Below, one piece after another: positions 1 to 64,000 of a DNA stretch of 64,000 nucleotides. The stretch is taken from the NCBI GenBank assembly GCA_017499595.2, contig CM039007.1, forward strand, positions 868,001 through 932,000, read 5' to 3'. The notes under the pieces were generated by a model. The model saw only the letters and a list, made by a program, of their open reading frames with translations, did no database searches and was not told the origin of the DNA. Numbering within the stretch: the first letter of the stretch is position 1; every line of letters starts with the position of its first letter. This DNA comes from Psilocybe cubensis. Its lineage: Eukaryota. A program made the translations under genes and the position numbers.

Positions 1-1237
1 CTAATCTATCGTGTAAGTGCCTCGTTAAGCTTTTGTAATCATGTGAATAGAACGGGGATTCGTTAAACATCAACTCTCCCTCTAATACATACATTACTGC
101 TACTATATTTTCGCTGGCCCACCCTTACGGAAGACCCACCATCCTATCAAGCTTCTCCTTTTCAACAACAGACGATGGAGCTCCTAATGGAGGTACTACC
201 ATCTCCGAGCTTCTTCAAATTGGTCATGAACTGATGATTCGAGTCCATAGGATCGGGGACATGTAGTGCAACAGGAGGCTCTGCAGGATGGCTCTGCCAA
301 CACCGTTTCGTCGCAATAAGCGGTATGGTAGGGTTCCGCAACAATGTCGGAACAGCAGCTCTTACCAATTGGGTTTCTCCTCAATCTGAGCAAATCGCCT
401 TTGGACGGGGTATGTATTTCCGTCTTGATTTTCCCAGGAGCCTCTTTGCTCATCGAGAATTCAGGTGCTCTTGGATTCGTAGCAATTAATAATGCAGATT
501 CCACATGGAGCTCCACCTTCACTACGTCTTTGCCTGATGGATCTTACTGCGATGTGATTAGTGGAAAGTCATCTTCAGGACTGTGTACTGGCACTGGGTA
601 TGCATGAGAATCTTTCATTTCACCCTATGAATTTCAATTTCTTACTATGATACCCACCTCTGTAGGATAACTGTCTCGGGTGGGGCATTCACTGCCACAG
701 TACCCGCACGCAGTGCTATTGCCATTCACACCGGTGCACTCGGTGCAGGCTCAGTTGCGACCGTTCCGACACCATCTGGAAGTGTTGCCGTATTATTCCA
801 GGAAACTGCAACCACAACGTTTGGACAGGTGTGCAGCATATCTATCTTTAGGGGATGAGCTAATCGGTTACTTTCGAAGAATATTTTTCTTGTTGGGAGC
901 ATTTCCCAACTTGGGTCATGGGCGCCTGCTTCGGCTGTGAGCGCATGTCATTTCAATCGTTTTACAGGTTTCTAAGGGAGTTCCTTGCTTTAAGATTGCT
1001 CTTTCTTCAGCGTCGTATCCAGTGTGGACTGTGACGGTATCTCTACCTGCAGGAACAACCTTCCAGTATAAATTTATCAGAAAGAATACTGATGGAAGTG
1101 TAAGTGATTCTAAAATATAACAAAGATTTAAACGTTTATACGTCGACCGACCACAGATCACCTGGGAATCAGATCCAAATCGCCAAGCAACTGTTGGAAA
1201 CTCGGGAACGACGACGCTAACGACATCTTGGAGATGA
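1..1237 (+). CDS. Alpha-amylase (GH13) with C-terminal CBM20 starch-binding domain; 5' end outside window, multi-exon
   Basis: Spliced translation gives ...[15 protein letters not shown]...GWLCQHR...VGFRN...QIAFGRG...GFVAINN...[12 protein letters not shown], then CBM20 ([23 protein letters not shown]...[23 protein letters not shown]...ITWESDPNR). TGA at 1235-1237. Confidence 0.93.
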
Positions 1238-1410
1238 GCTCTGTTGTCGGCTCATTGGCACGTCCAAACGGATGGCGTCATGATGGCTATATGACGCCAA
1301 ATATTTATTGAATCACAGTTGAATTTAATTGTTTTCGAAACTACAGATATGAATATTGGTTTTAGTGATGTTTGCGATCCGGCTGGGTCTCCCACAAGCC
1401 AATACACTCT

Positions 1411-2334
1411 TCATCCGCGCCAGGGCCTCGGTCCGGGGACCTAAATCATCAAACAAACATTTAAAAAGCAGTTTGAAGTAACGATCAAGATGAACACGTA
1501 CGGTGTATGAGGTCGGGACGGGGTTGTAGATGTTGACAGTCAATCCTGGGTCTACAGTACACATACGTCAGGTTGCAAGAAAAATGGATGAGCACCGATA
1601 TCATACCGGATGCAGAGACATATCCGGGAATGGAGACCTTGGAAGGGTTGCCAGACCCACCGCCAGTGATGTTGATTTGAGCGCAGGAAATATACCATTG
1701 AGGTGCACCAGCAACATGGAGACCAATTTGCTCAATGCGCACCAGGTACTGTAAAACAAGAGACCTAAACGACTGTAAAAGTGCGTAATGAAAAATTATT
1801 CACCTCTCCAGAAGGAGTGTTCGATGGGATAGTGGTCGTAAGTTGAGCAAGGTTGAAGTCGGTGAAAGTGAATGGGTTGAAGGTGGCACCCCATTCAGCG
1901 ATCTAGGAGGAAATTGAATATATGATTTTGGTCTGGATATTATATGTAGCTTACCTTGAACCAGTTAGCACCACTGCCATCCCAGCTAGCGACAGATCCA
2001 GGAGCCTTGCCGAGGTAGATAGCAGCGGGTCCTTGGTGGTAGAGAGTGTTGTCGAGTTTGAAGCCGATAGTACTGCCGGCAGAAACCGAAACAGTTTGCG
2101 ACGCAGCTCCGGGAGATACATTGCATCGGACGTCGTTCGACGTAACAGAAGTGACGGGGGAGTTGTTGATGGGTTGACGAACGGCCGCGCTGGAGGTGGT
2201 GCTTCCAGCAATCAAGGTGTTCCAGATGTCTAAATAAAATGAGAAAACAAACAGAGAAATCGGTAAAAGTATTTACAGTGAGCGGACGCGCTTTGCGCCA
2301 AGATGGCAATACCGACGAGACCAGAGAGCTTCAT
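1411..2334 (-). CDS. Lytic polysaccharide monooxygenase, AA9 (GH61), secreted
   Basis: Signal peptide [18 protein letters not shown] followed by His1 (HYIW). Motifs [43 protein letters not shown]; ends VPGPRPWRG*. Confidence 0.95.
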
Positions 2335-3435
2335 TTCCAACACTGAGAGATGGGTGACGGGTGAGAGGATGATAGCATTGCTGTCGTCCTGCCCGACATT
2401 TTATGGGATGGACCGGAAAAATATCGTTGGTTGTTCGCCGCACAACAGTCTCGTAACGTAGGCGTAAGTCCTTAGACTACTTCCACATTACCCCGCCGAG
2501 CCATACGAAGCAGCCTGGACGCTTGTGTTGACATAACACGGTTAAGATACGGATGAACACGATGAGGTCAGTTCCATCCCCAAATTGCCAATGTGCATGG
2601 GGAAACTTACGAATCCACCTTGCTCGGGGAAAATGGGGCCGTGGTATCTTGCTGATAGAACCTAAGCTTCCCTGTAAATAGCCGCCGATGATCAGTAGTG
2701 ATCTAAAGTAGTCTTTAGCAGTCTTTAGCTTACACAAAGTCCTTAAACGAGCCAGAAATGTACCAAATCAAGTTTTGCTTGGCTCCGCCGAATCCATAAA
2801 AGAGACTCCACCTCCGGACAATCTCCCTTTTCGGACCTCGTTTATCGCATTATCCTCCTATTCGTTGCTCACCTCGGTATCTTTGAGGCTTGAGTACATT
2901 TACACCACATGCCTGTGGTGGCTTATACTCCACTGGAGCATACCCAGCTAGCAACACATTCGCTAACCAAAGTAAGTGTTAGTGCACCGTCTCAGATATT
3001 CGCCTGCTGATGCTATATCCATATGTTCCCGGTACAGCCATCACGGCACTTGTAGCTGCTTCGACCCTCTTTTGGGTGTTGATATCTAATGGCCAGCCTG
3101 CATACGTGTGTCATTGCTAAATATAATGTCGTGCAGAGGTATTAAATCCTTCTTATTAGACCGGCGAAAATAACTCACCTGATCACAATGTAGCCGGATA
3201 GGTCAAGTAGAAAGAAGCCGTAGTTGAACAGTGTCATCGACTGTAGCCAAGGAATCGAGCGAAATTACGTCCAAGGTTTTCTCGAAGTTTCAACAACGTC
3301 GATGGTCAGTTTCAGGTGGAGAAGAATATCATTCAGGAGAAGCCACAACAAACATTATCAAGGGTTTGGTTCGTATGGGTAAAAAATTAGCGGTGAAGTA
3401 ATCTATTGACGTGAACAGTTACCACTATTTTTTTG

Positions 3436-4756
3436 TTAAGGATTTGCGTAACCCAAAACCTCTTCATCGCCCGTCAGGACTTCATCAGAGTCAAAATCAC
3501 TACCAGCGAGATCGGAATCAGATATAGTCGAGCTGTCCCCGCGTTCACTGTCCTCCTTCATTGAATCGTCGTCGTCTTGGTTTTCTTTATCACTTTCGTC
3601 TTCAGACATATCCTCGTCCGAATGAATATACCAGCGGTCGAGGTGATTGTAAGTAACCCCACTGGTAGTGAAAAATGCTGGATCGTCTCCTTCGAGCTCG
3701 GCTTGGTCTGAGTCGTCGTCGGACAAGTCGTAATCGTTGGCATACACAGGGGTGTCAGCGTCATCGTCTGAGGCATACCTGCAGTCCATCATATTGGGGC
3801 GGCATATATCCAATTCTCCGCGGAATTTTGGATAGGTAATCCAAATGCCTGGCGATTCTTCTTCAGTGGCCCAGTTACCGGTATCAGGGAGAACGGAAAT
3901 GTCGTCCAGCAAGCTTTCGACGAATTCCCGACCGTCCACATCTGTTTCTTCAAGTCTTACCCGCCTTCCGAGATAGATTTGCCACACATCGTCATCGTTC
4001 ATAGCAGGACCCGAGAACTGGTTGAAGATTTCAGGCGGAATGAATGCCGAAATTCCTTCATGTGGGATGAATACTAGGGAAAATAAAGTACACATCTCGG
4101 GCGTTGCCCCTCGCCGGAGTAGTTCCTTGTATTCCCCTATGCGAGAGGCATAATCTGCAGGTATTTCGATGCCCTCTTCAATTTCCTTTAGCGGTGTGTC
4201 TCCACGAGGAGCAATGTCACGATCAGGATGCTCCAATTGGGACTCCGTCGATGCAAGAATGGAGAATTCGTCCTTTGAAAAGTTAGAACGATAGAGGAAG
4301 CACTGACTAAGTCTTACCTCAAGGACCTGGTGAGGCTTTCCACAAAAATGACAAACGCCATCAGTTACCTCCCCTCCACAAGCCGTGTTTGTGCACAGAT
4401 AGACATCTTCGAATTCCAAGGACTGTATGGGCTCTGGTGGAGCATCATCGTCTGTTTGTTCATCCCCCGTGATCTCGTCCTCGTCGTCCTCGTCGTCCTC
4501 GCCGTCTTCCGAATTCTGTATGCTTTCTTCGGCGCTGTCTTCATCCTGCGAGAGATCTTCGGAGTCATTTTTGGCTAAAAGGTTGGTTATGATCGCTTTC
4601 AGTCTTTTATTTTCCTCATCTTTGCGTTTGAGTTTCTTAAAAGCCAATAAACATCAGGTTAGTCGATGGTTTCCGAAACACCGGCTAGTAGACATTGTCA
4701 CTCACCGAATTGGTTAGAATCAATCTCGCTTGAAGGTCTTTGATATTGGTAGACAT
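3436..4756 (-). CDS. Uncharacterised acidic protein with N-terminal coiled coil and CxxxxC-x8-CxxC motif (paralogue A)
   Basis: Exon 1 MSTNIKDLQARLILTNS joins via a GTGAGT intron to KLKRKDEE; 403-aa ORF with YLCTNTACGGEVTDGVCHFCGKPH; clear paralogue at 5118-7236 with the same intron positions. Confidence 0.8.
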
Positions 4757-5117
4757 AAGAGACGCGTGTAGTTGTCCCAGTATCCTTGATTTGACAACAA
4801 AGGAGGGTTGTCTGAAGATATTAGTGTCGCGCCAAGCAAGCCCCAAATTTACGCGACGTCTTTGATTGGCAACACCGCTGAAAAATAATAACGCGTAGTT
4901 TCCATATCCGTCAACGCTTTCAGGGGTCGTGAAAAGTTAGATGATTCGAAAGGTTGTCGACGCTTAAATGATTGGTACAAGATGTCGCTTTCTGCTCTTC
5001 TTTGCATTCATAAATCTGACTACCACAAAGACTAACTATGAGAATACAATAATGATGTTAACGTAGATTATGTGGAGAACATAATACAGATAAAACTTGG
5101 TGAATTCCTGTACGACT

Positions 5118-7236
5118 CTAAATCATGGTCCCATTACCATTGCCAACTTGAGCAGGGGGGCCTCCAAACTTGATACGGAGAATTTCTTCGTCACCACTGA
5201 ACATTTCATCTGAATGGAAATCACTGCCAGAGTCGGTCATGGTAGTGTGGTCATCGTGATCGTCGTCCCCAGCGAGTTCGTCGAGCTGCTGTTCACCACC
5301 GGAGTCAGATTCCAACATGTCCTCTTCCTCATCTGAAGGGATGTACCAGCGATCCGCATGAAGGTAAGAAATGCCACCGGTTGTGGTATACATCGGTTCC
5401 TCCATTTCGACATCATCTTGCTCCGAGTCGTCGTCTGACAATTCATAATCATTTGATTGATTCGGTGGCACTATATTAGGGGAGGTCAGAGTGGACGATT
5501 CGGAGGCGATTTGCGAACGATTCAGGTCAGGATTCAAGACCGATTCTGACGCAGAAATTTGCTTCCGAAGCGCGATTCACTCTGACCCCCCCATTTCAAA
5601 ACTTCGATTCACCTTCAATTCAGTAGGCGATTCACGGATGGTCTTTGTGCCAACTGATAATAAAAGTTGTTTAAAAGTAGTTTGAGAGAAGGTTTTGTAC
5701 GCACTCAATCGAGCATTTGGATAGATCCTCTCCTTCTGCCTCGTTCTCTATCTCAGAACAATCCGATTCTCCATCCGATGACTCTACAAGCACCTCAGCC
5801 TCCTTCTGTTTGGCCCGCCGTGTAGATTTTGCTTTTTTGGCCTGTGTTTTGGTAGGTTTCTTGGGTAACGTGGTCTTGCTGAGCGATTTTGACGATGCTG
5901 AACGAGTTGTACGGCTCGAATTTTTGGCGGCCATAGTGAGAGCCTCACAGAAAGAGTCTGTGTATCACACCAGCCCTCACGATGATGGAGAAAAATCTTG
6001 ATCATGTCAAGATCAAATATACAATTAGGTAAATTGAAAATAATTAATAAATTAAATACTGCTCGATTCTGCTGAGTAGAATCAAGCTGTTGAATCGTCT
6101 CTGAATCGTCGAAGCGGCGGAGCCGCTTCGACGATTCAGAGACGATTCAGCGATTCGGCGATTCACGTTCTGAGGCGATTCAGCGTCTTCCCACGCTTTT
6201 GATGACCAGAATCGTCTCTGAATCGTGTCGCTGAATCGCCTCCGAATCGTCCACTCTGACCTCCCCTATTTTCGGCTGCGATGTCGACCGAGTCCAAAAT
6301 ATCCCTCGGTTGAGATTCAACCTGCCCGCTATGTTTGGGGTATGTCACCCAAACGCCAGTTTCTTCTTCTTCCGTGACCCAGTTTCCGATGCCAGGGAGA
6401 ACAGATATCTCATCCAGTATACTTTCAATAAATTCATAGCCGTCAATGTCATCTTTGGCGAGAGTCAATCGTCGTCCCAAATAGATTTTCCAGTCGCATT
6501 CGACCATTGAAAGACCAGCGAATTCTTCAAAGAGGTCTTCAGTGACCCTTGCGACGATTCCATTGGTGTAGGTAAATTCAAGTTTAAAAAGTTCGCACAT
6601 TTCTGGGGTCGCGCCCCGGCGGAGAAGTGAGCGGTATTCCCGTGCGCGCGATTCGTACAAGGCAGGAAGTGGAGAATCGTCCTTTGGAATGGATTGCAAG
6701 GGCGTATTTCCTCTGGGGGCCATGCAGCGGTCTGGATGTTCTAGTTGAGACTCTGTTGACGCCATATTCTCATCCTGAGGAGTTTAGGGAACTTAGTTGC
6801 AGCGAGAACTTGCATCGAAGATTTACCTCCATGATTTGATGCTTTTTGCGACATAGAAAGCAGTAACCGTCAGTGACTTCCCCGCCACAGGCCTGGTCAG
6901 AGCAAAGGTAAATATCTTTGCATTCGTAAGATTGCGTAGGTATGGGGAGATCTTCTCCATCATCGTCGTCGGAGTCATCGCCTTCATCATCACTCTCCTC
7001 ATCGTCACCTTTGTCGTCCGAGTCCTCAGTATCCAGATCGTCTTCAGTGGAGTCTTGGTCGGATTCAGACCCGTTGGAAACAATTTTTAAAGCTTTCTTG
7101 AGGCTTTTAATTTCAATCTTTTTTCTTTGCAGTTTCTGGGCCATGTTTTGTTGGCATTTGATTCGAACAAATGGGTGGTACGCACCAATTTCATATTACT
7201 TATTTGAGCTTCCGCGTCTTCTAAAGAGGTGGCCAT
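5118..7236 (-). CDS. Uncharacterised acidic protein, paralogue B, interrupted by a MITE at 5478-6267 (disrupted, or rescued by splicing)
   Basis: Exon 1 MATSLEDAEAQISNMKL|KLQRKK; YLCSDQACGGEVTDGYCFLCRKKH; ASTESQLEHPDR and LLRRGATPEMC shared with paralogue A. The C-terminus NDYELSDDDS...DRWYI resumes in another frame after the insertion. Confidence 0.75.
5478..6267. mobile_element. Non-autonomous TIR element (MITE), possibly PIF/Harbinger-related
   Basis: ~34-bp perfect TIR AGGGGAGGTCAGAGTGGACGATTCGGAGGCGATT at both ends. ATT direct repeat at 5475-5477 and 6268-6270 (or TA, ambiguous). Removing the element restores the host reading frame. Many GATTC/GAATC subterminal motifs. Confidence 0.9.
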
Positions 7237-7654
7237 AGTCCGCGGGAAGGCTAAGGTGGTGTTACGCGCTGTTGAAGTGATGACGGCTTATAAAATTTTG
7301 CAAATGAACGACCACTGTGCGGTTGAATAAAATGTGCCACTGCTAGTAGTAGTCGTAAATTTGTAGAGGTAACGCCTTATAGAACTTGCAAGTGTATGAG
7401 ATACAGATATAGAGTGCAGTCAGACAGAATGAATAAATGCAACCCCTGTCGTAGAACAGGCCGAAAAGATGATATTTTTAAATTTAAGAACGATGAGAAA
7501 GGTTTTGATGCGCCTATTCTGTTTGAAATACAGCCCGTGGAAAAACAACGCGTAAACAATCGAGTGTCACGTGAATATCACTGTCAGAGTTGCCAAGAAA
7601 TTACATGGCAAGGTTCCTTGCGCAATCTTCGCGGCGACACGACCAAGTTCTGCA

Positions 7655-8906
7655 ATGTTTGGTCTTTTCTCCAAAAAGTGGAACCCGGAGGGCAAAGTCA
7701 GTGGTCTCCCCCTTGTCTCGAATGGCGAGTCATTGAATGTCCACGTAGCATGTCTATATAACAGGAGGAAGTTCGGGATTGGGATTGGGTCTTGCCCATA
7801 TTCTCGCTCAAAAGGGAGCACACATTTCCATTGTCGCGAGGAGTCAGAGCAAATTGGACGAGGCCATTGAATCTATCGAGGTGAGAATGGGACCTTGTCT
7901 AGACGGTTGTTGCGCCTTACCTTGAAACTTCAGAAACTGCGAGTGAACCCCTCGCAAATCTTCAAAGCGTATTCTCATGCGCTGGACTCTGGTGATGCGG
8001 CAGCCAAAGCTCTTCAACTGGTTGCTGAGGCTCATGGCGGTGAACTGCCCGACGCCATCTTTACATGCGCTGGATCTTCAAAACCAATGTTCTTCATTGA
8101 CACAACGGAGCAGGACATGGTGGATGGAATGACGAATGCGTATTGGTTGCAGGCATGGACAGCTTGGGTATGTTACAGCGTTTTTCTACAGCGTGTTAGC
8201 TCTCATAAAAGGCAGGCCGCTACAAAACAAATGGTCAAGGCCGGGAAGAAAGGCGCCAAAATTGTATTCGTGTCATCGCTTCTCGGGTATATGAGTTTCT
8301 TGGGGTATACCTCGTACACGCCAGGGAAACATGCGCTAAGAGGTCAGTAGACTCGTAAACATTTTCATTCTAACCTCGCTAATGCAATCACACACCTCAG
8401 GCCTTGCTGACACTCTCCACTCGGAACTCAAACTCTACGGCATCGACGTCCACATTTACTTCCCTGGTACAATGTTTACACCCGGCTATGAGGAGGAGAA
8501 CAAGACAAAACCAGCCATTACACAGGCTATAGAAGGTACGGACGGATTGACCTCGGACCAGGCAGCGCAGGCGTTATATAAAGGTATGCCGTTCCGCTGG
8601 ACGATTGGCCTTGTAGACTGACGGATCTTAGGCGTCGTGAACGGAAATTACCATATCTCTGGCGACTTAATTACTGACCTATTCCACGCATCAACGCGTG
8701 GGTCTGCTCCGAGAAACAATTGGCTATTGGAGGGACTGTATGATTTGGTCGCTTATGTGGGTCAATCATGTTTCACTCTGGATAGTTGTTCATTGTTCTT
8801 TTTACAGTTTGCCGTCCCAGTGTGGCGGTCTGGGGTAGAGTCACAGGTACTTGCGCACCGGGACGAACATCAGACATACCTCGCCAAGAAAGGATTCTTC
8901 TCGTAA
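7655..8906 (+). CDS. TSC10: 3-ketodihydrosphingosine reductase (short-chain dehydrogenase)
   Basis: [26 protein letters not shown] (Rossmann), [18 protein letters not shown] (YxxxK), [20 protein letters not shown]. Confidence 0.88.
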
Positions 8907-9656
8907 AAGCTCTGCGCACAGTTTCAACACCTACAGATGCTACACCATTCTATTAACATCTATACCATTGTATTTATTCTGCTATGTTGTCTAACCTCCG
9001 TTACTCGAGGCCTATAATCTATAGTTTTGAAGTGCTGACCAGTGACGACCTCAGCGAGACTTTAGGTCATCAAGCTGAACAAATTTGTCGCAGGCTCGGC
9101 AAATAAGGACCTCGAACACTGCTATTTCCTATACAGCGATGGCATATAGTTTACTGGGAGAAATTTGTGCGTACCGTGCGGCGTACGAATGAGCTCGACA
9201 AGAATCATTTCGTTTGTATTTGGCAGCGGTGGTTTGGGAATGTTGCTGTGTCGGCAAAGGTTGCAATTTGGCTGATAGATAACCAGCAGATAACAAATTC
9301 ACAAATCCTGCATCTTCCACTGCGTTTCATAGACTCAAAAATTAATGCAGCAAATGCAGAGATGTAAACAAAATGCGTTGGGATGCTGGATGGGTTGGCC
9401 AATTTTTTTCCGAAGTATACATCTCACCACAAAGTTTACATTTCTCCCTGAATTCAGATTCTTGGATTTCAGGAAGTTCAGATTATGCTTTTGAGTACAC
9501 TCTTTCTGTTGAAGGACTGGTCAAAATCAACGAGTTGCCAAGGGTCATTGTGCCATTGACGAGTTTCGGTGACATGGCCAAACATGAAAAGTGAACTGTA
9601 CGGTTGAAACTCAACAACCATGCAAAAAAAAAAATGCCTGCTGGCTCATTACTAGT

Positions 9657-10792
9657 GGTGTTGCACAATCCCTGATAGCGTGACAGGCAGGGATAATCAC
9701 GCGTCACGCAAGGTTTTGTCACAAAACCTGATACATGCCTATATTTCTTCATTCTAGACAGTTACCTTCTTATAATTCAGAACTAATGAAGTCCAACACA
9801 CATATAACACACATTTGAGTTATAAAAGTAAGGCTTGAATGCAAATAGTACATGAAATAAGTGATTTATCAAAAATCACATGATGATAACAAAGAGAACT
9901 TGCATGCTGCAGATCTGAGAAATATGGTTTGGAATTTGAGATGAGAATAGACATGTTGACTTTAAAAAACCGAGCATTTATCATCTTGAATCATGAAAAT
10001 CGGTGCAGAATTCATGTAGATATGCTCTCTCGTCTAAACATGGTCAATGCGGAATGACACAGCCAAAAATAGACGCGGCTAAGAGTGGCTCCCGCTCCCA
10101 GCCATCCAAAGGCCAAAAATTGTTAAAGGTGTAAAATGGTCATTTCTTCACCAAATCTCATGATTTTAACTGCGCTGGAATGCTGTTTTAAAGGGCATTT
10201 CAGTTCAACGATATATAATGTAATCAATAACATCTATGATATATATAATGGTAGTAATATTGATCCATAACCAGTATTTGGCTATCAACTCATTACAGCC
10301 TCAAAACTGCAAGTAGTTTTGCAGACATAAAGTAATCTAATTTCTATATGCCACAACTCTATCAGAGCAGATTTTTTATATTGTGCCTCTAAGTATGTTA
10401 AAGTGCCTATTTTACACGTATATCTCAGAAACCAGGAAGAATTTCAAAATTCGGCTCTGATAGGTCGATTCCAAATTCAATTCTAATGAAAAAAACTCTA
10501 CAGATCATACCTATATGTGTATTTCTTGAGGAGATAATGCATAAATATCTTTGAGGTCTAAATTTGGCAGGCAAAACACCTTGATTAAGCATTTAAAACA
10601 CATTGACAACTTTTTACAGCTAATTAATACCATAGGTCCAGAGATAAACTATCTTCTGCCTCTATTGACATAAAAAATGGCGAAACCTTGATTTGTGCAA
10701 AGCACAAACTCGATGTCTCAAGAAATTGTCTGGTCACAGGTGTGACCTCGCCTGTCACTTGGTGTCACACTAACCGGGGATTGGACATCCCC
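9657..10792. mobile_element. Non-autonomous Mutator(MULE)-like element
   Basis: Flanked by ATTACTAGT (9648-9656) and ATTACTAGA (10793-10801), an 8/9 match. Imperfect GG-starting TIRs (GGTGTTGCACAATCCC vs revcomp GGGGATGTCCAATCCC, then shared TAG.GTGACA). Interior is AT-rich with no ORF. Confidence 0.6.
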
Positions 10793-11782
10793 ATTACTAG
10801 AAAAATGGTTACTTTTGCGTTAATTGTTACAGGAAAATGGTTTCCCCTTTAAAAATGTCCATTTTTATGCCAAATTTATGAAAAAGAACCGTTTCTCTTG
10901 TAAACGTGGGCATTTTTGTACCTACAAAACTACGATGAATAATTATATAATATGTTGTTTTTGTTAACTTTTTCAAAAAATATGGTTTGGGATGCACTTC
11001 CGAAGAATTTTCTCTAAAAAAATGTCAACCAAAGGCACCTAATCAAATACATAACATGTATGTAATCCGTTTTATTTGACATATACGAATATGTGCCAAC
11101 CAGGGGGCTCCCACCGAAGCTTACTGAGAAAAGAAGGGTGGCAAATCAGAGTTTTATTCTAATTGGTGCAGTGTAAAGTAACAAATGGGAGCGAGGTAAA
11201 AACTGAGTACTACTTGGAGAAGTCACATGATATGTGATATTTTGTCTGATGTCCGGGGTCCCGCAGACATCCAGAAACAACAAGTGGCCGGCAGAAGGCG
11301 GCGATCAATGTTTGGCAATACCCTTGGAGGCTCGCAGCGCTTCGCCATTAGTTCCCGACTCATTTGATATTTCCGCGGGCCAGAGCTTGCCGCTCTGGAC
11401 CGCACAAGCTAGCGCATCAGCCGGATTCCATTTACCTGGCTTCGTCGGTAAACGTTCGTAGTGTGCGTTCAACTACCTCGGCTCCAAATTCTTATCAGCA
11501 AAGGTCGAAATTTTGTGCACAGAACATGGGCGATTATGAGCATGTTATTGCTGATGAGGGCCTGATTGAGAAGTGAACACCGTCGAGAAGATAATCTGGA
11601 AATTTGCGTGCTAAAATGTTGTCCTCAAAATAACCAATAGCGCCAAATTAGGCAGGTTACGAAACGTGATGACGTCTTGTTATGCGACGCCAGAGGACCA
11701 TGGGCCCATCACGCTATAAAGACCCTCCCTAATTCCCCCTTCTCTTCTCCTTCCCCCCTTATCGCGCTTGTTGTCGGAAACG

Positions 11783-14700
11783 ATGACCTCCACCATCGAT
11801 CCGAATACTATTGGCAAACCAGTGCGCCCACGTCGCCATGTCCGCACTCTCACAGGTTAGCGATCTCGTTCATGTTTGGACATTGTCAATCTTGTTTCTG
11901 TCTCACCATCGTGGGCCCATAGGTTATCTTCCTGAGAAAGACGAAGAAGGACGCGATAAATGGCCTAAGGGTGAAGAAAAGGTCTGGAAAGATGGGATGA
12001 GGTCTCTCGATAAGGGTGCGTGCGACAGATCTACGGCGTTGCGAGTGGTTCTCATATTTATGCTGCGATGTGGATAAGATGTCAACGATATCACGCGTTC
12101 TTTTGTGAACCATGTCCAAACCTCTCTGGCCCGTCAACCATACAACATTGGTATGCGCATATATGCTCCATTTTCATCGTTGGAAGCTGAAATTTTAGCA
12201 AAGATGACCTCGGTGCATACCATGCTGCCGCTCTCTCCACACGAGACAATCTTTTGGTAAATTGAGTCTTTTTTGAACGCATATATGTACTCATACTTGC
12301 ATCTCCCACGCCAGGTAAACTGGAACGATACCCAGCTAACATATACTCGCAAAGCCCCTAAACGAGCTTACTATCTTTCACTGGAGTTTTTGATGGGGCG
12401 AACTCTCGATAACGCTGTAAGTTTTGTAACCCCTATCTACTACAGCGCATATATCTCATCGCATCTTAGCTCCTTAACCTGGGGCTTAAAGATGAATATA
12501 AACAAGGTGTCCGCAAGCTCGGATTCAACATTGAAGATATCCTAGAGCAGGAGAGAGACGCCGGTTTAGGAAATGGTGGACTTGGTCGCCTCGCTGCCTG
12601 CTATCTTGACTCTTCCGCCTCTCAAGAGCTTCCTGTCTGGGGTTACGGTCTGCGATACAAGTACGGTATCTTCCAGCAGCTTATTTCTCCCTCAGGAGAC
12701 CAGCTTGAGGTCAGATCCACAATGACGCTTTGAAGTGACGATGTTCTTCTGACATGACATACAGGCTCCTGACCCATGGCTGGACAATCAAAACCCATGG
12801 GAACTCCCCCGTCTTGACGTCACCTATCAAATTAGATTCTACGGACATGCCGACAGACTCGACGATGGAACTGGGCGTGCTTTATGGCAAGGCGGACAGG
12901 AAGTCCTTGCACAGGCGTATGATGTTATGATTCCTGGGTATGGAACCCGGTCGACTAACAACTTGAGGCTCTGGGAAAGCAAACCCAAGCGAGGATTCGA
13001 CTTGAACTCCTTCAATGGTACGCTATTTTCGTGCTGCTGTTGTGTAATCTGGCCTGACTCAATATGTGCCATGTATAGCTGGAAACTACGAAGGAGCTGT
13101 TGAATCGTCCAACAGTGCTCAAGCTATCACCTCTGTTTTGTATCCCAATGATCATACGTAGGTCTTTTTCTTCATTTCAACACTTTTTCTCTGACAAGCA
13201 TATTTTTAGGACATGTACGTTCTCTTGCGTTATAAACATCTGCATTGCAAATCTTGACATTGTGACATCTTACAGTTGGAAAGGAGTTGAGATTGAAGCA
13301 GCAGTAGTACGTGTTCTGGTTTCCGGCAAAGGTGCCATGGCTTATTCTGTCATTAGCTTCTGGACCGCTGCCAGTTTAGCTGACATTTTGCGTCGCTTTA
13401 AGAATCTTAACAAGCATATCCGCGAATTCCCTGACTGTATGTATCATCCTGGAGTGTAGCAATCGTTTCGTACTGAAAACCTTTTTTATAACAGATGTTG
13501 CTATCCAGCTAAACGATGTAAGTGTTTAAAACTATGTTCGAGGCTTCGAGGTGTTCATCTATATCCCTTAAGACCCACCCTACTCTTGCCATTCCTGAAT
13601 TGATGAGAATACTGATCGACGAGGAAGACCTAAGCTGGGATGCTGCCTGGTCCATCGTCACCAACGTTTTCTTCTATACTAACCACACCGTGCTTCCTGT
13701 GAGTTACGCTTTGAATTATGCCTTTCAGCGAATGAACCCATACCTTACAGGAAGCTCTCGAAAAATGGCCTGTGCCTTTGTTGGAGCACGTCCTGCCAAG
13801 GTTTGTATTATTCGCTCCGCTTCCGTATTGTCTTTTTCTCATTCCTTTTCTAGACATATGCAGATCATCTATGATATCGTGAGTCTTCCGTGCACCTATG
13901 TTCGAATGTTAACTCGTCGCTGAATTCTATTTGACAGAATCTGTCCGTCTCCTAATTATTTTACCTTTAGGGGTTATTACTGATAGCTCTCTTATACACT
14001 TAGGTTCTTCCTCCAAGGTATATCTATTGCCTATGAAACCCCGTAGGGCAATGCTGATTCAATGCGCCATTTTAGCTGTTGAGAAAAAGTTCCCTGGAGA
14101 CCGCGACAGGCTCTCAAGGATGTCCCTGATCGAAGGTAAACTGTCTGTTTGCTCTGTCTTCAGCAAAAATCTTACGTTTGCTTCAGAGGGCATCCCAAAA
14201 CAGGTTCGCATGGCGCACCTTGCATGCATTGGCAGTCGCAAAGTAAATGGGGTTGCCGAGGTGGGTTCCGTTCAAAGTCAGGGGTATTTATATACTGAAT
14301 ACGATCCATCACAGTTGCACAGTGAACTCGTTCGAACCACTATCTTAAAAGATTTCGTCGAATTTGAGGGAATCAGCAAGTGAGTCGGTTCAACGTCTGT
14401 TCCATATTATTTTTCTGATGTTGCCTTTTCCTAGATTCGGAAACGTTACCAACGGAAGTTAGTTTAAAAACCACATGTTTTTCTATCATTATTTCGATTC
14501 TGACGCTCTCTACTCCCAGTCACTCCCCGCCGATGGCTCGACCAGGTTGGTAGTGATGACAGACATCTGTATCTTATAAGCATATTAACCAGATTTTAGT
14601 GTAACCCAGAACTCAGCGCCCTCATTTCCAAAACCCTTAAGCTGGACAAGAGCGTGTGGTTGAAAGACCTCACCAAACTTGAAGGCCTGCTTCCATTTAC

Positions 14701-16253
14701 TGAGGACAAGGCTTTCCGCGACGAGTGGGCAGCCATCAAGCAGCGCAACAAGGAGCGCCTCGCTCACTATGTGCAGACTACCTTGGGTCTTACCATTCGT
14801 ACCGATGCTATGTTTGATGTGCAGATCAAGGTACGAGTATCGAATATGTATACTTCATTACCTTACTAACGAGTATTTAGCGTATCCACGAGTACAAACG
14901 CCAAACTCTTAATATCTTGGGAGTCATCCATGTAAGAGCTGTCGGGTTAAAATGGAATAGCCTATGTACTAACTGTTGCTCCAGCGCTACTTCACTTTGA
15001 AGAACATGTCAGCGGAGGAGAAAAAGAAGGTCAACCCCCGTGTTGTATTCTTCGCTGGAAAAGCTGCCCCTGCCTGTAAGTTTTCACTAATCGTTCTTTA
15101 CAATTGACTCATAAAAAATTTCTAGATTTCATTGCCAAGCTCGTAAGTCTACAGGGAGCATTCGATAAGCATGATAATTTTAGCTTACACAAATTTACTA
15201 GACGATTCGCTTGATTGTGAATGTCGCCCGGGTCATCAACTCCGATCCAGATACCAAGGATTATCTGCAACTTTACTTCTTGCCAGATTACTCCGTCTCG
15301 TTGGCAGAGGTTTTGATCCCAGCTTCTGATATCAGTCAACACATCTCCACTGCTGGAACTGAAGCTTCTGGTACTTCGAACATGAAGTTCTGCCTGAACG
15401 GTGGGCTTTTGCTCGGAACAGTTGGTAAGGCATAGTTCTTATGCTGATATTCAACGTGGGCTTACTGTCTGGTGTGCTAGATGGTGCTAACATTGAGATC
15501 GCCGAAGAGGTTTGAAATATTTTTAATTATCAGCGCGAACTCTTTTCTGACTTTGATATCTCTGCAGGTTGGAGAAAGCAATGTCTGTGAGTATTATTTT
15601 TTAGTTTCAATAGGGTTATTTCAGTTCTAATCCTTTTTAGTCTTCTTTGGACACTTGACTCCGTAAGTTACCCTGTTTGTGCATCACCATTTCTTCGTAT
15701 CTAATGATTGCTTCCAGTGCCGTCGAGGACCTTCGCTATCAGCACTTGTACCATCCCATCCCGATTGAACAGAAATGCCCAGCGTTGGCCCATGTTATCA
15801 ATCAAGTTGCCGCTGGAGTGTTCGGCGATGGTCATGTCTACGAGCCGTGAGTACAATTTCCCTGTTGACTTTTGAATCGATGTTCAACGCATATTTTATT
15901 ATTCGACAGTCTCCTCAACACCATCAGGCAATCTGATTACTACCTGCTTACTGACGACTTCGATTCTTGTACGTCTCCCAATTAACAAGGATTTTTCTGA
16001 TCTTCGACGTTGATATCCTTTGACTGTAGACATCGCTGCTCTTGCTATGGTTGACGAGGCGTACCTTGACAAAGATGAGTGGGCTAAGAAGTCCATTAGG
16101 ACGACTGCCAAGGTAAGCACTAGTTGTCATTATGTTAACGTACGCTAACTTTGATTACCCTTTCAGATGGGCAAGTTCAGCTCTGACCGTGCCATCAACG
16201 AGTACGCGGAGAGTTACTGGAACATCGAGCCAGTCATTGTTGAGAAAGCTTGA
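11783..16253 (+). CDS. GPH1: Glycogen phosphorylase (GT35), very intron-rich with microexons
   Basis: [106 protein letters not shown] at 16251-16253. Confidence 0.97.
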
Positions 16254-16711
16254 TTCCAGAAGGGAGGGGTGAGATATCTTGGGAAATGAAGAATCTTTTT
16301 GAAATAACGGGGTATTGTGTTGGAATTCAGAAGTGGTGGAGTCTTCAGGGATACCCTGAAGAATCGGGATATGGGAGAACAAAAGAATGTATGTTTTACA
16401 GATTTGTATGTAGGAATACACTTGAGCCACTTGAGCCACGGGGGTTTAACTGCTTTGGCAGTTTGCAGTTGTAAGTGAACTATGTTTATGTTTGATGGAT
16501 TTGAGATGAGATTGTGAGACTTCAGAGTACTGAGTGCCTTTTCTGAGCCGTTGTAATGCTGAAGGCCTGAAATACCGCTATGAGCGGCGTCTTAGGGTGC
16601 GTGAGGGCTCCTTTGGTCTTCTAACCAGTTGAATACAAGACCCGGAGGTTAAAGTTGAACGCTGGGCTATAGCCCGATATGCCATTGCTAATAAACTACC
16701 TACTTTACATA

Positions 16712-19203
16712 CTACTTACGAGACACGAGATAATTGATTTTTCGGGGCGGCCACATTCTGCTTTGGTTGTTTGTCATTGCTGTGGGAGAAATCAAGATGT
16801 CAGAATCTCCTGGTTCGGCAATGCCATGCCTGAAGAAAGAAGAATATTAGAAGGGATTTCGAAATGGATGCATCAGACTTACTCCTTCCATACGTGTTCA
16901 TTAAGAGTAGCACCGCACTCTTCCTTTCTGCAATGGGCACAAACCATCGAAATATTGTTTGCGTACATGCGACCGTTATCGCTGTCTATGCACCTTCTTG
17001 CTACAATCTCATCTTCCCCAGTAAGCAATTCATAGTTGCACACGGACCCCAATCCGGGGAGTAATTGTCGATCATGTGCAATGCGATGTTCATCCTAAAA
17101 GTGAATCCCCCCGAATCAGACCAGCGAAATTGTCAAGTGATGGCTACACCTACCAGAATATTCCACCTTAAAACACAGCGTCCCTTAATGAGACTGTTGC
17201 AAGATACACATTCGAATATCGGATCAGCTGCATCCATCTCCTCAGAGGTAGTCACGGCCGGATCAAATCCAAACTGCTCGAGAATGTCCGCCATGGCTCG
17301 CATGCGATCTTTGTTGAAATATATACCGTTTTCGTCGTTCCAAATCGTGCTCCTGGTATGATGTGAAAGTGATCGACGTTCCAACTCGTCCAGTGCCTTT
17401 TCAGCACTAATATATGGTTCATATGGAATACCATGATAATGGGCCAGGACATTAGGATACCGCAAGTGGTCGCTACGGCACGTTTTGCATGAGAAGATAG
17501 TTGTTGCCAGTCGAAGCACGCTGCTTTCGTCAAAATTATATGTAGTGCCACAGGCTGATTTGATCAGGCTTATAAGCTTCCCTTCCATCTGGGTCCGCCA
17601 CTCATGGGAAATTTGTGCGTAATTGACACGCAGGGGATCGAGGTGCGCCGAAGTGAAAGGTTCTAATGATGTGTCGTCTATTAGGTCTCGCACCAGCTGT
17701 ACCTTAAACAAATCCGCTGCAGAGGGAGTCGGAGTGTACAGCGAATACTGCGCTGCACATTCTTTGGCGACTTTGGATAATATTGGCAGCCGATTTTCCA
17801 GAAACACCCTGCGATCGGCTTGCAGTCTTAACACGCGGGACTCGCTCATCAATACATTGAGGTCCGGACCCATGGAAATCAATACTTGTTTAAGCATAAA
17901 TTAGTACTTTCAAAGCAGTTTGTTAGGCATTGCGCACCTGTATCAGTCAATTCATTGCAGCATGCATCATAAATTTGAGGTATATCAAAAAGATCTTCGT
18001 AACCGTCTTCGCTCATAAGAGAGAGCTCGGGTTCCCATCCTAGTGATTTTAAGTGGGCGACAAGCCTGTCAATTATTCCAAAGGTGTTAGTGTCCTGGTG
18101 TATGGGTGTAGAAGATCTTCTCACCTTGATTGACGACGAAGAAACAAGTTATCCTCTCTTTCGTTTTCGTCCCATGTCTTGTAGATGGCAGCATGCTTAA
18201 CGAGTTATACCTTAGCTCAAGGGTCTCTGACAAAAATATCAGGCTTACCGTTTCTATGTTGTTCAATTCTTTAATTTTGTCAGTCATCCAACTTGCCGGG
18301 TTTACTGACAAGGAACATTCTCTCTTCCACTTTTTTCCAGTTTCAAGTAAGTAGTACGACCTGTAGGCTGGGTACCGTAAGTTGTATGCACTGAACAGGA
18401 CTCAACACGGCTTACAATGGTCCTTGTACGGCAAGAGAACTCTGGGAAGGTATGGTATCAACTCCATGGGGCATGTCATCTGTACCTGCGCATCTGTTGA
18501 TAATTGCCCACGGATCATCACGAATCTAGTCATATCAAATAAGGATACAGATTCAGGAAAAACTTCAATCATATACGCGCCTGTATTGTATACACGGCAC
18601 ACAAGCTCGAACTCTTGCCGCAAAAACGGTGATCGGTGCTCTGTTGTCTGCGCCAACGAACCTTCCGCAGTACTGTAGAACAGGTCATTAGACAGAAAGA
18701 TGGAAATTAAACGCTAAGGAATACCCACTTGACACTTCTTACCAAATGCCAAATTCGTATACTGGATGTCCGTTAAATCTGGTGGACAGTCTGGCATCCC
18801 AATAAGCTCCCTGGAGGCTTTCCACAGAGTCGGCGCCACGTCTGAGCTCTTCAGAATATGTCGAAAATGTATTGAAGTGCACGATAGGTGCCATAAATCT
18901 TTCGGCTCTAAATCTGTGCAGATCTGATAGAGCAGGCAAACATAAGAGGTGTATAGCGCGGCTACGGGAAGAATTTCTGACCTCAAATGCCAATATTTCT
19001 ACGGGGAGCCCACCCAGAGAATTCGCGGAGTATACAGAGGTCTCGTTCAACTCATTTGCTGGCGTTCTCATTTTCTTCGGTTCTCTTCCTTCATTCAAGA
19101 CGTCAACATTGGTGTCCTGACTAGATCGCGACCGCTTTACGGTCGCGTCTCTATTAGTAGTTGATGATGAAGAGTTGTCGACGGTAGAATGGAGTTCAGG
19201 CAT
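16712..19203 (-). CDS. F-box protein of an Agaricomycete-expanded family (copy 1)
   Basis: LGGLPVEILAFE|ICTDLEPKDLWHLSCTSIHFRHIL (F-box), PDCPPDLTDIQYTNLAFG, Cys/His clusters; collinear with the paralogue at 31910-34447. Confidence 0.85.
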
Positions 19204-19394
19204 TTCGACTGGGGAGAAAACAAGAAAGAATGCTACGAGTTCACCGTGTTGTGCTTTATAAAGACCAATTTCAACCAACGGTGCCCTCCAAGTGATGGGA
19301 GGCCCATCAGGGCCAGATTTGATGGGCCGAGCGGAAGCAATAAATATTAGATACTCTCTAGTCAAAGGTTTAGATGATTTTAAAACCCGCAAGT

Positions 19395-19601
19395 TTACGA
19401 ATAGAAGTTTCTGACCTCAAATACCAATATTGCTTTGGAAAGTCCGCACAGAGAGTTCTTCTCTAGAGAGGCATTGCTTGCAACCCCGTTCAACCTTTTT
19501 GTTGGCTTCCCCTTTTTCTTCGGTGGGTTCTCTGCATTCAAGTCATCTACATTGGTGCGACGATGTTGAAGAGTTCTAATAGTAGGTCGGTGTGATCCCA
19601 A
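19395..19601 (-). pseudogene. 5' fragment of an F-box gene (exon 1 plus start of intron 1)
   Basis: TNVDDLNAENPPKKKGKPTKRLNGVA...NSLCGLSKAILVFE|gtcaga matches exon 1 of the intact F-box genes; no downstream exons follow. Confidence 0.75.
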
Positions 19602-20033
19602 ACATCGTAGACTGGGTTCGAGTCTAGAAGGCGACGCCGCGACGGTCCTGCAAGATCGCGTTGATGAGCTGTTTTAGCCGGCACCAATCGGCTTGGTTAT
19701 TTTTGTTACTATGTTAGTGGTGCCGCGCGGCGCTGTCTGTGGCTTGCAGCCATATTTTTGAACTCCGAATATCGTCACATTATTCAAACTTTCCTTTCTC
19801 CAGGATATTTCTGTCAGCCTGCCTCTTTTACCTGATGTTCTCTGTTAAATTTCTTCCTAATCGATCTGTACCGTCAAAACGGTTTAACCTGCTCTACCTC
19901 CTTCTGTCGTCATTGAACGACAGCACGGAAATTTAACAAACTAAGGAATGCGCGATGAAAGTTAATTTCACTTGAAGAGTATACATTGGCAGACACTATG
20001 TCGTATAATGCACGGTTCAAATCAACATGTACG

Positions 20034-21810
20034 AAGCTTTTATCCACTCAGAAAGTCCTTTACCCATGGTCAGCGTTTCCGATGCGGTGTATCCGACCTG
20101 AGGCTCCTGTTCAACTCATTTGTCTTGCTTGACACTGAATTTTGGGAAGATTACACTGATCACCCTTTTCCATCAACGGGTGCCAGTGTGCAAATCATGT
20201 AGGATAAAGGGTCTGTTCTATATGTTTTTTTCTCCCCTTCTCCTCGCATTTGTGTTCTCAGACACCAAAAAGCTGTCTCTAAAGCCGACTTCTCCGCATG
20301 TGGTACGCCAATCCGCTGTTGGATTCCCGTGGACACACGCTATCTCCTTTGCACAGCAACGCGTGTGATTCTGCACCAGCACTCGAGGAGTGCTCGTGTC
20401 AGAATCAGCGTTATCAGATGGATAACGATCTTTCGAAGCTTCGCTGTCTTCTGCAGACACGTCCGGGCCTGTACAGATTGTGCCAAAAAGCGTAAATAGT
20501 TGGAAAACCGACACTCTCGGGCACAGCAACGGTGACACATGTCGTGCACGGATGTGATAGAAGTCCAGAGCAGCATGCGTCGCCGTCCTTCAACTATTTT
20601 CCTTTTCGAGCATAATGGTATGTTTTATAAAGGGCTGTGCTGCAGCCTTGAATTACCAACAACCTCATCCTTTCCCTTGCAGCATTCTCCCAGGTGAGTC
20701 GATCTCGCACTACGATTAGCATCGCAGAGCTCATCGCTGGATGCAGAATACGGGGTGCAGTTCAGTCCACACGGACGATCTGCAGGTGAGCTTTTACGAC
20801 ATTGCGTTGATCCGCGCATTCGCTGACTCGTTCAATTACTTTAGGCTGCATGCTGCATATTCATCCTCTTCGTCAACGAGTGGAGGATGTCTGCTACCTG
20901 GCGCAATAGCTGGGTAGCAAAGCCAGTTGGTTGCGCAACGCGACCAATTGGATGTTTCGTACTGACCTGCCTCTAATCGAGGCAAGGACACACAGACGAT
21001 GGAGCGGCGCCAACTAGCCGCCGCTCCTCGTCGACGTTTGGAAATGTGAGTGGTTGATTCTAAATCGATTGCGTCTTGATCTGACCTGTTTGTAGGCTAC
21101 TGCTATGCCGTTTATATGCCCACATGATATGCTCAAAACAACAGTCCCGTTATCGTCTAACTCGACGAGGGACATGGTCCTATTGCTTGATGCTCGATGT
21201 CTTGATACCTGAATTACTGGCCTGCAGCCGCTCCATTCGGAGATAGCTGGGCGAACGCTGTCTGGTCTGCACTTGGTCTCTTGGTCTCTTGGTCTCGTTT
21301 GTCTGTGTCTCGATATTTGTCCCTGCCTGCAGCCGCTCCTCCAAACGGAGATTGCTGGGCAAAGCTGCTCGTTCCCACATCTACTCGATCTTGTCGCTCC
21401 TTTGAAAAGCGAGGGAGCGGCCGGACGGTAAAGGCTGCCTACCGCATCACCGCGGCCGCAGCAGTAATTTTTTTCTCCAAGAGTGGAGGGGTTCCGACCT
21501 CCATCGTGCATGCCTTGTCGTGGCCTTGGAGCTTGAACACTTTCCATCGGTTGCATTGATTGTGACCGGTGGAGGTTGACCAAATGCACACAAAAAAAAC
21601 AGGAATCGGTAAGATCACATAGTCATTGTCTAGTTTGATAAGTATTTGCCTTTGTATCTAAACTCACTTTCAATAAAAATATATCTACAACTATACGCTA
21701 CATCATAAATGTTAAACAATTGAGTTCTTCACTTAGAATGTTAAATTTGTCACTCTTATGTAAACTATACTAGTGGTTACAAAACATGCTGAATACTACC
21801 GAGTTCGAGA
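20034..21810 (+). repeat. Copy A of a ~1.75-kb inverted repeat; probably carries a spliced non-coding transcript on +
   Basis: Reverse complement of 36792-38549. By eye ~97% identical over 20041-20340, near-identical over 21096-21590, decaying beyond ~21600. Six or seven GT-AG intron-like segments. Confidence 0.92.
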
Positions 21811-22278
21811 TGATTGATAAAGTCGTTATTATCGAATCAGCTCTATACTCGTCGATACTTTGGGGAGAGAAATAATTTGAATTACCTAACAATATGCCCA
21901 TAGGCCCTCCTGGTGCTTCATCCGTGTTCTCAATCGCTCGAGCCTGTTCTACTCACGCCCCGGAGCATGTCTATTTTTTCGCGTATTTGAGACCCAAACA
22001 TCGTCATTCTACTGTGTGTTGTTCGCTGATTTGAGAGCTCCGGGGGCCTACCTTTGCTTACCTTTGACCGGAGCACCTGTGGGTGGTTGGGTTGTGCTTG
22101 AGTAAGCTCAAGTTTGGGTCAAGTCATGTCACTGACATCAACATCAACACGTGATTGTGTGAAAAAAATTTACGGCTCCGAAGACCGCAATAATTCTTTT
22201 TTGAACCGACTTCCAGCTTTATTTCATGCCATCACCATACTTATTACCAACGATTCTAACATAAATCATACGCATTCG

Positions 22279-25200
22279 ATGCGCGAGATTGTATCCAATC
22301 ATCAGCTATGCGTTCGAACATATCCAACCAACCAGAATGATGCCTTTGTGCCCAATGTCAATGTTGCGCTGTTGACGAGGTTGATCCACGATGGCACTGC
22401 CAATTTGCTACCCGGTCGTGATCTGAAGGGTAAACGAAAAGCATCCAACGATATAGAACAAGAAGAAAGGGAATCAAAACGGGCAAGAAATTCTGCAAAT
22501 TTGACCAGTAACACAAAGGAGAGTACTCAGCAATATCGTGTCACGGTCAGCTATCCAACGATCTCTTCACTGCGGTCCCAAGATATGCCTCACCATGGTG
22601 AGATGGCACCTATTTTGCATCATCTCCTGAATATACACTATGATAGTGACTTGACCCAGGATATTGGGTTTGCTAGACCAGACCCAGTCTCCCTCGACAT
22701 TTGGAACAGAGAGGATGATGAACTGCAGGCGGCTCTGCTGGCATTGAATGGGTCCAGCCTCGATTTGGGAATTGTCAGGATTACCCAAGACGGTGAACAT
22801 GTAGTTATCGTATCCGGAAAAGGGGAATGGTTGCTTACCACTCCTTCCCTTCGTATCGACGCCAACTCTCACGACATTCAGTCTGAATCGGCCGTTGATC
22901 TTCTACTTGCCATCCGGACACTGCAACTGATGGGGAGGTCGCACCTCGAAGCCAAGTTGAAAGTACTGCCTCCATCAGAATCTTTTTTCTTTTCTTTGCA
23001 GCTAGAGTATACGGCATCAATCGTTCTCCCTGCAATTATGAAACCGTTTTCATCTAAACGCGTCAGCAAGAAAGATGTGCACTCGCGTCAGGATGCTCGG
23101 CGACGATTTTTAACCGCAGCTTGGGTCTATGACGATATGCATGACTCCGGTGGCAAAGCCATGACAGTGTCCTCATTTTATTCTACGATGGGACCTGCTC
23201 CGCCGTTACCATCTCCGGAGGCGACCAAGGCCATGCAACCGGTTGCCCTCTCTTCCACATTGCTTCCTTTCCAACTCCGTAGTGTTGCCTGGCTTTTAGA
23301 ACGAGAAGGCATATCAGTCACTTCCGACGGCAAACTCGTCCCACAGGAGTCTTCTGGCCAATTTTCGTTTTGGAGTGAGGTTAAAGATGGTGAACGAACT
23401 TGGTATTACAATCGCTTGAGTGGTGAGCTAGCAGAAGAAGCACCCGAGTTGCCTACGATACACGGTGCAATGTTGGCAGAGGAACCGGGGTTGGGTAAGA
23501 CTGTAGAAACCATTGCTTTGATGCTTCTCAACCCAGCCCCTAAGGACTGGAATCCTAGTTTGACACGGTGGGATCCCGATGGGCATCTTGATGTCAAAGC
23601 CATCAAAGTAACCTTTTTTCCTATTCGCTATATTGTGTGCTTAATTATTGTTCTGTAGAGCACTTTGATTGTTACTCCTCCTTCGTTGGCATCGCAGTGG
23701 AAGACAGAGTTGGCAAACCATGCACCCTCTCTCAAAGTTCTTATGTACGACGGATGGACCAAAGTTAAAGTCCCCATCAGTAAAACAAAGTGGGGCCTTG
23801 AACGATTCAAGAAGGTAGAATTAGAATCAAGGCCCAAGAAAAAAGGCAAATCCAAAGCACGGAATGTTGAAGAGGACGGGTCAAATTCGCGAAGTGATGA
23901 CGGTGAAGTCCTCGAGTGGTGTGAGTACGTGCACCAATTTGATGTGGTAATTACCACATATAATGTGCTGAGGAGCGAGATTCACGTCGCGCGTCCTCCG
24001 CCAGACAGACCGAAAAGAGAAGAGGCGTCTTATCATACATCTTCGCGGCTTAGGAGCCCTCTGGTCATGGTTGAGTGGAAGCGCGTAGTTATGGATGAGG
24101 TTCAAATGGTTGGTGGTGGACAGGCTGCGTAAGTCATGCTTTCTCCCTTGTCATTGATAACATCGTTGAATTTTGAACACATCTAGTGAGATGGTGTCTC
24201 TTATACCCCGCCTATCCTCTTTGGCCGTCTCAGGCACACCGGCTAAATCGCAGATGTCGGACCTTATTCATGTTCTCAAGTACGTCGTTTGTATCCTGAT
24301 ACCGCCTTCCCTCGATGTTAATGTGTGTGTTTTCAAGATTTTTGCGCATCGATCAACTTGTTGGCGATCTACGCCTTTGGAATAGACTTTTGAAACCGGG
24401 GTTCGCCAAAGACTTCGCGGCTTTTTTGAAGCATTATGGAATTAGGTATGCTCACATTTTCAACTCAATAAACAACTTCTGATGCGTGCATACTGTAGGA
24501 CAATGAAGTCCTGCGTGACATCCGAATTGACGATTCCTCAACAAACGCGATACCTTGTTGGGATTGACTTAGGTCGAGTTGAGCAACATGTGAGCCATTT
24601 TGCGGCCTCTGAGTACATCTCGATCTTTTCTTACATTGTTCAACTTGATGCGCACTCCAGGTTTACGACCAGACCCTTGAGGCAATCTTACAGCAATTGG
24701 GTCTTGATGCGAGAGGAATTGCCGCTACCGAGGGCTGGCAGGTTAATGGAAATCTCCTACGATCTGCTATTCGTCGGTTGCGTGGGATCTGTACACATCC
24801 TCAAGTATACACCACTTTCTATTCTTTTTCTGTGCATTTTCATTCAAGGATCTTCTATGTAGGTTGGTCAATTACAGAAACGGGGAGATGGTCTCTATAA
24901 ACCGGGCGCTCTGAAGACCATCGATGCTGTCCTTCAGGTATGGAACTTTATGTCACGATCAAAAAGCGTTCCTAACAGGATCTTTGTAAGTCGATGAGAG
25001 ACCAGAACTGGAAAAATCTAATGGAAGATTGGAAAGCCAAAGTATGCTAAACTTGTTGTATATTGTCATTGTTTCTATTCTCAATCTTGTTTTCATAGAT
25101 CCAGCTTATGATCCGTTACGCACAACTGCAACAGAAAGACGACACGGTTCCTAATCACCAACAAAACGCACTGAGAACTCTGGTTCTTGTCGAGGAAGAT

Positions 25201-28200
25201 ACCAACAAACACCTGGAAGAAATCAAAGATGCCTTGACGAAACATGACGCGAAAGGCAAGATCTTGATAGAAGAAGCCGCTCAACTGCGCCAACAACGGG
25301 AAGTCTCAGCTGAAGCTGGCGAGCCGAACGAAAAAGGAAAGGGAAAGGCTCGCGATAGTGCAGACGGTCGTGAAGATGATGGCGGGGAAGACGAAGATCC
25401 GGAGGAAAAAGGTCTTCCTAAGACACCAGCGGGAGAAGAACACCGCGTGAAACGCAGAACGCTGAAGAGCCGCCTGCGCGAGGGGTATGTACTACTCCAT
25501 AGGGTCAAGTTCCTACAGGGTGATGTTTATCATGTCCTGGGACGATCCAACGACGAGGACGCAGCCTATCAGGCTGCAGAACAGTTGCGGCGTCAGCTTT
25601 TAAAAGGTATATTTTTGTGCATCATTTTACCGGCATATCGATTAGCTAAAAGTTTATCGATGTTTTTGTAGTAACTGAAAATGAAGCTGCCAAAGCGATG
25701 AGTATGCTCAACGGACCGAATTTGAAGCCTACTGTGACTCTAAATGATTTAATTATCGAGCTCCCCTTGCTGGGCAAGGGAGGAATTAGGTCTACAGATT
25801 TGGTATGTTCATGCCAACTTAAATTTGCGATGATGATACTCATTCCAGTACTTCGTAGATGGAAGAAGCTAACACCATCGTGGATGAAGTTCTCAATGAC
25901 CAGTCTGATCTTACGTGGGAATGGAGAACCCACATCATGGAGTTGTTAACGAAGCCCTTGAATCCAGGGGGCGCAGAAGACGACGTCGATGGTCAAGAGT
26001 ATCAGCGCACTCTGGATGACCAAGGTGAGGCTGAAACGTACCTGCAGGCATATGCTGCCATTTTATCCGACCGCAGAGAAGCTCTCGTCAATGAGCGCAC
26101 GTTGTTGGCGGCACATGAAGTCCGTGAAAAACAAGTGCGCCAAACTAAAGCTGCGTTGAAGGCAGCCACCGCTGCTGCTGAAGCGTTGGACGTCCCTGAA
26201 GGTCTAGATATCAAGCCAGAGCACGAGGTGTTGCATGAGGAGCTATCTTCTCAACGCAAGGATATATTGATTCGTCTAGATGGGAGGTCTGTGAAGAGCG
26301 TGAGTCGCGATTTTTCTATTCCTTCTGTTGTTAACTAACTATTTGTTTAGATTCTTATTGATCTAAACGGCGTTGCTGTGAAGATATTACAAGAAAACAA
26401 CCCGGAAAAAGTTATTGTTAGGGAAGCTATCGATAAATTGCGACGCTTTATTTCTGAGCAGAGTAAGTTGACATATTTTTCATCATGGTATAGGTCAACT
26501 TATTCTTCGTGTCAGATTCCTTGTACGAAAAGCTTGATGCGGACCTGGCCCTTCTCAGAAAAGCATTCAATCAAAGGATTCTCTACTTCCGGCAATTGCA
26601 GGAAATTTCAGACTCGGTGGCTGATGTTGAGTGGGAAGAAGCTTCAGCGGCGGACGCAGGCCTGGCGTGCGTCACGGAGAAAAACGAGTTGGAAGCAAAA
26701 ATCAATACTACGCGTGCACGGCAGCGATACCTTGATAACCTCGCAAAAAATCAAGATGAAGGTATAATGGATGAAGATGACAAAACATGCATTCTCTGTC
26801 GAAGTGAATTCATCAGAGGATTTATTACGCAATGGTAAGTACTTTCTTCTCAGTTGTAGTTCAATATCTGTGACTTTAATATGCCTACCAGTGCGCACGT
26901 TTTCTGTGAAGGATGTATGCGAGCATGGTTACTACGAAAAGAGGGCAAAACATGTCCTGTTTGTCGGTGAGTCAATTGTTTACTGCGTAACTCCTCGTGC
27001 TCATCATGGTCTCTCTTGTCTAGCGTGGCTATCAACCCAGATAGCGTGCAACGATTCACAGTGAATGCTGCACAGATCGAACCTCCTCCTCAGCCAGTAT
27101 TGGGAGAGCCCGCCCCTCAATCTCGCCGACAGATTGAGTACAACAGAATTGGTATGTCTATCCGGTTATAATGCAGCTCACAGCTCATACGAGGTGAATA
27201 GATCCAGCCATTTTCAAAGATATTCAAACTATGGAGACCTATGGCGATTTCGGAAGCAAGATTCAAACACTGATTCGGCATATATCATATATCAAGCACA
27301 TCGACCCAGGTGCCAAAAGCATAGTGTTTTCGGCTTGGGCCGATTCATTACATAGTCAGGGCTTCATTCAATACAAGGTCTTATTTGGTACATTTCTGAT
27401 ATGCTTTATTCTAGTTGTCGAACGGGCATTCTCGGAAAATGGGATACCATGCTTGAGAATAGATCAGGGTTCAAAAAATGCCGCCGAGAAGTTTGCGGCG
27501 GATCCTGATATTCTTGTTCTTTTGTTACATGGGTGAGCTTCATTCGCCTCTTTAAATCTGAGCCAACATATGCTAATATCATATCAAGAGAGCGAGAAAA
27601 TGCTGGTTTGAATGTCACTTGTGCATCTCGGGTATTCCTTCTTGAGAGTGTAGTTCACCACAGTTTCGAGATTCAAGGTATATGAATGATTTTCAGTTCA
27701 AATTTATGGATCTTTTTACCCATTATGACTATATAATTATAGCTATTGCGCGGATTGACCGCCTTGGCCAAACGCGACCCACAGAAGGTGATGTTTCGAT
27801 TTTTACCGGAATGCATATGCCATTTCTGACCTTGCCATCTCCCTTCTAGTTTACTGCTACTATGCGGAAGGTAGATCCGTTTATTGTTTAAGTTTCTACA
27901 TCTCCGTTACTCATATCATTCGATATAGGTACAATTGAACGCAACATTCTCGACCTCGCTGCTCGAAAAGGGCTATCATTATATACCAAGGAAAATTCTC
28001 ATGGTACTGTGAATGTGTCGCCGTTCAATCAAGACAACGAACAAGATGTCGATAATCCTGAAAGGCGCAAGGGACAGCAACGAGGAGACTTCATCCACAA
28101 AATTGACGATATGCTTTCGATATTATTCCCTCACATGTTTGAGGATCTGGAATATCTTCTACCTCCATCTGTCGCTTTACCCTTTGATCCCTCGATAGAC

Positions 28201-28317
28201 GAGGTCCACGATGTTACAATGGCTGATAACGTTTCAGCGTCTATTACTCGTGCACTCAATCATGCACCTAATAGTGCTACAACCAATGTGGTTGCTGGCC
28301 CATCTAGACTCCGCTAA
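22279..28317 (+). CDS. SNF2-family helicase / RING E3 ligase, IRC20/SHPRH-like
   Basis: LLPFQLRSVAWLLERE, GAMLAEEPGLGKTVE (motif I), DVVITTY, WKRVVMDEVQ (motif II), VSGTP; RING CILC...CAHVFC...C...CPVC; helicase-C GSKIQTL...IVFSAW...AGLNV...QAIARIDRLGQ. Confidence 0.92.
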
Positions 28318-28578
28318 TTTAGTTTAATCTGTTTTTACAAGCTCATTCAGCAGCCTTTGCGTATGTTGATAACACCTCTGAATGTTTAATCGTCATTCAT
28401 GTACCATAACCTTACGCATCAGAATAGATTACAAAGATACACATTATTACAAGATCGATAGTATTACACAAATGAATCGGAGTGTTGTACAAATACACAA
28501 TGCGGCAAACACGTCTACAAGCAAGAAAAAATTACAAGACCGAGATTATTATATCGCCCGCTTGGAGTGGAGTAAGAT

Positions 28579-30538
28579 TTAGTTTCTGGAGCGAGCAGTC
28601 GTGGTAGTCGTTGGTTGGTCAACGTTAGTGGAGGCCTGACGTTTTGCGGCTGCCTTCTTCGCAGCCAGCTCAGCATCTTCAGTAACAGAGTGAGTATGAG
28701 CTCCTCGTGTATCCTATGTGGTACATTTTCAGTCACCAGGCATCATCACGCAGTATATCGGAAGAACAGACCTGCTTGAGATTCAAATCACGTTCCATGG
28801 TCTCGGCGATTCCCTCCACTTCGCGGGTGCACTGGCCAGTGTGAAGCACCTTCCTTGATATCTCTTCCTGGCTGATGGCACCATGCAGAGTACCACCCCT
28901 CTGCAAAAAGTGTTCCATCGGCACAGGTGCATGGGTCTGAGACTGATGCACAACGGGAGCTTCGTGGGTAACTTCATGAATGGGGATGGTGGTGTGAATA
29001 TGTTGCCTGTCGATGGCTAGAAAGAAAGTGTCAGCGCAACAACGAATGATCCTGGTGTAATGTGTGACACTCACTTTCTTTTTCGATAACGGGCTGGATG
29101 ACGTGATGGACGTGATGATGAACCGTCTCATTTACAGTGGTACCTTTGTCAATAATGGTCCTTTCCTTCGAAGAGTGCATCTTGATGGTGTGTTGATGAA
29201 TATCACGAAAAACGAATGGCCAATAAGAGACATACCAAAGTGTCGTGGAATTGGTTGACTTGTCCTTCGAACAAGGTGTTATCCTCGACCTTGTTAGCAT
29301 GTTTTTCGCGGACGTGAGTGACGGGGTGAATCTGAAAGAATTCAATCAAGACTCTGCCAGTGCGCATACGTACTAAGGGTACTTACGAAAGATTTGTGTT
29401 GCTCTTCCAACTCCTCAGCCGCAACAATGGGCTGAGTGTGATGTTGAATATGATGAACTTTCGGAAAGATATACTTTTAGCAAAACGTTCAAGGCAAAAC
29501 GATGAATCGAACATACTATGGCGCTCGCGATCCTTAACTCGTGAAATTTCCTCTGTCTCAATGTGGCGGACCCGTTCATGAGTGACCGCTGCACATAGAT
29601 AAGTTACACATTGTGACAGGACTTGTATTGAGACGTACGTTGAAGTTGGTTCGTGTCTTCCTCTGCATTAGCAGTGGGCATAGAGTCCTTCGGACTGTTT
29701 TTATTGTGCCCAAACACATGATCTCCAGACAAGACTGCGAAGATCATGAGCAAAAGTAACAGAACGATATGGGGAATACATGCCTCCCGTATGACCAATC
29801 TCACGATCAACATCGTATTCACGTTCGCGGTACATGTAATCTTTGTCACTCGAAGGACGTCCACCTAGAAAGATGGTTATTGATGTTGATTAGACATAAA
29901 AATACCATGTACATACGTTCGTATGTCGACTCTGTTACAACAGTACGAGTGACTGGAACAGGAGCTCGACCCTCGGTAGCCTCTTGGCTGTACGATTCAA
30001 GCGTGGTGCGCTTCGATGATGATCCGAGACCAGTACCGCCGCCAGAGGATGTCCCTGCATCCATCATTCGAGCTAATGATAGTCAGTAGTGGAACTATCA
30101 TATAAGAAGAATGAAATGGTACTCTGAGATTGATGAGTACCGGACAGATCGCCTCCTACCGCGGCAGCAGCGTCGGTTCCGTATCCAGAGATACCATGAA
30201 CCTTAGCGCGTTCCGCGTCCTGTTGCATGGCGAGCTCAGAAGCTACGTTACTAGGCTTCCCGGAAGTCCCTGGGCCGGTTCCAGAAGGGAGCTTGTGGGC
30301 AGGACCATGGGTAGCGCGGTTAGAATTGGTAAGGCGGCTAGACTCCCTGGTCAAACGCGTGTCGGCATTCGAAGATGGGTCGCTGCCTTGCATATCCACC
30401 CCTGGACGCTCGTCCGACGGGCTGGTATCGCTGCTGAGCATGTTTTTCATAGTGTTACCGATACCTATGAGAAGATATCGTCAACAATTTCGAAGCCAAA
30501 TGAATTACAGCGTAAAGAAAGTAAGAAGACATACCCAT
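28579..30538 (-). CDS. Hydrophilic His/Glu/Thr-rich protein of the fungal 'allergen'-like family
   Basis: MG|IGNTMKNMLSS...; repeats such as HERVRHIETEEISRVKDRERH and VNETVHHHVHHVIQPVIEKE..DRQHIHTTIPIHEVTHEAPVVH; spliced end ...TTTARSRN*. Confidence 0.7.
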
Positions 30539-31400
30539 TGTGAAAAATGTGTGTGCGAGGTCCTGAAGTTCAAAGAAGCGGACAGAGGTTTGAGTTGGAT
30601 GAACGGATGCGAAACACCACTTTATATACCTCAAAATACGTACGTCATGTTTTCATTTAAAATACGTGATTCAGTTGGGCGGATGTACTTTGAAGGTCTC
30701 CCATTTTCTTTACAAGTGAGACGTGTGCACTCAGATGTCCCAATTCATCAGAACCGGGATGGATCGCGACGTAAAACTACTGCGAAGTTCGGGTTATTCA
30801 AAAGAGTTCACGATATATTTATCAATTTGAGCTGAGGGTAGAGTTATGGTAAATGATATAAGAGAGCGTGATGGATGGAAAGTTTGATAGGAGGTTTGAG
30901 GTTCCATAATGTAGTCACATGATTTATCCGGAATATGCAAATTCCGAGAGTCTCCGATTGAAATTTAGAGAACACATATGTTAACTGTAGTGCTTGTTAA
31001 TCGGTCAAAAGGACAATATTAATGGGAGCACCCAGAAAGTCCAAAGTGTTGCATTAGTTAGTATTTTGACATTTGTTAATACTTACATCATAATCATCGC
31101 CCTAGCATTCAAATATTCACGGCTTGCATGTTTATGTAGCTACCTACCGCTTGAACATCAATAGTTTCATTCTTTGCAGTCCAATCTTTGTCTTCAAGTC
31201 AGTTAAAAATATGACTATATTATAATGACCTGGAATATGCACCTCCTATAATACATCAATACATCAATATAATCAAACCGACATTGCTTTTTTGATCACC
31301 CAAAAATTCGAAATATGCCTGAAAATGTTGTAATCGAGGCTGAAAAACACTGTAATTGGGCCTGAAAAATATGGTAACACTTTAAATTGCAGCCCAACTT

Positions 31401-31500
31401 TCTGTGCAAAGCACGGGTACACTGCTAGTTTCTTAGAAATTACAAAAAAAATTGATGACAGGACTCGTAACTGCCGTGCGTAGCAACGGCCTAGTCTCGT
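31401..31500 (+). mobile_element. Two tandem Helitron-like 3' termini
   Basis: TCTGTGC-AAA-GCACGGG hairpin, then GTACACTG-CTAG-T (CTAG at 31425-31428). A second hairpin GCCGTGC-GTA-GCAACGGC is followed by CTAGT (31491-31495). An AT-rich, ORF-less tract lies upstream. Confidence 0.55.
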
Positions 31501-31909
31501 TCTGTGAGAGACCCGAGACTAATAAGCGGAGCTTTCAAGAAATTTGTTTGTTAATTAGTTCTGTACTTGAATTTCGTTGCTCTAAGCCGATGGTAATATT
31601 CACGTAAACTTAGTTATGTCTGAATATAGAGTACCGAGTTCGAGTTATGAGTACTGCCCGGTTCCACCATACCCACGAAGGTGTTTGTTTTGGTAGTGGT
31701 GTAAAGTTCTATTCATGGTTGATTGACAGACAAGTTAACGGTCTCACATTACCTTACAAGTCGTTGGCGTTGAACGTTGAACATTGGACTGGTCACTGGT
31801 CCCAGGCTAAAACACAACGTAATGTTAAACGAAGCCATTCCAAAGCTTATTTCTAAACAAGTTTTTTTAACCGTTTCCTGTTAGTTTGTAAAAACAATTC
31901 AAACAAAAA

Positions 31910-34447
31910 CTAAACTGTTGGAGCCCAACGTGATACGGCATAATTAATTTTTTGAGGTGGCCACATTCTACTGTGGTTGATTGTCTTTGCTGCGGGAGAA
32001 GGCAACATGTCAGAATCGGCGAGCTCGGCAATGCCATGCCTAAAAAGTAAAGAGAGTTAGAAGGGATTTCGAAATGGATACATCATACATGACTTACTCC
32101 TGCCAGGCGTGTTCGGCAATCATGGTACTGCTCCCTATTTTTCTACAATGCGAGCAAACCATAGAATCGAGAGTGTTTGCTTGTCTGCGACCATTGTCCT
32201 CGTCTAAGCACCTCTTCGCTGCGATCTCGTCGTTCCCACTCAGCAGTTCATATGTGAGCGGCATTTTACCAGTCCTAAAGTGGCGCTTGTGTCCCCATTG
32301 ATGTCGTGCCTACAAGCCCCCGCGTGAGACCTGTAAAGTCATCAAATCTTGTCTAAACTTACCAACATGTTCCACCTTAAAACGTAGCGTCCTCTGTGCG
32401 AGCAGTTGCAAAATACGCATTCGAATATTGGATCAGCTGCGTCCATTTCCTCAGAGGTAGTCACCGCCGGATCAAATCCAAAATGCTCGAGAATGTCCGC
32501 CATGGCTTGCATATAATCTTTGTTAAAAAATATATCGTTGTCGTCGTTCCAAAACGTGCTCCCAGTACGAATCTCAAGTGATCGACGTTCCAATTCGACA
32601 AGATCCTCTTCGGCGCGACGATTTTGATCAAATGGAATAGAATGGTAATGAGCCAGGACTTGGGGATACCAGAAATTATCTTTGGTTACACTGTGGCTGT
32701 CTTTGCACTTTGTGCATGAGAAAATGGTTGTCGCCAGTCGAAGCACGCTGCTTTCGTCAAACTTATACTCGGTGCCACAAGCCGATTTGATCATGCTGAC
32801 AAGCTTCCCTTCCGTGCGAGTCCGCCAATCCAGGGAGATTTCTGCGTAGTTGAGGCGCAGGGGATCGAGGTGCGCCGAAGTGAAAGGTTCCAATGATGTG
32901 TCGTCTATTAGGTCTCGCACCAGCTGTACCTTCAACAATTCCGCTGCAGAAGGAGTCGGAGTGTCCACTGGATATCGCGCCGCACATTCTTTGGTGACCT
33001 CGGATAATATTGGCAGTCGGTTTCCCAGTAAAGCCTTGCGATCGGCGCACAGTCTTAGCGTGCGGTACTGGGTCATCGATGTATTGATAAACGCTCCCAT
33101 GTCATTTAGCACTGAATTAAATCTAGATTAATACTTTCAAAGTAGTTCGGTAGATATCGCGTACTAGTATCAGTCATTGAGTTATTTTTGCATGCATCAA
33201 CAATTCGGGGTGATTTGAGAAAATTTTGGTAATTTTCTCTGCTCATCTTAGAGAGCTCGGATGTCCATCCTAGCGATTTGATTTGGGCGATGACCCTATA
33301 AATTATTCCAAAGGCGTTAGAGTCCTGGAATATGGATGTAGAAGATCTCCGCACCTTGCCAGGCGACGACGAAACAAATTATTATGCCTTTGTTTCGCGT
33401 CCCAATCTTTGTATATGGTGCTATGCTTAATGTGTTTTAAGTGAGTAAAAGGTGTACCGACGAAGATGTCAGGCTTACATACCTCTTCTATATATTTCAA
33501 TTCTTCAATTTTTTCCTTCATCCATTTCGCCTGATTTTCCGCCGCGGCACATTCTCTCTTCCAAGTTTCCCCTGTTGCAACTGAATAGTACATTTTTTTC
33601 TCTGGATACCGTCAGCTACAAGTAATTACCAGGACTCCAAACGGTTCACCATAGTTTGTGTAAGACAAGAGAACGCTGGGCAGGTACGGGACCAGTATCT
33701 TCGGGCATTTTTTCTGTACTCGCGGATCCATTGAGACCTGACCGGGGCCCTCAACCATTACGAATCTAATGACATAATCAGGAGACAGACACGGTGATTA
33801 TTGTTTAAACGATACACGCCTAGATCTTATACATGGCACGCAGGCTCGAATTCTTGCCGCGAAAAGGGTGAGTGGTCGTCTGTTGTCTTCGCCAACGAAC
33901 TTTTGACAGTACTGTAGAGAAGGTAATTAGATAGCAAACTGGTTAAAGTTTAGAAATACCGACCTGACAACTCTCACCAAATGCCAAGTTCGTATACTGG
34001 ATATCTGTTAAATCTGATGGACAATCTGGCATTCCGATTAACGCCCTCGAAGCTTTCCAAAGAGTCGGCGCTAAGTCCGAGCTCTTCAGAATACGTCGAA
34101 AATGCTTTGAAGTGCAAGATAAGTGCCATAAATCCTTTGGTTCTAAATCTGTGCAGATCTGATGGAGTGGGTAAGAATCTGCACGTTTACGAATAGGAGT
34201 TTCTGACCTCAAATGCCCATATCTCTACTGGGAGGCCACCCAGAGAATTCTCCACAGTTTTTGCCTTCGCTACCGACTTCTTGGGCACCTTTCTCTTCTT
34301 CTTCTTCGGTGGGCTCTCTTCACCGTCGTCGTCAACATTGGAGTCCATAGTTCGCGACCGCTTCGTCGCGTCTCTAGTACTTTTCACGGCTGACGCTGAA
34401 TGTTCAACGGCAGAAGGTACAGCTTTGCGATTACGCAGTGTAGGCAT
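31910..34447 (-). CDS. F-box protein (copy 2)
   Basis: MPTLRNRK...LGGLPVEIWAFE|ICTDLEPKDLWHLSCTSKHFRRIL; same exon structure as copy 1; last exon HGIAELADSD...RMWPPQKINYAVSRWAPTV*. Confidence 0.85.
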
Positions 34448-34840
34448 CTTGGAGGAAAGACTAGACTGATTCTCTTGTCGTGGTTCAAATTCAAGAGCAA
34501 TTTCAACCAACTGTGCCACTCCAAGCGATGGGAGGCCGTGCGCGTGATGTGCCACTGAGCGGAGGCAATAAAAGACTTCATTGGCAAGTTGCGTTCGGCA
34601 CGCCTTGAGAGAAAATTCAACGAGAATGAGATATTGATAATGATAGAGGTTTGTTTTCTATTGGATACATTTCGTTCTCCCTTTCCAAGGGGGTTAAAAC
34701 ATTATTTTGGTCGTAAGCTCTAGATATGTCATAAGGTAGGCGATACAAATACAATTTCCGTGGAGAAAGCGAAGGCGAAGGTGAAGTCGAAAGCAAAAAA
34801 GAGGTCCGATTGAAAAGCGAAGGTGTGTAGAAACTGATTC

Positions 34841-35465
34841 TCATGAGCGGCGAAGGATAGCCCAGGCCGTAATGCCGCCGCCAACAGCCAGCACGGTGAG
34901 GATGCAGAACGCGCACAGGCATCGTCTGGCCCATTTGAGCTCAGTGGTGCGGATGGTGGCGATGATTTCTCTGCGCTCTTCTTCTGTCTTTTCGGGCATC
35001 CATGCGGGTGTGTCCTCGTCTGATGACGGCTGTGAGGGCTCGCGGAGTGGAGAGAGGAGAATGAAAGCGCCAAAGAGCCAGAATGGTGGGAATACTACGA
35101 AAGAAAGAGGTAAGTTATTGAACACCAGACGGAAAGATAAAGAAAAGTGACATACAGAACCCGAATTTGAAAAGGAACATGGCGAGCGTAACGGGCTCGG
35201 GCGCGTGCAGTGTGTATTCGGGGAGAGGGATGGCAGATTCTTCTGCGTATGGTGGTGGTACGTCTGAGAGGCTTTGACGACGTTCGTCGTGGCGGCTGTC
35301 ATGTGTAGAGAAGGTGTATCCGAACTGCTCGTCTGTGGGATCGAGCATGTGCATGGGGGGTGCAGTCCATGTGGAGTGTGTTAGGACTGGAACTGGGGAT
35401 ACTGGACTCTGTGCCTCGAGATCAAAGTTGGAAGAAGAGCTGGTCGATGCGATAGGAGCCGACAT
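34841..35465 (-). CDS. Small membrane protein with PPPY motif, uncharacterised
   Basis: MSAPIAS...DVPPPY...LFKFGF|(intron)..FPPFWLFGAFILLSPL...ELKWARRCLCAFCILTVLAVGGGITAWAIL; two hydrophobic segments. Confidence 0.8.
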
Positions 35466-36791
35466 TGCAATTGTGTGAATGTGAATGTGGAGTTCAATTG
35501 TGAATGAAACGGTTTATAAGACGCGGCTGGCTGAGAGAGCTCTGAATATGTCGATTGCAAAGAGGCTTTGAAAAGGCGGATGGTAGTGGCGTATCCATTC
35601 GGTGTGAGCGAAGTTTTATATAAAATTGGGGACTAGCAATCCGATGCCAATCCAACCATTTTGCGTGGATTGACTTATATCTTGTTATAGTAGGTATTGG
35701 GTGGTGACACCATGGCAACGGAAAAATATAGACAAATAAAGGGCTTGTACGCATTTCTGTAGGGGTCACTTGGATCGCGTTTCTCGCGTATTTTGCCGCA
35801 TAATCTGTTACAATAATTTGTTTATAGCACCTTGAAACGATTTTTTTGATTTGAATATGCAACAGGAAGGTATACAGGACGAGGACTCTTAAAACATGCC
35901 AATTCGGGTATAATTAGAACCTTCTATATTTGGTAAAGATGCCTTTCATTGTCCGGCAAACTTATCGCGGATGGGTTTCCAATCCCGCACTTTTCCCCCT
36001 ATCCGCGTTGCAACGTGACCAAGTCGAACAATCGAAGCGATTGACAGCCCTGGGTGGCATAGCACACCTTTTTCCCACCCCAATCGTCCCCGCTGCGTTC
36101 TCTCGCTTATTGATTTCTGAGGATGAACCAATCCATCAAGGTCCGTCGCTCTATTCTAGGATACACGATGACACTGGTAAAATCCCTATATCAACCCCCA
36201 TAATGGTGTATTTACGTTAGAAAATATGTATGTGGCTGTAACCATAAATGCAAGGAGGATCTATTGCCCAAGCATGCATAGCTGGTAAATATCAAAGATT
36301 GCCGTTGCAACCTGTTGCAACACTGTCATAGTCGCGGGTACAAAGTTCCTCGTAGTCGAGTTGGTCGACTTGACTGTCATCTTCTGCTAAGATTTAGTCC
36401 ACTTAGTTGGATTCTCGACTATGAGTCAGAGTAAGTGTTGGCATAGTCTGTGACTTAGTCGGAAACTTCAACCCACCCGTATGTTGAATCTTGAACCAAT
36501 TTCTGAAGTCGTAATCTTCTGCTCCGGGATATTCAGAGTTGATACATCTCTCTGTAGAAAACTATTGCCACGGCCCACCAACGGCCCACTACCCAGCTGC
36601 TCTGAGGTACATGTACTTTCTGTCTATTTACCATGTTCTATTTTTATCCCGTCTATGATAGTCGTCCGCACTGGCTGTGGCTTTTCTTGGTGACTTATGT
36701 TAAGGAAACCAACAGGGGGTCTTAAACATCAACGATTGAGCTGTTAGTATCATAGTCAATATTTTGTTCCAAAGAGAGGACCACATACTCA

Positions 36792-38549
36792 ATCTTGAAC
36801 TCGGCTGGTCCAGCATGCGTTGAAACCACTAATAAATTTTAATCTTTCAAGTGAAAAAATTGTTCGACACAAATCACGATTTAGGTGAATAAATGTAGAG
36901 TTATATTCATTGAAGGTGAGATTAGATACAAAAGCACATAATTATAAAACTACACAATGACTATATGATCTTACCAATTCCTATTTTTTTTGTGTGCATT
37001 TGGTCAACTTCCACCGGTCACAATCAATGCAACCAATGAAAAGTGTTCAAGCTCCAAGGCCACGACAAGGCATGCACGATGGAGGTCGGAACCCCTCCAC
37101 TCTTGGAGAAAAAAATTACTGCTGCGGCCGCGGTGATGCGGTAGGCAGCCTTTACCGTCCGGCCGCTCCCTCGCTTTTCAAAGGAGCGACAAGATCGAGT
37201 AGATGTGGGAACGAGCAGCTTTGCCCAGCAATCTCCGTTTGGAGGAGCGGCTGCAGGCAGGGACAAATATCGAGACACAGACAAACGAGACCAAGAGACC
37301 AAGAGACCAAGTGCAGACCAGACAGCGTTCGCCCAGCTATCTCCGAATGGAGCGGCTGCAGGCCAGTAATTCAGGTATCAAGACATCGAGCATCAAGCAA
37401 TAGGACCATGTCCCTCGTCGAGTTAGACGATAACGGGACTGTTGTTTTGAGCATATCATGTGGGCATATAAACGGCATAGCAGTAGCCTATGAATATGTC
37501 AGACCAAGAGGCAATCGATTTAGAATCAACCACTCACATTTCCAAACGTCGACGAGGAGCGGCGGCTAATTGGCGCCGCTCCGTCGTCTGCATGTCTTTG
37601 CCTCGATTAGAGGCAGGTCAGCACGAAACGTCCAATTGGTCGCGTTGCGCAACCAACTGGCTTTGCTACCCAGCTATTGCGCCAGGTAGCAGACATCCTC
37701 CACTCGTTGACGAGGAGGATGAATATGCAGCATGCAGCCTAAGGTAATTGAACGAGTCAGCGAATGCGCGGATCGACGCAATGTCGTGAAAGCTCACCTG
37801 CAGATCATCCGTGTGGACTGAACTGCACCCCGTATTCTGCATCCAGCGATGAGCTCTGTGATGTTGATCGTAGTGCGAGATCGACTCACCTGGGAGAATG
37901 CTGCAAAGGAAAGAATGAGGTTGTTAGTGGTTCAAGGCTGCAGCACGGTCCTTTATAAAACATACCATTATGCTCAAAAAGGAAAATAATTGAAGAACGT
38001 CGACGCATGCTGCTCAGGACTTCTATCACGTCCACGCACGACATGTGTCACCGTTGCTGTGCCCGAGAGTGTCGGTTTTCCAACTATTTACGCTTTTTGG
38101 CACAATCTGTACAGGCCCAACCGTGTCTGCAGAAGACAGCGAAGCTTCGAAAGATCGTTATCCATCTGATAACGCTGATTCTGACACGAGCACTCCTCGA
38201 GTGCTGGTGCAGAATCACACGCGTTGCTGTGCAAAGGAGATAGCGTGCGTCCACGGGAACCCAACAGCGGATTGGCGTACCACATGCGGAGAAGTCGGCT
38301 TTAGAGAAAGCTTTTTGGTGTCTAAGAACACAAATGTGAGGAGAAGGGGAGGAAAAAACATATAGAACAGACCCTTTATCCTCCATGATTTGCACACTGG
38401 CACCCGTTGATGGAAAAGGGTGATCAGTGTAATCTTCCCAAAATTCAGTGTCAAGCAAGACAAATTAGTTGAACAGGAGCCTCAGGTCGGATACACCTCA
38501 TCGGAAACGCTGACCATGGGTAAAGGACTTTCTGAGTGGATAAAAGCTT
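36792..38549 (-). repeat. Copy B of the ~1.75-kb inverted repeat
   Basis: Reverse complement of 20034-21810; the ORF track shows mirrored near-identical ORFs (191, 106, 92, 82, 78 aa). Confidence 0.92.
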
Positions 38550-39195
38550 TGCAGCCAATTGTGAGTGCACCCCGACATTGTGGGCATGGCTGCATAATTT
38601 TCCGACATCAGCCAATAAAATTTACACATAAGTACACGAAAAATGAATTTTACTAAGCGGAGATCAAATTTGAAGACGGCAAACCCAAGAAACATTTAGT
38701 CTCGTACCCACCCGTTATATCGCGCGATCTCCCCCAGCGAGAGTTTGGGCACCTTTAGTCCTATTTTGAGTCGAAGGCAAAAAATTCGACGAACTTGATG
38801 GGGAAGATGCTTGAAGATGGTGTCATTTGCAACGGTTTTATTCAGAAAATTTGACTCTGATTTCGTTCTCCGCCGGAACTCTCCCGAACATCTGGAGCCG
38901 AGATTAGGAAATATGATTGCGAAACATAGCAAAATCGTCGATGAGTAATTACTAAAAGTCGATCTATCAGAACTAACATCGATACGACCATTCTTAGAGC
39001 CATATCCTTCTCAAACTGTAAGGTATGTCGACGGTTTGGTGCAAAATCGTACCATGGTTTGAAATAAATTCAAGATAGGAGCATTCCCTATGTAACTCGG
39101 TTACCCAGAAATTCAAGTCCGACTTACGTTAGGCCTATCCATATGAAAGCAGCTGTAAAGTTAGTTATAAAATCCCTCTAGTCTTTCTTCTCGAG

Positions 39196-39706
39196 ATGCC
39201 TACACTGCGTAAATGCGAAGCTCTACCAATTACCATTAAAAACTCTTAAACATCAGCCCCAACAAAGCGGTCGCGACAGGCTACCGACTCCAATGTGGAT
39301 GACTCGAATGCAGAGAGCCTACCGAAGAAAAAGAGAAAGTCAACGAAAAGGTTGAACGGGGTTGCGAGAAAATTGCTTAGTGGAGACGAGGAGATTGTAT
39401 CAAGAAGGTGCATAGACGACGACAACGGTCGCAGACAAGGAAAAACTCTAACTTCTATGGTTTGCCCCCATTGCAGAAAGACAGGGAGCAGTACTACCCT
39501 GAGTGAACACATATGGAGGGAGTAAGTCTTCTAAGTCATCGTATGGTCCATACATTTTGAAGTCCCTTTTAATTCTTCACTTCCTTAGGCATGGCATTGC
39601 CGAACTAACTGATTATGACATCTTTCCTTCTCCCGTCGCAAAAGCAGTCAAACACAGGAGAATGTGGCCACCTCGAAAAATCAATTTTGCCGTACCACGT
39701 TCGTAG
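39196..39706 (+). pseudogene. Internally deleted F-box pseudogene
   Basis: MPTLRKCEALPITIKNS* (premature stop). Exon-1 sequence (..KKKRKSTKRLNGVA) is fused directly to penultimate-exon sequence (LLSGDEEIVSRRCID..CPHC..H). Last intron and last exon retained. Confidence 0.85.
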
Positions 39707-40041
39707 GATGAACTAGGTATGAATTGAGAGCAATGAGCATAGAAAGACCACATTATGCATATATCAGGTTGGTCAAGAAACAGAATAAAGGCGCACAACA
39801 GCAACCTTTTTAGAACGATTCAACGACTCCATTTGTACCTTGTGGTTTGCAAGAAACGATAATCTCTCCCTTTCGTCTCCATTTTTTTGTTATTTCCCGT
39901 TTCGGGAATCTGTGTCTTCACGACGACGAGCAACACATGCCCACCACCCAACATGATCACCAAATTGCCAGAAGCGTCAAAAGAACATGGCATTACTAGA
40001 GCGGAGGACATTAAAAACTGTAAAATAGGTACAAAACCAAC

Positions 40042-40801
40042 TCAAAAATCAATTCTACCGCTGTTCAAAGTTCGTATCAAGCTCTGCCTCCAAGTTAAAC
40101 GCAGAGGAATGTCATCCGGGTTCGAAGATGGCAACAACACTGGCGGTCGTTTGAAGGAGACGGGCTCATAATATTTGATAGAGTTCGTCTCCAAGACTAC
40201 CATGAAACCGCCAATATTGCCTACCCGTTCATTCATCTTTGCAACCTCTACCAGGTACTTCCGAAAATGCTCGCACTGGCTTTGACCAAAGTGTTCGATG
40301 GTTTCTGGTGAATCCAGCGACATGATCTTTGCATCTGTTACTCGAAAAGCCGTCTCAGGGCGTGTGGACGCCGGGTTTGGTACAACTTGAATGACGAGCA
40401 TTTCTCGGAGGTTTCGAGTGGTAGGCCGATCAAGGGTAATGCAAAAGGCGCCAAGTGTGCAGGACGCTATCGTGTCCTTGTGCAACTTGTAGAACTCGAG
40501 GAGAGATTGTGATTCCTTGAGCTGGGCCTTTTCCTCCTTTTTGGACATGGCATTTGGCCGAGGACCGCAATGCTTTTTGTGATCTTTCCAGGCCGAAGCT
40601 TGACATTCCCGGTTCTGTTATAGGAAATATATTCAGCTCGCACTTTGATCGCCGCTGGGTATAGACGATAGGGACACGTACGCAGTAGAATACATTTTTA
40701 CATCCACTACATTTGAGAAGTGGTTCCCCGTCAGCGTTTGAACCAATTCTCATACAGGCAGGGTTATGGCACAGAGGGGTGAGCTTTGGCTTGGTGGGCA
40801 T
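40042..40801 (-). CDS. MYND-type zinc finger protein
   Basis: CHNPAC...LLKCSGCKNVFYC|NRECQASAWKDHKKHC followed by a ~170-aa C-terminal domain. Confidence 0.88.
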
Positions 40802-40854
40802 AGTTTTTAGTCGAGAGTGGTAGTGGACTGCGAAAGGATATCGAAAGTTCGATG

Positions 40855-40951
40855 ATTGTGTCCTATTTATCTGCACAGAAATTCTCATGATTCGTTACTT
40901 CTATTGTGTCCTTATTTATCTTCATAGAAATTCTCGTGATTCGGTACTTCT
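40855..40951. repeat. Two-copy ~48-bp tandem duplication in the MYND gene promoter
   Basis: ATTGTGTCCTATTTATCTGCACAGAAATTCTCATGATTCGTTACTTCT followed by a close variant. Confidence 0.8.
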
Positions 40952-41413
40952 GTACCTAAATCGGCAGGCGATGTTCTTCATCTGAAAGAAAGGATTCTTC
41001 ATGGGTCAAGAATACAAAGGGGAATAAGGTCATTGTTTATTTAGCGGTGTATAATTTATTAGAAACATATTTCCAAGGTCTGATGCAAGCAGAAAGTCCC
41101 GTCCGCAAACTGTAAGGTTCGCCGAACCTTGAAGCTTGAACGTCGAACCGCGAACCGCGAGCCTTGAGGCGCAAACATTGATTATTGAACAGCGAACAGC
41201 GAACCACAAACTTGTTTGTAAAGAACCAAAGAAAGCAGCACAATTTTATAGTTTACCTTTTGTTCTGTTCATTCTCGGGCGCTCTTGCCATTTATTGTTA
41301 TTTCTCCGCAGTTCTACTGCAGCTTTACTCCTTGTTTCATAGTTCTTATTATGGATGTACAGTAATAGTGCACGCATACAAAATGTGTGCTTTCGTTCTC
41401 TTCGAACCTCAGT

Positions 41414-42757
41414 ATGGCTGCCCAAGTGGGGAAATATTCCCCGTAAACTTATTTAGGTATTTTTCTTACTGCGTGAATTTGTAAAAAAAAAGTTGGAGCG
41501 CGGAAACATTTTTTGAGTGCGCAGATTGTTTTCTAGCTTAGCCGTAAATATATTTGATTGCGCGGAAACATATTTTGGACATATTTTGCTAGCGCACGTA
41601 AATTTTTACTGCCCTCAATTATATTTAATGCATAAATCCTATGCGCGTAAAAACATTTTAAGCCCCAAACAATATTTCGATGCGCGGAAAACATTGTTCA
41701 ATTGCACTATTTCTAGCCTAAAGTGACCAGCCGTTATGCCGAGATCATGTAAAATGATCTAAAATGGCACCTCGGCACACTAAAACGAGTTCAAGCTCCG
41801 ATAGTTCTACCGCTATTCTATTTATTAGGACAATATAACAATTTCTATAGTACTTTCTATGTAATATTAGCCCATTTCCAGTGGCTTTGTGGTGTCCCCA
41901 TTAGCAGTGCAGCTTGTGCACCATTTCAGACATCTCTAGCATTGTGTGAAAACCCCATCAACCGTGGGAAAGGCATCAATCAGTGCATTCTTGAGCGCAT
42001 CTGTGCATTGGTAGAGTCGGAAATGGGAAAATAGTATTAAAAAAGCATGGTGAGATATGTATTACATAGAAATCTATGAGAATAAGTCAAAATATCATTC
42101 ACAACTACTGTTCACAAAAGCAAAATATCAGCAACGGCCGTCACAATTGCGCATCAGTGGCTGTGCAAGAAAGCGACACTTCACGTTCAAGGCGATTTCA
42201 AGGCAATTATCTCACATTCTTTGATTAAAGCAACATTAATACATTTCAAAAGAGTATATATTATATATAGTAATCAATTTGTAATTAAATGAATGTGGGT
42301 TAGCATTGCATTACAGAATCCTCGATATTTTCTTCAAAAATCCAAAAGGTGGAGCTTGAATTCGTTTCACTGTGCCGAGGTGCCATTTTAGATCATTTTA
42401 CATAATCTCGGCATAACGGCTGGTCACTTTAGGCTAGAAATAGTGCAGTTGAACAATGTTTTCCGCGCATCGAAAGATTTGTTTGCGGCATAAAATGTAT
42501 CTACGCGCATAGTGTTTATGCATTAAATATAATTGAGGGCAGTAGAAATTTATGTGCGCTAGCAAAATATGTCCAAAATATGTTTCTGCGCAGTCAAATA
42601 TGTTTCTGCGCGGTCAAATATATTTACGGCTAAGCTAGAAAACAATCTGCGCACTCAAAAAATGTTTCCGTGCTCCAACTTTTTTTTTACAAATTCACGC
42701 AGTAAGAAAAATACCTAAATAAGTTTACGGGGAATATTTCCCCACTTGGGCAGCCAT
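41414..42757. mobile_element. Foldback-type non-autonomous element with ~390-bp TIRs
   Basis: 41414-41799 is the reverse complement of 42351-42757. Flanked by ACCTCAGT at 41406-41413 and 42758-42765. ~550-bp non-coding spacer; repeated GCGCGGAAACA motifs in the arms. Confidence 0.92.
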
Positions 42758-42852
42758 ACCTCAGTCGTTCTGCTCGAACAACGACTGAGCTCGCTACCAG
42801 TTTTCTTACATTTATTTCAAACAGAGAAAGAAAAAATCCTCGATGTCGAAAA

Positions 42853-45782
42853 CTACTCCAACGCTTCGACATCCTCCTCGTCGTTCCTACCCATATCCAG
42901 TTTGCGCTTTTGTCCAGGCATGGCCTTTCCACCGCCATAGCCAACACTAGCTTTCTTCCTGAGCACCTCGATGTCCTGCTCTGCCTCCTCGGCCCACTCC
43001 AGAACCAAATGTCGTCCAAGGAAATGGGTATGACGAAGCGTATTGTACGCATTCTCAGCTTCATGCCGTGACACAAACTCGAGGAATGCAAAGCCGCGTG
43101 AGCGCGAGTCGAATTTCTTCGGAAGGCGCACAGATTTGAGATGACCATGAGCACTAGAAAAGGAATTGAGTCTAGCAAAAATGAATAATAATGAAAAGAA
43201 ACGCACCCAAACAGATCCCGCATGTCCTTCTTCGTCGCCTCGAATGGCACATTCTTCACAATCATCTTCGTCGTCCTGCTCTTCCCTGCATCGACCTTGC
43301 CTTTCTTTTCAGCCTCGGCCTCTTCCGCACCTCTACCAGCGAAGGAGACATACAGCGCATGACCATCTAGCACAAACCCTTGTACACTCTTAAGAGCCTT
43401 CTTGGCGCTCTCGGGATCCTTGAAGCCCAAGAACCCATATCCCATGCTGAGACGCCCATCCGGCCGCTTGGGATCCGGCTTTGTCTGCACCCGCGCAAAG
43501 GAGAACGAAGGCAGATGTGAAAACACCTTTGCGAGCCGTTCCTGCGTCGTGGAGAATGCCAAGTTCTTGACGTACAACGTTGACCCGCCTGCGATCGACG
43601 GTTCTTCCACATCGTCCGTATCGTCTGCTGCTCCCACTTGTTCCGGAATGCGCACGGCGTGTGCAGCTGTTGTCGTAGGTGCCGATGCTGTGCCTTTGGT
43701 AGGTGGCACGAATCCCTCTATGAACATCCCTAGCGGGCCTTTCTCGAGATACACCACCGAGTTCCCGAGCCGTCTATACGCAACCGCCCTGAATGCTTTC
43801 GCTGCCTCATCCGGTTTCTCAAAGTCCACCACGGCCATCGTCCCAGCAGGAGGAATCAGCACGCGGGCAAGTTCGCCATGAGGCTCAAACATCTCTCTAA
43901 TCTGCTCTTCAGACGTCCCGTAAGGAATGTTCTTGACCAGGATCGTCGTATCTGAGCGTGCTTTAGAACTGAATGCAGATAGCAATACACCTTGAGACTC
44001 GAGGTACGACTTCGTTTCCTGGATGATATGTGTCTCGGCGAGAGCCAGCTTTACAGCGGCATTATCCCCACTTTCTGGATTCAAGATCTCCGATTTATCG
44101 ATATTCATTCGTGCAGCGATTGAAGAGGCAACAGCATCGCTCTAGAGAAAAAAGAAACGGAAGAAAATAAATTTTATTGGAATGTGTTACAAATAATGTA
44201 TAGGCTAGAAAGCTACGTACATTCATGTACAACATGCTCCAGTTAAACTCCTGTCCTGCCATCGCCTTCCTCTTCTGGTTCTTCTCTTCCTTTAAACTCT
44301 TTTTATGACCTTCACCCTCTTGTACCTCTGGCTTCCCCTTCCTATCAACAGCTGCAAGGATGTGGAGCAGACGCCCCTGGAACGATCTCTTGTCCAGAGC
44401 CTCGTAGGCGGCTAGGGCATCAGTGGGTTTAGCGAAAGTGACATAAGCGAGTCCTTTATGTTGCTTCGTAGTTGGGTCGCGAGGAGTGTGTATCTAAAGA
44501 AAGATAGAATATGATTAGAAATGTCGTTGAAGAATAATCATAATCATCAAAAAAAAATCAGAAATATTTCTACTATCGGTTTTCCCAAAGGATCAACATG
44601 CCCGAAGGTCTGATGTCCCTATTTGGTTTATGCATCTTGGAAAGCAAAAAGAATGGATAAGAATGTTTACCTAGAAGGAAAATAATGAGTTAGCGAGCGA
44701 GTTCGATGCATAAAAGTAGAAGAGAATAGGAAAGGATCAGAATAAATTTCTACTATCGGTATTCCACAAGGATCAACATTCCCGAAGGTCTGATGTCCCT
44801 ATTTATGTGTCATCTTGTCGAAATTGCGTACGCAAAAGGAGGACGAACAGAAAGAAACCGAGTCTCACCTGAGATATTTGTCCAAAGGGTTCGAATAGCT
44901 CTCTAAGCTCTTCGTCAGTACATGAAAATGCCAAGTTACGGACAAAAAGTCGCGCTGTCTGGAGAATAGTTTCTTTAGTTGGGTCAACGGGTTTAGAAGC
45001 ATCGGCGGTCGCAGGTTGAGTGCCCTGCTTCGAAATGGAAATAAAATTAGACAAAAACCTTGACAGAGAAACAACTCATGCGAACACTTACCTTTTGAGA
45101 TTCGGTTGCATTGACAGGCTTTCCCCCATCCTCTTCGTCTTGTTCAAAGACTCTCTCCTCAACAACTTCGTCGACGACAGCAGCAGACATTCTCTGGCGC
45201 ATCCACTCTACATCTGAAATGGCACCTTGAGCCTCGGTATCTTCGGGGGCAGGTACAACTGAAGGCGTAGGCTCAGCTGGCATAATCGGGACAGGAGTAG
45301 CGGCTTCATTCGCCCATGCAGGCCCTTTCTTCTTCTCCATGAGTTTCATGAATTCCTCACGGTTCTTGTCGCTCTTCATAGGTGACTTCTGGTCTTTTGT
45401 GACTGACGATGGAGTAGTGGAATCAGAGTGTGATGTTGAGGGGTCCAGGCGCTGTCGTTTCCGGGGTCTAGGAGCATCTGCTGCACCCTGTTGGATATTG
45501 AGTAACTAGAAAACATAGAAAGAGTAAAAGGCGCACCTCAGAAAAGCTAACATTAATTCTCGTTGAATCAATAAACGTCCTGTCGAACCATTTCTGCGCC
45601 TTCTGTGCTTCTGCCTCCGACTTGAATCCAACGAATCCAAAACGTCTTGACGTGCCATCTGACTTTGACGAGACTTTTACATCGGTGAGGGTCCCGCCTG
45701 GGCCTCCCTTCTGCTCAAAGTGCTCCCGGAGTCTCGCTGGCGTCACATACACCGGCAAATTTTTGATAATGAGGCGAGACAT
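42853..45782 (-). CDS. MRD1: Multiple RNA-binding domain protein 1 (RBM19 orthologue), 5 RRMs, ribosome biogenesis
   Basis: MSRLIIKNLP...RRFGFVGFK; RLFVRNLAF; FNWSMLYMNSDAV; ILVKNIPYG; LYVKNLAF..SMGYGFLGF; KMIVKNVPFEA..RGFAFLEF..THFLGRHLVLEWA. Confidence 0.96.
44555..44641 (-). ncRNA. Intronic box C/D snoRNA, snR64/SNORD74-like (copy 2, degenerate C box)
   Basis: C box AAGAUGC, guide AUAGGGACA-U, D' CAGA, CCUUCGGG loop, C' AUGUUGA, GAUAGUAGA element, D box CUGA (44558-44561). Guide is complementary to the conserved LSU rRNA stretch UGUCCCUAU (rRNA recalled, not searched). Confidence 0.75.
44734..44820 (-). ncRNA. Intronic box C/D snoRNA, snR64/SNORD74-like (copy 1)
   Basis: C box AAGAUGA (44810-44816), guide AUAGGGACA-U, D' CAGA, UUCG loop, C' AUGUUGA, D box CUGA (44737-44740); same strand as host MRD1. 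Confidence 0.82.
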
Positions 45783-46000
45783 CGAAACAGACGTCTTTAA
45801 TGGCGATTAGCTTACGGAAATAACCAAACAGGAGGGGAACAGCAAAATACGGACCTGGAAGATTTGTTCAGAAGAAAAAATGCACGGAATTTATACGCTT
45901 GACCCTATTTTAGACTCCGATCGGGTATCGCCGTCTGCCCACGCGCGTGCTATCAATCGTCCTGAATCAGCTGCACACCACCTCAGTCTCGGCGAGTTCA
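45783..46000. promoter_or_regulatory. Compact bidirectional promoter region between MRD1 and prefoldin 3
   Basis: Head-to-head ATGs only 218 bp apart. Confidence 0.6.
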
Positions 46001-46916
46001 ATGGCTACCGCGAAACCTAAAACAGTGTTCTCCGACGAGAAAAATCCTAGAGGAATTCCAAAAGCGCCCTTTATTGTGAGGATGTTCAATCTATAACCCA
46101 TGTTTGTAACTTCTGATTAAAAAACCTACAAAACAGGCAGATGTCGAAGAATACATAGGCAGTCCTGACGCCAGCATCGAGTCAACAATGAAAGTCTTCC
46201 AAGATGCACTGGCGTACGCGTTTTCTCGAACTATGTTACTTTATCACCTCAATGAAACATGATTTCCTTCTGGAAGCTCAGCAAGTACCGATTCATGGAC
46301 TCCAGCCTAACCCAGCGACGCGCGAGCCTTGAGCAGAAAATCCCGGATATTCGCAAGACGTTGGACATGGTTGAATATCTCCAAGAACGAAGAGTATGTA
46401 TATATTTTAATTCGTGATATTGATTGTTGATGACGATCAACTATCGTTCCAGGAGGGCAAAAGTAAAGCCAAAGACGACGAGGACGACCTAGACGATCTT
46501 GATGATGAAGAAGAGGGAGATGCTACGAAACCTCTTACCACGACATTCGAGCTGAACGACACGTTATACGCTGAAGCTGAGCTCGAAGATACAGATACTG
46601 TATATCTATGGCTTGGGGTGCGTCGCTTTTCCACAGCACATTGCGCATTTCGATCTCATATCAAATAAACTTTTAGGCCAACGTCATGCTGTCCTACAAA
46701 ATTCCAGCAGCCATCACTCTATTAAAGTCCAAACTAGACGCTGCACAGACAAGTCTGGACAACACAATCGAAGACCTCGAATTTCTACGAGAGCAACTCA
46801 CGATCATGGAAGTCAATACCGCGCGCCTTTACAACTGGGACGTCAAACGCAGACGGGAGAAGCGCGAAAGGGAACAAAAAGCTGTAACTGCAACTTCCAC
46901 TGTAGTCACAAAATAA
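46001..46916 (+). CDS. PAC10: Prefoldin subunit 3 (VBP1/Gim2)
   Basis: NPRGIPKAPFI, KYRFM, KIPDIRKTL, TTFELNDTLYAEAEL..VYLWLGANVMLSY, DLEFLREQLTIMEVNTARLYNWDV. Confidence 0.95.
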
Positions 46917-47519
46917 GATCGGGAGGCTTTACATACTCCAATGTAAAATATCGCCGTTTCTCGGCCTATTTATCATTATACTCTTCCTGCTCCTATGTTT
47001 CATCACGCGGTTGAATCCAAGCTCAGAAGGATACTTGCAGTTAGAGAGCTCATACTGAATGAAATCCCGGGCGATACAAATCCCTACACAATACCGGTGA
47101 AAAAAATTGTCCGGAGAGCTTTTATACCCCTTTCAATGTGCCTTCATGTTCTGCAAACTTCGCTCTCAAAAGTTCAGTCACGTTGCAAAGCTTACACACC
47201 GCCCAAGACATAGCGGCTGCTTATTGGTCGTTACTAGGCCATTACCTACATGCCATGACCGCTTCGATTCACCCAGTCACTTTTCTGACAAACGGTGCGA
47301 AAGTTCCTGATCCGACGTGAGGGGATGGGCCAAGATAGAAGCCAATCCGGATGCACCAATCCACGCCTCGCCTAACCCAAATGAAGATTCCAGAATCCGT
47401 ATGTAAAATCCAATGTGCCTATTTTCGTTCACGAGGAGCTGGTGGGGTATATAACATCTAATCACCCTTCCAGTTCCGCTTTGCCCCTCTCTAGAAGCCC
47501 ACCCTTTCACTGACCTGAC

Positions 47520-50034
47520 ATGACGACCCTCGACGATACAACCTCCAAGACAAGGGGTAACGCCTCTGACGACATCCATGATGAAAAATCCCCAATCGAT
47601 ATGGCAGAAAAAGATTCACATACGACGTACAGCTCTACTGAGAATTTGTACCAAGACGACGCTTTGGAGCCAGTGTATTACGCCAAAACGTTGATTCTGA
47701 ACCGGGCAATTGAAGAGATTGGGATGGGCAAATATCAGGTGCGTTCAGGTTTGAATCAAATGTTGAGGACGTTTGAAAGCTAATTCTCATCCTTGTCTTC
47801 AAGTACATGCTATTCCTCGTATCGGGCTTCGGATGGTTTGCGTAAGAATTCACCTAACATACCCTTGCAAACATGGACTCAATTGACAATCGTTGTTTCG
47901 TGCAACAGCGATAGCGTATGGCCGGTATGTCGTCCGACCTCAATCCGACTATTTACACAGTGACTCACACGATCTTTATTTTCATGCCTATCTCAACACA
48001 ATTTTTATAGCTAATAACAGGCCTGATCTTGACACCCGTAGTCGACGAGTTCGGATTCAATCCCCCATTCCTCAGTCTTGCGGTAAACGCAGGCCTTCTT
48101 GTGGGGGCTGTATTCTGGGGCCTAGGTTGCGACGTTTGGGGAAGACGGTTCGTGCTCGCTCTATCCATCTTCCAGACCCGGAAATGACACGTCTCTCTCG
48201 GACAATTTCACTTGCATGCCACGTATTTTTCCATATCTACAGATGGTGCTTCAACATTACATTGTTTCTTGCTGGTGTATTCGGTCTAGCCGCAGGAGGC
48301 GCGTCGAATTTTATCACCTTGGCGTCTTTGCTCGCCGTCATGGGCGTAGGAGTTGGAGGTAAATTTTTGTATCGCACCTCACATATTCACATCAAGCCCA
48401 ATATCGCAAATTTGACTTACAGGTAATCTACCTATAGATTCAGCGGTCTTTTTAGGTCAGTAATTCGCAACCCTACGGTAATCACGGTAAAAAATGACGA
48501 CTTCGTTAACCTTTGTCGAACCAGACTTCGTTCCTGCATCCCGCCAATTCCTCCTCACATTCATGTCCATATTCTGGTGCCTCGGACAACTCGTCGTCAA
48601 CCTTGTAAGATCTAACCTCGTATTCTCTAATATATTGCACCCATAGCCTTTTCTCTCCTAGCTCGCCTGGCCACTCATAGCAAACTTTTCTTGCCCCGTG
48701 GCAACGCCGACATCTCCACCATGTACCCGTTCAGCCAACATGGGCTGGCGCTATTTGCTTTTCACCCTCGGTGGGCTCACCCTCCTCCTCTGGGCCATCC
48801 GTTTTTTCGTCTTCGAGCTCGCTGAAAGTCCACGGTACCTCATCGGCAAAGGACGTGATGCGGAGGCAGTGATGATCATACACAAGATAGCTGCGTATAA
48901 CGGCACAACGAGCACATTGACCGTCGACCAACTTGCGGCTGTCGGTGGCGGGGAGTTCTCCGACAAACAACAGGAAACGAAGGCTGAAGGTAAAAAGTTG
49001 TCGTTGACCCGCACTTCCGACTTTACTCTGGGACATATCAAATCTCTATTCCGGACGAGGAAAATTGCTTATTCTACATCTCTGTTGATATCCGTATGGG
49101 GTGCGTCTGGTGTTCTTTGATATTTGATGTTCTATAACCAGCTTTGACTAATGCATTTGCAGGTATAATTGGCCTTGCTTCGACTTTGTACAACAATTTC
49201 CTATCTTTCCTGTAAGTACTCACTCTTCTTGAAATCCTCTGGGTGTATGGTTACTTACTAACTGAATAAATGACAGATTGAACAGCAAAGGGGCACATTT
49301 CGACGATGCAACCCTCAACATCACTTATCGCAACGTACGTGCTCCCTGAATGAGTGCCAGGCGAATATTTACTTACGGATAATTGTATCAATTATGCATA
49401 GTCCTTCATTTTGAGTGTCGTAGGTATCCCCGCTGCGTTCTTCGCCACATGGCTCGTCGAGATCCCCCAACTGGGACGACGAGGTGCCTTGGCCGTATCC
49501 GCAGGTAACTCACAATCCACTACCCCATCCATGTATCCATGAAGATTAAATAACTCCTCATAAGCTCTTACTGGTGCCTTCCTCTTCGCCACCACCACTG
49601 CACGAACCTCGAACGCACTTTTGGGGTGGAACTGTGGTTACTCATTCTTCAGCAACGTAAGTCCCATCCACACTTTACCGTATCCCACGAAGCTTAAATA
49701 TTCCCCCCTTGCCGTCTTGAAACTGACAGGTTATGTACGGTATTCTGTATGCCATCTCCCCCGAGATCTTCCCTGGCAAAGATCGAGGCACAGGCAACGG
49801 TTTGACAGCAGCAGCGACCAGAGTGTTCGGGCTCATCGTACGTGATAGTTTTCTAGAACAAGCTCGACAAATTCTAAACACACTTCAAATCTTTCATACC
49901 AGGCACCCATCATTGCATTGTACGCCGATATTACAACATCCGTCCCTGTGTACATCGCAGGAGCTTTGATCATCTTCTCTGGATCTCTGGCTCTATTGAT
50001 CCCATACGAACCTCGGGGCAAAGCCGCCATGTAA
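47520..50034 (+). CDS. MFS transporter (SV2/sugar-transporter-like)
   Basis: AIEEIGMGKYQ..LFLVSGFGWF, GAVFWGLGCDVWGRR, GVGGNLPID, MGWRYLLFTLG, ESPRYL, PEIFPGKDRGTGNG. Confidence 0.92.
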
Positions 50035-50577
50035 AATCTACAAAGGACTTGGAAGATTATTTGCCATGTCAGATAGAAATTATTTCAGTTTTACTTCGGG
50101 ATTAAGGGGCATTGTACAATACCATTAGACGTTTTAACCATGATTGACGAAATTCAAGAGTACATTGTCGAATCGGAGAAATAACGCTTAAGAGACAAAA
50201 TAATGGGTATTGGAAAATCGAGTGGTTACAGAGAAGAATGTATAGACGCAGTGGGAGATCACAAATGTGATCAAAAAATCCGAGAGTTAGAAATAAAGAG
50301 CTTAAAAGGTTCAGAAAATAGAGAGATACGAGATCATAAAGTAGGAGGATGAGGGGTATTACGGATAGAGCAAATAAGAAAAAAAAAAGTTTGTAAAAAA
50401 GCTAACAATAGTTTGATAGAGATAGAGTGACCGGGAAAAAAAGCATAACCTGATCGACACAAGTCGTGAAACGATCTTAAAGAATAAGAAGAAAACATCG
50501 AAAAGAGACGAAAAACGATCAACGGAATAAAAAGAAAACATAGAAATGACGAAGGAAGTTAAAATTTTTTAAAACGT

Positions 50578-53500
50578 TCAAGCTATACCTCCATCCCAAC
50601 TCGCCCTCTTTCTCTTATTGTCGCTGCGAAGCATGAGGTCCTGTGGACAGACAGCGCTCTGGCTCTGGCCCCTATGATGGCTCATTGATCTCCCAAGAGT
50701 CCCATTTCCCGAGCGCTGTGGTTGCTTACGACTCCTAATAGTCCCGTCCTTGTTCGAACCCCTTCCACCATCCTCGGCACCACCGTGCCCATCAACAGTC
50801 GCACCTACGATCCCCAACTCGCTGAGCTCCCCGTTTACAGTCGACACCGTCTGAGAAGGCGCCACGAACCGTGCAGGGATCGGCGTTTTCTCCCTACCCA
50901 TACCGCGCTGCCTGATCGTTCCCACAGGGGAGGGGTTGAACCCTCTCAGCGACGCGCCCAGGTTCATATTGAAGCTTCCAAAGCCGGCACCGTTAGCACC
51001 GAACAGAGACGACGAGGACGACACAGCCGTTTGAGCCAGATCTAATGCTAGACCCTGCCTTGCCTCTGAGTAATCCTCTAGCGTCACATCCAGCCCACCG
51101 CCTAAGCCATGGTGGTTGTTCAGCGCACCGTACTGAGAATGATGATGGCCCGGGGCATGCGTGTAATCCGTGTGCAGATCTAGGAATGATAAGTTATATG
51201 GGAAGACATTCCGCCATATTTCGTTATTGAGGTTCTGTTCGTTCATATTCATATGGACGGAGTGGCCAATGCCAATGCCATGTCCTTGATGAGCAGCGGC
51301 GGCGGATGCGGAATTTGATGATGGAGAAAGAATTGACGGGGACGATGGCGAAAGGAGGTTGTTCGTATACACAGAACCCGTAGCCTGTTGTTGCTGTTGC
51401 TGTTGTTGATGATGTTGTTGCTGTTGCTGATGATGTTGCTGCTGCTGCTGCTGCTGTTGTTGTTGTTGTTGAATCTGCTGCTGAACACTACCATTTTGCT
51501 GCTGACGCAGAACCGGCGACATGGGCGGCTGCATCGAACCAGTGCTATTAGCCAACCTCATCGGCTCCGACGCCTTATGCCTCTGTTGCGCGATAAGTCC
51601 ATGCCCATGGCCGTTGCCACTGACAGGAGACGACAGATGCGGGTTGAAAAACGCGTGCAGTGTCCGTGCAGACTCGGCCAACTGTTGTTGCTGCAGATCA
51701 ACGGGGGCGTGCATACTGTGCAGGCCGACATCATCCATCGACATCGGTATTCCGCCGCCGAGGAACACGTTTCGCGCCTCAGAGGGTGGGACGGAGATGG
51801 ATCTTGCGTGATGTCCACCACCACCACCACCGCCTCCTGTAAGTGGGCTATCGAAACTGTGCATCATCGTCCCAGAGGCCCGCCTCATCGGCCGCGGCTG
51901 CGTCAACACGGGTGTAGCTGGCGGTGTTGCATGGAGCTCATTCATATCCACAAGATCATCCAACCCAAACGAATCCGAGCTGAGCGAGTTGTCCAAATCA
52001 ACCGAATTAGCTTCCTCCTCTTCCTGGAGACTTCTCATCTGCTGCTGCTGCTGAAGTTGTGCCTTTTCCGGTGAATGCGGGATCCCAAACGCCATCTCCA
52101 TCATAACAGCGTCCTGCTCGTCATCGTTATTCCCAGTCCCTGCACCTCCGACCCCATCTCGCCTCCCATCATCCATCGCATCGCCCCCATTTCCAGACGC
52201 AGTCGACGCACCGGAGCTCGAATCCACACGGTCGTTCAACGAAATACCCGTCAGCCCAAGCTCATCAATCGCCGCCAAACTCGTCGAGTGCGAATGCCCG
52301 TGCCCATGTCCATGTCCATGCAACTGCATCGGATGAATACCCTCCAGCCCCAACCCCGAAATCTCCCCATTCTGTCCCGCACCCCCAAAACCAGCCCCGG
52401 CACCCCCATACGCTGCCCCGGACGAGAGCGACAGCGGGAGAAACGCGGCGGCGAACGACGACGGCTGCTGGTGCATACGCGCGCCGCCCGAGATGAGGTC
52501 GCCCGCAATCTGCGAATGGTACCCCTTCGACGTGCCGCTCGCACCGCCCAGGCCCAGCCCGAGCCCAAACTCGCCCGAAAACGTCGTGTGCGTGTCGCCG
52601 TGCCCCACCTCCGACGAGTTGCTGTCGGGCATGTACGGTGGGAAGAGGTCGTACCGGTCGAGCACGTCGTGGTTCAGATGCGGGTGGAAGGAGAACGGCG
52701 AGGCGGGCGAGAAGCTCGAGGCGTCGATGTACGACGATGACGAGGCGCTGCTGCTTGCGTTCCCGCCGTTTCCGCTGTCCAGCCGCGGATTAGGCGAGAA
52801 CCAGTCGTTGGTGCCCCAAGCGCTTTTCCCGATCATGTTGCCCATGTTGTGCGAGCCGGGAATGTCAGTACGTCTATGGATGAAAGGTGACGAGGCACTT
52901 GATGCACTGTTGCTCGTGGCATTGCCGGTCAAGAAAAAGTCTGAGACGTGGCTAGAAGTCGGTGACGCAGCAGCTGTCGACCATGCAGCTGTAGACGAAT
53001 GTGTTGGAGTGTTGAGTCCAGACGACCAGGTCTCCATGTCGGAATGTGTATGATTCGGGAGGAAGTCGGGGATGTTCAGTGGGTCCGTATCGACGAGCAC
53101 AAGATCCATGTCCTCATCCTCAGGTCCATCATTGTATTCCGTCGGTTGGGAAACAGGAGCCGACGTAGTAGTTGATGGGGCAGTTGTATTTGAAGAAGCA
53201 GACCCCGAAGTCGAAATCACCGGCGCACTGACAGACGTAGTACCCTTCACGGGTCTTTTCATCTTCGACCCCGCCCTAAAATCATGATTCCCATCCACAA
53301 ACACTGGCAACGGTGGAGTCTTGAACACCCTTCGCGAGCTCTCGCTCTCCTCCTCTCCTCCCGAACTGTCCTCATCCTCCGAACACGCCGTGCTCTGTGG
53401 GACACTCTTCGTACCGCCTCTCAGGAGCCCCTGACTCGTATGCGCCCTCCGCCGACTCCTCACCGGTCCAGCAGTCGCTAGCTGATCATCCGCCGCCCTC

Positions 53501-54570
53501 ATAACCTGCGGCGCACCATCCAGGTTATCCTTATCCCGCTTCTTGCTCGCCGCCGCCGTGCGCGGTTTGTACCCCGCCGCCTGATAGAGCATCGGGAAAG
53601 CATTGCGGAACCGGTCACGCAGATCTGTCGAGCGGCGGTTCTGCTCCTGGAAGATCGGGTCTTTGACAATCGTCGCCCACGTCGTGCCGTGTTTCTCATA
53701 GCCTGCCTTCAGTGCGCGGTCCTCCGCCTCTGTGAATGGCCTCCTCCGCTTACTGCGTGTTTTCTCGAAGAGGGAGGTTCCATCCGCAAAGGTCGAACGA
53801 ATCTTGCTGGAAAGGTGAGTGCGTGCATTCGGGTAGTGTTTCTTGTATGCATCAGGGAAGTAGGTCCGGAATCTACAGCCCCAATACATTGTAAGCGTCA
53901 TATGATAGTCATTAAAAAATAAAGCGTGCCTGTCTTTAAGATCCACGGCTGAGCGATCATGAAATGTGAATTCAGGGTCTTGTAGAATAGTTTTCCAGTT
54001 TCCAACGCCATGCTTGGATTCCGTTGAATACGAACACAAGGGAGGAAGCATATAACATGAACTCACCTTATTGCACCCGTCAACCAGCATCTGCGTCTCC
54101 TCCGAAGACCATTTCTTCCTAGGTTTCTTCTCCAGAACCAAAGCCGAGTCGTCGCTGTTCTGCGTCGGGTCAATCTTCCGCATCTTGCCCTTCTTCTCCG
54201 GCAGCCCGTCGGTGGGCGGCGTCGTCGTCTCTGAAGGTGATCCTGCCAACGGCGAACTCGTAGCGGTATTAGCTGACGTAGCCTTCCCCGCCGCCGCCGT
54301 AACATTCGCATCCTCCGAAGCCTGTGGCTGTAACCCCATTTCGTCTCTGAAGCTCCATGGCTTGACAATACGAGGCGACGAGGGCGAGGCCAGCGACACC
54401 CGGCGGTGCTTCAGCGCCGTCACATTGGCCGCCGACACAGGGGACACAGGGAACGGGGCCTTGAACGAGAACGTCGACGTCGACGGCAGGCCCGGTGCAG
54501 GGGGCCCAGGCGACGACTGTCCGTTTCCCGCATGCGGTCTCACCGTGCTTGAATTATAACTCGCCGCCAT
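50578..54570 (-). CDS. Double Myb/telobox protein, Tay1/Teb1-like telomere-repeat-binding factor with long low-complexity tail
   Basis: RKKWSSEETQMLVDGCNK|HGVGNWKTIL...RSAVDLKDR|FRT and RRPFTEAEDRALKAGYEKHGTTWATI...RRSTDLRDRFRN. Confidence 0.85.
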   Translation of the reverse strand: MAASYNSSTVRPHAGNGQSSPGPPAPGLPSTSTFSFKAPFPVSPVSAANVTALKHRRVSLASPSSPRIVKPWSFRDEMGLQPQASEDANVTAAAGKATSANTATSSPLAGSPSETTTPPTDGLPEKKGKMRKIDPTQNSDDSALVLEKKPRKKWSSEETQMLVDGCNKVSSCYMLPPLCSYSTESKHGVGNWKTILQDPEFTFHDRSAVDLKDRHALFFNDYHMTLTMYWGCRFRTYFPDAYKKHYPNARTHLSSKIRSTFADGTSLFEKTRSKRRRPFTEAEDRALKAGYEKHGTTWATIVKDPIFQEQNRRSTDLRDRFRNAFPMLYQAAGYKPRTAAASKKRDKDNLDGAPQVMRAADDQLATAGPVRSRRRAHTSQGLLRGGTKSVPQSTACSEDEDSSGGEEESESSRRVFKTPPLPVFVDGNHDFRAGSKMKRPVKGTTSVSAPVISTSGSASSNTTAPSTTTSAPVSQPTEYNDGPEDEDMDLVLVDTDPLNIPDFLPNHTHSDMETWSSGLNTPTHSSTAAWSTAAASPTSSHVSDFFLTGNATSNSASSASSPFIHRRTDIPGSHNMGNMIGKSAWGTNDWFSPNPRLDSGNGGNASSSASSSSYIDASSFSPASPFSFHPHLNHDVLDRYDLFPPYMPDSNSSEVGHGDTHTTFSGEFGLGLGLGGASGTSKGYHSQIAGDLISGGARMHQQPSSFAAAFLPLSLSSGAAYGGAGAGFGGAGQNGEISGLGLEGIHPMQLHGHGHGHGHSHSTSLAAIDELGLTGISLNDRVDSSSGASTASGNGGDAMDDGRRDGVGGAGTGNNDDEQDAVMMEMAFGIPHSPEKAQLQQQQQMRSLQEEEEANSVDLDNSLSSDSFGLDDLVDMNELHATPPATPVLTQPRPMRRASGTMMHSFDSPLTGGGGGGGGHHARSISVPPSEARNVFLGGGIPMSMDDVGLHSMHAPVDLQQQQLAESARTLHAFFNPHLSSPVSGNGHGHGLIAQQRHKASEPMRLANSTGSMQPPMSPVLRQQQNGSVQQQIQQQQQQQQQQQQHHQQQQQHHQQQQQQQQATGSVYTNNLLSPSSPSILSPSSNSASAAAAHQGHGIGIGHSVHMNMNEQNLNNEIWRNVFPYNLSFLDLHTDYTHAPGHHHSQYGALNNHHGLGGGLDVTLEDYSEARQGLALDLAQTAVSSSSSLFGANGAGFGSFNMNLGASLRGFNPSPVGTIRQRGMGREKTPIPARFVAPSQTVSTVNGELSELGIVGATVDGHGGAEDGGRGSNKDGTIRSRKQPQRSGNGTLGRSMSHHRGQSQSAVCPQDLMLRSDNKRKRASWDGGIA
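51385..51483 (-). repeat. CAG/CAA/CAT coding repeat (polyQ with His pairs)
   Basis: QQQIQQQQQQQQQQQQHHQQQQQHHQQQQQQQQ in the Myb protein. Confidence 0.9.
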
Positions 54571-55681
54571 AAATCGCGCCTTCTTCTTCTTCTTCTCCCA
54601 CAATTACAGCCCGCCTTGTTTGTTCCTTTGCTTGCTCGCTCGGGGAGAGCCTACACGGGGAAATGAGATAATCCCTGCGCCTGTGTTTGGAGTGTGAGGC
54701 CAGTCGGTTGTAAGCACAAGACAGAACAAGACAAGATCCGATATGAAAAGAGTATGAATGAAAGATGTTTCTGATAGGAATGAAGAGAAGAAAGAGCAAA
54801 AAAGAGAGAGTCCAAACAGAGCAAGAGAGTCCTCGTTGCTGCTGCCAGGCTTGGGTGCGGCGGTGCCGTGTACGTATGTATTTCTGTGCTGTTTCCTTCC
54901 TTCCTTCCAAGTCTGGGTGCTGATTCAGACCCTTGATTCCGGGTTTGAAATAGCCAGCGTGTGTCTGTCTGTCAACTATGAGTCCACGTTCGCGCCGCAG
55001 CTGGATATGTTGAGAATAGGACGAGTTTTGGGTGAGGAAAGAGGCGTATGTTTGGGCACGTTGTAGTGGTAGCAGTTGAGAAGGGGACTGACTCCCTTCC
55101 TTACTCGGCGACCACGCGACAATAATCTCCATCAGTCCAAGCCTCATGATGGCTTAGAATCAGAACAAAATATATCTACGCCGATACTTTGGGGTTTGAT
55201 TAATTGCAATCGATATTTCACAGAATACAAACTACAAGCTACATGATGTTATGAACAAGCTTTGGAATCAAGTATTACCACCTGAACATAGGAGGCGATC
55301 CAACTTCCCTTGCCCAACATGTGTACTCCCACAAACATGCGCAGGTCGGATGCTATCGGCATTGGGACGGGCAAAAGATGGATTTCCAGACATAAAGTTG
55401 TGTCGTGCGATCCGGGAACGGCATCTGCGAGAGAACAAATCCACAAAACCTCGGTATTATTCTCATGAAAGTAGGGCAGCGGGTTTGGCAGCGATATCGC
55501 CTACGCGGACATACCCCGACTATCACACACGCGCCTACAAATACCTTCTTTGAAACAGGGTCCGCCGCAACATGCCAAAAAAGAAGAGGAGAAAGAAAAA
55601 AAATGTACACGCGTCCCCGCCTCATGCTCATTAAATATATGTACACGCCGCCAATGACTCTTGAAGGTTTCTAATCGTACC

Positions 55682-57283
55682 CTAAGCCGTCTGCGGCACC
55701 TCAGACGCGAGTCTGGTTGCGACTTTGTTCAATTTGTCAACCCACTCTCCGATCCTATTCGACAAACCAGCAATTTGTTCCCGGGACAGCACCCGCGGCT
55801 GTACCCAAGTGATGAGTACTTTCTGATCAACCTCGTCAATGGAACCTTTGATAAGTTTCAGACTATACAGACAAAAAGTTATATTAGATTCCGAATATCG
55901 CAAAACAAAAACACAGCCTAACCTCAATGCTCTCATAACCAAAAACTCAACGTCCTCAATTGGCAAATGTGTTTCCTCAGCAATCGTCTTGAATGACATT
56001 GTTCTGTTATTTCCCTGTCGTCTGAAAGCAGATTCGATCAACGCCATCAGGCAGATCTTTTGTTGTAGGAACGCGATGTTCTGCGCCAGGGGTGGCTTTG
56101 CGGTTCACCGACATCAGACAGACAGAAAAAGGTAAAATTATTGGATTTAAGCTTACCTTGCTCGCGAAAAGTGGAACAAGGGCCTCGTATTTCCCAATGC
56201 TGCCCTCATTGAAGGTGAACAAAAGTTTCTTCAACCACGCGTGATTTGTGCCGTCTAATGAATCCAAAATTGGGTGTTGAAGCTAAGAAAGACGCGCGTT
56301 ACATGGAATGATAGCAAAAAAGATCAAGAAAAAGTGCTGTACCAGTTCACCAAAGTTATAAATGGTATCTGCAAGCAGCGCCGACAAGCTAAGGTCATGC
56401 GCTCTCTCCAATCGTTCCTGAGGCGACATATCCTTCTCAATATCGACACACGCAAGGTAAAGCAGTGAGTTCTTGTAATACGACGCAAAGTCACCCTTCA
56501 TCTGATAATCGACGACATCCTATCAATAACTATGTTGACCACAACAATATAATACAGACTTACCTTGAAATAATCCGCCGCGACACGGTAGTACGCCGCG
56601 TTCACGCTATTCTCCACGCTATCTAGGCTGTCTAGAATTTTCTGCGCCGCGTCGATGTCCGTCTTCGTTCCCTGCTGGTCCCCAAACAGTAGCTTCGCTT
56701 TTGCGATCGCGGTGAGCAAGATGACGTGCGCTTCAGGTGCTGTCTCCTTGTCGATCCGCGAGAGGAGCGCAGTGAGGAAGTTCTGGGGCGCTATTCCACC
56801 ATATCAGACCCACAGGAATATTTTTCAGGGAGTCAAGAAAGATCATAGCATAAGAAAGAACATAAAGATGATCAGCAACCTATGAACATATCGCCCGACC
56901 AAAATACGGGCACTCACCGTCGATCACACCCGCTACTTTAACAGCCATCTCCGCCAACCGTAGCTGGTTCAGTTTCGACTCGAAATCCCTTACAAACAAC
57001 TCAAACACTCGCTGTCGGAAAGGTCCCGATGACGGATGGTCGAAGAATTCGAAGAGCTTCAGTGTAAGCTGATGCCATAGTCTGCATTATCATTAATTTC
57101 CAAAACATCAAAACGATCGATAACTTCTCAGCGCATGTGTATATAATCAACTCACTTCCGTGTGTACAGAGTCTTGAACGACTCAAAGAACGGATGCAGC
57201 TCCGCTGGAGTGTGCGCAAGCGCTCCGGAGATGAAGTCCTCCAGCACAAGCTTGGGTGGTTGAGCTGCTGTTGGCTGTGCCAT
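55682..57283 (-). CDS. RPN9: 26S proteasome lid subunit Rpn9 (PSMD13)
   Basis: LYTRK|[75 protein letters not shown] (PCI domain). Confidence 0.95.
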
Positions 57284-58024
57284 ATATTCTTGATATCGAG
57301 TTCCTTTTTCGTTGGTATACAGAAGAATTATAGAAAAAAAATGGGGAAACGGAAGGCGATGTGCGGATGGGAGATTGGGTTTACAGAGTGATCATATCCC
57401 TGTCGAGCTAGGGCGAGACGCGTCGCCCTAAATGTGTCCTTGTTTGGCTGGCACGTGAAGTTCAAGCTAATCAAAATATCGTAACTGGCACCGAGCTGCA
57501 GTCCTTTGAACAACACCACACGATTTGAATCCAAACCAACAACTCGACTTGTTCCGAACTATCTATGTATGAGATAAATCGACCTTGGAAACAATGCAGA
57601 GGTTTTGCTTACAGATATGCCACCTCAACTGCCAAATCGATACGAAGATCATTTTTCATTTTGTCCGACTCCCAAAGGTGGCCCTAATAAATATAAGTAC
57701 GTTGAATTCTTTCTACGGCTTCTTGAACAGGCTCCAGGACTAAGGAATAACTCTTGACAGGCGTCTAAAATCTTCTTTCGACACTTAGATTCATTCATTC
57801 TACTTTGAATGCCAGCACTGCCATCTGATTCAAATTCGCCAGGCAGAAAAATATCCTGCACCTGATGATGATCCTATCGCCATCTCAGCTTGACAAGTCT
57901 TGACTTATCGAGCAACTTCCAAGTGATCTTCAACCGAATTTAAGCCGGCACTTCGACTAGATGGTTTTCGTTCTATTTTTAGAACGACCCTCAGCGTTGT
58001 GTCGCTGCAGGAAACCCATGAGGC

Positions 58025-58655
58025 GAGGACAGGTGGTTTGCGAAAAAAAAAGGCGCGGACTGTCCGCCAGACTGTCTGCCGGACTGTCCGCCGGACTTAT
58101 AGGCCTTACAGTGAGCCAGCGTGACCTGGGTTAGTGACAGCCGTGCTCACTGTGTTCCACAGCGACCACTGGCAGTGCCCCTCCCCAACAACTACCACCC
58201 TCCACCTCCAAGCTGACCTTGAGGATGGTCACCATTGTTTCAGCTTTGTAGATTTTTGCTCTTTATATTACAATTTTTTTCCTATAGAAGTACATACTGT
58301 CTCTGTCTCAATGACTGCGTTGGTGTAGTAAATGAAGCGCCCGAATAACAGCTTGCTTGACGTTGATGTTGAGCCAGCCAATATTCAAAAAAAGCCGCAA
58401 TGTGCCAAACAAATTCTCACGCGTTATGCAGCAGTTTAAATGTGCTACCAACAATGCGTGCGCTGTGTAGCGCATCAGACGGTGGGGCATTGTTGGGAAA
58501 TGAGCTCGCTGTCTAGGGCAGTGACCATGCAAGTGAATCCCCCGACGTGGCCTGGAGGTCACACTATGGTCACAAATACCCACCATATACCCAGTGTCCG
58601 GCGGACAGTCCGCCAGACAGTCCGCGCAAAAAAATCTCGTGGACGAACCTTTCTG
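58025..58655. mobile_element. Non-autonomous hAT-like MITE
   Basis: 8-bp direct repeat CATGAGGC at 58017-58024 and 58656-58663. Inverted subterminal arrays of GGACTGTCCGCC-like units start at the same distance from both ends (GCGCGGAC ends at nt 36 on each side). Confidence 0.7.
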
Positions 58656-58753
58656 CATGAGGCTTCAGCAATGCCATCAAATCGTAATGATACTTCAAGC
58701 CTCTATGCAGCAGGGCCGCTGCTCTTAACTGAACTTTGGAATCTCACACCAAA

Positions 58754-60119
58754 ATGTCAAGGACGAACATTATTCTCTCAACACCTCATAACTACGACCT
58801 CCAAGGCTTAGCCGAAACGACCCAACAGTCTTTAAGCCTCCTGAAACCCTGGACAACACTTCCCCCGTCTCCGTTCGTAATTTTTTCCAATAAGCTCATA
58901 CTTTCTGCTAATGTTCTGCACGAAACTATAGATCAAACCCACTCATTGGAGAGATATCCACAAAGGCAGCTAATTATGTATCTGCTATACAAATGGGCGT
59001 ATCAGCAGCATACAGCGGCTTCACCGTAACCGAAGAGGTACTGTTTCTAGCCAAAGTGCTCCCGGTCGACGATCAGGAGGATCTTAAGCAATACCTTGTG
59101 GGTATGATGGATCTCGCGCGGGAAGCACGGGAAAATGCAAACAGCGCATTCCAAGCCTTTCGCAATGTGCGCACCGACATCTATGAAGTAAGTCAATGGA
59201 TTTTTTTTTTACTAAAATCCGTTGATATTTACTGCTTATTGCACAGACGATGTCCAAATTGACAGAACAGCTCAAATCTGCTGACCACCCTGGTCATAGG
59301 GCTAGAGACGACTATCCACAGTACCGCAAGGAAGATCTCGACGTTTTAGTCAAATTCAGCGAATACCTATCGAAATACGCAGAGTGGTGGGACTGGATCA
59401 AAGTCGAGACGGACCCCTCCTCAAGCTCGAAAAATGAACCCCTTGCTTTTCAGCTGGACAGCCTGACTGATCCAGAAGCTGTCAAAAGGTGGACACAGCT
59501 TAGATCGCAGTATACTGCCTACGTTCAGATGGTGAGCATAGAAATCTCCAATCAATTCAGCATATCGATCATAAACCCTCCTCATCATTCATTATATGCT
59601 CAGATTGGAGAATTCGAGGACTCGGATCCACAGTTTTTCAACCGATCTATTTCGCCATCGCCGGAAGCCGCTGGTCAAAGTTCGACGAACAAACATATAA
59701 TGGACGTTTCATCTACCCCATCCTCAACGGCCACATTACACGCCTCTTCTCATGCGACTGGACCACAAACTGTCAACGGCTCAAGCATTCCCCCTCATAA
59801 ACCAAACAAACCTACTCCAGAAAGAGCTTCATCCGTCGATATTAAGCTAAATGGCAATAAATCTTCGGGCCCGTCATGGCACATCAAATCCGTCAACCTC
59901 ATATCAAAATTCATCAAATCTCTCCAAATAACAAAGTTCGGACAAATAGCAATCCGCTGCGTCACAAAACGTGGTTCTTACGCGGCGCAGAATCCAAACC
60001 AAACCTCTACTGAGCCTTCGCCCAAAAAGAAGAAAAATGAAAAGAAAGCACCCACTCCATCTTCCTCCGTCAATCCTTCGCCGACAAAAAACAGTACTCC
60101 CAAAACCAGCAGTGATTGA
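58754..60119 (+). CDS. Hypothetical protein (helical N-terminal region, Ser/Pro-rich tail)
   Basis: Chain of ORFs 58736-59029, 58993-59262 and 59250-60119 with GT-AG joins; no recognised domain; boundaries uncertain. Confidence 0.55.
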
Positions 60120-60804
60120 CACGGCTCCGTACACAGTTTCGATACTTTATTCTAGTTTGTTTGCGTCTATGACTATACGATATGTTGTGAGAGTTCGTAG
60201 ACTTAATCACATCCCTGCTCTGCCCCAGCTTCCCATTTATTTACCTGTTTTTGATTGACACGATTGCTTTGGGAACGAAATTGATTATGCGTGATAACCC
60301 TGGGTTTTTGTGGGTTTGAGCGGCGTTCTCCTACGACACCGTCTTCCTAGCCAAGTCTCGAAGTCAGACTTTGGCTCACTGAATAATGCCAATCAGACAT
60401 TTCCTGATCCTGTTTTCGCTTTCTGAAGCTATATATAACATGGTCCACAATCAAAAATTCTTAATATTTCTGCTTTGTATGCGTTGCGTGTAAATAGCCA
60501 AGCAGTGAATGCATTGATATCAGAATGGATGAATGTGTACGTAAAGAAAGAAGGGGTAAAAAAATGAAAAACAGCCAAGAGCCGTACAAATCAACTCGAG
60601 GAAATTAGGGAATTCGTTACGAATGAATGCATATTAGGTGAACTACGAAGGGGTGTCCATAACATGGTCAAAAAACCATCATCATCAAAAGGTTCGAACA
60701 AAGAAAGAGCCACAGGGATAAATAAAGTCTATGAGCGAAGTACCATGAACATCAGGTTCTTCTCGAACTCAAGCGAAAAACGACGAAGGTGACCCCTGAG
60801 CCGC

Positions 60805-61536
60805 TCAGAACTTGGTGACAGCAGAGCGGGCCGACCTGTAGGCGTTTCCAACAGAGCCAAAGGAGCGACTGTTGTCCCAGTTGTTGCCGCTGGGGACGAT
60901 GTAGGACCTGCCGAGGTCGTGGCCGGAGAATCCCCAGTCGTTGACGCTGAGCGAGCCGTCGCTCTCGTAGAAGCTGTTGAAGTGGGAGAGGATTCCAGAA
61001 TCGTAGCCGACGTTGCGACCGGAGAAGCGGCGCAGGTCGCGGCTGAAGCCGTGCAGGCTTGAGTGGAACTGCTCGAAGACGACGGTTTGAGTCTCAACTT
61101 CACAGATCTGCTCGGAGATGATGCTGGAGAGTGGTTGGAGGGTCAGTCAAGTGTATGGCTTGGTAGGAAAGAAACTGACCGCTTGGCCATCTCCTGGAGG
61201 ACGAGGAGACGCTGTTGGATGATGGTAATGCTCTGCGAGTGGCAGACGACTTCCTTCTCCTTGACTACAGAGATGGAGCTCTCGCTGAAGTGGCTATTGT
61301 CAAAGTTATCGGCTCCATAGAAGTTGTCGAAGTTGTGGAAGGAACTGAGTCCTTGGTAGCCGTTGAAGGAGTGGAATCCACCGCGGGCGACTAAGAAAAG
61401 ATAGGATTGAGTGATGCAGATCAGCGACATAGACATAGTATGTCATACCTAAATCGGTGTTCGTGGGGGCGGCAGAGACACCAGCAGAGAGGACGGAAAT
61501 AGCGACAGTAAGTGCAGCAGCGAATTTAGCGAACAT
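60805..61536 (-). CDS. Small secreted protein, FDS (fruiting-associated)-like family
   Basis: Signal peptide MFAKFAAALTVAISVLSAGVSA; FDNFYG, VCHSQSITIIQQRLLVLQEMAKR|IISEQICEVETQTVVFEQF; 2 introns. Family name is from recall. Confidence 0.75.
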
Positions 61537-62396
61537 GATGATGATTTAAAGTGACGAAATGGAATAAAAGACGAAGTCTAAATAAAATACAAATCAACTT
61601 CATTGTTCCAGTGTAGACCATGGGAGTGTATACTCACTTGCTATAAGCACAAATGTAAGGCCTTCCCTGGAGGATTTGTACGAAGTGATCAAAGACTGTG
61701 GATGGGCAACCGGGCCAAACAAAAGAGCGAAAAGCGAAACAGAAGAAATGGAACGAAAGGATGATGCTTCCCTCCCAAGAATCCCACAGGCTTTTATACC
61801 TCTTTGTTGGTCTTGGCATTTTATCGCTACCACCATATTTCACAGGAACATATGGAACATGACTGGAAGTACAGGCTTCCCGGTGCCTCCACGAACAAAA
61901 CCACGGTTTGACACGGTAATACACCTGTTTACTGTCATAGGTGTGACGGTCGCACAGGACGAGCCAACGCCCGTCTTATTTTTGGCAGATATTCTGCTGT
62001 GAAACGCTGTGAGACGTCGCAATACTCATGGTCCCATAGGCGTCAAATCAAATGCCCATCACAGAGGAAGTCAAACTGGATTTTTGAATGATGAGTCTAT
62101 TCTTGTAAATGAATCAACTGCTATAGGGACAAGAGCACAGACGTACCATTAAGAGCCGTTAAACCCATAAACTCAGTTTCATGCCTGCTAGTAGACGACT
62201 TCGTTAAAAGGCGAGTCGAGTCGGGCCCAAGATAATGCAAGAGATGGAGGCGGAAGGCAAGTTCGGACTTTGTCGGCGTGTGTATTTCATTAAGGTCGCT
62301 CTGGTGCTTGTATTTGTTTGGTTCCGAGGGCAATACATGTTCCAAGTGAAGTCGTTCTGTTTTCTTTGTTTTTCACTTTCTTGACTATCGCTACAC

Positions 62397-64000
62397 ATGA
62401 CTTCTAAAGCTAGATTGAAGTCGTTGGCCGACGACGTCGAGGACGCTGAGGTTGCATCTCTATTGGAAGCGCAACACAGCTCAGGCGACAATGGCCAATG
62501 GTCAAAGGACAAGTCTGGCGACCTCGATTGGAGTTATACGGCTCGAACCGTTCGTACATTGAGCCATGACCAGTTGCTCAACGAACTTTGGGAGAAAGGA
62601 TTTTCAATCCCCCCAAGGGAATACAATCCTTCAGCGCCATTTGTCTACGTCAAAATGTTTAATGGCGAAGTCGTCACCCTTCCACACGGTTACCGCCTGC
62701 CTCTTATGTTCGTCGCAAGATATTATTGGGGAATCGCTCTGAGCAAGCTTAACGACGTAAATCTATGGAAGAAGGAGCGGGCAAATGTGTACCACCTCTC
62801 GCGTTTATGCGAAAATTTGTTCCAACGAGCACGCGCCAAGGCTTTTGCTGGTGGCATGGAGAAGGGGTGGCGATGTGTTATGTTCGATCGATTGTTGGCG
62901 AGATTTTATAAATCATGGTATCGCAATGACCCTCCAGCCGGGAAGGAGTTTGAGCAAAAATTCAGTGTAAAGGAATACGATAGGGACGTTCTCAAGCATG
63001 GTGCGTGTAATCTGCCATTCAACCAATTTCCCACTCATATCAATGTTGCTCAGACTGGAAAAGATGGTGCACAAGAGGTCTCAATGGCGTCAGAATGAAG
63101 GAGCAAGAAGTCTCCGATGGTATCACAATTGCTGAGTTCCGGGCAGGCTTAGAAAGACTGGGAGATGGAGAGTGGTCTCTTTTTGGCGAACGTCTAACTT
63201 GGATTGGCGATGATGAGGATTTATCATGGAGCTCTGAGTCAGAGCTTACAGAATTTGAGATGGACGATGAAGCCGAACAGGGGGCACAAGAAGAAGAGGA
63301 AGAGGAAGAAAATGCGGACAGCGATCTCGATGCTGAAGGCGATGAAGTAGGGGACGATGACGACGATCCTACAACTCACCAATCAGGGCATACTGATTTA
63401 GAGGATGCCCCATCGAAAAGGGTTCGAGACCTCCCTATCGACGAAGACGAAAATGAGCGTGCTACGAAACGCGCTCGAATCGAGATGATCAGTGATACCT
63501 CACATCGTCGCCACAAGGTCAACAATATCGTCGCCCTGACCCGTACGCTGGCGGCCATGGAAAAGAATCCTATATGGGCCAGAAATAATTTTTCAGGAGC
63601 TTCAGGATCTGGGAATGGGAATGAATCTCAGGAACCTAGACAATCAATCGGCCCCACACCACCTGCAAATCCTTTAGATCCAGAGGCTGAGGAGACCATT
63701 GTCTCACGCCCGCGGCCTGTATCTCAACCGCCCATAGGTTCTGGTGTAGATTCTTCGTCTGTGACAAACAATGGCACTCTCGCCAATAGGGGAGAGCGTC
63801 CGAGTAGCCCAAATTCAATGCCTCTGCAAACTTCAGTTCCTCGCCGTTTCTCCTCCGTCACCCTTAGTCAATTAAGGAGCCCTTCTGCCAATGTATCCTC
63901 GAGCAAGCTGTCTTCCGCTTCCAACCCCTCCACAAATAAACCCCGTCGATCTGGGAAAAAGGCTCCACATCCATCGCTTCTTCATCCATCCGGTTCGAAA
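62397..64000 (+). CDS. Hypothetical protein, continues beyond window
   Basis: 233-aa ORF, GTGCGT...CAG intron near 63001-63053, then an open frame (DWKRWCTRG..., acidic tract, Ser/Pro-rich) to the window end. Confidence 0.7.

Follow-up and report, generated by a model that had tools for sequence, protein, structure and literature searches.

The 64-kb window analyzed here (the whole stretch of Psilocybe cubensis DNA, whose positions are used throughout) carries a minus-strand DUF8191 gene, and a 790-bp element (5478-6267) lies within the last coding exon of this gene. The host gene is one of two tandem DUF8191 paralogues, and its annotated model JR316_0010577 has an identical twin at locus 0010449. 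The family assignment (PF26609, DUF8191) was taken from the precomputed table of the protein collection; a scan of the local Pfam copy returned 0 families for the proteins P0001, P0003 and P0008 and for the C-terminal segment of the gene, and a literature search found no paper on DUF8191.

The exon structure was read from contig joints in several sets of assembled reads. Contigs of sets X10 and X11 carry a GT..AG-type joint from 6773 to 6826 that is missing from sets X5 and X7, which identifies X10 and X11 as RNA. The following parts of the host gene were defined:

7186-7236, minus strand: probable true first coding exon (MATSLEDAEAQISNMKL), resembling the N-termini of P0003 and P0004; RNA contigs cover 7186-7300
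7136-7185, minus strand: intron of 50 nts, GTGCGT..CAG; joint in X10
6827-7135, minus strand: exon 2 (KLQRKK...HQIME), from contig joints and the letters
6775-6826, minus strand: intron of 52 nts, GTAAAT..CAG; joint in X10 and X11, absent from X5 and X7
6271-6774, minus strand: last exon, part upstream of the insertion; 100% match to JR316_0010577, start set at 6774 by the RNA joint
5121-5474, minus strand: last exon, part downstream of the insertion; 118 codons encoding the conserved acidic C-terminus, with the stop codon at 5118-5120

The paralogues and orthologues P0003, P0002 and P0004 have C-termini to which the downstream C-terminal segment can be aligned. The public annotation departs from this structure. 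Its start codon falls inside the RNA-supported intron 7136-7185, and it splits the gene in two, one model ending at 6163 and the next restarting within the element; the models that restart there and continue into the host C-terminus are P0007 (235 aa), P0006, P0009 and P0010. A contig of 3.08 Mb contains the same three gene models in two places (0010447-49 and 0010575-77).

Structure of the element and of its insertion site

The element and the sequences at its borders comprise the following features:

5478-6267, minus strand: non-autonomous inverted-repeat transposon, delimited by its perfect terminal repeats and by empty-site contigs that skip 793 nts (790 plus 3)
6268-6270: second copy of the target-site duplication, read on the minus strand as the Asn codon of ..AEN
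6234-6267: host-upstream arm of the terminal inverted repeat; GAG/GTCAGA on the minus strand (6263-6255, the slash marking the putative splice junction)
6163-6165, minus strand: first in-frame stop met on reading through into the element, which is the end of the annotated protein JR316_0010577 (P0001, 309 aa)
6091-6149: perfect palindrome with 28-nt arms in the subterminal region
5705-5934, minus strand: interior ORF, first coding exon (MAAKNSS...), from the ORF list
5654-5704, minus strand: interior ORF intron of 51 nts, GT..AG; joint from 5653 to 5705 in RNA-like contigs of X10, in agreement with the sequence of P0008
5632-5653, minus strand: interior ORF, second coding exon including the stop codon, from the sequence of P0008 and the letters
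5478-5511: host-downstream arm of the terminal inverted repeat; its minus strand contains CTGAC (5489-5485) and then CCTCCCCT
5475-5477: first copy of the target-site duplication (plus strand ATT, minus strand AAT), from the empty-site joint and the letters

The inverted repeat is perfect over 35 nts (5477-5511 and 6234-6268), 34 of which belong to the element. Its 23-nt terminus is present at two places in the 64 kb, both of them ends of the element (0.00 expected from shuffles), and a 19-nt terminus is likewise confined to the two ends. These searches revealed no further copy in the window, and scanning metagenomes for the 23-nt terminus gave 0 matches. GTCAG and CTGAC being reverse complements, the same signals are present whichever way the element is oriented. 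The motif GAATCG/CGATTC is enriched in the subterminal regions, 19 of its 52 occurrences in the window falling inside the element.

The interior ORF has the same orientation as the host gene, and its spliced form corresponds to JR316_0007805 (P0008), a protein of 83 aa annotated on another contig. This product gave no Pfam family in the local scan and no usable Atlas match, and a search of 1.84 billion representatives revealed no relative beyond Psilocybe cubensis. The longest ORF inside the element is 120 aa, and both the ORF lengths and searches with the 83-aa product indicate that a transposase gene is absent. Set against the usual MITE limit of under about 600-800 bp, the element measures 790 bp and has a small gene inside; it is a non-autonomous TIR DNA transposon that may be counted as a MITE in the broad sense.

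The sequence-only reading of this locus had called for comparison with empty-site alleles, and this comparison revealed a clean empty site in contigs of three runs from three studies: X5 (a 789-nt contig), X7 (2883 nts) and the RNA-like set X11 (311 nts). All three join 5473 to 6267, a skip of 793 nts with a joint ambiguity of 4 nts; a 3-bp duplication, ATT, therefore surrounds an element of 790 bp. A TA duplication was also considered and was rejected, as it predicts a difference of 790 nts from the empty site whereas 793 nts were observed; the TA duplication expected of a Tc1/mariner-type (Stowaway-like) element is thus not found here. PIF/Harbinger-type (Tourist-like) MITEs generate 3-bp duplications of the form TWA; the length fits that of the present duplication, and the sequence is ATT/AAT, not TTA/TAA. 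Because the skip in X11 equals exactly that of the DNA sets X5 and X7, it is not the result of splicing and the X11 strain has the empty allele. At the insertion site the RNA sets thus consist of X11, in which a contig of the empty allele crosses the site, and X10, which has no contig across it; a joint between 5470 and 6261 is seen in neither of them, which for these reasons carries no information on splicing of the filled allele. The insertion is polymorphic between strains, and other strains carry the intact exon and express it. The filled stretch is represented in four further contig sets, which contain 0.93-0.94 of its sampled words and may be the source study; the allele state of sets X1-X4, X6 and X8 is deduced from the shares of sampled words that they contain.

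The termini are present in multiple copies. In X5 their depth is 273-357 compared to 35 for single-copy sequence (about 8-10 times), and in X7 it is 93-194 compared to 22 (about 4-9 times). Loose contig ends at 5473-5477 and 6266-6271 enter unlike flanks, as expected of copies at different loci, and internally deleted variants were found in both sets (5592 joined to 6246 in X5 and 5637 joined to 5797 in X7). RNA contigs from another strain cover 135 and 161 nts of the element interior with 0 differences; this identity and the perfect terminal repeats indicate that the insertion is recent. The element represents a small, active DNA transposon family of Psilocybe cubensis that was previously undescribed, and a literature search for miniature inverted-repeat elements of Psilocybe found no relevant paper.

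Splice-like motifs at the element ends

From the letters it had been proposed that the element could be removed in frame as an intron, with its terminal repeat providing both a splice donor and a branch site. The candidate is the following:

5471-6260, minus strand: candidate intron of 790 nts; GT at 6260-6259, AG at 5472-5471 in the host flank, defined by the frame check

The description of its two ends was accurate. On the minus strand the entering end reads AAT AGG GGA G/GTCAGA (6270-6255) and the exiting end CTGACCTCCCCTAATATAG/TGCCACCG (5489-5463), the branch A (5486) being located 15 nts before the G of the AG (5471). Removal of 6260 to 5471 yields ..AENRGVPPN.., in frame to the stop codon at 5118-5120, and the ancestral AEN-I-VPPN, initially deduced from the filled allele, is now observed in the empty-site contigs of the three runs. 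A stop-free frame is restored by 31 of the 70 GT..AG pairs around the element, so frame restoration by itself is unremarkable; the acceptor at 5470 is the only one among the pairs with a CTRAY motif 8-40 nts upstream. The AG belongs to a host ATAG, 4 nts beyond the duplication and therefore outside both element and duplication. The systematic supply of splice sites by the element or its duplication, which is the mark of an introner, is thus not seen at this acceptor.

The same donor, GAG/GTCAGA, had also been reported in genuine introns of the window. This was verified by homology for glycogen phosphorylase, where it opens the intron 12710-12764 and the exons align end to end on 4bqe_A and 1ygp_A; for the three F-box paralogues its use is probable. 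The motif GAGGTCAGA is found 6 times in the window compared to 0.57 expected. Of the six, two belong to the ends of the element itself and three to F-box paralogues (family D8), which leaves about two independent occurrences and hence no clear excess. A de novo intron scan returned 308 candidate donors of near-uniform composition, too noisy to profile donor hexamers.

Two properties of the candidate intron are unfavorable to its removal. Firstly, the minimum-energy and centroid RNA folds both pair 6268-6234 with 5477-5511 (-325 kcal/mol, z = -10.8), and the predicted perfect helix of 35 bp would enclose donor and branch site, paired to each other. U1 could nevertheless bind the donor co-transcriptionally, before the partner arm is made. 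Secondly, the five verified introns are 50, 51, 52, 55 and 58 nts long (the 58-nt intron by reading), and the candidate is about 14 times their length.

RNA from other copies of the element was also considered. At other loci, at least four RNA contigs run through element ends without splicing; X11 contains a 1217-nt RNA contig across an element end at a depth of 148.6, and a 138-nt terminal RNA contig of X10 has a depth of 403 compared to about 8 for the host gene. The contigs are strandless, and those keeping element ends could derive from untranslated regions or from antisense transcripts. Genic copies elsewhere were sought with two element-derived peptides against the protein collection; these searches, which covered proteins of 129-412 and 169-541 aa in one reading frame each, returned only the models of this locus (1/2 and 1/4 candidates).

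Origin and consequences of the insertion

We consider that the locus is best explained, with a probability of about 0.65, by a recent, polymorphic insertion of a non-autonomous TIR transposon that disrupts the DUF8191 gene and is spliced from at most a minority of transcripts. A cut-and-paste transposon would have entered the last coding exon of one DUF8191 paralogue very recently and duplicated ATT, the element belonging to a multi-copy family that includes deletion derivatives and is transcribed at other loci. In a carrier strain, the default would be read-through to the stop located 103 nts inside the element; this would remove the conserved 118-residue acidic C-terminus and leave a null or hypomorphic allele. 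The loss may be buffered by the neighboring paralogue and also, if there is one, by an intact allele in the second nucleus. The donor-like and branch-like motifs would both stem from GTCAG in the terminal repeat, the reverse complement CTGAC corresponding to the fungal branch consensus, and a chance host ATAG 7 nts past the element would complete a plausible in-frame intron of 790 nts that a minority of transcripts, at most, might use. Efficient splicing is doubted because the AG lies in the host flank, because donor and branch site are paired in the predicted helix, because the verified introns are 50-58 nts long compared to 790 nts and because RNA contigs from other loci keep the element ends. 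The two public gene models add to this doubt with little weight: the annotation is unreliable here, its start codon lying in an RNA-supported intron, so that a missing long-intron model counts for little.

An accidental intronisation restricted to this locus, in which a substantial share of transcripts would be spliced from the 6260 donor to the host AG at 5471 and a near-neutral replacement of Ile by Arg-Gly would result, is possible but unlikely. The frame is restored and no stop is created, the donor is of a type used in a verified intron, a pyrimidine run separates CTGAC from the AG 15 nts away, and the candidate pair is the best-looking of the 31 that restore the frame. The intact downstream ORF would also agree with splicing, but it counts for nothing here, as too little time has passed since the insertion for the ORF to decay. 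The predicted pairing of donor and branch site within the 35-bp perfect helix and the length of 790 nts, compared to 50-58 nts for verified introns, both speak against this explanation, and the functional internal intron and other same-strand sites within the element could compete with the long one.

A more general proposal is that the element is a nascent introner of a mushroom-forming basidiomycete: whichever way the element lies, GTCAG/CTGAC would provide a 5' splice site as well as a branch site with a pyrimidine run, the first AG met in the host sequence would serve as acceptor for any insertion into an exon, and roughly one third of the insertions would be in frame and nearly harmless. 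We regard this as improbable.

That a new chimeric gene has formed, with the promoter of the element's small ORF driving a transcript through the terminal repeat into the host C-terminus (compare JR316_0010576/0010448), appears very improbable. The interior ORF is indeed transcribed and spliced in another strain (joint from 5653 to 5705), and the four public models P0006, P0007, P0009 and P0010 fuse it with the host C-terminus. The predicted introns of these models, however, disagree with each other and with the RNA-supported intron, and with the latter the interior ORF ends at the stop codon 5632-5634.

We give very little credence to a family-level introner, that is, to a terminal repeat whose donor and branch site are adapted for making introns either way and to many spliced exon copies in Psilocybe genes. 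The reverse complementarity of GTCAG and CTGAC, which offers the same signals in both orientations, would suit such an adaptation. One survey describes introners that stem from inverted-repeat DNA transposons as common and mentions them, without particulars in its main text, for basidiomycetes too (PMC12130899), and both the recruitment of splice sites from the neighboring exon and the addition of a few codons are described as known (PMC9860276). The element, however, has no AG of its own, and the frame would be kept in only about a third of insertions, with host residues lost each time. In addition, element ends are kept in RNA contigs from other loci, the element-derived peptides match only the models of this locus and the 64-kb window contains one copy only. 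Finally, an assembly artefact, with the insertion existing in no real genome, is scarcely credible: the duplicated trio 0010447-49/0010575-77 hints at assembly duplication, but the clean 3-bp duplication with its matching empty site is the signature of true transposition, and in four further contig sets the filled stretch is represented by 0.93-0.94 of its sampled words.

Relation to known elements and introners

Purugganan and Wessler reportedly described, in Genetica in 1992, exon insertions of maize Ds, dSpm and Mu that are spliced out through cryptic sites in their termini. As in these maize cases, a transposon located in an exon has termini that mimic splice signals, and a slightly altered protein could retain part of its function; the maize cases rest on cDNA, whereas splicing is predicted here. 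Among fungal MITEs, mimp of Fusarium and Guest of Neurospora have TA duplications and are mobilised by Tc1/mariner/pogo transposases. The present element resembles them in being a small, multi-copy, non-autonomous inverted-repeat element that is polymorphic between strains. It differs from them by its 3-bp ATT duplication and by its small expressed ORF with an intron of its own.

Introners derived from MITE-like DNA transposons have been described in Micromonas, Aureococcus, dinoflagellates and others (PMC9860276; PMC12130899; PMC11282704). As far as these accounts go, the resemblance lies in a short non-autonomous TIR element with a 3-bp duplication in a coding exon and in a splice signal located within a terminal sequence of the element. 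Few nucleotides would be added to the predicted mRNA here, as with the Aureococcus introners, for which a gain of 12 nts is given (PMC9860276; PMC12130899; PMC11282704), and a variant that borrows a splice site from the neighboring exon is among those described (PMC9860276). In contrast to introners, splicing is predicted here, one genic copy is known and RNA contigs keep the ends of other copies; moreover the AG is of host origin, outside element and duplication alike, and the candidate measures 790 nts compared to 50-58 nts for verified introns. Two introner surveys do not mention Psilocybe in their main texts (PMC9860276, PMC12130899); their species lists are placed in supplementary datasets. 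For the nonconventional introns of euglenids, pairing of terminal inverted repeats is described as bringing the intron ends together (PMC11282704). The idea that paired inverted ends juxtapose both junctions is shared with the present case; the euglenid introns, as presented there, have non-canonical junctions and another excision route, whereas the helix predicted here would cover a spliceosomal donor and a branch site.

As documented, the locus is a case in which a presence/absence polymorphism of a small transposon splits a gene and misleads the public annotation into two models. If transcripts of carrier strains were spliced at the predicted junction, it would offer a dated and allele-resolved case of intron formation from an exon insertion in a fungus with short introns. 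As filled and empty alleles are both present in cultivated strains, the early steps of intron gain would then be experimentally tractable.

Empty and filled alleles of the JR316_0010577 last exon

The minus-strand translation of 6271-6768 is 100% identical to JR316_0010577, named a DUF8191 protein in the protein collection. Four contig sets from other sequencing runs (X5, X7, X10 and X11) were aligned to 4800-7300. X5 and X7 are genome-sized; the 52-nt intron joint of this gene is present in X10 and X11 and absent from X5 and X7, which identifies X10 and X11 as RNA.

Structure of the host gene JR316_0010577
7236-7186, minus strand: probable exon 1 (MATSLEDAEAQISNMKL)
7185..7136, minus strand: intron 1, 50 nt; joint 7135->7186 in RNA-like contigs
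7135-6827, minus strand: exon 2
6826..6775, minus strand: intron 2, 52 nt; joint in RNA-like contigs
6774 onwards, minus strand: last exon, interrupted by the element

The public start codon (ATG 7144-7142) falls within the RNA-supported 50-nt intron. The true start is likely the ATG at 7236, and the paralogue and the P. cyanescens relative have N-termini similar to the one read from there. Just upstream of the element the host frame codes ..DIAAEN, and reading through into the element meets a stop at 6163-6165, the exact end of the public 309-aa model. Downstream of the element, host positions 5474-5121 encode 118 residues (IVPPNQSNDYELSDDD...). In alignments they correspond to the acidic C-terminus conserved in the tandem paralogue JR316_0010575 (window 3436-4653) and in relatives from P. 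cyanescens and one other assembly. A second set of annotated loci on the same 3.08-Mb contig, JR316_0010447-49, lies about 128 gene numbers from JR316_0010575-77 (window 3436-7236) and encodes identical proteins. The assembly contains this block twice, insertion included; the cause is a recent segmental duplication or else one introduced by the assembly.

The sequence-only reading had deduced a pre-insertion AEN-I-VPP and called for a comparison with empty-site alleles. Such an allele, 793 nt shorter and reading ..GAA AAT ATA GTG.. as deduced, was found in X5, X7 and X11. Its joint, 5473->6267 (a 793-nt skip with 4 ambiguous letters), is carried by a 789-nt contig in X5 (depth 35), a 2883-nt contig in X7 (depth 22) and a 311-nt contig in X11, whose RNA shows the empty allele transcribed as a continuous exon. 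Contigs of X10 RNA flank the site (5260-5444 and 6301-6474) with none across, the second showing empty-haplotype differences. Differences at 6331, 6360 and 6376 are common to all four sets, and the filled allele is on its own haplotype. A TA duplication (788 + 2), also implicit in the repeat finder output, was ruled out by the 793-nt difference, which gives a symmetric solution of a 790-bp element (5478-6267) plus an ATT duplication. It is certain that the insertion is genuine, recent and polymorphic between strains, and that it brought a member of a new family of small DNA transposons into a coding exon; the empty allele and the target duplication have both been identified.

The element and its family

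The element ends read A-GGGG...CCCC-T, with ATT flanks at 5475-5477 and 6268-6270, and a perfect 35-nt inverted repeat spans 5477-5511 and 6234-6268. Inside the element lie a perfect palindrome with 28-nt arms (6091-6149) and 19 of the 52 window occurrences of GAATCG/CGATTC. The window holds a single copy, since sensitive blastn of the element against it (31 rows) gave 13 matches outside the element, all of 28 nt or less, and the 23-nt and 19-nt termini have no other occurrence in 64 kb (0.00-0.01 expected). No transposase was found in the element, which is therefore non-autonomous.

A small ORF starts at 5934 in the interior (window 5632-5934, minus). The X10 RNA joint 5653->5705 removes from it a 51-nt intron (GT..AG on the minus strand), giving exactly the 83-aa JR316_0007805, annotated on another contig; the ORF is thus transcribed and spliced in another strain. 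Its product, basic and then acidic, has no Pfam family, no Atlas match and no relative outside Psilocybe cubensis among 1.84 billion representatives (1 match).

In the DNA contigs the terminal ~150 nt reach about 8-10x (X5) and 4-9x (X7) single-copy depth, and the interior about 1-3x. Loose contig ends at 5473-5477 and 6266-6271 lead into several unlike flanks. Variants include an X5 deletion (joint 5592->6246, a 653-nt internal skip) and an X7 form that has 34 other letters in place of 159 nt (joint 5637->5797). In the RNA-like sets the summed depth of the terminal ~140 nt (6131-6268) is 403-507 (X10) and 81-149 (X11), the host gene being at ~8, so the family ends belong to abundant RNAs at other loci.

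Other repeats were observed in the window. A second MITE-like element (58051-58629, ~580 bp), unrelated in sequence, has 32-nt imperfect inverted ends (GGCGCGGACTGTCCGCC...) and A-runs on both sides. An F-box-type gene block is duplicated (16700-19560 and 31900-34520; ~15.2-kb spacing, 72-86% identity), two copies of a 1661-nt segment lie in opposite orientations at 96% (20034-21694 and 36889-38549), and nested inverted repeats of 164 nt (98%), 129 nt (95%) and 127 nt (91%) at 41412-42759 build a nearly palindromic structure of ~1.35 kb.

Splice-like ends and the host transcript

The intron proposed from sequence has its donor in the upstream terminal repeat, its branch motif in the downstream one and its AG in the host flank. 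All three signals are present: GAG|GTCAGA at 6263-6255, CTGAC at 5489-5485 followed by CCTCCCCT, and AG at 5472-5471, 15 nt past the branch A. Removal of 6260..5471 (790 nt) gives ..AENRGVPPN.. with the frame open to the normal stop. Frame restoration alone is weak evidence, since 31 of 70 GT..AG pairs near the element restore a stop-free frame; among the pairs enumerated around it, a branch motif accompanies just one acceptor, that at 5470.

We favor the reading that the insertion disrupts the gene and that its ends resemble splice signals as a side effect of the repeat sequence (probability about 0.65). Partial in-frame splicing at the locus is possible, at perhaps one chance in five. This donor type is genuinely used in the genome: as had been noted, a 55-nt glycogen phosphorylase intron starts with GAG|GTCAGA, and is required by the end-to-end alignment of exons 12470-12709 and 12765-13100 on plant and yeast phosphorylase chains. 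For the F-box introns, also put forward, a 58-nt intron of the same kind is plausible in the F-box copies. GAGGTCAGA occurs 6 times in the window (0.57 expected), an excess that falls to ~2 independent cases because 2 are the element's own ends and 3 are paralogous copies.

Against efficient splicing, the acceptor AG belongs to the host flank and lies 4 nt outside the duplication; the element brings a donor and a branch site and no acceptor. The suggestion that terminal-repeat pairing joins the ends agrees with the predicted RNA fold of 6300-5441 (860 nt; -325 kcal/mol, shuffles -237 +/- 8), in which the minimum-energy and centroid structures alike join 6268-6234 to 5477-5511 as an unbroken helix. 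This predicted helix would also base-pair the donor itself to the branch site, and the available text of two reports describes less splicing when either signal is sequestered in a stem (PMC2794156, PMC2275289); donor binding during transcription could escape it. Furthermore, the five introns verified in the window measure 50-58 nt against 790 nt, and the candidate intron contains the functional 51-nt intron and other same-strand sites. RNA contigs from other loci also continue past the element ends into unrelated sequence, with X10 showing loose ends at 5473, 6270 and 6271 and X11 one at 6270. One 1217-nt contig in X11 has depth 148.6, and the terminal 138-nt contig in X10 has depth 403 versus ~8 for the host gene; contigs carry no strand, and part of these RNAs could represent untranslated regions or antisense transcripts. 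The locus is split, not bridged, in four public gene models, which weighs little since the same annotation misplaces the start codon.

Relation to introners

Introners are transposons that turn into introns on insertion; in the available text of two surveys, inverted-repeat DNA transposons make up ~82% of the families classified, the element, its duplication or the adjacent exon can each provide splice sites, and the gain of a few codons is possible (PMC9860276, PMC12130899). This makes the proposed mechanism one variant of a known introner mode and no new category. Its distinctive feature would be one palindromic motif able to provide both the donor and the branch site whichever way round the element lies, which the available text of both surveys does not state. 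There, the 2022 survey gives pezizomycotina as the sole terrestrial group with introners (PMC9860276), and basidiomycetes are mentioned, with no further detail, in the main text of the 2025 survey (PMC12130899). The element is not placed among introners: removal from mRNA defines the class, and splicing here is predicted. A true introner family is unlikely. The element contains no acceptor; the outcome of exon insertions would hinge on the position of the next host AG; they would be in frame about one third of the time, with host residues lost.

Follow-up and report, generated by a model that had tools for sequence, protein, structure and literature searches.

A spliced, lncRNA-like locus of Psilocybe cubensis present as two inverted copies, probably evolving in concert by gene conversion

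The available parts of two transcriptome surveys catalogue spliced and polyadenylated lncRNA genes of filamentous fungi (bioRxiv 10.1101/2021.11.08.467853; PMC8475275), and such genes are also treated in the accessible sections of a review (PMC11413187). For Y-chromosome palindromes, the sections at hand of two papers describe arms that are kept alike by arm-to-arm gene conversion (PMC3403216; PMC2997549). A cDNA-mediated conversion was proposed for the duplicated ribosomal-protein genes of fungi, in a paper whose available part names 'cDNA as the Probable Donor' (PMC6993855).

The window analyzed here is a stretch of 64,000 nucleotides from Psilocybe cubensis (GCA_017499595.2, contig CM039007.1, positions 868,001 to 932,000), and all coordinates refer to it. 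An earlier note on its sequence had described a duplicated multi-intron gene starting at 20034, in which introns diverged faster than exons. In snoRNA host genes of the UHG/GAS5 type, introns with snoRNAs are kept and exons drift. The present unit is like these genes in being a multi-intron transcript without an ORF, and it differs from them in that its introns of 50-65 nt are too short for a snoRNA. Rfam at E<=10 also gave no match inside the unit (20034-21900), and a snoRNA host gene was therefore rejected.

Arrangement, copy number and coding potential

The two arms of the unit (Table 1) aligned without gaps and were 96% complementary over 1661 nt, with 67 differences consisting of 49 transitions and 18 transversions. 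The duplication claimed in the earlier note was thus confirmed. Its two inward-facing copies also proved to be exactly two, as DNA depth was about 2x in two other strains; in one of the DNA runs (X2) it was 2.1-2.2x over the parts common to both arms. A local alignment of the downstream side found faint similarity past the arm of copy A, to ~21811. The spacers upstream of A and B were unrelated (alignment score 26, where shuffled sequences reached up to 27). Each of the DNA runs X2 and X3 had a loose end at 20034 that corresponds to the flank on the B side.

Table 1. Features of the inverted pair and its surroundings in the window
Feature	Coordinates	Strand	Remarks
Copy A	20034..21694	+	inverted repeat I1, 1661 nt, 96%
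Copy B	36889..38549	-	inverted, 15.2 kb from copy A
Neighbouring gene X	16560..19440	-	divergent from copy A; nine introns RNA-confirmed; spliced open frame of 736 codons
Remnant X'' of gene X	39171..39741	+	internal deletion; ORF remnant
Plausible predicted intron	20618..20682	+	65 nt, GTATGT...CAG; score 10.4, within wrong-strand background
Predicted intron	20694..20746	+	53 nt, GTGAGT...CAG; score 13.4
Predicted intron	20786..20844	+	59 nt, GTGAGC...CTGAC...TAG; top score of 89 candidates, 15.6
Intron, RNA-confirmed	21046..21095	+	50 nt, GTGAGT...CTGAC...TAG; score 14.8
Identical tract	21093..21543	+	451 nt, no A/B difference; takes in first 448 nt of last exon
3' terminal segment	21518..21700	+ (strand inferred)	high-depth RNA contig
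Hairpin, 15 pairs	21541..21575	+	at end of identical tract; A -22.1, B -17.6 kcal/mol, same structure

Ordinary genes occupy the spacer between the arms. Outside the arms, the remnant X'' beyond copy B mirrors gene X beyond copy A in the same order, and the duplication therefore reached beyond the sharp edge of the arms. In a self-BLAST, 16678-17030 matched 39741-39371 at 74% and 19474-19555 matched 39371-39290 at 88%. The identity of the arms (96%) is thus far above that of their flanks, with unrelated upstream spacers and an X'' remnant at 74-88%.

The longest spliced frame starting with ATG was 86 codons in the five splice models tried, which agrees with the claim that there is no long ORF. 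The 92-codon ORF reported in the last exon turned out to be the TTG-started part of a 117-codon stop-to-stop frame without ATG. Pfam gave nothing better than E=0.15 in 19 six-frame ORFs of the unit, a 202-codon frame on the minus strand included. A large protein search made with this opposite-strand frame only retrieved none of 353 word-sharing candidates at E<=0.01. Its codon-usage score was -0.049, where frames of at least 200 codons average 0.063, and between A and B nine of its residues differ for 12-13 nt changes. The codon-usage score, which is crude and of low power, indicated no coding-like frame. Rfam found no family at gathering score anywhere in the window, and around copy B at E<=5 nothing bar one chance CRISPR-repeat row; a tRNA scan found none. 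The earlier statement that there is no recognisable domain held, and Pfam, Rfam and protein-homology matches to the unit were all absent in the searches made. The sole Rfam match nearby, Afu_190-like, was located outside the unit at 19659-19762.

A protein-coding gene or pseudogene was rejected, since no recognisable protein homology was found (19 frames by Pfam, the 202-codon frame by the large search). Fungal telomerase RNA was also rejected: no TTAGGG-complement 8-mer within one mismatch occurred on either strand of 20034-21811, in a template check that covered the TTAGGG-type repeat only, and Rfam gave no match. In metagenome scans, the motif repeated in the last exon returned 0 stretches, and the N-terminus of the neighbouring SNF2 gene returned 41 pattern matches, none of which was confirmed.

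Transcription and splicing of copy A

Two runs behaved as RNA (X1 and X5), a type that the search tool gives for them as a guess, and two were of DNA from two other strains (X2 and X3). Intron-skipping joints of the CT..AC form numbered nine in gene X, with eight present in X5; the adjacent SNF2-family gene (ATG near 22126) had three of the GT..AG form, all in X5. None of either set occurred in X2 or X3. On its intron-skipping joints we infer that X1 is RNA. RNA cover of the unit was restricted to 20936-21378 (X1) and ~21518-21700 (X1 and X5). The stretches 19437-20771, ~21379-21517 and 21840-22106 had no cover in X1 and X5, which has no bearing on the upstream introns, on where the transcript starts or on whether these stretches are silent. 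Contigs were mapped at a threshold of 95% identity, below which B-type contigs would drop in the divergent parts.

The earlier note had proposed seven introns, and all seven segments are bounded by GT and AG in copy A as well as in copy B. Direct RNA support was obtained for one of them only, the last. A contig of X1 (depth 18.1, shorter side 110 nt) contained the GT..AG joint 21045>21096 on the + strand, mapping to 20936-21045 and 21096-21378 at >=95% identity, and this joint was absent from both DNA runs. The joint matches the proposed last intron exactly and confirms a + strand transcript spliced at this position. A B-type contig would mismatch at seven of the 110 nt and miss the threshold; the joint contig is therefore A-type. 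This intron holds six A/B differences, none of them in the donor, branch or acceptor.

The remaining candidates were ranked with a splice-signal score. Its training set, 12 introns from neighbouring genes with RNA confirmation, scores 9.8-17.0. Among 89 GT..AG candidates, with the best wrong-strand candidate at 11.7, two of the proposed introns (20694-20746 and 20786-20844) had strong signals and one (20618-20682) was plausible. The intron starting at 20694 has alternative acceptors at 20760 (score 13.1) and 20765 (14.5), and the donor at 20618 may instead reach 20746 as a single 129-nt intron. The other three segments were unsupported, with scores of 9.3 for 20303-20356 (rank 7 of 89), 6.0 for 20211-20261 (rank 30) and 4.7 for 20544-20610 (rank 39). 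The microexons of 7 and 11 nt follow from the coordinates first proposed, yet neither was supported by the signal scores.

The contig of the 3' terminal segment reached a depth of 479.1 in X1 and 37.7 in X5, its extent being worked out from bin depths and loose ends; in one run the depth was 25-100 times that of the neighbouring genes. AATAAA is found at 21672-21677 and the contigs of two runs stop at ~21700. No poly(A) tail is visible, and contigs are unable to show one; the transcript would most likely end at a poly(A) site near 21700, after this signal.

Several small elements were observed in the 3' exon. In the hairpin at the end of the identical tract, all three A/B differences keep the pairing. 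A hairpin motif occurs twice, at 21220-21260 and 21325-21368, CTTGGTCT is present three times at 21272-21296, and there is a 15-nt exact repeat with a spacing of 105 nt. The fold energy of the last exon was no better than that of shuffled sequences (z=0.06), and 21518-21700 gave no signal on the two strands (z=-0.49 and 0.70). It is quite unlikely that the 3' exon (21096 to ~21600) is the functional core of an undescribed structured ncRNA, with copies kept identical for a needed sequence, e.g. as RNP scaffold, and with a ~180-nt RNA at 21518-21700 as processed product.

Divergence between the copies and exchange of sequence

The manual counts of divergence given earlier were reproduced exactly. 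The last four introns had 19 differences in 227 nt between A and B (8.4%), the three exons between them nine in 251 nt (3.6%; Fisher p=0.032 against the introns) and the last exon (21096-21543) none in 448 nt (p=6e-10 against the introns). The last exon starts 3 nt into the identical tract, and a difference-free run of 451 nt was reached in none of 100000 random placements of the 67 differences. The three weak introns also showed denser differences (13/172 vs 7/412), though the differences may have influenced the choice of these segments. The 56 positions that make up donors, branch sites and acceptors were free of all 19 intron differences (hypergeometric p=0.0035). The presumed promoter region at 20034-20540 is 97% alike between the copies. 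Difference clusters were present inside exons, with seven in 20953-21014 and eight in 20548-20607. The substitution spectrum shifts at the 3' edge, from 43 transitions and nine transversions in 20034-21600 to six and nine in 21601-21694. RIP was rejected as the main source of the differences, as just 12 of the 43 transitions were in CpA/TpG contexts (14 in CpG, 17 in others) and the 451-nt tract was spared too.

The DNA runs of the other two strains displayed different boundaries. In X2 a single contig covered 21015-21543 at 2.16x single-copy depth (199.8 vs ~92) and was B-type at all six sites of the last intron. In X3 a single contig covered 21015-21547 at ~1.9x (42.3 vs 21-23) and was A-type at all six. 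One contig at about 2x depth with a single letter type implies that, within X2 and within X3, both copies are identical through the last intron. The identical tract in these strains thus takes in the last intron, and only the strain of the window has its identity edge at the 3' splice site. Over 20677-20952, X2 was A-type and X3 was B-type at all eight sites within 20717-20869; the copies are probably alike here as well, which is less certain than for 21015-21543 with a depth of 1.4-1.5x, not 2x. Over 20276-20547 both strains had one ~2x contig each, B-type at 20462-64 and A-type at 20323 and 20335. Sites that differ between the arms in the window strain were therefore homogenised to either variant in X2 and X3. 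The fixation of opposite intron types in different strains indicates ongoing gene conversion between the arms at the DNA level.

Where paralogues have conserved exons and diverged introns, purifying selection is the usual interpretation. In the two other strains conversion moves the identity boundaries, and a single genome is thus misleading. The 451-nt tract is best read as a conversion patch, since patchy conversion explains it without selection, and the pattern of alike exons and diverged introns mostly marks where copying stopped.

The earlier note had proposed constraint at the exon level. On this view the contrast would come mainly from purifying selection that acts on the exons of a functional RNA, with the near-invariant last exon as its functional part. 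We regard this as unlikely to be the main cause. It agrees with the graded counts in introns, exons and last exon, with the tract starting 3 nt before the last exon, with the spared splice signals and with a homogenised block that matches the transcription unit while the flanks decayed. However, in two of two other strains the copies are identical through the last intron with opposite types fixed, so that the exon boundary is no stable edge of identity, and conversion suffices for the 451-nt tract. With the other exons at 3.6%, the complete lack of differences over 448 nt is more readily explained by a single recent conversion patch than by graded constraint; the difference clusters within exons and the lack of excess fold stability also argue against it. 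As for exon-level constraint as such, the weak contrast and the spared splice signals stand on its side, but exon selection as the cause was not established. The 8.4% vs 3.6% contrast and the density of differences in the weak introns go beyond conversion alone, and both fit exon-level selection. Selection on the splice signals is indicated. The coincidence of the homogenised block with the transcription unit suggests that the unit as a whole is kept functional. A microprotein, from the 86-codon frame at 20539-20973 (crossing three predicted introns) or a 35-codon frame at 21105-21209, is decidedly unlikely as the product. No frame of the four-intron model is longer than the 86-codon one, which is open in both copies and has only six residue changes from 12 nt differences, and the 35-codon frame lies inside the identical tract and is the same in both copies. 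However, 86 codons are by estimate not unusual in a 1.5-kb RNA, six silent changes of 12 are not significant, and the 86-codon frame needs the 11-nt microexon and the lowest-scoring of the four introns. Over its first 79 nt the copies differ as much as they do in introns (eight differences in 20548-20607), Pfam had no match in any of the 19 frames, and a 65-codon frame at 20999 has no ATG in copy B. The 86-codon frame stops 70 nt upstream of the confirmed last intron, a position typical of non-coding or NMD-sensitive RNAs. With no frame above 86 codons and stops well upstream of the last junction, the transcript is read as an lncRNA, at most a microprotein carrier.

Homogenisation of the exons alone via cDNA of the spliced RNA, with introns left to diverge, would predict alike exons and divergent introns as in the available part of PMC6993855, and the locus is expressed (3' contig depth of 479 in X1). 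This is very improbable: the conversions between strains include the intron, with one intron type each in X2 and X3, and the donor was therefore genomic DNA; moreover, cDNA cannot homogenise a promoter, and the presumed promoter region is alike as well. Equally improbable is a transposon fragment or terminal repeat, or a decayed protein-coding piece, that is transcribed incidentally. The inverted arrangement, its sharp outer edge (20034 / 38549) and the lack of an assigned function would fit it, but there are exactly two copies by DNA depth, the outer edges have no target-site duplication or direct repeat, the 19 frames of the unit have no transposase or other Pfam domain, and between the arms only SNF2 domains were found, in two of the frames tried (4 and 13). 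The mirrored order of X''-B and X-A, with a duplication beyond the sharp edge, and the splice signals kept in both copies are also against it. A DNA transposon with terminal inverted repeats was accordingly rejected for want of a transposase, a target-site duplication and multiple copies (2x depth only).

Proposed explanation and comparison with known systems

We consider it probable (about 0.6) that this is a real two-copy, spliced, lncRNA-like gene, a candidate for a lineage-specific one, which is read from the + strand of copy A and evolves in concert by gene conversion. Copy A would be a Pol II transcription unit on its + strand. Besides the joint seen in RNA, its transcript would probably lose two or three more short introns predicted in 20618-20844, and it may end near 21700, after the AATAAA. 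The two copies would go back to an old segmental duplication in inverted orientation, which carried gene X along and whose arms they form. The flanks would since have drifted to 74-88% identity or until no similarity was left. The 1.6-kb unit may have been held at 96-100% by repeated conversion between the arms at the DNA level, in the manner of a palindrome. The mosaic of identical and divergent patches, the 451-nt tract included, would then mark the ends of conversion patches in this strain, and selection would act on top of conversion in sparing the splice signals. As for function, our guess, made with low confidence, is that the transcript works at the RNA level by means of its long 3' exon. 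If the RNA proves functional, the locus would represent a fungal lncRNA that is specific to its lineage and preserved as a pair undergoing gene conversion, which bears on how ncRNA genes are maintained.

The unit is transcribed, spliced (one joint) and without an ORF of at least 100 codons, as in the class of spliced lncRNAs, and at present it counts as a fairly ordinary, if unannotated, spliced non-coding locus. Compared with the fungal lncRNA genes in the available parts of the surveys and the review, it is likewise intergenic and transcribed, with short fungal-type introns and without a long ORF or family match. It differs from them in consisting of two near-identical inverted copies that exchange sequence, with no orthologue known, and in the contig depth of its 3' segment, which in one run was 25-100 times as high as for the neighbouring genes. 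The duplicated ribosomal-protein genes, as far as the accessible part of PMC6993855 describes them, share with the unit homogenised exons and more divergent introns and flanks; the tracts of the unit include an intron and the upstream region, and the unit is non-coding. Unlike the Y-chromosome palindromes, in the sections of the two papers at hand, the arms of the unit are just 1.7 kb, enclose a 15-kb spacer with ordinary genes, and are fungal with a non-coding cargo. They are like these palindromes in being inverted, in an identity far above that of the flanks, and in strains that are fixed for the variant of either arm.

A spliced transcription unit in two inverted copies

The locus is a real, expressed and spliced transcription unit that lacks a credible ORF and is present as two inverted copies. 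The repeat search returned one long inverted pair, copy A (20034-21694, plus strand) and copy B (36889-38549, minus strand), of 1661 nt and 96% complementarity, which aligned gap-free; of its 67 differences, 49 were transitions and 18 transversions. The four last introns (20618-20682, 20694-20746, 20786-20844 and 21046-21095) differed between the copies at 19 of 227 nt and the intervening exons at nine of 251 nt (Fisher p=0.032), while the first 448 nt of the last exon (21096-21543) had no difference (p=6e-10). When the differences were placed at random 100000 times, no run as long as the identical 451 nt (21093-21543) arose. Uniform divergence is therefore ruled out. The earlier note, which had described the duplicated multi-intron unit and counted these differences by hand, was exact on recount, and the seven GT-AG segments it drew all retained GT and AG in both copies.

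Of five public runs, four were placed on 16500-24500 as contigs with a 95% identity filter. X1 and X5 were treated as RNA, a guessed label, and their contigs skip introns. These comprised nine CT..AC joints in gene X, the minus-strand neighbour divergent from copy A (one being CT..GC, that is, GC-AG; eight of the nine in X5), and three GT..AG introns of the downstream SNF2-family gene in X5. The GC-AG intron (18526-18580) was skipped in both runs. X2 and X3 displayed none of these joints and had even depth, indicating that they are DNA; they came from strains other than that of the window, differing from it at scattered single-copy sites, with single-copy depths of about 92 and 21-23, respectively.

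In X1, a 393-nt contig (depth 18.1; shorter side 110 nt) joined 21045 to 21096 with GT..AG borders, exactly the last plus-strand intron of the earlier note. A copy-B version would show seven mismatches in 110 nt and fail the filter, so the contig derived from copy A. A rough score of donor, acceptor and branch signals, trained on 12 confirmed introns of neighbouring genes (own scores 9.8-17.0), was used to rank candidate introns; the best of 135 wrong-strand candidates reached 11.7. Thus, among the seven proposed introns, one was shown by RNA, two were well predicted, one was plausible and three were unsupported; RNA-type contigs gave no cover over 19437-20771, and the introns other than 21046-21095 are predictions. 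The 7-nt microexon hinges on an unsupported intron, and the 11-nt microexon on the weakest of the four last introns. RNA-confirmed introns in the window measured 48-59 nt and had CTRAY-like branch sites.

Confirmed and predicted introns, DNA contigs and gene X relatives (A-type and B-type, nucleotide of copy A or B at sites where the copies differ)
Feature	Position	Measure	Observation
Intron	20786-20844	score 15.6	strong
Intron	21046-21095	score 14.8	strong, RNA-confirmed
Intron	20694-20746	score 13.4	strong
Intron	20618-20682	score 10.4	inside background
Intron segment	20303-20356	score 9.3	unsupported, rank 7 of 89
Intron segment	20211-20261	score 6.0	unsupported, rank 30 of 89
Intron segment	20544-20610	score 4.7	unsupported, rank 39 of 89
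X2	21015-21543	one contig, depth 199.8	B-type at 6/6 last-intron sites; A-type contig absent
X3	21015-21547	one contig, depth 42.3	A-type at 6/6 last-intron sites; B-type contig absent
X2	20677-20952	depth 127.9	A-type only
X3	20677-20952	depth 32.8	B-type only at 8/8 sites
X2 and X3 alike	20276-20547	one contig, ~2x	B-type at 20462-64, A-type at 20323 and 20335
X2	20034-20199		A-type at 20117
X3	20034-20199		B-type at 20117
Gene X	about 16560-19440 (-)	self-BLAST piece 16718-19344	spliced frame of 736 codons, F-box-like by eye
X'	31928-34572 (-)	73% identical (self-BLAST)	direct paralogue of gene X
X''	39171-39741 (+)	self-BLAST	inverted remnant of gene X, middle lost

Coding potential and a high-depth 3' contig

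No ATG frame in any of five splice models exceeded 86 codons; the 86-codon frame (20539 to 20973) was open in both copies, with 12 nucleotide differences producing six residue changes. A 65-codon frame spanning the confirmed intron lost its ATG in copy B, and the 92-codon last-exon ORF of the earlier note starts at TTG, and its frame contains no ATG. None of the 19 six-frame ORFs of the unit gave a Pfam match below E=0.15. The statement that there is no real ORF was thus borne out, and the transcript is judged to be non-coding, with a microprotein as the most it could encode. A 202-codon stop-to-stop frame on the minus strand (21014-21622), intact in both copies, is disfavoured as a coding frame: it was interrupted by the confirmed plus-strand intron, had no Pfam match, yielded no hit at E<=0.01 among 353 word-sharing candidates from a large protein collection, scored under background in codon usage and accumulated nine residue changes from 12-13 nucleotide differences.

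Within the unit, Rfam gave no match even at E<=10, no TTAGGG-type telomerase template was present and fold energies were no better than those of shuffles. A snoRNA would not fit into introns this short. The search for orthologues comprised two metagenome scans, both empty.

An X1 contig at about 21518-21700, its extent derived from bin depths and loose ends, had a depth of 479.1, compared with 18.1 for the spliced upstream contig and 4-19 for neighbouring genes (25-100x the latter). In X5 it reached 37.7, the upstream part being unseen. Its ends agreed in both runs, that near 21700 lying 23 nt past an AATAAA (21672-21677). In DNA this segment was single-copy, and it lies where the unit is least conserved, with 19 differences over 183 nt. 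A stable 3' end of the spliced RNA, a short RNA initiated internally or an artefact of contig assembly may account for it; contigs reveal neither strand nor true ends. That the RNA acts as RNA through its long 3' exon is a low-confidence guess.

Genomic setting and history of the pair

The window has the character of a filamentous-fungus chromosome piece (G+C 41-58%), in which a tRNA scan found none and Rfam no family at gathering score. A 1341-codon open frame (50578-54603, minus strand) lies in its stretch of highest G+C (58%).

X'' lies outside copy B as gene X lies outside copy A, and this matching order indicates that an old inverted duplication carried X and A together. X'' and gene X are now 74-88% identical; two exons of gene X had no Pfam match. 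The spacers X-A (478 nt) and X''-B (740 nt) are unrelated (score 26 vs. a shuffle maximum of 27), and similarity of the copies past 21694 is gone by about 21811. The substitution spectrum shifted at the 3' edge, with transitions and transversions at 43:9 up to 21600 and 6:9 in 21601-21694. With its flanks decayed, a 1.6-kb block coincident with the transcription unit was thus kept at 96-100%.

The X-A spacer holds a full-length match (19659-19762, plus strand) to the C/D-box snoRNA family Afu_190 (RF01498), at 26.6 bits against a gathering score of 35 (E=0.012-0.019), with a UGAUGA C box, a well-matching guide stretch and UUGA at the D-box place; beside copy B there is no counterpart. Downstream, the SNF2-family helicase gene (22102-26338, plus strand; three introns confirmed in X5) starts about 430 nt after copy A, and RNA cover is absent between them. 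A second inverted repeat (41412-41799 / 42351-42759; arms about 400 nt, 91-98% alike, spacer about 550 nt) borders on the 3' end of an RRM-domain ORF (42687-44141, minus strand), with which it overlaps in part. Self-BLAST also detected a near-perfect short palindrome at 6091-6251 (59 nt with 95% self-complementarity, lengthening to 122 nt with 70%).

Gene conversion and selection

The X2 and X3 contigs indicated that within each strain the copies match fully across the last intron (sites 21073, 21079, 21086, 21088, 21091 and 21092), with opposite variants fixed. Over 20677-20952 each strain again displayed one type, at a depth of 1.4-1.5x, below 2x, so that copy likeness is less certain there. 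Identity within strains together with opposite fixation is the signature of recurrent arm-to-arm gene conversion with genomic DNA as donor. The edge of the identical tract lies at the 3' splice site in the window's strain only, and at 21014/21015 in X2 and X3; since the edge differs between strains, the 451-nt tract is best read as a conversion patch rather than as proof of an invariant exon. The interpretation in the earlier note was upheld in part: an expressed, spliced locus lacking a credible ORF is there in two inverted copies. Most of the exon/intron contrast seen in the window's genome reflects the state of patchy conversion between the arms at one moment.

None of the 19 intron differences fell in the 56 donor, branch and acceptor positions (p=0.0035); this sparing and the contrast of introns with intervening exons (p=0.032) are among what remains for selection to explain. 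The three weak segments had 13 differences in 172 nt vs. seven in 412 nt elsewhere in 20034-20617, an excess that is not independent, as GT..AG segments can be drawn round almost any cluster. A 15-pair hairpin (21541-21575) retained its pairs at all three copy differences, and chance could give as many. Selection is demonstrable on the splice signals only and arguable for the whole unit; the coincidence of homogenised block and transcription unit fits a constrained gene staying alike enough to convert.

Conversion through cDNA would likewise yield similar exons and diverged introns, and such exon-only conversion has been proposed for fungal ribosomal-protein duplicates (PMC6993855). For the present arms this route is contradicted, because the observed conversions take in both the intron and 500 nt of upstream sequence.

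Follow-up and report, generated by a model that had tools for sequence, protein, structure and literature searches.

The MRD1 gene of Psilocybe cubensis raises the question of how two snoRNAs could both be released from what reads as one intron of a coding gene. The window, a stretch of 64,000 nt of contig CM039007.1, carries on its minus strand a 375-nt phase-0 intron (44868..44494) that interrupts RRM2 of MRD1 and contains two copies of a predicted box C/D snoRNA. We consider it likely that this interval consists of two complete spliceosomal introns of 198 and 177 nt, with no exon between them and one snoRNA in each.

The identity of the host gene and the outer borders of the intron were established at the sequence, RNA and protein level. 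Exon 3 ends with ..ATATCTCAG (44869, with CAG at 44871-44869) and the peptide ..GQISQ; the intron closes with TTTAG at 44494 and exon 4 starts with ATACAC at 44493. The RNA data consisted of assembled contigs of two runs, X1 and X2, which originate from the same study; their RNA nature is a guess and their behaviour is RNA-like, with four MRD1 introns joined. Contigs of both runs join 44869 to 44493, skipping a minus-strand segment with GT..AG ends, and in this way show that the complete 375-nt interval leaves the MRD1 mRNA. Joints from 44869 to 44670 or from 44671 to 44493 were absent from the contigs, as was any RNA contig over the intron or its snoRNAs; since rare forms and short RNAs are lost in such contigs, these absences speak neither for nor against use of the internal site. 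The spliced model of 769 aa agrees residue for residue with the public protein ‘Multiple RNA-binding domain-containing protein 1 [Psilocybe cubensis]’. RRM_1 was found on four MRD1 exons (Pfam) and the best specific PDB matches are the RRM domains of RBM19, identifying the host as the MRD1/RBM19 orthologue. The sequence, the contigs and the protein all agree with the phase-0 joining of the RRM2 exons described in the initial annotation. The remaining MRD1 introns measure 49–79 nt. Among the differences listed for DNA-like contigs, two fall within the 375-nt intron, 44658 T>A (X4 and X5) and 44854 G>T (X4).

Features of the MRD1 RRM2 intron and its flanking exons, in the order of transcription (positions in the window).
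Feature	Position	Strand	Evidence
MRD1 exon 3, N-terminal part of RRM2	44869..45027	-	RRM_1 positions 1-26 (Pfam), RNA contig joint, protein model
External 5' splice site GTGAGA	44863..44868	-	Sequence and RNA contig joint
Intron unit 1, 198 nt: donor GTGAGA, snoRNA copy 1, branch point, pyrimidine tract, TAG	44671..44868	-	Sequence
Box C/D snoRNA copy 1 (predicted)	44737..44816	-	snR64 16.6 bits, TtnuCD23 23.3 bits, full model length, both below gathering
Internal branch-point motif CTAAC (within GCTAAC)	44689..44693	-	Sequence; motifs of relatives
Internal pyrimidine tract and 3' splice site ..TCATTATTTTCCTTCTAG	44671..44688	-	Sequence; conservation in relatives
Internal 5' splice site GTAAAC, abutting AG (zero-length exon)	44665..44670	-	Sequence
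Intron unit 2, 177 nt: donor GTAAAC, snoRNA copy 2, branch point CTAAT, TTTAG	44494..44670	-	Sequence
Box C/D snoRNA copy 2 (predicted)	44558..44638	-	snR64 20.1 bits, TtnuCD23 24.2 bits, both below gathering
Terminal branch-point motif CTAAT	44514..44518	-	Sequence; 21 nt ahead of G of terminal AG
MRD1 exon 4, C-terminal part of RRM2, begins IHTPRDP	44221..44493	-	RRM_1 positions 30-70 (Pfam), RNA contig joint, protein model

Between the two snoRNA copies the minus strand reads, in order, GCTAAC, TCATTATTTTCCTTC and TAG/GTAAAC, the slash marking the border. The latter element occupies 44673-44665, with the AG at 44672-44671 and the GT at 44670-44669, and the branch-point A lies 19 nt ahead of the G of the AG. 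A branch point, a pyrimidine tract and a YAG thus directly abut a GT donor, as expected for a zero-length exon. This mid-intron arrangement had been noted previously, together with the presence of a branch point and one snoRNA in each half, and both were retrieved exactly as described. Joined to this site, exon 3 would read CAG/GTAAAC, of which positions −3 to +4 fit the donors of this gene. The internal donor has A at +5 and C at +6, and so is without G at +5 and without T at +6, while all five ordinary MRD1 introns of the window have G at +5. In 1000 dinucleotide-preserving shuffles of the window spacer, any AGGT was found in 3.1% and the combination of YAG/GT, branch-point motif and pyrimidine tract in 0.6%.

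The two copies of about 80 nt are direct repeats spaced 180 nt apart, with 93% identity over 59 nt and diverged flanks, and each lies about 65 nt upstream of the 3' splice site of its own unit. Copy 1 contains a C box AAGATGA (44816-44810), a D' guide ATAGGGACAT (44802-44793), a D' box CAGA (44792-44789), a GATAGTAGA element and a D box CTGA (44740-44737). Copy 2 has a C box AAGATGC (44638-44632), a D' box CAGA (44612-44609) and a D box CTGA (44561-44558); its GATGC variant of the C box also occurs in the single-copy relative L013. The order of the boxes (C, D', D) is that of the box C/D class and the guide ATAGGGACAT fits the consensus of both snR64 and TtnuCD23. With the Rfam snR64/U74/CD36 family (RF00509, clan CL00069) the copies share the UAGUAGA element and the D' guide AUAGGGACA followed by CAGA, which equals the consensus save for one unpaired base. 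The snR64 scores of 20.1 and 16.6 bits stay below the gathering threshold of 38, and the sub-threshold matches to snR64 and TtnuCD23 came solely from a search of 401 nt. Rfam searches of the region 40000-50000 at E ≤ 1 and of the whole window at the gathering level gave no match, and no rRNA was present in the window. Both copies are predicted to be snR64-type box C/D snoRNAs. The Neurospora crassa member, CD36, is reported to be intron-encoded and to guide a C in 26S rRNA by its D' box (PMC2780460); the MRD1 snoRNAs differ from the family in their sub-gathering scores and in having two or three paralogous copies within one gene.

The intron was compared with relatives found by scanning metagenomes for the snoRNA pattern; these are metagenome contigs that share common ancestry and are not independent. 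All 38 metagenome loci with the pattern are MRD1 orthologues that carry the snoRNA in the same phase-0 intron. Together with the window, 34 of the 39 loci have two or three copies, and the guide is kept in all 75 copies, two variable first-position bases being allowed by the pattern of the copy finder. Each of the 37 inter-copy spacers in the 34 multi-copy loci (window included) contains exactly one YAG/GTR. That YAG/GT should be conserved among multi-copy orthologues was a check set beforehand, and a two-copy relative lacking the internal AG/GT was not encountered among these loci. Dereplication by shared 12-mers left 23 introns or clusters, of which 20 are multi-copy and provide 21 spacers. 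The full set of YAG/GT, branch-point motif and pyrimidine tract was present in 21 of 21, with a CTRAY-like branch point 13–24 nt upstream of the AG in every case, where shuffling (1000 dinucleotide shuffles each, kinship ignored) would lead one to expect 2.94 spacers with any AGGT and 0.38 with the full set.

The architecture of the units is alike in every multi-copy relative. The distance from the end of the D box to the AG has a median of 61 nt in internal and 57 nt in terminal units, and the internal junctions of the 21 dereplicated spacers follow the D box by a median of 61 nt and precede the next guide by 46 nt. One junction is present per copy pair and never inside a copy, and single-copy introns of 179–224 nt have no internal site. 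Outside the spacers, AGGT was seen only eight times in 3425 nt of leaders and trailers, each time as a donor hexamer, a true exon border or the border of a snoRNA-less unit. With the signals removed, the spacers have a median identity of 0.47 (210 pairs), against 0.41 for shuffled partners and 0.84 for the snoRNA copies. Because the juxtaposed sites are retained throughout while the remainder of the spacer is near random, the internal junction is, as judged from this comparison, under selection as a splice junction.

Ratchet points of Drosophila and vertebrates have a strong consensus donor, unlike the internal donors of MRD1. In the dereplicated relatives the internal donors have G at +1, T at +2 and a purine at +3 in 21/21, A at +4 in 17/21 and G at +5 in 11/21, compared to G at +5 in 21/22 external donors. 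As a class the internal donors are thus weaker than the external ones, with that of the window among the weakest.

On the basis of the conserved internal junctions we infer a splicing route in two steps. In the first step, the exon-3 donor at 44868 would pair with the first branch point (A44690) and the AG at 44671, joining exon 3 to G44670 and rebuilding a donor CAG/GUAAAC. The rebuilt donor would then pair with the second branch point (A44515) and the AG at 44494, resulting in the in-frame 44869-44493 join; were the steps reversed, the mRNA would be no different. That the internal site is used, in which order the steps follow and that the snoRNAs are released from separate lariats all stay at the level of prediction. 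Two lariats would be formed, each of which would be debranched and trimmed by exonucleases down to the RNA protected in the snoRNP, so that both snoRNAs would be obtained from one transcript with no endonuclease cut and with the protein unchanged. Removal of the 375 nt in one step gives an identical mRNA, for which reason mRNA data cannot separate the two routes. Folding of the window spacer for a processing hairpin of the RNase III type yielded none: the minimum free energy is −1.6 kcal/mol (z +1.16), a stability equalled or surpassed by 187 of 200 shuffles, so that a cut of this kind between the copies is not suggested.

One alternative is that the 375 nt form a single intron taken out in one step, in which the AG/GT is an unused relic of a duplication and the snoRNAs are either cut apart from one lariat by an endonuclease or mature no more than one to a transcript. 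It agrees with the RNA contigs, which contain just the full 375-nt skip, though contigs cannot reveal rare intermediates, and with the weakness of GTAAAC as a donor. A relic would decay, however, and in all 37 spacers one YAG/GTR has been retained, with a branch point and a pyrimidine tract in all 21 dereplicated spacers amid sequence that is otherwise near random; the window spacer moreover provides no hairpin for RNase III to cleave. We regard one-step removal as very unlikely. It would also be conceivable that the internal branch point and 3' splice site merely recruit splicing factors for assembly of the upstream snoRNP, with no catalysis taking place there. The upstream copy and the internal branch point are spaced in the same way as the downstream copy and the terminal branch point, as such recruitment would have it, and the distance to the 3' splice site is reported to matter for intronic snoRNA processing in N. 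crassa (PMC2780460). This would leave unexplained why the AG is followed at once by GT and a purine at +3 in 21 of 21 junctions, and we give recruitment without catalysis hardly any credence.

Splicing in two steps could also be real and yet be selected for efficient splicing rather than for snoRNA release, an intron of about 375–600 nt being better removed in pieces of about 180 nt. The premise is that short introns are recognised across the intron in these fungi, and the small size of the other MRD1 introns fits with it. Units with no recognisable snoRNA are bordered by AG/GT in two relatives, L005 (the third unit) and L006 (the first), and the BOT1 intron of Cryptococcus is recursively spliced, no snoRNA being mentioned in the part of the report covered (bioRxiv 10.1101/224170). 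Against efficiency as the sole purpose stand the fixed position of the junction relative to the snoRNAs, its occurrence once per copy pair and never in a copy, and the single-copy introns that manage without an internal site; it is in our view unlikely. Efficient splicing and snoRNA release are compatible purposes.

The relatives also bear on the origin of the two abutting introns. They carry one, two or three units, and the snoRNA-less units mentioned above are still bounded by AG/GT, which supports an origin of the units by duplication of a whole GT..AG intron and upholds the tandem duplication proposed earlier. In 13 of the 20 multi-copy representatives the two positions differ in loop type, with one type in the upstream and a second in the downstream copy; this division by position points to an old duplication, of which the boundary would have been retained since. 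As the host gene is coding, a zero-length boundary is the only one that keeps the reading frame. In most relatives AGGT flanks the intron on both sides, the exon ending in ..CAG and the next exon beginning with GTN in 13 of 21 representatives. Were unequal exchange to take place at this tetranucleotide, exact GT..AG units could be gained or lost, which would explain the presence of one, two or three abutting introns at a single phase-0 site in Agaricomycetes. Zero-length borders would be kept as each C/D snoRNP needs a branch point and a lariat of its own. We put forward tentatively, and at somewhat less than even confidence, that snoRNA introns behave as duplicable cassettes, with units made by exchange at AGGT and zero-length borders kept by selection for an own lariat. 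If so, the locus would be a living example of intron gain through tandem duplication at AGGT and would hold the first recursive splice site found to be conserved among many species in a coding gene of a fungus.

The initial annotation placed recursive AG/GT sites mainly in very long animal introns. This is outdated, as zero-length exons in fungi have been documented in Schizosaccharomyces pombe, Candida, Debaryomyces and Cryptococcus neoformans. In S. pombe, spliceosome profiling is reported to have shown the use of a zero-length exon in a 336-nt intron of SPNCRNA.445, the host of snoRNA61; this intron is spliced out in full, and related species have kept the splice sites on either side of the zero-length exon (bioRxiv 10.1101/226894). 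As in MRD1, a 3' splice site directly abuts a 5' splice site in a fungal snoRNA host intron. SPNCRNA.445 is a non-coding ascomycete host in which use of the site was demonstrated, whereas MRD1 is a coding agaricomycete host in which use is deduced from conservation and in which the units carry paralogous copies of one snoRNA. The clusters snR57-55-61 and snR41-70-51 of the Candida clade and Debaryomyces are described as having a single snoRNA in each intron, with zero-length exons between snoRNA introns (PMC5033589, citing PMC3596301). Their hosts are non-coding, which leaves the exons free to vary in size (0, 1 or more nt), and their snoRNAs belong to different families (PMC5033589); in MRD1 the frame must hold and the boundary is exactly zero in 37/37 spacers.

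A coding parallel is C. neoformans BOT1, also a basidiomycete gene, in which an intron of likewise 375 nt is split by a zero-nucleotide exon into 210 + 165 nt (bioRxiv 10.1101/224170). Recursive splicing of BOT1 was established by profiling of junctions, branches and 3' ends, that of MRD1 is proposed from conservation, with a snoRNA in each half. The ratchet points of Drosophila and vertebrates also juxtapose an acceptor and a donor that is rebuilt after the first step, in introns of tens of kilobases as opposed to units of about 180 nt (bioRxiv 10.1101/006163, PMC8605326). Ascomycete stwintrons share with MRD1 a complex intervening sequence and consecutive splicing reactions; there the external intron has one of its splice signals broken up by an internal intron, where MRD1 has two complete introns side by side (PMC8469720, PMC9024468, PMC6616335). 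A stwintron was rejected for MRD1, since each unit has an uninterrupted donor, branch point and acceptor and the units abut and are not nested. The kind of arrangement is therefore already known, and what is new here is a coding host in Agaricomycetes. In the literature covered, no description of abutting snoRNA introns in a mushroom or in MRD1 and no paper linking MRD1 with snR64 were found. Further recursive sites of fungi may be contained in the supplementary tables that accompany spliceosome-profiling studies.

The locus serves as a clean experiment of nature on the ‘one snoRNA per intron’ rule in fungi, in that every surviving lineage examined, as defined by the 23 clusters of shared 12-mers (clustering of spacers by identity led to chained grouping), has retained a complete zero-length splice junction between the duplicated copies. 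The 39 loci show how, at one site, whole intron units have been gained, have fused and have decayed. With its units of about 180 nt, MRD1 is a compact system for recursive splicing and splicing-coupled snoRNP assembly, and the two snoRNA copies of the window can be distinguished by sequence. Gene models with one long intron at this site would conceal two or three splicing events, and other mushroom snoRNA hosts may likewise conceal abutting introns.

The MRD1 gene lies on the minus strand of the window and has six exons. Its 769-aa product is identical to the public 'Multiple RNA-binding domain-containing protein 1 [Psilocybe cubensis]'. Pfam placed RRM_1 domains on four exons, with the second RRM divided: profile positions 1-26 fall on exon 3 and 30-70 on exon 4. 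Among solved structures, the RRM domains of RBM19 were the best specific matches.

Exons of MRD1 in the window
Feature	Position	Strand
MRD1 exon 1	45782-45537	-
MRD1 exon 2	45487-45092	-
MRD1 exon 3	45027-44869	-
MRD1 exon 4	44493-44221	-
MRD1 exon 5	44141-43207	-
MRD1 exon 6	43153 to stop near 42856	-

The initial annotation placed a 375-nt phase-0 intron, from GTGAGA (44868) to TTTAG (44494), between exons 3 and 4, and the window sequence bore this out. In contigs of two RNA-like sets, X1 and X2, four MRD1 introns were spliced out; one of these joins links 44869 to 44493, with GT..AG at the ends of the skipped stretch (minus strand). Both sets come from one study; five runs were found, none on record as RNA, and these two are RNA-like by behaviour. 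Neither intermediate junction appeared in any contig, nor did a contig cover the intron; as assembled contigs they are unable to show rare forms and carry no information on the splicing pathway. They confirm that the exon 3-exon 4 join is real and that the entire 375 nt leaves the mRNA.

One X1 contig showed a joint at 44138/44221 with three letters between, an effect of a strain difference at 44139 (G>A, plus strand) that the DNA-like sets X4 and X5 share; intron 4 itself spans 44220-44142 (79 nt). Among the strain differences listed, seven fall in intron 4 versus two (44658 and 44854) in the 375-nt snoRNA intron, a difference that is not firm, as a further 57 fall outside the list. At 42600-42821, summed word depth in X4 and X5 was 839-2025 versus about 21 across the remaining gene, with many loose contig ends (42724 and 42758-42765); a dispersed repeat appears to lie just 3' of the MRD1 stop.

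The snoRNA intron contains two direct copies, 180 nt apart, with 93% identity over 59 nt and diverged flanks. In each, the order of elements is C box (AAGATGA or AAGATGC), guide, D' box (CAGA), C'-like ATGTTGA, GATAGTAGA and D box (CTGA). Rfam gave no match at gathering scores in the window. In a search of 401 nt, both copies aligned full-length, below threshold, to snR64 at 20.1 and 16.6 bits (gathering score 38) and to Tetrahymena TtnuCD23 at 24.2 and 23.3 bits (gathering score 70). What the alignments have in common is the D' guide AUAGGGACA together with the D' box CAGA and a UAGUAGA element. The N. crassa snoRNA CD36 is reported to be intron-encoded, with homologues snR64 and U74, and to guide a C in 26S rRNA by its D' box (PMC2780460). 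Both copies were filed as putative snR64-type box C/D snoRNAs, by guide rather than score. The C box of copy 2 (44632-44638) is AAGATGC, with C in place of A at its last base; this variant is probably tolerated, since the sole copy of the single-copy relative L013 has it too. A perfect TGATGA at 44540-44550, in AT-rich sequence about 10 nt past the D box of copy 2, may be due to chance.

On the minus strand, the stretch separating the copies contains GCTAAC TCATTATTTTCCTTC TAG/GTAAAC (slash, junction), with the AG at 44672-44671 and the GT at 44670-44669. The site divides the intron into halves of 198 and 177 nt with one snoRNA apiece, the D box ending 66 nt before its own AG in one half and 64 nt in the other, and the branch-point motif lying 19 and 21 nt before it. 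The abutting AG/GT, with a branch point and one snoRNA for each half, thus stands as first described. In 1000 dinucleotide-preserving shuffles of the 114-nt window spacer, any AGGT occurred in 3.1%, and YAG/GT with branch-point motif and pyrimidine tract in just 0.6%. No stable structure was found in this spacer (MFE -1.6 kcal/mol, z +1.16).

Metagenome contigs were scanned for a pattern of snoRNA guide, D' box and GATAGTAGAAA element. All 38 loci obtained were MRD1 orthologues (tblastn identity to the window protein about 37-87% per segment), and the snoRNA of each lay in the corresponding phase-0 intron, which follows ..ISQ. With the window included, 34 of 39 loci had two or three copies, two had complete single-copy introns (L013, 179 nt; L012, 224 nt) and three ended at a contig edge after one copy (L011, L031 and L032), L031 appearing to run into exon. 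Exactly one YAG/GTR was present in each of the 37 inter-copy spacers of the 34 multi-copy loci; a two-copy relative lacking the AG/GT, which would have spoken against the initial annotation, was not among them. Many loci were near-duplicates and the introns were grouped by common 12-mers into 23 groups, 20 of whose representatives were multi-copy, giving 21 spacers. All 21 had exactly one AGGT, always as YAG/GT, with [CT]T[AG]A[CT] placed 13-24 nt upstream of the AG's G and with a run rich in pyrimidines; shuffling predicted any AGGT in 2.94 spacers and the full set of signals in 0.38. Once these signals are cut out, the spacers hardly resemble one another beyond the level of shuffled sequence (median identity 0.47 vs 0.41, 210 pairs); identity between snoRNA copies was 0.84. 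Leaders and trailers outside the spacers held eight AGGT in 3425 nt: four within donor hexamers, two at true exon borders and two at borders of snoRNA-less units.

Internal donors had G at +1, T at +2 and a purine at +3 in 21/21 cases, A at +4 in 17/21 and G at +5 in only 11/21, compared to +5 G in 21/22 external donors. As a class they are weaker than the external donors, with GTAAAC of the window among the weakest. The same branch-point consensus was present in all 21 internal units and in only 13/20 terminal units, a count that omits L005, L008 and L031 (last unit incomplete or snoRNA-less). From the end of the D box to the AG, the median was 61 nt in internal and 57 nt in terminal units; from the donor to the next guide, it was 46 nt in internal units and 75 nt in the first unit (n=21; L006 left out, L005 without 5' end). 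The external donor of L031 (minus strand), CAG/GCAAGT, makes this a GC-AG intron, the sole one among 22.

The signals, the strictly conserved zero spacing, the unit geometry and the complete loss of the interval from the mRNA are established observations, and the internal site quite probably functions as a splice junction. The comparative test is a strong one and supports the two-step splicing that the initial annotation put forward. The spliceosome would use the internal site to give two lariats, which would be debranched and then trimmed into two snoRNPs; in yeast, exonuclease trimming of debranched lariats is established. Our guess is that the upstream unit, being the earlier one to be transcribed and the one with the better branch point, would more likely be removed first. 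A single snoRNA in each intron is reported as the usual mode, and spacing from the 3' splice site as a factor on which processing of intronic snoRNAs depends (PMC2780460).

In 13 of the 20 multi-copy representatives the upstream loop starts CAGA-CT.. and the downstream loop CAGA-CC or CAGA-AC; both copies are of the second type in the window, L001, L030 and L006, and of the first in L008, L015 and L035. This suggests an old duplication, followed in certain lineages by conversion or renewed duplication, the copies being too short for a firm tree. The following exon starts with GT in 13/21 representatives, so AGGT probably lay on either side of the ancestral intron; such flanks would offer a route to exact duplication of the unit.

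Three units were found in L017, L018 and L026 (e.g. L026 572-1169, plus strand), whose introns of about 595-598 nt hold three snoRNA copies and two YAG/GT junctions, CAG/GTAAGA and CAG/GTGAAA. The guide of their first copy is altered (ATGGGGACAT), and their external donor GTGAAT is the sole one of 22 without G at +5. The third unit of L005 (about 7212-7094, minus strand, ~119 nt) is bounded by AG/GT and has a C-box-like remnant only; the first unit of L006 (about 6877-6712, minus strand, 166 nt) is likewise bounded, with no recognisable snoRNA. Either the splice borders outlasted the snoRNA or these units are of different origin. The single-copy intron of L012 (274-497, plus strand) has flanks like those of two-copy L003, and its snoRNA carries CCGATAGTAGAAA twice in tandem (the GATAGTAGA element doubled). 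It looks as if a deletion fused two units and took the internal junction away.

The initial annotation held that such sites are mainly described in very long animal introns, a view that is outdated for fungi. In S. pombe, SPNCRNA.445 (snoRNA61) is reported to have a 336-nt intron whose internal zero-length exon shows conservation within the genus (10.1101/226894). For the basidiomycete yeast Cryptococcus neoformans, profiling of junctions, branches and 3' ends is reported to have shown that the coding gene BOT1 has a 375-nt intron divided at a zero-nucleotide exon into 210 and 165 nt (10.1101/224170). Luo et al. describe snoRNA clusters of the Candida clade and Debaryomyces in non-protein-coding hosts (PMC3596301). 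MRD1, unlike such hosts, is coding, and its reading frame forces a boundary of exactly zero. No paper pairing MRD1 with snR64 was found, nor a mushroom case, as judged by titles and abstract openings, supplements apart. New here are the coding host with its frame-bound boundary, the organism group, mushroom-forming fungi, the paralogous copies of a single snoRNA carried by the units of the MRD1 intron, and the conservation recorded over dozens of loci with one to three units.

Elsewhere in the window, CTG/TTG triplets in a run at 51379-51496 (plus strand; CAG/CAA when read on the minus strand) are probably a coding glutamine-rich repeat. A 51-nt direct repeat with 80% identity is present at 18974-19024 and 19408-19458, 434 nt apart.
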